29,490 nucleotides of DNA from the IMG/VR virus record IMGVR_UViG_3300042347_001054, positions 1-29,490 of that record, one strand, 5' to 3'. The notes under the pieces were generated by a model, which was given only the letters and a program-made list of their open reading frames with translations, was not told the origin of the DNA and did not search any database. Below, in pieces: positions 1 to 29,490 of the stretch. Numbering within the stretch: position 1 is the first letter of the stretch; every line of letters begins with the position of its first letter. The translations under genes were made by a program, and so were the position numbers. The stretch comes from a virus (lineage: Duplodnaviria; Caudoviricetes).

Positions 1-1
1 T

Positions 2-445
2 CGTGGCTTTACCACTGCCCCTGAAATTGCTCCTCCCATTGGTCGCATTGTTGACAGGGATTCGGGCACGTTTGGCGTGGAAACGTTTGACTATGGTGAT
101 GTAGAAATTGCCGCTGAAGTGGGCTGGACTAATTACAAGCGCGTTGCTGATGGCATCGTTTCGCTTTATCAACGCACTGGCCTTTTCCATGGTTATTCAT
201 TTAATTCGTGGAGCGATATGGTTATTTACGACGAAGCATTCCTGCGTGATTGGTTAGAATCTTCTCAGACGAGCCTCTATTACAGCCTGCAAGTCCTGCC
301 TGATACTCAGCGTAAGGACGATGCATATGCTGCATTGGACGACGATTTTAAGAGCATGTTTGGCTTAGACGAAGAGTCTGAAGCTGACGGATCTTCTGCG
401 TCTTGCAATTTAGAGGCTGGATTTTGCGCTGCCTGCGCTGAATGA
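2..445 (+). CDS. nrdA: Ribonucleotide reductase class I alpha subunit, C-terminal part (5' truncated by window)
   Basis: Frame is open from base 2 (RGFTTAPEIAPPIGRIVDRDSGTFGVETFDYG...). It matches the cyanophage RNR C-terminus, with the SLYY tyrosine pair and a terminal CxxC redox pair (CAACAE). A ferritin-like beta gene follows. Confidence 0.9.
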   Translation, partial: RGFTTAPEIAPPIGRIVDRDSGTFGVETFDYGDVEIAAEVGWTNYKRVADGIVSLYQRTGLFHGYSFNSWSDMVIYDEAFLRDWLESSQTSLYYSLQVLPDTQRKDDAYAALDDDFKSMFGLDEESEADGSSASCNLEAGFCAACAE

Positions 446-474
446 AAAAAGAAGGGGGCCTAGAGCCCCCTTTC
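445..474 (-). terminator. GC-rich hairpin between nrdA and nrdB, terminator-like on the minus strand
   Basis: AAGGGGGC(452-459)-CTAGA-GCCCCCTT(465-472). The A-run at 445-450 gives a U-tract on the minus strand; the plus side has only TTTCT. Confidence 0.55.
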
Positions 475-503
475 TCCTCACACACCTGCACGATACTACG
501 ACC

Positions 504-1241
504 ATGAACGCTGTCAAGAGCCCCTATCTGTCCATGATTTCTAAGAAGCGCCCCTGGCAGGCCGTGCCTGTTAGCAAGGGAAAGCTTAAGGAAGGTGGCG
601 AGGACACGATTTACAATCTGCTGGCTCTGCGTCATCTGGAACTGCCTGTGAAGGACTTTCTACAGCAGGGACTAGAGCGCGACCTTCCTGCCACTCCTGG
701 CGTGGTTGAAGCCCTGCGTCATAACCAGGACGATGAGCAACGCCACGACGAGGCATTGAACTACGTGACGGCTGCCCATGGCACCAATGAGAAGGCCGAG
801 AAGGAAGTGGCGAACATCCTTAAGGCATGGCAAGAGCATCCTGCCCATCCCATTTTGAAAGCAGCCATTCTTGAGCGGAGTATTTTCTTTGTTGCATTGC
901 CGTTTTTCCGTTTCAATGGTGACATTGGCATTCGTACTGTGGCGGCTGATATTAGCCGGGATGAAATTACGCACGTAGGCGTGCATAGCCTTGTTGCTCG
1001 CGAGCTTGGCGAAACCGCTGGTCAGAGCTTGAACAAACTGCGTCGGGCCACTGCATTGTGGGCTTTTGATGCGCTGCAAGCCAGTAATGACAAATGGCTG
1101 AACAAGGATTTCTGGCTGCGTCAGAGTGATAGCTTGTTCGAGAAGGGAAAAGCCGAAGAGCTAAATGATACGGCTCGCAGCAGAATGCCCAGTTTTTTCG
1201 AGGCTGCCAACAATGACCTGCCCCAGTACGGACGGGCATGA
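504..1241 (+). CDS. nrdB: Ribonucleotide reductase class I beta subunit (ferritin-like dimetal protein)
   Basis: Dimetal ligand pattern E (HLELPV), ExxH (DEQRH), E (ILERSIFF), ExxH (DEITH); adjacent to nrdA. Confidence 0.85.
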   Translation: MNAVKSPYLSMISKKRPWQAVPVSKGKLKEGGEDTIYNLLALRHLELPVKDFLQQGLERDLPATPGVVEALRHNQDDEQRHDEALNYVTAAHGTNEKAEKEVANILKAWQEHPAHPILKAAILERSIFFVALPFFRFNGDIGIRTVAADISRDEITHVGVHSLVARELGETAGQSLNKLRRATALWAFDALQASNDKWLNKDFWLRQSDSLFEKGKAEELNDTARSRMPSFFEAANNDLPQYGRA

Positions 1242-1247
1242 TATAGT
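1239..1247 (+). promoter_or_regulatory. Candidate extended -10 promoter
   Basis: TG-A-TATAGT overlaps the nrdB stop and lies just upstream of the structured non-coding region. Confidence 0.4.
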
Positions 1248-1248
1248 T

Positions 1249-1421
1249 AGTGGGTTCCCGCTCTGCTTTTGCATCGGGCCGATAGAGTCCAAGCCTCTGT
1301 TCGTCCTTGAGGCGCTTTATGCTTGGACCATCCACTCCCCTCCATGCTTAGCTCCTAGACGGAGACCATTTTGTTGGCGCCAACAATATGGTTTTTAGGG
1401 ATGACGCACAAACAGGAGGGG
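1249..1421 (+). ncRNA. Candidate structured RNA upstream of a tRNA-like element
   Basis: Nested stems AGTGGGT(1249-55)/ATCCACT(1330-36), CCCG/CGGG, GTCCAAGC(1287-94)/GCTTGGAC(1321-28), CCCCTCC(1337-43)/GGAGGGG(1415-21), and a 16-nt palindrome at 1371-1386 extended by ACCAT/ATGGT. Confidence 0.5.
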
Positions 1422-1425
1422 CCCT

Positions 1426-1495
1426 GACGGTTAAGTGTTGTGGTACACGTTGGGCAGATGGCCCAGAATGCTAGGTTCGATTCCTAGGGCTGTCC
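1426..1495 (+). tRNA. Atypical or degenerate tRNA-like cloverleaf (nominal anticodon GAT, non-canonical loop)
   Basis: Acceptor GACGGTT/GGCTGTC (3 G-U pairs), D arm GTGT-TGTGGT-ACAC, anticodon arm TTGGG-CAGATGG-CCCAG, T arm CTAGG-TTCGATT-CCTAG. It has A8/U14, A33 and C73, and no encoded CCA. Confidence 0.65.
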
Positions 1496-1523
1496 TATGA
1501 TGAGCTTTCTTCTCCATTGAACC

Positions 1524-1727
1524 ATGGCACGGTTTCGCATCGTACAAAAGCCTTCAGTATTAGATCCACGGAGGCCCATGTATGAAGTGCAGGAAAAAGA
1601 GCTTTGGTGGTGGAATTTTCGCAACGTGTTTCACGATTTAAATGAAGCTGAAGAGTGGACCATTAAAATAATCGAAAATATGGAGCGGCCATTTGTAAAA
1701 ACTGGCGTGGTAGGTGAATATAAATAA
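1524..1727 (+). CDS. Hypothetical protein (67 aa)
   Basis: ORF whose stop overlaps the next start (TAATG); a TATGAT -10-like box lies at 1496-1501. Confidence 0.7.
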   Translation: MARFRIVQKPSVLDPRRPMYEVQEKELWWWNFRNVFHDLNEAEEWTIKIIENMERPFVKTGVVGEYK

Positions 1728-2284
1728 TGAGTGCTTTCGTCACGAGCGACACTCACTTCGGTCACGCGAAGATGATTGATTTTGCTCGCCCCGATGGCGA
1801 GCCATTGCGTCCATTTGCATCGTGTGAAGAAATGGACGAAACTATTATTGAACGATGGAACAAAAAAGTAGGAAAACGTGATACTGTCTACCATCTTGGC
1901 GATGTGGTTATTCCTCGTGCATCGTTAAAGCTTCTTTCTCGGCTCAATGGAAGGAAAATTCTCATTCGCGGCAATCATGATCAAGGCGCATTAAAAGACT
2001 ATTTGCCATATTTTGAAGACGTGAGGGGAGCATTTTTTCATCCTTGTGACAGCACTTTTCCTGGCGGTTTAATCTTCACGCATATTCCTGTACATCCATC
2101 GTGTTTGTCTGGGCATTACGCGGGCAATGTACATGGTCATTTGCATTGCCATCGTATTTTGGATGACAATGGGCAAATTGATAAGCGCTATTTCAACTGT
2201 TGTCTAGAAGTGAATGACTTTGCTCCAGTAGCATTTGAAAGGGTGAAGGATTATTTCCGTGACTCAAGAAAGACGCACGTTTAA
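1727..2284 (+). CDS. Calcineurin-like metallophosphoesterase
   Basis: All five motifs present: SDTHFGH, HLGD, GNHD, THIP, HGHLH. Confidence 0.92.
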   Translation: MSAFVTSDTHFGHAKMIDFARPDGEPLRPFASCEEMDETIIERWNKKVGKRDTVYHLGDVVIPRASLKLLSRLNGRKILIRGNHDQGALKDYLPYFEDVRGAFFHPCDSTFPGGLIFTHIPVHPSCLSGHYAGNVHGHLHCHRILDDNGQIDKRYFNCCLEVNDFAPVAFERVKDYFRDSRKTHV

Positions 2285-2498
2285 CACGCCCCTGCGTGAA
2301 CCGCTCAACCCAATCATTTATCAATCATTGAGAGCCATTGATTGGCACAATGCTCAATTTTTCCGTACCATGGACCATTGGCATCTTGAAAAAGCTGCCA
2401 TCATTAGACAGTATGTAACAGAACTAAAGGCTTGGATTTATGGGCAGGAAGAAGCTATGGAGGGTGTGGGCAAAGGCTCTGGGGAACAAGGAGAGTAA
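2259..2498 (+). CDS. Hypothetical protein (79 aa)
   Basis: GTG-started ORF in the same gene run, overlapping both neighbours; helical-looking sequence. Confidence 0.6.
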   Translation: MTQERRTFNTPLREPLNPIIYQSLRAIDWHNAQFFRTMDHWHLEKAAIIRQYVTELKAWIYGQEEAMEGVGKGSGEQGE

Positions 2499-2646
2499 TT
2501 GTGACAAGGAAGCAGATACAGTGGCAATTGTCCGCACTTTTATTTTTGCTTCTTATCTCATCACCAATTGCTTCATCATTGCCAATGCGATTGTCCACTG
2601 GCCAAAAGAAAAGCCCGCCGTAGCGGGCTCTTGTCTTCAGCAATAA
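2440..2646 (+). CDS. Small membrane protein of a type common in cyanophages
   Basis: WRVWAKALG...EAD.VAIVRTFIF..YLITNCFIIA...HW pattern recalled from cyanophage hypothetical proteins; one hydrophobic segment. Confidence 0.7.
   Translation: MGRKKLWRVWAKALGNKESNCDKEADTVAIVRTFIFASYLITNCFIIANAIVHWPKEKPAVAGSCLQQ
2604..2629 (-). terminator. Rho-independent terminator for the minus-strand peptide/tRNA transcripts
   Basis: Minus strand reads AGCCCGC-TACG-GCGGGCT followed by TTTCTTTT. Confidence 0.7.
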
Positions 2647-2667
2647 GCTTCAGAACCAAGGCATTGG

Positions 2668-2787
2668 TTAAAACCAATGAGGCTTAGGCACGTAGGCAAC
2701 GCCGCGATAAACGAGCGAAGCCATTTGAGCTTCACGCAGACGAGCGGCTTTCTCAAGCTGCTGCTTGATTAGGGCAAGAGGGTTCAT
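2668..2787 (-). CDS. DUF4278-like small protein (39 aa, absent from the ORF track)
   Basis: MNPLALIKQQLEKAARLREAQMASLVYRGVAYVPKPHWF*; carries the L-x-YRGV-x-Y motif and lies directly downstream of a glutamine-II riboswitch. Confidence 0.88.
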   Translation of the reverse strand: MNPLALIKQQLEKAARLREAQMASLVYRGVAYVPKPHWF

Positions 2788-2801
2788 GATGGTTCCCGAT
2801 G

Positions 2802-2855
2802 ATGCTGCCCCCGTTCCGTGGCAGCGAGCATGCGCCCCATCGCTGGGGTGAACGT
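2802..2855 (-). promoter_or_regulatory. Glutamine-II riboswitch (Downstream-peptide RNA motif)
   Basis: Minus strand CGTTCA-CCCC-AGCGAT-GGGG-CGCA-TGCTCGCTGCC-ACGGAACGG-GGGCAGCAT: P1 CGTTC/GAACG, P2 CCCC/GGGG, pseudoknot GCTGCC/GGCAGC; upstream of a YRG peptide. Confidence 0.88.
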
Positions 2856-2861
2856 ATCTTC

Positions 2862-2870
2862 AGCTTAGCA
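2862..2870 (-). promoter_or_regulatory. Extended -10 promoter for the riboswitch transcript
   Basis: TG-C-TAAGCT ends 6-7 nt before the first base of the riboswitch. Confidence 0.6.
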
Positions 2871-2873
2871 TGA

Positions 2874-2948
2874 TGCCCCTGACCAGATTCGAACTGGTAC
2901 TCCTCTGGGCTTAAACCAGATGCCTGCTGCCAATTGGGCTACAGGGGC
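2874..2948 (-). tRNA. trnL: tRNA-Leu (anticodon TAA), short variable loop
   Basis: GCCCCTG/CAGGGGC acceptor, TCTGG-TTTAAGC-CCAGA anticodon arm, ACCAG-TTCGAAT-CTGGT T arm, discriminator A, followed by TCA rather than CCA. Confidence 0.92.
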
Positions 2949-2949
2949 G

Positions 2950-3104
2950 TGAGGAGCAAAGGTGCTGAGAGCGGGGCTTCAATCCGCCTTTGCACAGCGT
3001 TTAACCATGGGTCGGCCCATGGCCTTGGCTCCATTTTGTGGCAACGAACAGCATCCCCCGATACTGTTCTTTTAAAACGCTGGCCAGCGTGCTTCGCGAA
3101 AGCT
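2950..3104 (-). ncRNA. Candidate structured RNA leader 5' of tRNA-Leu
   Basis: Stems 2956-62/2987-93, 3005-11/3016-22, 3046-55/3060-69 (G-U only on the minus strand), long-range 2995-3002/3075-82, palindrome 3077-3090 and hairpin 3091-3103. Confidence 0.55.
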
Positions 3105-3109
3105 TTGAA

Positions 3110-3118
3110 ATCATAACA
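3110..3118 (-). promoter_or_regulatory. Extended -10 promoter for the leader RNA plus tRNA-Leu
   Basis: TG-T-TATGAT on the minus strand, ~6 nt before the first hairpin. Confidence 0.6.
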
Positions 3119-3127
3119 CGACGATGG

Positions 3128-3391
3128 TCAGGCGTCATATTCTCTTAAGCTTTCACTGCCGTCATGGTCTGGCATGTAGTCATCAGTAGTAGCCTCCGCC
3201 TCCCAAGAGCGTTCAAGCTGCTCCTCTTCCTTCAGTCGCTTGGCATGGGCCTTGAGCTTCGGGAGTAATGTGGGGATGTATAGATGCTCGGCAGCAAGAA
3301 GCTGGAGAGAAGTTTGCTTGCTAGTGGGAGCGTTTTCTAATAGTGCTACGAGGAATTTGGTTTCCTGCATAGTTAATTTACAATAAGTCAC
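3128..3391 (-). CDS. Hypothetical protein (87 aa, acidic tail)
   Basis: ORF co-oriented with and downstream of the terminase; start is either GTG 3391 or ATG 3370. Confidence 0.6.
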   Translation of the reverse strand: MTYCKLTMQETKFLVALLENAPTSKQTSLQLLAAEHLYIPTLLPKLKAHAKRLKEEEQLERSWEAEATTDDYMPDHDGSESLREYDA

Positions 3392-3422
3392 TTCATGACA
3401 GAACTATTGTTTGAAAATCATA

Positions 3423-4793
3423 CTAGGAGATTAGGCTTTCGATCCAGCCAATGTCATCATCTTTACTCGCGGCAAGAATGGCACCAGCCATTGCAAATGC
3501 CAAGTCGTCAATACCAGTGGCTTTGCCACCAGTTACACTCCATTGCCCACTTGGTTTATAGACCACCGTTAAGTTCTTAAGCTGCATAATTGCCTTCTCG
3601 TGACGATAAATATTGATTTGTCCTGCATTGAAAAGTTCTCGCATTTTGCTGAAAGCTTTCATTTTTGAACTAACTGTCCAAGTGAGTTCTGTGATGGGCA
3701 AATCACTAGCCAAGCTTTGAATGGTGCCAGCACTATTGAACTGGTCCATCACAATCGTGTCGAAAACGTATAGGCGATGCTGTTCTTTAATCCAATCTTC
3801 CACTGCATTGATATTCACTTCCTTTCTTCCATTGATTTCAAAATCAGCTACGAACGAATGGAACTTATCCACGACGAGAGTGCCGTTTTCGTAGTGAACA
3901 ATACAAGCAGTGTAATCGTCGCGGCCAACGCCACCACGGGCGGGGTCAAGGGCAAGGACGTAAGCTCCTTGGAATTCAGGGCGTGGTGGTAGTGCTGCAC
4001 GGCGATCATCAATACAAGCATCAATCACATCGCTATTGACTAGCGCCGAAAGATTGGAGGCGAATTGTGCTCCATACTCAACCTTAAACTTTTCGGGATC
4101 ACGCTGTCTTTCTGTGTCAAGAAACTCTTGCGAAATATTGGGGTTCATCTCCCACGTTGGGAGATTCACTGCTTGCATGAAAGGGAAGCGCCCTGATGAT
4201 GCTTCTTTGAAATGCTGGTAGAAAATACCATCGGTCAACCATGGAGAGGAAAGTTCAAGGATGCGTCCTTTTCCTCCGAACTGAGCAATGGCGGGTGAGA
4301 GTGCGTCATAAATGCCCCTTCCTCCGCTGTTTGCATCGCCTTCAGTGGCAAATGCAAGCTCGTCAAACACTGCTCCAGCGCAGGCAAGACCACGAGCCGC
4401 ACGGCCTGATGTGGGAATAGCTTTGAATACGCAATTATTGCTGAGTTCAATGATGTCGGCAGTTTCGCGAACAATTTCTTGAGCGAAGGGACTTTCAATG
4501 ATTAATTGGCGGATGTTGTTCAGAGCAATACGGGCCTGATCTTGGCTGTTGGCCACCGTCACCACGTACCATCGCTCCCCTTTTCTAACTGTGCGGCGAT
4601 ATTCTTCTTCCAGAACAAAGCACATATAGAGGCAAGCCACTGCGGCCATCAAGGTTTTGCCACTTCTTCTCCCCAAGGCCCACACTGCATGAGACTTTCC
4701 TGGCTGAAAAAATTCATCCAGAATGCGAGCCTGTGCTGGATAAAGCTCTAGACCGAGGGCGTGCTTAGCGAATTGACTGCAAGTAAGGTTCAC
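3423..4793 (-). CDS. terL: Terminase large subunit
   Basis: Q motif (LYPAQ), Walker A GRRSGKT, Walker B AVFDE, coupling motif LSSP, RNase H-like nuclease acidic residues (LALDPA, VMDQ, IDDLAFA). Confidence 0.93.
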   Translation of the reverse strand: MNLTCSQFAKHALGLELYPAQARILDEFFQPGKSHAVWALGRRSGKTLMAAVACLYMCFVLEEEYRRTVRKGERWYVVTVANSQDQARIALNNIRQLIIESPFAQEIVRETADIIELSNNCVFKAIPTSGRAARGLACAGAVFDELAFATEGDANSGGRGIYDALSPAIAQFGGKGRILELSSPWLTDGIFYQHFKEASSGRFPFMQAVNLPTWEMNPNISQEFLDTERQRDPEKFKVEYGAQFASNLSALVNSDVIDACIDDRRAALPPRPEFQGAYVLALDPARGGVGRDDYTACIVHYENGTLVVDKFHSFVADFEINGRKEVNINAVEDWIKEQHRLYVFDTIVMDQFNSAGTIQSLASDLPITELTWTVSSKMKAFSKMRELFNAGQINIYRHEKAIMQLKNLTVVYKPSGQWSVTGGKATGIDDLAFAMAGAILAASKDDDIGWIESLIS

Positions 4794-5284
4794 TTCAATA
4801 AAGACAAAGAAAGTAGTTCAGTTTTGGGGGCAAAATATGCGAGGCGCCCACCTGCTGGATCTTTTTTCCATTGTTCCTTCATTGCATCACCAGCCTTGAT
4901 CCAGCCATGGATGAGGGTAATGCGATTTTGAATCGTGACGAGCACCAATATCTTACCTGGACTTTCGTCTAGTTGCACTATTAAATCGTAATAATGTTTG
5001 GAGCGAGTTTTAACATCAATATTTGGAGGAAGATCCGCAGAGCCACGTTTTGCCTCTGTTTCTTGGTAGAGCTTATCTTCCATGCCAAGCATCACGGCGA
5101 CTGCCATTTCTCCCGCAGCTCCGAGTAAGTGATGGCGCAGTGCTAAATCTCCATTCTCCGCTCCATTGTTCCTGCCTTTTCTGTTTTGCTTTTCATTGAG
5201 AGACTGCCTGCGAAAAGCTTCATCACGAGCCCGTTGGCGCTGATCAGGAGTGAAGGCAAAGGTGAGTGGCATTAACCAGTCCAT
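4790..5284 (-). CDS. Putative PD-(D/E)XK-fold nuclease-like protein
   Basis: G-x-x-GE helix followed by D...IDVKT; its stop overlaps the terL start (GTGA). Confidence 0.55.
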   Translation of the reverse strand: MDWLMPLTFAFTPDQRQRARDEAFRRQSLNEKQNRKGRNNGAENGDLALRHHLLGAAGEMAVAVMLGMEDKLYQETEAKRGSADLPPNIDVKTRSKHYYDLIVQLDESPGKILVLVTIQNRITLIHGWIKAGDAMKEQWKKDPAGGRLAYFAPKTELLSLSLLK

Positions 5285-5358
5285 AATGGCCAGCTTCTAC
5301 GGACAATGTATCCAGGAATTAGACTAAAAGCAATACAACATAGCCATTAGCGTTCGTT

Positions 5359-7644
5359 ATGGAAGGCGAAGCAATTGATTTGGGGCATGCTACGGCAGGT
5401 GGCATCCGTTCAGACGGCCTTCAAAACGTGCTGATTGGCATGGGGACTGGTCGTGATAAGAGTCAGTACACGAAAACTACGGCCACCGTCTTCCTGCCGC
5501 AAGAGGACCTTGAAAATCTCTATGGCGAATGGCTACCTCGTCGCATTGTTGACATCTACGCCGATCAAGCCACGAGGAAAGGCTTTAAAGTGTTGTTCGG
5601 TGGTGACGGCGTAAGAGCCGAAGAAGTGCAAGGCATTGAACAAACGATTGAAGACCTCTACATTCTTGAACAGCTCAACCTTGCAGCCAAAAACTCCCGC
5701 CTTTATGGGGGTGCTTGTCTACTTCTCTTTATTGACGATGGGCGTCCCGCTTACATGCCTGTCGATAAACGTAACATCCGTCGCATTGAAGAAATTGAAT
5801 GTCTTGATAGATGGCAAATTGCCCCAGTTATCAACGAAGAAAACTTATACGACTATTCAAAAGCCACTTATTATCAGATCATCTCTGGAGATTTAATTAA
5901 CGAGCCCACGCTCACTTATATTCATAAAGATAGGATTTTACGTTTTGATGGTGATTGGCTGCCTTATCGCGTGAGACAGCGTAATTATGGTTGGGGCATG
6001 AGCAGTTTGCAAACTGTTTATGACAGCTTCCGTCATTATTGGACGGGCCTTAATTCTGCTGCAACGCTTCTCACTGAATTTGACATTTTTGTGCATAAAG
6101 TGAGGGGCTTAGCTGCGATGCTTGCGGCTGGAAAGGAAAGCTCCATTCGTGATCGTTTGCAGGTGAATGATATGAGCAAGAGCATTTATCGCGGCTACGC
6201 GATTGATGCTGAAAAAGAAGAGCTTGAATTTATTAGTCGGAACTTTGGCGGCATCGGGGAAATTTTAGAAAAGCTTCGCGTGGATATTATTGGCGCCAGC
6301 AAAATTCCTCATACTGTTCTATTTGGCGAAAGCCCTGGCGGCTTGGGCTCCACTGGTCGCAGTGAAGAGCGTGATTTCGCAAAAACCTTAGCGGATTACC
6401 AAGGCACGCATTTTAAGCGTCCTGTCAAGAAGCTAATGGAATACATCATGCTTAGCAAAGAAGGCCCAACGAAGGGAGAGCTTCCCGAATCATGGCGCAT
6501 CTCTTTCAATCCATTGTTCGAGCTTAATGAGCGCGAAATGGCTGACGTAAGGGCTCGCGTGGCGGCTGTAGATGGCCGTTACATTCAGCTTGGCGTGCTG
6601 AGTCCGAAAGAAGTGGCGGACGCTCGTTATGGTGGCTCTGAGTGGAGCATGGAGCTTACTCTGGATCCATCTGTCATTCGCGAGCTTCCCACTCAAGGCG
6701 GGGGTGGCTCCACTCAAAATGGGGGTGGAAATGGAGGCAAGCTTGCTGTTCCTCCTGGTGGGCGTGATCCAATGAATGAAGAAAATGGCACGCTTCCCAT
6801 GGATGGAAGCAGGGAAGTGGAAGACAGCCGGGAAGATAGTGCTGCTGGCCTTTTCTTGCCTCGTGATCTAGAAGAAATTCGTGGTGACGTAAAATTCACC
6901 GATGCCGAGCTTCATTCTCGTGCGGTGAGTGCCGCCAAGGCAAAATTTAAAGTGTGGCCTTCTGCCTATGCAAGTGGCTATGTAGTGCAGCAATACAAGC
7001 AAATGTACAAGAAGAAGCACGGATCCCTAGCTGGCGCCTTCAAGAGCGACGAAGGTGATTTGCACGCAGATGATCTTGACAGATGGTTCAAAGAAAAGTG
7101 GGTGAGGATTGGAGCCAATGGTGAAATCCTTGGCCCTTGCGGCGCTCGCGAAGAAAAGGAAGGCAAGCCTAAATGCCTTCCTCAGGCAAAAGCTCAGGCC
7201 ATGAGCAAAGAAGAGCGTCAGACAATCGTGCGCCGCAAGCGAGCTGCAGATCCAGACCCTGAGCGTAAGGGACCGGCAAAAATGGTCAGCAGCAAAACGG
7301 ACGCCCAAGATCCGAGTATTCACATGTACAAAACGCAACAAGAAGCTGAGGCCACTGCTGCGAAAATTGGATGCGAAGGCTATCACGTTGAGCAAACTGA
7401 AGATGGCCCTGTTTACATGCCCTGCTCAACCCACGCTCTTTTTGAGAAAAAGCATAAAGAATTTGTATCTCAAAAACAAGATGCGATTGAACCCTTGAAA
7501 ACCAGCGGACTCATTCTTGCTGATATTGACGAAGCTTCTCTCATTGATGAAGAGGACATTTCCGCTGCATTGAATCAATGGAAGGAGGAAGCGCCTGAGC
7601 GCTTCAAGGATATTCTGGAGGCAGAGGATGTCCAGCCTCAATGA
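5359..7644 (+). CDS. Portal protein (DUF1073/HI1409-like) with long multi-domain C-terminal extension
   Basis: DGLQNV..GMG, RRIVD..A...TRKG, SRLYGG, IHKDR, IIGASKIP..VLFGESPGGLGSTG and F.PL motifs in residues ~1-435; residues ~436-761 are a linker plus small domains. Confidence 0.9.
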   Translation: MEGEAIDLGHATAGGIRSDGLQNVLIGMGTGRDKSQYTKTTATVFLPQEDLENLYGEWLPRRIVDIYADQATRKGFKVLFGGDGVRAEEVQGIEQTIEDLYILEQLNLAAKNSRLYGGACLLLFIDDGRPAYMPVDKRNIRRIEEIECLDRWQIAPVINEENLYDYSKATYYQIISGDLINEPTLTYIHKDRILRFDGDWLPYRVRQRNYGWGMSSLQTVYDSFRHYWTGLNSAATLLTEFDIFVHKVRGLAAMLAAGKESSIRDRLQVNDMSKSIYRGYAIDAEKEELEFISRNFGGIGEILEKLRVDIIGASKIPHTVLFGESPGGLGSTGRSEERDFAKTLADYQGTHFKRPVKKLMEYIMLSKEGPTKGELPESWRISFNPLFELNEREMADVRARVAAVDGRYIQLGVLSPKEVADARYGGSEWSMELTLDPSVIRELPTQGGGGSTQNGGGNGGKLAVPPGGRDPMNEENGTLPMDGSREVEDSREDSAAGLFLPRDLEEIRGDVKFTDAELHSRAVSAAKAKFKVWPSAYASGYVVQQYKQMYKKKHGSLAGAFKSDEGDLHADDLDRWFKEKWVRIGANGEILGPCGAREEKEGKPKCLPQAKAQAMSKEERQTIVRRKRAADPDPERKGPAKMVSSKTDAQDPSIHMYKTQQEAEATAAKIGCEGYHVEQTEDGPVYMPCSTHALFEKKHKEFVSQKQDAIEPLKTSGLILADIDEASLIDEEDISAALNQWKEEAPERFKDILEAEDVQPQ

Positions 7645-8308
7645 TCTTTCTCAATTTTCTGAAGCCATTGTTCGTTTTGATGAATCATCCTGGCGTTACG
7701 ACCCTATCAGTGGTCGGTATCGCGGCGCTAATGGACGCTTTCTCAGCGCTCGCGCAGTGGAAGCACTGGTGGATGGTCGAATTAATAAGCTTGGCGCTGA
7801 GCTACGGCGTTTTACACGTATGCTTAGCGCTGGTGATATTACGCTGGACCAATGGCAAGGAAGCGTGAGGGAAGCGCTTAAGCTTGTCCACGTACAGGCA
7901 GCAATCATCGGCAATGGTGGCAGAGAAACCATGCGGGCAAACGACTGGGGGCGCATCGGGCAGCGTCTCCGTGTGGAATATGCTTACTTACAGGGCTTTG
8001 CTCGCGATCTTTTGGATGGCCGCGTTTCTAGTGCCATGGCTCTTGCTCGTATCGGGCTGTATGCTCAGAGCGTGCGAGGTAGTTTTTGGGAAGGCGCCAG
8101 TATTCGTCAAGAAAAGCAAGGATACTCTCTAATGAGACGCATCCTTGATTCCCAGGCGAAGCATTGCCAAGATTGCCTTGACTATGCGGCTCGTGGCATG
8201 GTCCCCATTGGAAGCTTGCCTCTTCCTGGGCAACGCTGCGCATGCCGTGCTAACTGCCGATGCACCGTAAAATACTTCCGACAGCAAGCGCCGACTGTGG
8301 CAGTTTGA
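7628..8308 (+). CDS. Minor head / head morphogenesis protein (Mu gpF / SPP1 gp7-like)
   Basis: Directly after the portal; C-terminal HCQDC...LPLPG..C.C..NCRC cysteine cluster; N-terminal RY...GRF motif. Confidence 0.75.
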   Translation: MSSLNDLSQFSEAIVRFDESSWRYDPISGRYRGANGRFLSARAVEALVDGRINKLGAELRRFTRMLSAGDITLDQWQGSVREALKLVHVQAAIIGNGGRETMRANDWGRIGQRLRVEYAYLQGFARDLLDGRVSSAMALARIGLYAQSVRGSFWEGASIRQEKQGYSLMRRILDSQAKHCQDCLDYAARGMVPIGSLPLPGQRCACRANCRCTVKYFRQQAPTVAV

Positions 8309-8309
8309 G

Positions 8310-9032
8310 ATGGACGTTTTAGTTGGCAGCACGGGTCTCATTGGACAAGTGCTCCGTGAGGCGCATGAGTTTGGCGCCTGCTTCCATTCCAAAAACATTC
8401 ACGAGGCTCCACTGCTTAAGGAGCCCATTGAAAGGCTGTACTTGGCTTGCATGCCAGCGGAGAAATGGAAAGCAAACGCTGCGCCACTGGACGACTTTGA
8501 CAATATGAATAACATCATTCAAAACATCCGACATCTTCCAAGCCCAGCGGAAGTCATTGTTTATTCAACGATTGACGTGCATGGGCAAACAGCGTATTAT
8601 GCAGACGGCACGCCTGAAATTTTTGCTATTGACTACGGCACCAATCGCTACATCTTTGAAATGCTCGTGAAGGCGGTATTCCTTGATTCAGTGGTGACAA
8701 TCATTCGCCTTCCTGCATTGTTTCATCGCCTTATTAAGAAGAATATTCTGTTTGATCTATTGACAAACAATAATGTGGAGAAGATCAATGCAAACTCTGC
8801 CTATCAATGGTATTGTTTAGATGATCTATGGAAGGACACGAAGAAAGCAATTAGTGGCACTACGAACGAATTTTACACAGCTCCCATTGAAACAGCGGAA
8901 ATCGTTGAACGCTTCTTCCCTGACGCGAAAGTAGGCAGTGGACCACGCATTGAATACAACATTCCTCCATATAAATATGACAAGGCGAAGATAATGAAGA
9001 AGATGGAGGCTTTTATCAATGCTTGGAATTAG
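8310..9032 (+). CDS. NAD(P)-dependent epimerase/reductase-like (atypical extended SDR)
   Basis: GSTGLIG Rossmann motif, YSTIDV, YGTNR (YxxxR in place of YxxxK), IIRLPALF. Confidence 0.75.
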   Translation: MDVLVGSTGLIGQVLREAHEFGACFHSKNIHEAPLLKEPIERLYLACMPAEKWKANAAPLDDFDNMNNIIQNIRHLPSPAEVIVYSTIDVHGQTAYYADGTPEIFAIDYGTNRYIFEMLVKAVFLDSVVTIIRLPALFHRLIKKNILFDLLTNNNVEKINANSAYQWYCLDDLWKDTKKAISGTTNEFYTAPIETAEIVERFFPDAKVGSGPRIEYNIPPYKYDKAKIMKKMEAFINAWN

Positions 9033-9759
9033 CGCTATCGGCTGGAAGGATGAAGAGGAGGAGCAGATTTTAAGCGCAAATGCTGGAGCGTTTAATGTGC
9101 TAGAAATTATTCCTGCGCGTATCTTTGCTCAAAACAAAGACTATGCCGATATTGCCAAAGAATACCGCGAAAGCTATGGGCTATGGGCCTATTCGGCGCA
9201 GGCTTTATTCTTTCAAAGTAACGTGCAAAGCTTTGAAGACACTGCAGCAGTGTCCGAGCATTTGTTAAAAGTGATCAGCCTTGGCTCCCTCATGGGAATC
9301 AAGCGCTTCGTACTAGGTAGCCCCGGCTTGAGAAAGGGAAGTCCTTCCTGTTTGATGAATGTTCTGAAGCGCATGGATGCAGTGTTGGATGCAAATGGAG
9401 CCATTCTTTGCATTGAGCCTGTAGCGAAATGCTACGGAGGCTCTTATTTCTTCACAGTCAACGAGATTGTCAATCACATTGATTTTTGCAATTTGAAGAA
9501 TGTTAAGACGATGCTTGACACGAATAACGCTTGGCTTCAAGGCGATAGCCCTAAAAAGCTACTGAATCATTATTGGCCATACATTGCTCACGTGCATATC
9601 AGCGACACTGACAATGGACCGCTGCTAAATAAATACGAGCACAGGCAAATTAAGGGAATGCTTGATGGTATTAACTACGAGGGCGCGATTGTGCGCGAGC
9701 TATTTCAAGCCAAGAAGAATATGCGCGACTATCCGCTGTTCCGCAGCATTTACGCTTGA
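9019..9759 (+). CDS. Xylose isomerase-like TIM-barrel sugar isomerase/epimerase
   Basis: Metal-ligand pattern CIEP, MLDTNN, HVHISD, VRE; FVLGSP motif. Confidence 0.8.
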   Translation: MLGISAIGWKDEEEEQILSANAGAFNVLEIIPARIFAQNKDYADIAKEYRESYGLWAYSAQALFFQSNVQSFEDTAAVSEHLLKVISLGSLMGIKRFVLGSPGLRKGSPSCLMNVLKRMDAVLDANGAILCIEPVAKCYGGSYFFTVNEIVNHIDFCNLKNVKTMLDTNNAWLQGDSPKKLLNHYWPYIAHVHISDTDNGPLLNKYEHRQIKGMLDGINYEGAIVRELFQAKKNMRDYPLFRSIYA

Positions 9760-10727
9760 AACATGGCTTCTTTTGCCATCTCTTCGATGGCATAGATGCC
9801 TTGAATTTTGCCAGTGTAAAAAGACAGCAGATTATCCTGTTGCCTAAAAATGGGAACGCGTTGAGCGCTGGCGTTTTTGCATTTTGCTTTAATTGATACC
9901 ACAAGGAATGCGTATTTAAAATAATCATGAAACTCGGACCAGTAGCGCACCACGTGATCCTCGATTAGCTGGCGCTTTTCCTTCAGTTGACCATAATTTT
10001 TGCTGAAACAATTTGTTTCTTTTTGCTCAATAACGCCAAGCTTCACATGACTCAGCGAGAACATTGAAGATCCGTATGGATAGATGGAGAACAGCTCGCC
10101 ATCAATAAAAGTGAGTGCGCCGAATGGGGGCGTTTTGATGGGACGATAAACAAACATTGCCACTGCCTCAAAATAGTCCCCATCAAGAATTGGCAGCAAG
10201 GAATTGTTTGTGCAATCAATGACGAAATCATAATCTTGCTTCAAAAAAGCAAGTGAATTGTCATTGATTTCATCCCTTCTCGCAATGGGAGCCAATAGCT
10301 CATCAAAGTAATTGCCAGCGGCAGTTGGAGAAATATATTTCTCAATGGTATGTAGAAGCAGTGAGGAACGATTAAGGAAGTTCGCATCGGCTTCCGCGTG
10401 TGGCCAATCTTTAAAAATAAGGCGAATCGTTTCTGCGTCCAACAAGCTTTCGTCTTCTGACACTGCATAGAAATTATTCTGCACGTTTTCCGTTAGATGG
10501 CCATAGTCCATCATGAACTGTTCAAACGTATTCCTGCACAACATGCGCGTGGCATGATTCCTGGCGTAGTGATAGCCATAGTGCAATCGGTTCTGATTGA
10601 TTAACGATGCTTCGGAGATGAGCATTTCATTGCGCTCAAACAAAGTCACATCGGCTTTGTTCATCAAGCGTGAAGCTAAATGGCACCCCGTCCAGCCACC
10701 ACCGACGATTGCAATCTTAAGCGCCAT
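9750..10727 (-). CDS. FAD-dependent oxidoreductase (DAO-like)
   Basis: IAIVGGGWTG...LFER dinucleotide-binding fold, ASLINQNRLHYGYHY motif, C-terminal GKI; ATG 10727 overlaps the upstream TGA. Confidence 0.85.
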   Translation of the reverse strand: MALKIAIVGGGWTGCHLASRLMNKADVTLFERNEMLISEASLINQNRLHYGYHYARNHATRMLCRNTFEQFMMDYGHLTENVQNNFYAVSEDESLLDAETIRLIFKDWPHAEADANFLNRSSLLLHTIEKYISPTAAGNYFDELLAPIARRDEINDNSLAFLKQDYDFVIDCTNNSLLPILDGDYFEAVAMFVYRPIKTPPFGALTFIDGELFSIYPYGSSMFSLSHVKLGVIEQKETNCFSKNYGQLKEKRQLIEDHVVRYWSEFHDYFKYAFLVVSIKAKCKNASAQRVPIFRQQDNLLSFYTGKIQGIYAIEEMAKEAMFQA

Positions 10728-11416
10728 CAAATGTCAATGCAAAGCGTTGGCTGCACTCCTTGCCAATTTGACTTGGCCTTGAATAAGTCCAACTGTGGGA
10801 AGTATTCTATGCGGCGAGGCATGCCGGTTCCATAGACATCAGCATGCCCTTGATAGTTCCATTCATCTGGGCCATGCTTGTTTGGGTGGTAAAGGCCAGT
10901 AGGTGAATCCTGCAGTTTCCAGAGCATGTAGTCCTCGTTAGGCACTCCCCATTGTTTCCATGCTTGCAACGCCTGTGGTGAGCTGTCCATGTTCTTAATC
11001 GCCATGAGACGGTCCTTATGGTGCATGAGGTAGTCCATGCTGTAAAGGCCAATGCTCATTGATGGTGTATGTTTCATCGCCACCTTCTCAAAACCTTCTG
11101 GAGGGTCGTAGGCAAGGCTTTTGAAGGCAGGCCCAGCAATGCAAGTGTCGTGAAGGAGAAACCAGAAGGGGCTTGTCAGATGGTGTTCAACAATTTCAAT
11201 GAGGGGCGCGTATTCAAAAGAGTTTTGCGGAGTGCAAATCATCGGCACATCGCCATAATGGTCAATTTGCCAATTCTCTTGACCCCCATTGACGATCAAG
11301 ATTTCGTCAGTACTGATACCTGCACGAGTGAGAGAAGGGATAATTACAGGCAGCGTATGAACAGCAAATTTATTACAGGTGCTAATGCAGAAGCGCACAG
11401 AAGACGGTGGCAACAT
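10727..11416 (-). CDS. Putative GT-A fold (GT2-like) glycosyltransferase
   Basis: FCIST...IIPSL...ILIVNGG N-terminal strands and WFLLHDT DxD-like motif; SD AGGAG upstream. Confidence 0.6.
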   Translation of the reverse strand: MLPPSSVRFCISTCNKFAVHTLPVIIPSLTRAGISTDEILIVNGGQENWQIDHYGDVPMICTPQNSFEYAPLIEIVEHHLTSPFWFLLHDTCIAGPAFKSLAYDPPEGFEKVAMKHTPSMSIGLYSMDYLMHHKDRLMAIKNMDSSPQALQAWKQWGVPNEDYMLWKLQDSPTGLYHPNKHGPDEWNYQGHADVYGTGMPRRIEYFPQLDLFKAKSNWQGVQPTLCIDI

Positions 11417-11478
11417 GACTTTCTCCTTGTGCCGTCAGTATAGAAGCTGCTTATGATGACGAAGATTCCAAGAGAAAC
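11417..11478. promoter_or_regulatory. Divergent promoter region inside the glycan island
   Basis: Minus-strand TATACT (11437-11442) and plus-strand TATGAT (11452-11457) between divergent glycosyltransferase genes. Confidence 0.45.
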
Positions 11479-12702
11479 ATGGCAAAAATTCTCTACGCTG
11501 GCGACGCATTTGTAGAAACGGGATTTGGGCGAGTGGCCCAATACCTGTTACCTGCTCTGGATGAGAAGCATGAAGTGGTGGTGATGAGCACGAACTACCA
11601 CGGTGACCCTCATCCCGAGGCGAAGAAATATAAGGTGTATCCAGCCATGCTGCATGGATCCGATCCGTTTGGGTCGCATCGCATTTCTGAAATCATTCAG
11701 AAGGAAAAACCTGATCTGGTATGGGTGACAAATGATATTTGGGTGGCGCTTACTTTATGGGACAGGGCGAAGCCATTCAAGGAGCAAATTGGGTTTAAAT
11801 GGTTTGTTTACACTCCCATTGATTCCTATGGTTTATTTCCTGAGTTAAACGCGAAGATGCAAGAATGGGATGGTCTCGCCACCTATACGCTATTCGCAAA
11901 TAACGAATTAATTCGCATGGGTTATGACAAGACAGTTGACATCATCGGCCACGGCACTGATTTTGAAAAATTCTTTCCACTTGACAAGCAGCAATGTCGT
12001 CAAGAACTTGGCGTGCCGCAAGACGCATTTATCGTCTTCAACGGCAACAGGAATCAACCGAGAAAGCGCATTGACCTTACGCTGAAAGCTTTTGTTAAGT
12101 TCGCCAAAGATAAAGACGACGCTCGCCTGTGGTTAAACATGGGCAGCAAAGACTTGGGATGGGACATTATCCCGTTGTTCAAGCGAATTGCTCGCGACGA
12201 GGAGCTTGATCCTACTGGCAAGCTTATTCTTACTAGTCCTCATTTTTCCACTGATAATTGTTTGCCAGTGGAGCAACTGAACAAAGTATACAATGCGGTT
12301 GATGTGGGCATCAATACTTGCATTGGTGAGGGTTGGGGCTTGGTCAATACTGAACATGGCTCCGTTGGCGTGGCGCAAGTTGTTCCCGACCATACAAGCT
12401 TGGCTGAAATTTTTGACGAACTGCCACGCATTACTTGCAACGCCTCTGAGACTGACCGCAATTATGGTCTTGAGCGTCTGCTTCCTGATCCCGAGAGTGC
12501 TGCAGAAATCTTGTCGTATTACTACGAAAACCGCAATGCACTGAAGAAAGACGGGCAATGGTGCTACAAGCGTTTGCATGAAGAGCCATTTACTTGGCCG
12601 TATATTCAGCGGCAGTTGCTTGGCGTGGTAGAACGCACTCTCAATGCAAAGGCCGCTGAGCCCGAATTTAAAGGCTTTGGCACTCCCGCAAAAATTGCTT
12701 GA
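11479..12702 (+). CDS. GT-B fold glycosyltransferase (GT4-like)
   Basis: TGFGRV N-terminus, GHGTD, NRNQPRKR, YNAVD...EGWGLVNTE (E-x7-E) motif. Confidence 0.9.
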   Translation: MAKILYAGDAFVETGFGRVAQYLLPALDEKHEVVVMSTNYHGDPHPEAKKYKVYPAMLHGSDPFGSHRISEIIQKEKPDLVWVTNDIWVALTLWDRAKPFKEQIGFKWFVYTPIDSYGLFPELNAKMQEWDGLATYTLFANNELIRMGYDKTVDIIGHGTDFEKFFPLDKQQCRQELGVPQDAFIVFNGNRNQPRKRIDLTLKAFVKFAKDKDDARLWLNMGSKDLGWDIIPLFKRIARDEELDPTGKLILTSPHFSTDNCLPVEQLNKVYNAVDVGINTCIGEGWGLVNTEHGSVGVAQVVPDHTSLAEIFDELPRITCNASETDRNYGLERLLPDPESAAEILSYYYENRNALKKDGQWCYKRLHEEPFTWPYIQRQLLGVVERTLNAKAAEPEFKGFGTPAKIA

Positions 12703-12704
12703 TC

Positions 12705-13421
12705 ATGCAAATTTCACAAATCTTCCTTTCAACTGATCCGTCAGAAGCGCTTAGCCCTTTTCTAAAGCACGCTACGGGAACTATTGACGCATGCTTTTCC
12801 GAGGCGAAGCATGTTATTTACAACAGCGACTCACTTCGCGCCTTCATTGCTGATAACTATGAAGAAGAAGTGTTGTGGGCTTACGACACGCTCAAACCGT
12901 TTTCTTACAAAGCAGATCTTGGTCGTTTCTGCTTGCTAAACAAGCTTGGTGGCTGGTATTTTGATATTGGCGTGAGGGCTTTTAATGCAGTGGAGCTTGG
13001 TGAGCGCATCAAGTTTCTTGCCTTCCGCGACATTCAGCGTTTTAGCTATACAAGCTGGGCATGCGCTACGACAGTGCTTTATTCTCAGCCCGATAATCCT
13101 GCGTTGCAAACTGCCATTGAAATGATTGTGGCAAATTGCGTGCAACAATACTATGGCATCACTCCATTGTGTCCTACTGGCCCCACGCTGCTTGGTAAAG
13201 CTTTGGCAGCGAATGGAAGCCAAGCTGATTTTATTTATGGAGACTATCTTGAACTGACGCCCACTCACGGCCAAAAGAATAGGGCTTTCGTTCTGCCTGA
13301 TGGCACGATCATGGCATGGAGTAAGCCTGCTGGCGGTGGCGATTTGACGGGACTTGGCGCTAAAGGCGTCAACAATTACAATGAGCTGTGGCAAGCTCGC
13401 AAGGTGTATGGCGATGATTGA
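12705..13421 (+). CDS. GT32-like glycosyltransferase (DXD sugar-binding region)
   Basis: KADLGRFCLL..LGGWYFDI and TGPTLLG motifs. Confidence 0.85.
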   Translation: MQISQIFLSTDPSEALSPFLKHATGTIDACFSEAKHVIYNSDSLRAFIADNYEEEVLWAYDTLKPFSYKADLGRFCLLNKLGGWYFDIGVRAFNAVELGERIKFLAFRDIQRFSYTSWACATTVLYSQPDNPALQTAIEMIVANCVQQYYGITPLCPTGPTLLGKALAANGSQADFIYGDYLELTPTHGQKNRAFVLPDGTIMAWSKPAGGGDLTGLGAKGVNNYNELWQARKVYGDD

Positions 13422-14124
13422 TAGCACAATCTATGCGGTTTGCATTGCTGGCGAGAAAGTGCGTTACACGGCCAAGTCTCGCATTGTGCCAATCATGGGG
13501 GGAAGTTATGCGTTAACTGACGACGAGCGCGAAAAATTGCGCTTAGAAGGCTATGTTTTCGACGACGAAAATGCTTTTCTTTCTGGGCTAAATAGTCGCT
13601 GTGGCGAACTGTCTTGCGTGCATTGGATGATTCGCAATGCCAATGAAAGCAATATTGGCAATGCCCAGTATCGGCGCAATTGGATAGAGCCACAAGGTGA
13701 ATGGTATTGCCCAGAAACGCTTTACTTGCCTGAGCCTGCTCAATTTTCTTGTACTCTTGAGCAACAATTTTATGGAGGACATTCTGCTTTTGATGCACCA
13801 GCGATCACGCGAGAATTGGCCGACACAAAAGAATGGCTGTTTTCTCGGGAAGAAATAGATCAGATATGGGCGCAGTCTTCATTTATTGGCTGCAACATGG
13901 CGCGTGGCCCACGGCAAAGTTATAAGCAGTTTATGGGAATTCTGCTTTCGGCATTGGGACCAATTTGGCTTAAGCATAAGGAGCATTTTCGTTCCATTAA
14001 TGGTTATGACAAGCGTGCAATTGCTTTTATTGCAGAACGCTTGATTACTGGCATGGTTTTATGCAGGGATAGGATTTTGCCAGGCGTTAAGATAGCCACG
14101 GCTCCGATAGGATTTATTAATTAA
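13414..14124 (+). CDS. DUF4422-like glycosyltransferase
   Basis: N...GELS..HWM..N...IG..QYRR, CNM and R...FIAERL motifs; ATG 13414 preferred over the TTG at 13354. Confidence 0.75.
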   Translation: MIDSTIYAVCIAGEKVRYTAKSRIVPIMGGSYALTDDEREKLRLEGYVFDDENAFLSGLNSRCGELSCVHWMIRNANESNIGNAQYRRNWIEPQGEWYCPETLYLPEPAQFSCTLEQQFYGGHSAFDAPAITRELADTKEWLFSREEIDQIWAQSSFIGCNMARGPRQSYKQFMGILLSALGPIWLKHKEHFRSINGYDKRAIAFIAERLITGMVLCRDRILPGVKIATAPIGFIN

Positions 14125-14142
14125 TTGCGCTCAAGCTTAATC

Positions 14143-14406
14143 ATGACTACAAAAGAAAAGCAAGCAAAAATTGCTCGTGTTCTTCGCGAATTTAAAGCTG
14201 GCACTCTTAAGGGTAGTGGCGGTGAGAAAATTAAAGACAGAAAGCGTGCAATTGCCATTGCTCTTTCAGAAGCTGGTATGAGTCGTCAAGGTAAGAGCGA
14301 TGCCTATTGGGACAATTATTTCATGACTCTTATTGGCGAAGAGGAAGAAGAAGAGGAAGAGGGCATGGAAGAAATGGAGGACGGTTCCTGCGGAAAAAAG
14401 CGCTGA
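14143..14406 (+). CDS. Small basic protein (DUF6496-like) with acidic tail; zero-frame product of a frameshift gene
   Basis: KIARVLREFKAGTLKGSGG.KIKDRKRAIAIALSEAG followed by a poly-Glu stretch; ends GGA AAA AAG CGC TGA. Confidence 0.8.
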   Translation: MTTKEKQAKIARVLREFKAGTLKGSGGEKIKDRKRAIAIALSEAGMSRQGKSDAYWDNYFMTLIGEEEEEEEEGMEEMEDGSCGKKR

Positions 14407-14433
14407 GGGGTGACGCCGAAAGCTTTGCCCCTC
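14376..14433 (+). other. Programmed -1 ribosomal frameshift signal (head region)
   Basis: GGAGG 14376-80, in-frame A AAA AAG 14394-14400, hairpin 14405-14433. Confidence 0.8.
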
Positions 14434-14753
14434 CTGCCGCTGTAAGAGCCGCTGCTCGCCGTGGCTTAGAACTACGCAAGAAACATGGCAAGGGAGGCTT
14501 GACGACGCAGGAAGCGGGCAAGCAAGGCATTGGAAGCGGCGTTGCTCGTGCGACAAGCCTGGCCAATGGCGAGAAGGTGAGCTATGAGACCATTAAACGC
14601 ATGGCCGCATTTTTCTCAAGGCATGCCAAGAACAAAAGTGGCGGAGAGGATGATGCTGGTTATATCAGCCATAATTTATGGGGCGGCGATGCTGGTAGGG
14701 CGTGGGCAAATCGCATCATTAAGATGGTAGAGAATCGCAGAAAAGACCAATGA
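14400..14753 (+). CDS. -1 frame extension: basic phage head-associated domain
   Basis: ALRGDAESFAPPAAVRAAARRGLELR...GVARA..LA.G...S.ETIKRM..FFSRH...LWGGDAG.AWA; no plausible start codon of its own in front of the domain. Confidence 0.75.
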   Translation, partial: ALRGDAESFAPPAAVRAAARRGLELRKKHGKGGLTTQEAGKQGIGSGVARATSLANGEKVSYETIKRMAAFFSRHAKNKSGGEDDAGYISHNLWGGDAGRAWANRIIKMVENRRKDQ

Positions 14754-15061
14754 GCGAATACGTGCGTGTTATCGAAGAAGAAGACGAAGGCATTGGTCTT
14801 TTAAAGGCTCTCTCTATTCTTTCCGCTAACGAGCATCGCAACACTTCACGATGGGAACTAGTGGAGAAGCAGTGCTTTAAAAATGGACGACTAGATGAAA
14901 CGCACATCTATGTAATGAGCGTTTACGAAAAGCCCGACCCTCATTTTGAACCGACAAAGTTTTTGACGTTTGAAATTGAGGCAATGGCAAAGTCCTACAT
15001 TATGGAAGACATTGAAAATCAACTTGCCAGCATTCGCGGCGAAGACGATGATGAGGACTGA
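14750..15061 (+). CDS. Hypothetical acidic protein (103 aa)
   Basis: ATGA overlap with the upstream stop. Confidence 0.7.
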   Translation: MSEYVRVIEEEDEGIGLLKALSILSANEHRNTSRWELVEKQCFKNGRLDETHIYVMSVYEKPDPHFEPTKFLTFEIEAMAKSYIMEDIENQLASIRGEDDDED

Positions 15062-15069
15062 CTATTGCG

Positions 15070-15098
15070 TTTCTTAATAAGCGCTTTTTATTGAGAAA
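15070..15098. terminator. AT-rich hairpin between convergent genes
   Basis: TTTCTTAATAA(15070-80)/TTATTGAGAAA(15088-98). Confidence 0.45.
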
Positions 15099-15099
15099 G

Positions 15100-15375
15100 C
15101 TAATTGATCTTTGCAATGAATGATGGGTAGCCCATCAGCCACAGCACACTAATCCCATAGAGACCGCTGAGCGTGCGAATTTGTACGCAATCTGGCGGGG
15201 CTGTGCCTTTTTCAATGCGGCAATAAGAGCTTTGACTGATGTGAAGTTCTTTTGCTACGTCATGTTGCGTGAGTCCAGCATTAAGCCGAGCCTCCTTAAT
15301 GCGGCTTGCAATAAGAATACGAGCTTCTTGGTGGGGAAGTTTAAGAGCATCCGTCGTGCTACGTGCCAAAAACAT
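15100..15375 (-). CDS. XRE-family helix-turn-helix regulator
   Basis: RIKEARLNAGLTQHDVAKELHISQSSYCRIEKG...LYGISVLWLMG. Confidence 0.92.
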   Translation of the reverse strand: MFLARSTTDALKLPHQEARILIASRIKEARLNAGLTQHDVAKELHISQSSYCRIEKGTAPPDCVQIRTLSGLYGISVLWLMGYPSFIAKIN

Positions 15376-15406
15376 CACGATGATTTATTCCGTTTTGCAT
15401 AAGCCT

Positions 15407-15439
15407 ATAAAGTATAACATTCGCTTCTTGATAAAGTAT
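15407..15439. promoter_or_regulatory. Divergent extended -10 promoters overlapped by an ATAAAGTAT direct repeat
   Basis: Minus TG-T-TATACT 15411-19; plus TG-A-TAAAGT 15429-37; ATAAAGTAT at 15407-15 and 15431-39. Confidence 0.5.
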
Positions 15440-15443
15440 GAAT

Positions 15444-16637
15444 ATGAGCACCATTTCTTGCCGATACGATTTCTCTCCTATTGAGAAATACGAACTCACG
15501 CCAGAAGGTTATCTTCGGGCATGGGCTTCAATCGCACGCACTGGCATCCAACACTACACAGATAGTGATGGCTCCATTCGTCGCGAATATCGTCCTGAAA
15601 CAGAAGTGGCGTCTCCCGATAGTCTTGCTTCATTCGCGGGCAAGGCAATCACTTCTGAGCATCCGCCTGTACTGCTCGATTCTGAGAATACTAAGGACTA
15701 CCAAGTAGGCTTTAGTGGTACTGAAGTGGTGTACGACAATGGTTTTGTCAAGGCAGTGATGACAATCACTGACGAAGACACCATCAAGCGCATCATGAAA
15801 GGAGATGCTCGTGAGGTAAGCGCGGGCTATAGGGTGAATTATGATCCCACGCCTGGCGTTACAGAAAACGGTGAACATTACGATGGCATCCAAAAGGAAA
15901 TCATCGGCAATCACATCGCTGTTGTTCGTCGGGGCCGCGCTGGCCCGCAAGTGAAGCTTCATCTTGATAGGCAAGATGCTGCTGACCCATCATTGATCTC
16001 TAATGGAGGAGACCATCTCATGACGGCAAAAGTCGTTTTTGATGGCGCCGAGTTCGAGGTGACTGAGAGCGTTGCTCTTGCAATCACCAAAGAACGCGAA
16101 GACGCCAAAATGTCCTACGAGGACATGAAACAAAAGTACGATGAAATGATGTCCAAAGCTTCCAAAATGAAGGAAGAGATGGACGCCATGGAAAAGGAAA
16201 TGCAAGGCAAGTGCGATTCCGCTGAGGGTCGTGCTGACGCCCTGGCTGAGCAGGTGGAAGAGCTGAAAGGCGAACTTGCTGCTGCTCAAGAAATCAACCT
16301 TGATTCCATGGTTGAAGAGCGCGTGGCTCTCATTGAGAAAGCCAAGCCTGTCCTGGATTCTGCTTATGAATTTGCTGGCAAAACTGCCCGCGAAGTGATG
16401 GTTGATTCCATCAAAGCAGTGCGTGGTGACGAGCTTGATCTTTCTGAGAAGAGCGATGACTACGTGCAGGCAATGTTCGACACTCTTTCCGAAGGTCGTT
16501 CTGACTCTGCCACCACTGACGAGCTGCGTAAAGCCGTAGCTTCCATTGCTTCTCCTGTTTCTGCACCCTCTGCCTATATGGATATGCTGCAGAATGCATG
16601 GAAGAAGCCCCTTTCCATCTCCAAGGAGGCTAAGTAA
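15444..16637 (+). CDS. Prohead protease/scaffold fusion (DUF2213-like)
   Basis: TPEGYL, IARTG.Q.Y, YRP..EV, IT.EHP, EVSAGY, NHIAVV..GRAG N-terminal domain; coiled-coil acidic C-terminal half. ATG 15438 is an alternative start. Confidence 0.88.
   Translation: MSTISCRYDFSPIEKYELTPEGYLRAWASIARTGIQHYTDSDGSIRREYRPETEVASPDSLASFAGKAITSEHPPVLLDSENTKDYQVGFSGTEVVYDNGFVKAVMTITDEDTIKRIMKGDAREVSAGYRVNYDPTPGVTENGEHYDGIQKEIIGNHIAVVRRGRAGPQVKLHLDRQDAADPSLISNGGDHLMTAKVVFDGAEFEVTESVALAITKEREDAKMSYEDMKQKYDEMMSKASKMKEEMDAMEKEMQGKCDSAEGRADALAEQVEELKGELAAAQEINLDSMVEERVALIEKAKPVLDSAYEFAGKTAREVMVDSIKAVRGDELDLSEKSDDYVQAMFDTLSEGRSDSATTDELRKAVASIASPVSAPSAYMDMLQNAWKKPLSISKEAK
16020..16637 (+). CDS. Probable nested in-frame scaffolding protein (205 aa)
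   Basis: GGAGGAG at 16005-11 lies 8 nt before an in-frame ATG at the protease/coiled-coil boundary. Confidence 0.55.
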   Translation: MTAKVVFDGAEFEVTESVALAITKEREDAKMSYEDMKQKYDEMMSKASKMKEEMDAMEKEMQGKCDSAEGRADALAEQVEELKGELAAAQEINLDSMVEERVALIEKAKPVLDSAYEFAGKTAREVMVDSIKAVRGDELDLSEKSDDYVQAMFDTLSEGRSDSATTDELRKAVASIASPVSAPSAYMDMLQNAWKKPLSISKEAK

Positions 16638-16639
16638 TC

Positions 16640-17200
16640 ATGGCCGTAACTTTCTCTGCTTCGGGCACTGCCTCCGCTGGTGGCGTGCAACAGAGCTATG
16701 CTCTGGAGCACACTGCACTGCTGGAAGGTCAACTGTCTGACATTCGCGACAACACCATCGGCACCTACATCAACGAAACTGGCGCTGTGCTGCCTTTCGG
16801 TAATGTGGTTGTCTACAACACCGCTGGCACTGCTGCAAACTCTGCTGCTACCATCTCTGGCGCTTCTGACACCGTTCAGGGTATCAACGTTCTCACTTAC
16901 GTTGATGAAACCGCTCTTGATTCCAACAACCGTCCTGGTGTGAAGAATCAGCAAGTGCTGAACGTGGCCAACGAAGGTGCAGTGGCTGTCTATGTGACCG
17001 GCGCTGTTTCGCCCACTTCGCCTGTGCGCGTGCTGTATTCCGCTAGCGGCACTGGCAAGGCTGGTCAATTCTCGCATGCTTTTGCTTCTGGCAAAACCGT
17101 TCGCCTCGCTGGCGCACGTTTCCTGAGCACCACCACTTCCAGCGGCATTGCAATTCTGGAGCTGAATGGCCCCAGCTTTACTCTTTCCGCTGATTCTTGA
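16640..17200 (+). CDS. Capsid decoration/cement protein
   Basis: Lies between scaffold and major capsid; LPFG..V and G.V.V motifs; strong SD AAGGAGG; A/G/S/T-rich. Confidence 0.75.
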   Translation: MAVTFSASGTASAGGVQQSYALEHTALLEGQLSDIRDNTIGTYINETGAVLPFGNVVVYNTAGTAANSAATISGASDTVQGINVLTYVDETALDSNNRPGVKNQQVLNVANEGAVAVYVTGAVSPTSPVRVLYSASGTGKAGQFSHAFASGKTVRLAGARFLSTTTSSGIAILELNGPSFTLSADS

Positions 17201-17215
17201 TAGGAGGCCCTAACA

Positions 17216-18124
17216 ATGTCTGAATTCCGTATGGATGACGCGGGTCTGTTCCTTGAGCGTCAGCTTGAGTACATCCGCCCCCAAGTGTTTGAAGTGCAGT
17301 ATGCGGATATTAAGTATCCGACCATTCTGCCTGTTACTAGCGAAGCTGGTCCTGGCGCCCAGACCTTCACCTATCGCATCATGGACTCCACTGGTGAGTT
17401 CAAGCTGATCGCTGATGCTGCTGACGATCTGCCCCGTGCTGACATCAGCCAAGTTGAGAAGAGCATCAACATCCGCTCCTTCGGTGGTTCCTTCGGTTAC
17501 ACCGTGCAGGAACTGCGTGCTGCTCAGATGGCCAACATCGCCCTGGAGCAGCGTCGTGCTGCTGCCGTGCGTCGTGCCTATGAGGAGAAAGTGGAAGAAG
17601 TGGCTCTGTTCGGTGAGAGCACCGTTGGCCTGTCTGGTTTCTTCAACAACTCCACCGTAGACGTTGTTGCTGCTGATAAATGGTTCACCGATAGCGGCAC
17701 CACTGCTCAGGAAATGCTTGAGCTGCTGAACTATGGCGTGAGCGCCATTATCAACGCCTCCAAGATGAAGGAGCAGCCCGACACCATCCTCATGGCTTAT
17801 GAGGACTACAACAAGGTGAGCACCACTCGCAACTCCGACTCTTCGGACGTGACTGTGCTGGAATACTTCCTGCGCACCAATCCCTACATCCGTAACGTTG
17901 AGCCCATCAACCAACTGGATGCTGGTAATAGCGTGCTGAATACCAACCGCATGGTTGTGTACAAGCGTGATCCTGAGAAGGTGCAACTGCACATTCCTCA
18001 GCCCCTGGAACTCTTCCCGCCCCAACAGCGTGGTCTTGAGTTCATCGTTCCCGCTCATGCTCGCGTGGGTGGCGTGGCTCTGTACTATCCCAAGAGCGTT
18101 ATCTACGTTCAAGCTTCGGCCTGA
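17216..18124 (+). CDS. Major capsid protein (DUF2184-like, HK97 fold)
   Basis: FLERQLEYI...FE..Y, DDLP, YTVQELRAA, ALFG...GL.GFFN, GGV...YP motifs; strong SD and highly biased codon usage. Confidence 0.92.
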   Translation: MSEFRMDDAGLFLERQLEYIRPQVFEVQYADIKYPTILPVTSEAGPGAQTFTYRIMDSTGEFKLIADAADDLPRADISQVEKSINIRSFGGSFGYTVQELRAAQMANIALEQRRAAAVRRAYEEKVEEVALFGESTVGLSGFFNNSTVDVVAADKWFTDSGTTAQEMLELLNYGVSAIINASKMKEQPDTILMAYEDYNKVSTTRNSDSSDVTVLEYFLRTNPYIRNVEPINQLDAGNSVLNTNRMVVYKRDPEKVQLHIPQPLELFPPQQRGLEFIVPAHARVGGVALYYPKSVIYVQASA

Positions 18125-18179
18125 GGATAGTTAGTCAAGCGAGGGACGTTAAGCTATGGACAATTGTTTCTTTTGAACA

Positions 18180-18566
18180 ATGCTCATTGCTTATCGTCCC
18201 GAACTTGAAAACCCGCCCCGTGAAGGCGGGTTTGGCATTATTACGCAAACTGGCATGATTCAACTCACGCCTGGTCTTAATCAAGATATTCCAGAGCATC
18301 AATGGAAGGTGGCTCGTGAGAATAGGGCGGTTAAACGCCTTATGAACATTGGAGCCATCGAGGAAGTGCGTGAGCAAATCATGGTGGAAGACATTCCACA
18401 AGATGTGCAAACGCTTTCTCAAATGCCAATGGTGGAAGCCATCCGCATGATCGAACTCATTCATGATCCCGATCAGTTGAATGGATGGAAGAAGATTGAA
18501 GGCCGTGTAAGGGTGCGTAATGCCATTAATAAGCGCATTGAAAACATTCGCATTGGGAAAGCCTGA
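18180..18566 (+). CDS. Hypothetical virion-assembly protein
   Basis: Follows the major capsid gene; I.L.PG.N...W N-terminus and E.R..V..AI.KRI C-terminus. Confidence 0.6.
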   Translation: MLIAYRPELENPPREGGFGIITQTGMIQLTPGLNQDIPEHQWKVARENRAVKRLMNIGAIEEVREQIMVEDIPQDVQTLSQMPMVEAIRMIELIHDPDQLNGWKKIEGRVRVRNAINKRIENIRIGKA

Positions 18567-18568
18567 TT

Positions 18569-18880
18569 ATGGCCGTCACTTATGCGAGTTTTCTTGAGCG
18601 GTTCCCTGAATTCACTCCCCATCCATCGGGGATTGTAAATGGTGCCATCTCTGAAGCCACTTACGATGCATCGCAAGATGTATTTGGGGAACAAACTGAT
18701 AGGGCCGTGAAATTCCTCGCTGCTCATATTATTGCCATTCAACTTGCGCAGATGGGCATTCAAATTGGTGCTACTGACGGCAAGGTGTATGGCGAGGGGC
18801 TAGACGCCACTCAATACGGTCAAGAGTTCAAGCGCATGCTGAATCTTCTTCCTTCTTCTTCTGTTGGTTTCGTTGTATGA
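18569..18880 (+). CDS. Head-tail adaptor (DUF4054-like)
   Basis: F..RFPEF, LAAH and T.YGQEF motifs. Confidence 0.82.
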   Translation: MAVTYASFLERFPEFTPHPSGIVNGAISEATYDASQDVFGEQTDRAVKFLAAHIIAIQLAQMGIQIGATDGKVYGEGLDATQYGQEFKRMLNLLPSSSVGFVV

Positions 18881-19266
18881 GCAATTTCCTGGAGCCACTT
18901 GCCAATTCCACGCTGGTATGGTCAGTGGCTTCGGGCTATGCGCTTGATAGCGAAACTGGAAATTATGTGGCTGTTGCAACGGGCATTACTTACTATGCAT
19001 CGTTAAGACAAAAACGCAATCCTCAGTACGATTACTTGCTTGGTGCAGACCAGACTGCCGTCTATATGGAAGGTCGTCTTACTTCTCCGCTTACGTTATC
19101 TGGCGTGACGCCTGGAGATTCTGCTCAAGCAACAATCAATGGAAGAGAGGGGCGCTTTGAACTATTACCAAACGAGGAGATTGCTATTCATTATTGGCAG
19201 TTCCTCGGCACACCAATTAGGGGAATTTTTAGACTAATTGGCAAAGGAAGCGTTGACAATGCTTAA
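18877..19266 (+). CDS. Putative head-closure/neck protein
   Basis: Position after the adaptor, ATGA coupling, beta-rich 129 aa. Confidence 0.55.
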   Translation: MSNFLEPLANSTLVWSVASGYALDSETGNYVAVATGITYYASLRQKRNPQYDYLLGADQTAVYMEGRLTSPLTLSGVTPGDSAQATINGREGRFELLPNEEIAIHYWQFLGTPIRGIFRLIGKGSVDNA

Positions 19267-19316
19267 TCGAGCATGGCGCCGCTTAATCATTCTTTCCTTT
19301 CATTGAGGATCTTCTC

Positions 19317-19895
19317 ATGCTTTACCATCCCACTGAGCTGGTGAAGAGCCAAGACGTGATTGTGCGCGTTGGCTCGATCAACGGCACTGCACGCCCTGTC
19401 ATCACTCAGAGCGGCGCTACTTTCACTGTGAGCGGCGCCCCTACTCTCTACACCCTCCAAGCCGCTACGACGGCTTCTGTTGCCTTTAACGATGGCAACC
19501 AAGAATTCTATCTGCTTGGTGGCGGCGGCTTCGCTGATAGCGTGATCGTTACTAGCCAAGCCACTGCCTCCATTACTTCCTATTTCCAAAAGGATGTTGA
19601 TGGCACTGTGTTCCTGCCCAATAGCTTTGACGAAGCTTTCCAAGTAATTACTGCTTCGCGCTATGACAAGAACCACGAAGTCTACGTGGAAATCAACAAG
19701 CAGCTTGGCGCTTCTGGCACCACTTATTACTATGATCGCGTGGCCTTTACTGCTTGCGTGATGAACTACAACGAGAGCTATCCTGCTGATAACCTCGTGG
19801 AATGCACCTTCGATTTGATTAGCCGTGGTCGCATTGGCATCCACCAGAATGCTTCCGAGACTGGCTCTATCATCCCTTCGGCTCCCAATAGCTGA
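19317..19895 (+). CDS. Major tail tube protein
   Basis: Biased codons, beta-rich, C-terminal V.NYNE...ADNLVE.TFDL.SRG typical of tube proteins; followed by a terminator. Confidence 0.78.
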   Translation: MLYHPTELVKSQDVIVRVGSINGTARPVITQSGATFTVSGAPTLYTLQAATTASVAFNDGNQEFYLLGGGGFADSVIVTSQATASITSYFQKDVDGTVFLPNSFDEAFQVITASRYDKNHEVYVEINKQLGASGTTYYYDRVAFTACVMNYNESYPADNLVECTFDLISRGRIGIHQNASETGSIIPSAPNS

Positions 19896-19919
19896 TTCAT
19901 CTTTCCATAGATCTTTGCT

Positions 19920-19948
19920 AGCCTTCCTTTACGGGAAGGCTTTTTTAT
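19920..19948 (+). terminator. Rho-independent terminator after the tail tube gene
   Basis: AGCCTTCCT-TTAC-GGGAAGGCT followed by TTTTTATT. Confidence 0.88.
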
Positions 19949-19949
19949 T

Positions 19950-20360
19950 GTGAACATTACACAACTCAGAGAAGTAATTACTGAATTGCTTTCTGCATCG
20001 CCTAATTTAATTGGCACCTATACACTGCCAAATAACTCTACTATTCCTGCGGTGTATGTAGTTGGCCCTCAAAGCGTACCGAAAGAATGGAAAGTAAAAG
20101 GATTGGAGGTGGCCATTCGGCAATTTCCGCAATTAGCTCCAGCTTCACCGCTGGGTGGCACGGTAAAGGTGACGCAAGTATGGGAGGTGATATTGACGCA
20201 GTTTACGCCTAGTGGCACTCAAATGGCTACAGCAATGGACAGAATGGTAAGACGTTTTCCAGATGCTACGCCACGATATTTCCAAGGAGATGACGTGGCT
20301 TATGAGCGTTGTCGTTTCTTGATTCCCGACCTTATTCTTCGCAATTTAATTGCATCATGA
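19950..20360 (+). CDS. Putative tail completion/terminator protein
   Basis: 136 aa with IPAVYV motif, within the neck/tail module. Confidence 0.5.
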   Translation: MNITQLREVITELLSASPNLIGTYTLPNNSTIPAVYVVGPQSVPKEWKVKGLEVAIRQFPQLAPASPLGGTVKVTQVWEVILTQFTPSGTQMATAMDRMVRRFPDATPRYFQGDDVAYERCRFLIPDLILRNLIAS

Positions 20361-20812
20361 GCGGGATCATTGTTGGCGGAACAGTTTTAAATGCAAAGAT
20401 CTTGGAAGCAAAGCTTACTAAAGCTTTTGAAACCTGGGCTCGTTTTGATGTGAATGATTATTTTCGTGATCAATTCTTGGAAGACAAGTGGGATTACGAT
20501 GGAGAAACTCAGCGCAAAAGCGGAGAATTTGTCGGTCCAGAACCTCGGAATATTTTTGATTTAGGTGATCTATATAGAAGCGGAAGAGATAGTTTCAAGA
20601 TTGAACAAGGTGGCGTTGATATCACTGCATCTTGGGACTGGGATGCTAAAAATAGTTCAGGAAGAGGATACGCCTGGTATGTTCATGAAGGATTATCAAC
20701 CAACATTGAGCCGCGTCAATGGACGGACATCTTTCAACAGCGCGATTTGTTTAGCCAGAGCGGCGTGAGCAAGGAGCTAAGATCTCGCATACGCACTGCA
20801 TTAAACAAGTGA
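20357..20812 (+). CDS. Tail completion protein (HK97 gp10-like)
   Basis: D.GDL..S, YA.YVHEG and PR.W motifs; ATG 20357 overlaps the upstream TGA. Confidence 0.65.
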   Translation: MSGIIVGGTVLNAKILEAKLTKAFETWARFDVNDYFRDQFLEDKWDYDGETQRKSGEFVGPEPRNIFDLGDLYRSGRDSFKIEQGGVDITASWDWDAKNSSGRGYAWYVHEGLSTNIEPRQWTDIFQQRDLFSQSGVSKELRSRIRTALNK

Positions 20813-21066
20813 ATATTGACTACCTTTGGAGCGAAGATAAAACCGTGCATGCCATTAACAATGCATTGGACGGTGCAGCGTTGGAAGTAGGCATCTTGTG
20901 TCTTATTTCTTGCCGAGAAGAGACCATTAGAATAAGCAACGAAAATCATTCAATGCTGGTTGAAGTGCCTAAAGAATTTCGCTCTAGCAGCGAAAGAGTG
21001 AAGGTCTTCAATGCATTGTTAACTGTTCTTGATCATGAGCAAATACAGCTTCCTTCTGCAGACTAA
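20809..21066 (+). CDS. Hypothetical protein (85 aa)
   Basis: GTGA overlap with the upstream stop; fills the gap before the chaperone gene. Confidence 0.6.
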   Translation: MNIDYLWSEDKTVHAINNALDGAALEVGILCLISCREETIRISNENHSMLVEVPKEFRSSSERVKVFNALLTVLDHEQIQLPSAD

Positions 21067-21571
21067 AGCCGAAGATTACTTTGAGCTTCTTCCCGAAATC
21101 CGCATGAAGAAATATGGCGGCTGGCTTGTTGCAGAAGCCATTGAGCAAGAAGAAATTAGCAAACTGCAAAGTCAGGCAACCATCCGCGCTGTGCAACTTG
21201 CAAAGAAGATTGCCCTTGCGAAAGACATTCCTCTTGATGAAGCATTTGGCTTGCTTCAGGGCGGTGGTGGGTCCATCACTGAAGCCGAGCTTCTTTCTGA
21301 ATACACAGAAGAAACTCTCAGCATGATTACTAGTGGCTCTTCAGTGGAAAGCACTAACGCTCGCATGGTCACTGCATTCATCCGCTCTCGCGGGCAGGGT
21401 TTGATTGATGGCGAATGGCAAGATCTTGCTGATTGGGAACTGGAAGACACTAAAAATCTTCCTCGTAAAGCCATTGCAAAAGTGGTGGAGTTTATTGCTG
21501 AAGAGCAAAACGCTGAGACGCAGGAGGCAGTGGCGGCAAAAAAAGCGACGAAGAGGAATTCTCCTCAGTAG
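21035..21571 (+). CDS. Tail assembly chaperone (gpG analogue)
   Basis: Acidic ORF upstream of the tape measure with a slippery site near its 3' end. Confidence 0.75.
   Translation: MSKYSFLLQTKAEDYFELLPEIRMKKYGGWLVAEAIEQEEISKLQSQATIRAVQLAKKIALAKDIPLDEAFGLLQGGGGSITEAELLSEYTEETLSMITSGSSVESTNARMVTAFIRSRGQGLIDGEWQDLADWELEDTKNLPRKAIAKVVEFIAEEQNAETQEAVAAKKATKRNSPQ
21523..21566 (+). other. Programmed -1 frameshift signal of the tail assembly chaperone
   Basis: GGAGG 21523-27, in-frame A AAA AAA 21538-44, hairpin GAGGA-ATTC-TCCTC 21553-66; the -1 frame is open into the next ORF. Confidence 0.8.
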
Positions 21572-22011
21572 CAGAAATGCTGGAGGCGCGGGCACGTAAC
21601 CAGCTTAAAAATCTGACCAATTGGAACGAAATTTATTTCCGACTTTCTGCATCGGATTTTAATGATAAGCGATGGCGTGCTGATCAATTTGGTCGGCAGC
21701 CATTGTCCGATATTAAGCGTGCATTGAAATATCTTGATAAGCACGATGTGGCAAAATATAACGTGCAAAGCGTTGCCATTGCAAAGCTTGGCACAATGGC
21801 GGCTGGCATGATGGCAGGACGTAAGTCTAAGGTGAAGCCAGAAGATTTCTTACCATTTGACACAAAAGCTCTTCAAAAAGATAGTGGCATCACTGATGCA
21901 AGCCTGATTGTTCTTCAGCGTTTGATGAAGAGCAGAAGGATGGACGGAAGGGTGATTGCATTACTAGCCGATGATTTAAAGGCTTTTTCTGGGCGTAATC
22001 AGGAACAATGA
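21544..22011 (+). CDS. Tail assembly chaperone -1 frame extension (gpT analogue)
   Basis: -1 frame reads SDEEEFSSVAEMLEARARN...; contains KPEDFLPF; immediately precedes the tape measure gene. Confidence 0.75.
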   Translation, partial: SDEEEFSSVAEMLEARARNQLKNLTNWNEIYFRLSASDFNDKRWRADQFGRQPLSDIKRALKYLDKHDVAKYNVQSVAIAKLGTMAAGMMAGRKSKVKPEDFLPFDTKALQKDSGITDASLIVLQRLMKSRRMDGRVIALLADDLKAFSGRNQEQ

Positions 22012-22045
22012 TTATAGAATGAAGGGAATGTGATTAGAAAGTAAG

Positions 22046-25000
22046 ATGGCAGCTCAAGACGCCGAACTTCAGCTTAAGGTAAGTCTTGACCTGTCATTTT
22101 TTAGGCAGCAATTAGCGACACTGGGAAGTGCGGCTGCTGGCTATCGACTGCCAATCAATATTAAGTTTGATCGCTTATCAATACAAAAAGAGCTTAACAC
22201 TCTTGGAGCCAATATCAAGAAGCGCACTTACCGCCTTAATGTTGAGACAAATATTGCAGCAGAAATCAGCAATGCCGAAAAGCTCGCAAAGGCTCTTAGT
22301 GACCTTGAACAAGCAAGTAAAAAGATTGGAGGCGTCAGCAAGAAAATGGCGCCAACTGGAATGGTTGGCGCTGTTATTGACGACAAAACAACATATAAAC
22401 AGCTTCAGGCTTTATACAAGTTCGCCAAAGAAGCGAACCTTCCATTTGAGCGACTTGCAAAAGGTGCAGCATCTAGCACTGAAGAACTAAAGCGCGTCTT
22501 GAGCGCCGGGTTTGGTGAAATTGGCGATGACGTAAAAGCTGGTATTGGCGCCGCATTAAAAGATGCGACAAGCACGCTTGCCCAGCTAGGCAAAGATATG
22601 GGCGAAACGCTACTCAAGGAAACCAAGAAGAGTCTTGGCATTGCATCGCCTTCCCGCGAATTCAAGAAGATTGGCGAAAACGTTGGAAAAGGCTTTGAGC
22701 TTGGCGCTGTTGGGTCCATGGATAAAGCCTTTGACGCGCTTGAGCGAAAACTTCAAGAAAGGCTTAAGAGGCTGCAGTCAATCCTTAGTCTTGCACCTTC
22801 TCGTCGAAGCGCTTTCCCTTTTGTTGCCACAGGGGGAGCCCTTGAGTCGGGCCCTATTGCGAGAGAAATTGACCAAGCCTATGCACAGATTGCCAAAATT
22901 CAAGAGCGCCGCCAAGGGCGATTAACAGCAGAGCGTGGAAGCTTGGCTCAGATAGCAGGGCGACTTTTGCCCCCCGCTCGCGACAGGTCGTTGCCCGCTG
23001 CTCGTGAAACTATTTTCCCTGGCGGCGGAGCTTTAGATCAAGTTACACAAGGCTTTGTTCAGTCATTAAGAAACACTCGTGACACTCTTGCTCGTAACTT
23101 CTCGGCCAATACTTATCTGCCAAGAGCCACTCGTGCATTAGCTACGTCCATGGACGTAGCTACGAAACAATTGAGTGGCACAAAAATCGCTGGGTTGCTT
23201 CCATCCAAAGAAATGATGGAGCCTTTACGTTTCCAAAGAGCGCAACAAAAAGCTGCTCAGATTGATGCAGAAAATATAGCAAGGGCACAAGCGGAACAGG
23301 CGCTAAATCAGCAAAATCTGCGCGGGATGTTCCAAGGAGTGCCACGTATCAATGCGCCAAGAGTTGGACAGGAAGAGACCCCGATAGGAAGGCACATACA
23401 AAACAAAATTGAACAGGCAATACAAAATGCTCGTCAAACACTAGGTCTTCCTCTCGGTCCTTCTTCTACTTTTGTACCCAGCCCCTTTGCTGGTGCCGCT
23501 ACGGTTCCGCCTCGGCAATTTTTTCAACCAACAATGCAAGCTGCGTTGCCACCAGCGGGAGGAACGGGACCAATTGCCGCAGCTCAGCGGAATATTGCAG
23601 AGATGCAAAAAAACAATGATCGGATGCTGGCGAGCACTAATAGAGCCATAGCGACTATTGACAGAATCATTGAAGCGGGTCGTAGTATAACTGGCAATGC
23701 TCCTTCTGCTCCTTCATCGCAAAGTGGATTTGCTGCTTGGTCCCAGCAAATGACCGCTAAATATGGCGGTGGCAATGTCCCTCCCGTTCCCCCTGTTCCT
23801 CCCGGAGGAGGCGGAGGCGGTGGCGGAGGCATGAGTGGATTTGGCGGCTTTGGTCGTGCGCTTGGCGGCGTTCCAAATCTTCCTGGTGCTGGCACTATTC
23901 GCGAGCTTGGCAGTGAATTTAGCTTTGCGACTAAACAAGTGTTGCTGTTTGGTCAAGCATATAAGCTTTTGGCTTTTATTCAAGATTTTCCTGGTCAAGT
24001 TTCAAGCGCCGTTTCACAGTTGCAAAGCTTTAGAAACACCTTGCTAAGCGTTACTGGTAGTGCTGGCGCTGCCGCCGACGCGAACGAATTCATTCTGGCC
24101 GCTGTCGAAAAATACAGCATTCCATTGCAATCTGCTCGTGATGGCTTTGCAAAATTGTTTGCTTCCATGGAGCCCGCTGGTTTTGCTGCTGGTGAAATTC
24201 AAAACCTTTTCCTGGGAGTTAGCAAGGCTGCTGCTACTTACGGCTTAAGTGCCGACAAGGTGGATCGCGTGAATTACGCTTTTGCTCAGATGGCCAGCAA
24301 AGGTCAAGTGATGAGCGAAGAACTGAAAGGGCAGTTGGGCGATGTGCTGCCTGGTGCTATGGGTATTTTTGCTGAGGCGGCTGGATTTAAAGGGCCAGAT
24401 GCTATTCAGAAATTTAGCAAAGCCTTGGAAGATGGCGTGTATAAAGGTGGCAAGATGCGCGAACTGTTGCGCAATGTTGGCGATGAAATGAACAGGGAAT
24501 TTGGCCCAGGAGCAGAAGGCGCGGCCAAGACTTTCCAGGGCGCCATTAACCGCATGCAAACGGCGACTACAAAGCTATACGAGAGCTTTGAGCCTGCTGC
24601 GATTGGCATCATGAATGCAGTAATGGTGCCATTTGTTCAGACGCTAAAAACCGCCACTGATGGTATTAATGCTTATTTCAGTGGGCAGCAAGCTGCCACA
24701 CCGGCAGCTCAAGAATTTGCGAATGTCCTAAAAACATTGGCACCTACGTTGGTTGGCATTGGTGAGAATCTTAAGTATGTATTCCAGCAAGTAGCAGTAT
24801 TAATCCAAGGTTTTGGCTCTTTTGCGTTGCAAATTGGAAGACTTCTCGCTCTTCCCATTGTTCGTTATCTTGCTGGCGCTTATGTGCAAACGCTTCTTTT
24901 GACAACAGCATTTAAGGCGCTTGCTACAAGTGGCCTTGGTGCCGCTCTTGTCGCAATTGGTCGATTTATTGCGCAGGGAGTTGTATATGCACAAGTAACA

Positions 25001-28000
25001 CTTGGAATGCGAGTGGCCACTCAGCAAACGACAGTCGCTATGTATCAATTTGGCACTGCAGTGCAAACAGTAATGATCAAGAGCGTTATTGGCATTGCGC
25101 TAGTTGCCATTGGCGCTCTTATCTCTAGGCTTGTTGAGCTTCAAAATGCGATGGCGTCCGTATCGGGACAAAGTAAAGCCATGGGAGACGCCGCCAAGGC
25201 GTCCGCAAAACTTGGAGATGTAGCTGGAGTGAAGGAAGCAATCGGAAATATGGAAGATAGAGTTCAAACCTATCAACGCATTAAGGGTGAACTTGATAAA
25301 ACAATTAAAAAAGACGCTGCCGGTAGTAGTTTTTACAGAGAAATCCCTACTGCGCTAGCGAAGGACTTGATGTCGCTCGGGTTGATAGTAGAAAGTTCAA
25401 TGAAGAAAGTAGGAGCTGGTTATAAAGTAAAAATAGGAGATTTGCGAGATGCTTATGGCTTGGCTGCAAAAAATGTTTCCGAATTTAATGGGGAAATCAA
25501 TAAATCGCAAAACTTAGTTGGAAAAGCTGAACAGCAGCAAAGAAAACTCAAGGAGCAAGGTGGACTTGGATTGGAACCAAAAGACGATAAAGCATTGAAG
25601 GGAGCGGATAAGCTCGCTAATCAACAACAACAACTTGCCATTGATGCTGCCAATAGGCAAAATGCTTTAGACAATGCACGCTTTGATCATCTTTTAAAGA
25701 TGAGCGAAAATGAATTTGAACAATGGAAATCCTTGCAAGACGCAAAATACGATTACGAACTGGCTGGACTAAATTCCATTGAAGCGCGGCAGCTTAAATT
25801 TCAAAAAGATTTACAACAAATTGAGATTAATCGCATTGAGGCGGTAAGAAAGGCTGCGCAAGCGGTAGCTCAAGCTCAGCAAGAAGTAATTACAACTCAA
25901 CGTACTGCTGCGGCCGCCGGAGGAACTACTGGTCTTTTCCAGGGTAGTACTGGCATTTCTAGCGGTCCGCATTTTGACGTAAGAAGGGCAAATGGTGGTG
26001 CAATTAGTGAAACAGAGGCTCGTGCTCTGTTCTCCGAAGAAGTGCGTCGTACATTAACGATGACTAGCCCCTATGGACCAAGAGTGGCTCCAGTGCCTGG
26101 AGCTAGCACTTTCCATCAAGGCGTTGATCTTGCTGGCCCCGCCAACACCCCCCTGAATCTTGCCCCCGGCTATTCGCTTCAAGGCGTAGCACAGGAAGGC
26201 GGCCTTGGTTACACAGCGCGTGTATCTGGCCCAACAGGGGAAATGTATAAAGTGGGACATATACAACCGCCAGGCGCTTCTTATACGCGCCAGCGTCGCT
26301 CTGAAAAGGCTGGTGGCAAAGAGGAAGAGGCGCAACTCCAGGCAAGTTTAAGAACCACTGAAATGCTTACCATCGCTCAAGATGGCTATACGCTTGCACT
26401 TGCCAAAACCGATGCTTTAATTAAGCAAAATATTACGACAATTTTCCCTGTAGCTGAGTTGCAGCTAGAAACTTCTTTGCTGAAAATGCGCAATCAGCTA
26501 CAAATGCAGGGAATGCCTTCTGAATATATTAAATACATGGAGGAATCCTTTAAGGCGGAATACGAGGCCAACGAAGCCAAGAAGACACACAATGTCACCA
26601 TTGACGAATATAAAAATAAAATCAAAGACTTGCAAGATAAGCAAGCAAAAGGAACCAAGTTAACCGCCGAAGAAGCTGCCTATTTGAAATACGCAGAAGA
26701 GCAAATCAAGAAAAATAAAGATGCATTGGCGACATTAACAGAGCAACAAAAAGCTTATCAAATTGCACAGCTTGAGAGCGCCATCGCAACGATGAAAAAC
26801 GCTGATGCGCTTAAGGCATTGGAAGAAGTTTCAGGGCGAATTAATCAAGCTGTAGAAGGCGTCACTGGGACTTACAAGGATATGTTTAAAGAAATTGCCA
26901 AGGGAGGCGATTCAGTGGAAGCGCTTAAAAAAGCGCAAGAAGCTTTGGCCGATCAAGCTTTGACAATGTTCTTTGACTTTGCAATGCAGCCAGTCGAGAA
27001 GTTCTTTAAGGACCAATTAGGGGCAATTTTTGGTGTGCCAGATGAAGAAGCGAAGCGGCAAGAGCAACTTACCGCCATGGAGAAGCAGCTTGCGGAATTA
27101 AAGATCGCACGTGAAACTCAACAAAGAATTGATAAAAACGTTGAAAAAGTAGCGAATGGTGGCGGTCCAGGCGCGCAGCAAGGCACGTCAGCTCCAGGCA
27201 TAGGCGGGATTATGGCCCCAGGAGGCATTGGCGACTACGCGGCGGGAGCTGTCACTCAATTACCAGAAGCATTGGGCTCTCTTACTGAAAGTGCCAATGC
27301 CTATTCGGAGGAGCTTGGCAAGGTTGATGCCTCGGTCTGGGGAAGCGCTATGAGTCTTGGTCAGGCAGGTGAACAGATGGGTCCCAATGGAGCGGCTGGT
27401 AAAACATGGCAACAAAGTTTGGGCAGCGTAGTGAGTGGCATTGGTATGGCGGCAGGAAGCATTATGGGCATCATGGCTGGTATCAATCAAGTGAAGGAGG
27501 GTGGCACTTCTAATGTGCTTGGCGGCATTGGCTCTATCATGACCAGCGTTGGAGGCTTACTAGGCGGATTCTCTGGAATGTTCGGAGGCGGGGGCGCCGG
27601 ACAATTTGGTACGAGCAGCTCATTTAATGGCACTGCCGATGCACTAGGAGCCGCCCCATTCGCCCCTAAAATTGGTGCTGTGTTTGCTAACGGAGGCATT
27701 GCTCGTGGTGGCTTTCGTGCTTTCGCCAATGGTGGCGTAGTGAACGGCCCCACTCTTGGCCTTATGGGCGAGGGGCGTTACAACGAAGCCATTGTTCCTC
27801 TTCCCGATGGCAAGAGCATTCCCGTGCAAATGCGTAGTCAGTCTTCTCGCGATCTACTCGCGGGCAATGCCCGCCAACAATCATCTTCTCCCGTGCTTTC
27901 CATGAGCTTCCAAACCACTAAATTTGGCGACAGGGAATACGTGGATGTGGCACAGCTTCAAGCGGCAATGGCTGAAACCCGTAAAATGGCTGCTCGTGAC

Positions 28001-28081
28001 GGTGCCAATCGTGGAGCTTCGCTAGCCTTAGACAAGCTTCAGAATTCTCCTTCTGCTCGTCGTAAAGTGGGCATGCGTTAA
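22046..28081 (+). CDS. Tail tape measure protein (2011 aa) with embedded M23-like peptidase domain
   Basis: Tape measure motif AFAQMASKGQVMSEELKGQLGDVLPG, hydrophobic segment, coiled coils, C-terminal FANGG...GE...EAIVPL. Confidence 0.93.
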   Translation: MAAQDAELQLKVSLDLSFFRQQLATLGSAAAGYRLPINIKFDRLSIQKELNTLGANIKKRTYRLNVETNIAAEISNAEKLAKALSDLEQASKKIGGVSKKMAPTGMVGAVIDDKTTYKQLQALYKFAKEANLPFERLAKGAASSTEELKRVLSAGFGEIGDDVKAGIGAALKDATSTLAQLGKDMGETLLKETKKSLGIASPSREFKKIGENVGKGFELGAVGSMDKAFDALERKLQERLKRLQSILSLAPSRRSAFPFVATGGALESGPIAREIDQAYAQIAKIQERRQGRLTAERGSLAQIAGRLLPPARDRSLPAARETIFPGGGALDQVTQGFVQSLRNTRDTLARNFSANTYLPRATRALATSMDVATKQLSGTKIAGLLPSKEMMEPLRFQRAQQKAAQIDAENIARAQAEQALNQQNLRGMFQGVPRINAPRVGQEETPIGRHIQNKIEQAIQNARQTLGLPLGPSSTFVPSPFAGAATVPPRQFFQPTMQAALPPAGGTGPIAAAQRNIAEMQKNNDRMLASTNRAIATIDRIIEAGRSITGNAPSAPSSQSGFAAWSQQMTAKYGGGNVPPVPPVPPGGGGGGGGGMSGFGGFGRALGGVPNLPGAGTIRELGSEFSFATKQVLLFGQAYKLLAFIQDFPGQVSSAVSQLQSFRNTLLSVTGSAGAAADANEFILAAVEKYSIPLQSARDGFAKLFASMEPAGFAAGEIQNLFLGVSKAAATYGLSADKVDRVNYAFAQMASKGQVMSEELKGQLGDVLPGAMGIFAEAAGFKGPDAIQKFSKALEDGVYKGGKMRELLRNVGDEMNREFGPGAEGAAKTFQGAINRMQTATTKLYESFEPAAIGIMNAVMVPFVQTLKTATDGINAYFSGQQAATPAAQEFANVLKTLAPTLVGIGENLKYVFQQVAVLIQGFGSFALQIGRLLALPIVRYLAGAYVQTLLLTTAFKALATSGLGAALVAIGRFIAQGVVYAQVTLGMRVATQQTTVAMYQFGTAVQTVMIKSVIGIALVAIGALISRLVELQNAMASVSGQSKAMGDAAKASAKLGDVAGVKEAIGNMEDRVQTYQRIKGELDKTIKKDAAGSSFYREIPTALAKDLMSLGLIVESSMKKVGAGYKVKIGDLRDAYGLAAKNVSEFNGEINKSQNLVGKAEQQQRKLKEQGGLGLEPKDDKALKGADKLANQQQQLAIDAANRQNALDNARFDHLLKMSENEFEQWKSLQDAKYDYELAGLNSIEARQLKFQKDLQQIEINRIEAVRKAAQAVAQAQQEVITTQRTAAAAGGTTGLFQGSTGISSGPHFDVRRANGGAISETEARALFSEEVRRTLTMTSPYGPRVAPVPGASTFHQGVDLAGPANTPLNLAPGYSLQGVAQEGGLGYTARVSGPTGEMYKVGHIQPPGASYTRQRRSEKAGGKEEEAQLQASLRTTEMLTIAQDGYTLALAKTDALIKQNITTIFPVAELQLETSLLKMRNQLQMQGMPSEYIKYMEESFKAEYEANEAKKTHNVTIDEYKNKIKDLQDKQAKGTKLTAEEAAYLKYAEEQIKKNKDALATLTEQQKAYQIAQLESAIATMKNADALKALEEVSGRINQAVEGVTGTYKDMFKEIAKGGDSVEALKKAQEALADQALTMFFDFAMQPVEKFFKDQLGAIFGVPDEEAKRQEQLTAMEKQLAELKIARETQQRIDKNVEKVANGGGPGAQQGTSAPGIGGIMAPGGIGDYAAGAVTQLPEALGSLTESANAYSEELGKVDASVWGSAMSLGQAGEQMGPNGAAGKTWQQSLGSVVSGIGMAAGSIMGIMAGINQVKEGGTSNVLGGIGSIMTSVGGLLGGFSGMFGGGGAGQFGTSSSFNGTADALGAAPFAPKIGAVFANGGIARGGFRAFANGGVVNGPTLGLMGEGRYNEAIVPLPDGKSIPVQMRSQSSRDLLAGNARQQSSSPVLSMSFQTTKFGDREYVDVAQLQAAMAETRKMAARDGANRGASLALDKLQNSPSARRKVGMR

Positions 28082-28083
28082 TT

Positions 28084-28518
28084 ATGGCAGACTTTCCTTC
28101 TAACGTTTCTCCCGCTCGTAAAGTGGATGATATCAAGGCGAATGATGCCATTCGCCCCACGTCTCGTCGTTTTACGATGGGCATCTATCCAGTGAAAGCT
28201 TATACAAGCTTGTCTGGTAAGACTGTTCGCAGAAGTTTTGGCAATAAAGCATCGGGCTATACGCTTGAACTAACGTTTGAAAACGTGGATGAAGGTGTGC
28301 TTAATACTATTTTTGATCACTACCATGGTCAATATGGCTCCACCGAAGGATTTCGCATACCAAGGGAATTGTTTTCTGGTTACAAAAAAGATGCAACGTT
28401 CGATAACTTTCGCACTATTCCTAATGTGAGATGGTTTTACGCTGATTCCCCGCAAGTAGAAAGCACAGTGTTAGCACTAAGCACTATTTCTATTACTTTC
28501 ATTGGAGACTTGGTATGA
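28084..28518 (+). CDS. Distal tail protein-like
   Basis: First gene after the tape measure; P..R.F..G, L.LTF.N, HY...G...F and W.Y...P pattern. Confidence 0.65.
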   Translation: MADFPSNVSPARKVDDIKANDAIRPTSRRFTMGIYPVKAYTSLSGKTVRRSFGNKASGYTLELTFENVDEGVLNTIFDHYHGQYGSTEGFRIPRELFSGYKKDATFDNFRTIPNVRWFYADSPQVESTVLALSTISITFIGDLV

Positions 28519-29003
28519 CGACCATTCGCGCGGCTCAATTTTTTGAGCTAATTATGTACGATAGCGATGGCAATAAGACCAGTACAAACTACTATCAGAA
28601 CTATTTTATTGGTGAAACGAAGCAAGTTCCAGGAAGTAATGTAAGGTATACTTTTGCTCCATTTCGCATTGAAGGAACTGTAGCCAATCTTGGCGGAGAT
28701 AATGCAATGATGCAGCTTTTGCTACCAAATGATGCATTTGCTATGCGCATTGTGGAGCAAGGCAATGGAAACAGGCTAAGTCGTCTTACCTTAACCACTT
28801 ACTGGCTCAACGCTATTAATGCGTTCACAGGCGCATCATATAGGGAGCAGTATATTGGCATTGGCTCTGCTTTTTCGGACACCACCATTGAACTGCGATT
28901 TAGAAGTTCAATGGATAGCGTGGGAGGACAGTTTCCTCGTGCTACGTTCTCCCGCAGCTTAGTTGGACCATTGCCGACAAGTGCAGAAATTTCACTGCGA
29001 TGA
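28515..29003 (+). CDS. Tail tip protein (lambda gpL / DUF1833-like position)
   Basis: YQNYF, Y.FAPF and L.SSMD.V..QFPR...LVGPLP pattern; lies between the Dit-like and NlpC/P60 genes. Confidence 0.6.
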   Translation: MTTIRAAQFFELIMYDSDGNKTSTNYYQNYFIGETKQVPGSNVRYTFAPFRIEGTVANLGGDNAMMQLLLPNDAFAMRIVEQGNGNRLSRLTLTTYWLNAINAFTGASYREQYIGIGSAFSDTTIELRFRSSMDSVGGQFPRATFSRSLVGPLPTSAEISLR

Positions 29004-29404
29004 GCTTTGTTTGTTTCAATGATTTAATTGGTCTTCCGTATCAATGGAGGAAGAAGCCTGATGAAGGGGCCACTGATTGTTTACAGCTAATGAGCGAAGC
29101 AAGAAGAAGGCTTGGTCTTTATGACTATTCGCAAGATTTCGAATGGATATACGAGAAATGGGAAGAAGAGAAATTTCCTGGTGCAATGATTGCAAGATGG
29201 ATGAAAGAAAATGCAGATCAGTGCAATGCTCGCGTTGGGGCAATGGGCTATTTATGTGGCAACACTGGAGGACTGGCCTTGGGCACAGTTATTGATGATG
29301 ATGGTTTTCTTTTCATCTCAGCAGGGGAGAAAGTTGTAAGGGCGAAGTTGTATAATTTGCCTAGAATACGTCTTTATTGGGGCAAGAAGGATGGCGGGGA
29401 ATAG
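29000..29404 (+). CDS. NlpC/P60-like tail tip assembly protein (lambda gpK C-domain analogue)
   Basis: DLIGLPY.W......DC..L motif. Confidence 0.75.
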   Translation: MSFVCFNDLIGLPYQWRKKPDEGATDCLQLMSEARRRLGLYDYSQDFEWIYEKWEEEKFPGAMIARWMKENADQCNARVGAMGYLCGNTGGLALGTVIDDDGFLFISAGEKVVRAKLYNLPRIRLYWGKKDGGE

Positions 29405-29490
29405 TTCTAATGATCGCCCGCTGCTTCCTTATGAACATGGTTTAATTGAAGCGCTTGGTGTAACGAAGCAAGAATATCTGGATTTTGTTT
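29391..29490 (+). CDS. Start of a tail tip / host specificity (gpJ-like) protein, truncated by window end
   Basis: MAGNSSNDRPLLPYEHGLIEALGVTKQEYLDFV, open to the window edge; the LLPYE..LI..LG....EY start is recalled from cyanosiphovirus tail proteins. Confidence 0.6.
   Translation, partial: MAGNSSNDRPLLPYEHGLIEALGVTKQEYLDFV

Follow-up and report, generated by a model that had tools for sequence, protein, structure and literature searches.

A probable programmed −1 frameshift joining a DUF6496 domain to a widespread helical domain among the head genes of a cyanobacterial virus from a lake

Introduction

A small gene, one of a block of head genes in a cyanobacterial lake virus, raises the question of whether an 87-aa ORF and the open frame that runs on past its stop are two genes, one damaged gene, or one gene that is read in two ways. 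The locus lies in a window of 29,490 nucleotides, the whole stretch of viral DNA that was analysed (IMG/VR record IMGVR_UViG_3300042347_001054). An initial annotation had claimed that a second −1 frameshift, separate from that of the tail genes, joins two basic domains here. That claim is now supported by conservation in 83 relatives, by a retained downstream stem, by selection in the shifted frame and by natural in-frame fusions, and it is very probable, as far as sequence comparison can tell, that a programmed −1 ribosomal frameshift yields both an 87-aa protein and a 203-aa two-domain protein from one message.

Anatomy of the locus

The putatively recoded gene sits between glycosyltransferase genes and the head protease, well apart from the tape-measure gene at 22046–28081, which is accompanied by its own tail-chaperone frameshift at 21538–21544. 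The features of the locus, all on the plus strand, are as follows.

14143–14406, +: ORF1, in the 0 frame, 87 aa, from the ATG at 14143 to a TGA stop
14376–14380, +: SD-like GGAGG, a possible upstream stimulator, 13 nt 5' of the heptamer
14394–14400, +: slippery heptamer A AAA AAG, phased as X XXY YYZ relative to the 0-frame codons
14400–14753, +: −1 frame C-domain, 117 aa, basic and all-helical (ALRGDAESFAPP...), with its stop at 14751–14753
14404–14406, +: 0-frame stop TGA, one codon past the heptamer
14405–14433, +: hairpin, with arms at 14405–14413 and 14425–14433 and an 11-nt loop
14406–14413 with 14425–14432, +: conserved helix of 8 bp, beginning 5 nt after the heptamer

The heptamer, the GGAGG, the hairpin and the start-less −1 frame of 117 codons are thus all present where the initial annotation had placed them. 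The 0-frame codons across the site read GGA AAA AAG CGC TGA (14143 + 83×3 = 14392), and the hairpin arms, GAGGGGTGA (14405–14413) and TTGCCCCTC (14425–14433), form 9 bp, of which two are G·U; the helix is GC-rich and, counted as 8–9 bp, begins 4–5 nt past the heptamer. ORF1 comprises a basic DUF6496 domain (residues ~4–44), an acidic, Glu-rich linker and a C-terminal G-K-K-R. The match to DUF6496 (Pfam PF20106) over residues 4–44 has an E value of 4.5e-8 and a score of 33.8 bits, with a gathering cut-off of 24. The description of the two domains as basic is borne out by calculated pI values of 10.1 for ORF1 residues 1–62 and 10.4 for the C-domain, with the linker of pI 4.1 between them.

From this arrangement, a mechanism can be proposed. 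Ribosomes translating ORF1 would pause at A AAA AAG (14394–14400) against the hairpin 5 nt downstream, and a fraction of them would slip back by one base and continue in the −1 frame. Those that do not slip would read CGC TGA and release the 87-aa protein, consisting of the basic DUF6496 domain and the acidic linker, while those that slip would read GCG CTG AGG GGT GAC... and add the 117-aa C-domain. The predicted products are therefore 87 aa and 203 aa (86 + 117), with the junction K-K-A-L-R-G-D. Since slippage would add the C-domain, the efficiency of the shift is predicted to fix the ratio of short to long form.

Split and fused relatives

If the arrangement is functional, its parts should recur in related genes. 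A search was made of 219 sequences (the fetched loci plus the window), of which 209 were usable and represent 114 distinct gene sequences; apart from the isolate S-CBS4, the relatives are metagenome contigs. In this sample, the C-domain lies in the −1 frame in 83 genes, is fused in frame in 31 and is in the +1 frame in none, a split-to-fused ratio that is not a population frequency because the loci came from three biased queries, the best 80 being taken from each. At one aligned position, 83/83 split genes and 1/31 fused genes have a heptamer of the canonical X XXY YYZ form; elsewhere in these genes, in-frame heptamers of this form occupy 37 of 21,003 codon positions (0.18%). Three types are used by the split genes, namely A AAA AAG (62), G GGA AAG (16), the heptamer of lambda, and C CCA AAG (5). 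The 0-frame stop follows one codon past the heptamer in 78 split genes (TGA in 51, TAA in 27) and directly after it in three, and comes 15 nt later in one of the remaining two and 42 nt later in the other.

The fused genes show what the joined protein looks like when no shift is needed. In the natural in-frame relative P0049, the junction ...SSCGKKALRGDAESF... gives exactly the predicted GKKALRGD, and its DUF6496 profile score is 31.5 bits. The junction is likewise in frame in P0033, and the IMG/VR loci closest to P0049 are split forms. The initial annotation had looked to homologues for conservation of heptamer and hairpin or for in-frame fusions, and both are found: 83 split genes with the heptamer and a kept stem, and 31 fused genes.

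The existence of fused genes also suggests another explanation, namely that the gene is, or once was, a single ORF, and that the split reflects either an A run miscounted in sequencing or assembly or a genuine frameshifting mutation during gene decay. Homopolymer runs are error-prone, 31 of the 114 distinct genes are in frame, as is the junction in P0049 and P0033, and one fused gene (L093) resembles the L023 type with seven As in place of six. However, GGGAAAG or CCCAAAG stands at the same position in 21 of the 83 split genes, where there is no A run to miscount; heptamers without a long homopolymer at this position rule out a miscount of the A run. All 83 splits are moreover −1 at one position, with none +1, and the domain past the stop shows purifying selection when read in the −1 frame (see below). 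The A run itself, in which an indel had been a concern of the initial annotation, was found with six As in 99 IMG/VR stretches and with seven in none, and it is crossed without an indel by the contigs of four sequencing runs, these being assembled contigs, in which rare variants drop out. Artefact or decay is thus extremely improbable as an account of the split genes.

The downstream hairpin

The second component of the proposed signal is the hairpin. ViennaRNA folds 14394–14450 into exactly this helix, with an MFE of −22 kcal/mol and a z score of −2.9, and none of 200 shuffled sequences folds as well. In the alignment, 94.1% of cells in the stem are paired, against 59–73% in slid controls, and 0/500 shuffles match the score. 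The stem of the split genes contains a single covarying pair, 32–48, which is A-U in 35, C-G in 25, U-G in 8, G-U in 1 and another combination in 6. Among the sampled genes, 74/83 split ones retain all of the inner 7 bp, as do 3/31 fused ones; the fused genes use CGA, CGC or CGT for Arg and TCG or TCT for Ser, codons that break the stem. By these alignments, the stem is kept in split genes and decays in fused genes. Since the arms also encode R-G-D and F-[A/S]-P-P, which are conserved in the protein, part of the conservation of the arms is protein-driven. Phylogenetically independent contrasts of split state against intact stem were underpowered, with only 5 supported and a median p of 0.25; across 200 random pairings, a mean of 3.1 of these contrasts ran in the same direction and 0.0 in the opposite one.

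As for the upstream element, an SD-like 4-mer lies 5–18 nt 5' of the heptamer in 53/83 sampled split genes and in 12/31 fused genes, within a region rich in Glu codons, and this comparison is confounded by coding because the region encodes the Glu-rich linker.

The heptamer and the hairpin together also bear on where the slip takes place. Transcription in bacteria is known to slip on A runs, and RNA polymerase could add an A at the site, in which case some of the mRNAs would encode the fusion in frame and need no shift by the ribosome. A run of six to eight As is indeed available at the site in 62 of the 83 split genes, although six As are short for efficient transcriptional slippage. The polymerase cannot slip efficiently on GGGAAAG or CCCAAAG, which stand at this position in 21/83 split genes. 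Strict X XXY YYZ phasing in the 0 frame and a conserved, partly covarying hairpin that starts 5 nt past the site are typical of ribosomal rather than transcriptional slippage. Transcriptional slippage may add a minor share in the A-run types, but as the explanation of the locus it is improbable, and a shift by the ribosome is preferred.

Probable translation of the −1 frame

That the −1 frame is translated into protein is suggested by its substitutions. Codon differences in the C-domain number 33,324 synonymous and 10,419 non-synonymous (76% synonymous) when it is read in the −1 frame, compared with 2,890 and 41,556 (6.5% synonymous) in the 0 frame, and the peptide xLRGDAESF[A/S]PP directly past the slip site is conserved. 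The C-domain is, by this pattern, under purifying selection in the −1 frame.

A rival reading is a second gene, translated alone from a weak or non-canonical start or by termination-reinitiation at the overlapping CTGA. In distant phages, the domain does open proteins: it is N-terminal in 58/146 representatives, and with its own start it begins proteins of Limnohabitans DC31 and Vibrio 382E49-1. In the record of Synechococcus phage S-CBS4, the closest annotated relative, the downstream ORF (gp019) is annotated from a GTG, and a TTG lies 12 nt before the junction in 10/83 sampled split genes, accompanied by an SD-like motif in 6 of the 10. Against separate initiation, 58 of the 83 split genes have no ATG, GTG or TTG before the C-domain in the −1 frame and none has an ATG; some GTG or TTG is found in the other 25, with no start position common to the set. 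The window itself has just one such codon ahead of the domain, a TTG that precedes the junction by 93 nt. The GTG annotated in S-CBS4 corresponds to a Val codon that varies freely (GTG in 22/83, GTA in 42, GTT in 18, GTC in 1) and lies 3' of the conserved RGDAESF[A/S]PP, so that this motif must be translated from further upstream. Similarly, the codon that overlaps the stop is CTG in 49 split genes and CTA (20) or TTA (7) in 27. With neither codon conserved, a start at the annotated GTG or at the overlapping CTG was rejected as a general mechanism. Two separate genes would also leave unexplained both the 0-frame heptamer in 83/83 split genes and its loss in the fused genes. Independent initiation may occur in a subset of split genes (the 25/83 with a GTG or TTG), but there is little probability that it accounts for the family as a whole, for which programmed frameshifting remains the preferred explanation.

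The C-terminal domain

The domain that would be added by the shift belongs to a large family that lacks a name. It matches phrog_2859 (E 1.5e-16) and occurs in 3,456 representative clusters, and searches of Pfam (even at E 10) and NCBIfam returned no match. No PDB sequence profile matched it, the best Foldseek hit against the PDB had an E value of 2.9, and its matches in the ESM Atlas are unnamed viral clusters only. Homology to the C-terminal DUF5872/DUF3721 extension of the portal was considered and rejected by BLASTP (best E 1.4). The AF2 model of the in-frame relative P0049 has a pLDDT of 86.9 and contains two confident domains separated by linker residues ~75–92, for which the pLDDT is about 50. 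The slip site is predicted to fall within this disordered linker exactly at the C-domain boundary, so that both products would be whole-domain proteins.

The partners of the domain give some indication of its role. A scan of 30 long relatives found a Pfam partner in 16 and none in the other 14. The partners are 2H/LigT (6), InPase (5) and one each of methyltransferase, topoisomerase I, portal, capsid, DUF5661, DUF6582, DUF5872 and TUDOR, the counts summing to 19 as one relative carries both portal and InPase. Fold matches in BFVD sit in prohead protease, portal, XkdF and ParB proteins. On the basis of these fusions to portals, prohead proteases and effector-type enzymes in other proteins, we predict that the long form resides in the head interior; of all the steps in the argument, this one is the weakest. 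The initial annotation had proposed that frameshifting determines in what ratio two internal head proteins are made; the ratio follows from the proposed mechanism, while the internal location draws on gene position and domain fusions and should be taken as a suggestion.

A candidate protease site had also been placed at the R-G-D directly after the shift, and this turned out not to be needed. In distant relatives, R-G-D-A-E-S-F-A-P-P aligns to K-Y-D-H-I-[D/N]-F-x-P-P, a motif that opens the domain and often comes straight after the initiator Met. Only 28/146 representatives have an [R/K]-x-D in the 15 residues that precede the C-domain, and in most of these it is the K-Y-D of the domain's own opening motif. 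The RGD is therefore read as domain-intrinsic, the first conserved motif of the C-domain, although a cut there may occur.

Comparison with known systems

The closest annotated relative of the gene is the pair gp018/gp019 of S-CBS4 (NC_016766; YP_005098317, YP_005098318), with a C-domain 81% identical to that of the window and 67.6% identity in the local DNA. It shares the layout of a DUF6496-type ORF, the sequence AGA AAA AAG GGC TAA, an open −1 frame and a GGGGCGA/TCGCCCC stem, as well as glycosyltransferases upstream and, downstream, a small ORF, a reverse-strand HTH repressor, a protease and the major head protein. It differs in that the linker before its heptamer is unrelated in sequence to that of the window, and in being annotated as two hypothetical proteins. 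The frameshift carries no annotation in that record. Recoding in this gene type had been thought undescribed, and the literature searches agree, neither a paper on it nor proteomics of its products having been found.

In its mechanism, the proposed shift resembles several well-known systems. The orfA-orfB genes of the IS3 family (IS911/IS150) use A AAA AAG with a downstream structure to make a short 0-frame protein and, after the shift, a long fusion. The product logic is the same as that of the window gene, but these are transposases without homology to it, and the stimulators of IS911 are more complex. The dnaX gene of E. coli (tau/gamma) combines A AAA AAG with an upstream SD-like element and a downstream stem-loop, and there the shifted ribosome terminates early. 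The shift in dnaX therefore gives the shorter product, whereas in the window gene it would give the longer, and the upstream element of the window is putative. Frameshifting in head genes is known as well, a −1 shift in T7 gene 10A/10B giving two related virion proteins. A capsid-gene frameshift is also cited in PMC10885494 (as ref. 41) for the major head protein of Lactobacillus phage A2. In both A2 and T7 the major capsid protein is extended, while in the window a small DUF6496 protein would gain a separate, mobile domain. The tail assembly chaperones G and GT, as summarised in PMC10885494 from Xu et al. (2004), are a short and a long form made in a fixed ratio by −1 slippage. They are encoded in the tail module before the tape-measure gene, a position that the window gene does not share, and their proteins are unrelated to its products.

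A different kind of parallel is offered by the polyvalent phage proteins of Iyer et al. (2017; PMC5512222), a paper that covers 131 domains and predicts such proteins to be packaged and injected. The C-domain recurs in multi-domain phage proteins together with effector enzymes and virion domains, and its partners (InPase, 2H/LigT, methyltransferase, ParB, TUDOR and portal) belong to the repertoire set out in that text. The window protein differs from the proteins described there in having two small, non-enzymatic domains only. The word 'frameshift' does not occur in the main text of PMC5512222.

Implications

The mechanism proposed here is a textbook one, and therefore no new kind of system is opened. 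What the locus suggests instead is that the dosage of the C-domain seems to be important enough to be set by recoding. A further proposal, which is speculative and on balance rather doubtful, starts from the fusions of the C-domain to portals, prohead proteases and anti-defence-type enzymes. It takes the domain to be cargo delivered by the capsid, either head-interior or injected, and the frameshift to be a stoichiometry dial, itself open to evolution, that tunes the number of DUF6496 carriers bearing the C-domain. On that proposal, S-CBS4-like phages would have switched repeatedly between fused and slippery states, with at least 5–11 state changes, and the three heptamers would differ in slipperiness; if it were true, the clade would be a natural series of frameshift signals gained, retuned and lost. 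In any case, three heptamers, a stem that is kept or decaying and repeated switches between split and fused genes within one family make up a compact natural data set that bears on how −1 frameshift signals arise and disappear. The locus also draws attention to a basic helical domain, very widespread though still without a name, that is found on portals, prohead proteases and effector-type enzymes. As for annotation, S-CBS4 gp018/gp019 probably form one recoded gene rather than two hypothetical ones, as do the matching ORF pairs on metagenomic cyanophage contigs, which number well over a hundred, and it is at such loci that gene callers now report start-less fragments with invented starts.

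Anatomy of the Predicted Frameshift Site

The DUF6496 gene of the window starts with an ATG at 14143 and ends with GGA AAA AAG CGC TGA, and because its last codons include GGA AAA AAG, the heptamer A AAA AAG is phased as X XXY YYZ. The features from which the initial annotation had proposed a non-tail -1 frameshift are all found in the window.

Features of the predicted frameshift site (plus strand)
14376-14380, GGAGG
14394-14400, A AAA AAG heptamer
14404-14406, stop codon of the 0 frame
14405-14413 and 14425-14433, arms of the predicted helix

The helix is predicted by ViennaRNA at -22 kcal/mol (z -2.9), and none of 200 shuffles folds equally well. The 0 frame encodes 87 residues, comprising a DUF6496 domain that scores 33.8 bits (above the cut-off of 24) and then a linker rich in Glu, and the -1 frame from 14400 encodes a C-domain of 117 residues, whose sole match in Pfam and PHROGs is phrog_2859, of unassigned function. 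An acidic linker (pI 4.1) thus connects two basic domains (pI 10.1 and 10.4). The predicted trans-frame product has 203 residues and the junction K-K-A-L-R-G-D.

The window also contains a canonical tail-assembly-chaperone -1 frameshift (21023-22011), the "first" one that the title of the initial annotation implies. There, an ORF at 21023-21571 carries an in-frame A AAA AAA (21538-21544), the -1 frame is open from 21517 to 22011 and reads on as GKKSDEEEF, and the site lies just upstream of the tape-measure gene (22046-28081, 2,011 aa).

The layout is the same in Synechococcus phage S-CBS4, in which gp018 ends with AGA AAA AAG GGC TAA, gp019 is read in the -1 frame, which is already open before the heptamer, and a stem (GGGGCGA...TCGCCCC) follows. 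RefSeq (L001, 2696-3348) annotates gp018 and gp019 as two separate hypothetical proteins, the latter from an internal GTG that corresponds to GTA in the window. The comparison suggests that gp018 and gp019 form a single recoded gene whose parts meet at AGA AAA AAG.

Split and Fused Relatives

A protein search with the C-domain returned 491 relatives in two length classes. The shorter proteins (about 116-141 aa) are start-less -1 fragments to which gene callers have given invented starts, such as MRKKALRGD. The longer ones (about 182-204 aa), many with DUF6496, are natural in-frame fusions; the junction of one of them, P0049, is SSCGKKALRGDAESF, exactly the one predicted for a -1 slip in the window, and further fusions, such as FMEERGDAESF, lack Lys-Lys entirely. 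At the DNA level, three queries of IMG/VR, each contributing its best 80 loci of 393, 300, and 308 confirmed relatives, gave 219 sequences including S-CBS4 and the window. Ten that were truncated or had no N-domain hit were removed, and the remaining 209 represent 114 distinct genes, in which the C-domain lies in the -1 frame in 83 (split), in the same frame in 31 (fused), and in the +1 frame in none. Because the loci are best matches to biased queries, 83:31 should not be taken as a population frequency. In-frame fusions, which had been named as a check, thus make up 31/114 of the distinct genes.

A canonical heptamer, X XXY YYZ in the 0 frame at the identical aligned position, is present in 83/83 split genes versus 1/31 fused genes, the background rate elsewhere in these genes being 37 in 21,003 codon positions. 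It reads AAAAAAG in 62, GGGAAAG in 16, and CCCAAAG in 5. The 0-frame stop comes one codon past the heptamer in 78 of the 83, immediately after it in three, and after 15 nt and 42 nt in one each. In the last of these (L135), CGA replaces the usual stop and the 0 frame continues through the stem, so an immediate stop is usual rather than obligatory.

An artefact, with the A run miscounted, or decay of a once intact gene is hardly credible given the uniform -1 phase, the purifying selection described below, and the heptamers without an A run. Since GGGAAAG and CCCAAAG hold no long homopolymer, neither an A-run miscount nor polymerase slippage can account for the family-wide pattern. For the window itself, contigs in four runs, including three that carry no flag as a possible source, span 14394-14399 with no inserted or missing letter, although contigs can mask rare variants; 99 stretches in IMG/VR contain the six-A junction motif and none contains its seven-A version. 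Transcriptional slippage as the main route is likewise unlikely, as the heptamers lacking an A run, their strict phasing, and the conserved hairpin all argue against it.

The C-domain could instead be translated from a start of its own or by reinitiation, a reading to which we give little credence. Between the opening of the -1 frame and 14 codons into the domain, 58/83 split genes have no ATG, GTG, or TTG; ATG occurs in none, and no start position is common to the set. The Val codon used as the start in S-CBS4 is GTG in only 22 of the 83 (GTA in 42, GTT in 18, GTC in 1), and the conserved RGD motif lies upstream of that annotated start. The Leu codon that overlaps the stop varies (CTG 49, CTA 20, TTA 7), which speaks against reinitiation at CTGA. 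Upstream of the stop, the -1 frame is open for 10-313 nt (median 67), a length that is not conserved. Across the C-domain, synonymous changes account for 76% of codon differences in the -1 frame (33,324 to 10,419) and for 6.5% in the 0 frame (2,890 to 41,556), and xLRGDAESF[A/S]PP is kept immediately after the slip site.

The Downstream Stem

In an ungapped alignment of the 83 split junctions, which reduce to 75 distinct rows, 94.1% of the cells of the proposed helix are paired; sliding the 3' arm by 1-3 columns lowers this to 59-73%. A single pair covaries (A-U 35, C-G 25, U-G 8, G-U 1, unpaired 6), with a score reached by 0/500 shuffles; on one side it is the third position of a Gly codon, where changes are synonymous, and on the other the first position of an Ala/Ser codon. 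Only 45/75 rows form the outermost pair, to which the middle base of the stop codon belongs, and the conserved helix is therefore 8 bp, beginning 5 nt after the heptamer. As the arms also encode R-G-D and F-[A/S]-P-P, protein constraint adds to their conservation. The fused genes serve as an internal control, encoding the identical peptide with the stem mostly broken because CGA/CGC/CGT (Arg) and TCG/TCT (Ser) are used freely. Conservation of the hairpin, another proposed check, is borne out in that the inner 7 bp are fully paired in 74/83 split versus 3/31 fused genes. In an underpowered phylogenetically independent test of split state against stem, with five supported contrasts, a mean of 3.1 fell in the expected direction and 0 in the opposite one (median p 0.25). 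Strain variants in contigs of one run (X19) comprise 14411 T>C, 14414 C>T, and 14417 C>T, the first of which changes a stem pair from U.G to C.G.

A Probable Recoded Gene Outside the Tail Module

With the heptamer in 83/83 split genes, a conserved stem, no conserved start, and a selected -1 frame, comparative sequence evidence supports the frameshift interpretation well. The locus very probably undergoes programmed -1 ribosomal frameshifting with two products, a DUF6496 protein of 87 aa and a DUF6496/C-domain protein of 203 aa. Ribosomes would slip by -1 at the site to make the longer protein, those that do not slip would end with the shorter one, and slip efficiency would fix the ratio of the two.

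Frameshifts of this textbook kind are found in dnaX, the IS3 family, and tail chaperones. The mechanism is already known; as the initial annotation had supposed, no description of recoding in a gene of the gp018/gp019 type was found in the literature on S-CBS4, DUF6496, and phage or cyanophage frameshifting. A literature search for DUF6496 returned no match, and one paper names S-CBS4 and does not mention frameshifting (PMC6157547). Capsid-gene frameshifts are known in phages, according to citations in PMC10885494.

Split and fused states have interconverted repeatedly. A quick IQ-TREE phylogeny (465 columns, junction left out) requires at least 11 split/fused changes, of which well-supported branches force 5, and 23 changes for all five states together, counts that are rough because the gene is short and phages recombine. 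One fused locus (L093) is the in-frame, seven-A counterpart of a locus with another six-A junction type (L023). Its stem is intact, and it appears to be a frameshift allele recently turned into a fusion, either in nature or during assembly.

Genomic Setting and Nature of the Protein

The window comes from a cyanophage of the siphovirus type that is related to S-CBS4 (local DNA identity 67.6%, C-domain identity 81%), and the runs containing it are lake-water metagenomes. Pfam and PHROGs scans gave the following gene order.

Genes around the predicted frameshift locus
3423-4793, minus, large terminase
5359-7644, portal with C-terminal DUF5872 and DUF3721 extension
about 8310-14124, sugar-modifying block (TIM-barrel isomerase-like, FAD oxidoreductase, GT1/GT4 glycosyltransferase, DXD glycosyltransferase, DUF4422)
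14143-14753, plus, predicted frameshift locus
14750-15061, small ORF
15100-15378, minus, HTH regulator
15438-16637, DUF2213 head-maturation protease/scaffold
16640-17200, cement protein
17216-18124, major capsid protein

The sugar block lies between the portal and head genes; its TIM barrel is xylose-isomerase-like and its FAD oxidoreductase is on the minus strand. In the same place, the S-CBS4 genome encodes glycosyltransferases together with a methyltransferase and an HNH endonuclease. The HTH_3 regulator, of the Cro/CI type, sits amid the head genes in the opposite orientation and is kept in S-CBS4, whose annotation calls it a transcriptional repressor.

As a module the C-domain is very widespread: at E <= 1e-3 it matches 3,456 representative clusters, whose proteins span 76-1,588 aa and carry it at any position along their length. 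Of 30 long relatives, 14 have no recognisable partner, and the partners in the other 16 are InPase, 2H/LigT phosphoesterase, methyltransferase, topoisomerase I, portal, capsid fusion, DUF5661, DUF6582, DUF5872, and Hva1-TUDOR. The same partner set is described for polyvalent phage proteins predicted to be packaged and injected (PMC5512222). Neither Foldseek nor sequence profiles matched the C-domain to a solved structure; among predicted viral structures, proteins that share its fold bear the names prohead protease, XkdF, portal, ParB/sulfiredoxin, HAD-like, and TUDOR. From these fusions and the gene position, we infer that the frameshift product may reside in the head interior. In an AlphaFold2 model of P0049 (pLDDT 86.9), two helical domains are predicted with confidence and residues ~75-92 form a disordered linker, which would place the slip site at the domain boundary, inside that linker.

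Distant relatives begin the domain with K-Y-D-H-I-[D/N]-F-x-P-P, often directly past the initiator Met, and the domain is N-terminal in 58/146. R-G-D-A-E-S-F-A-P-P aligns with this opening, and RGD is therefore the first motif of the domain. The initial annotation had read it as a candidate protease site; the motif does stand right after the shift, but a protease cut is not needed to explain it, since it is the domain opening.

In the portal protein of the window, Phage_portal_3 covers residues 51-403 and is followed by an extension of ~350 residues (DUF5872 at 514-613, DUF3721 at 657-693), a further instance of small modules added onto a head-interior protein; similarity between this extension and the C-domain was not detectable. 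The C-domain family has a sharp opening motif (proteins P0123-P0271) and, despite its 3,456 clusters, no Pfam model, making this unnamed family a candidate for a new family definition.
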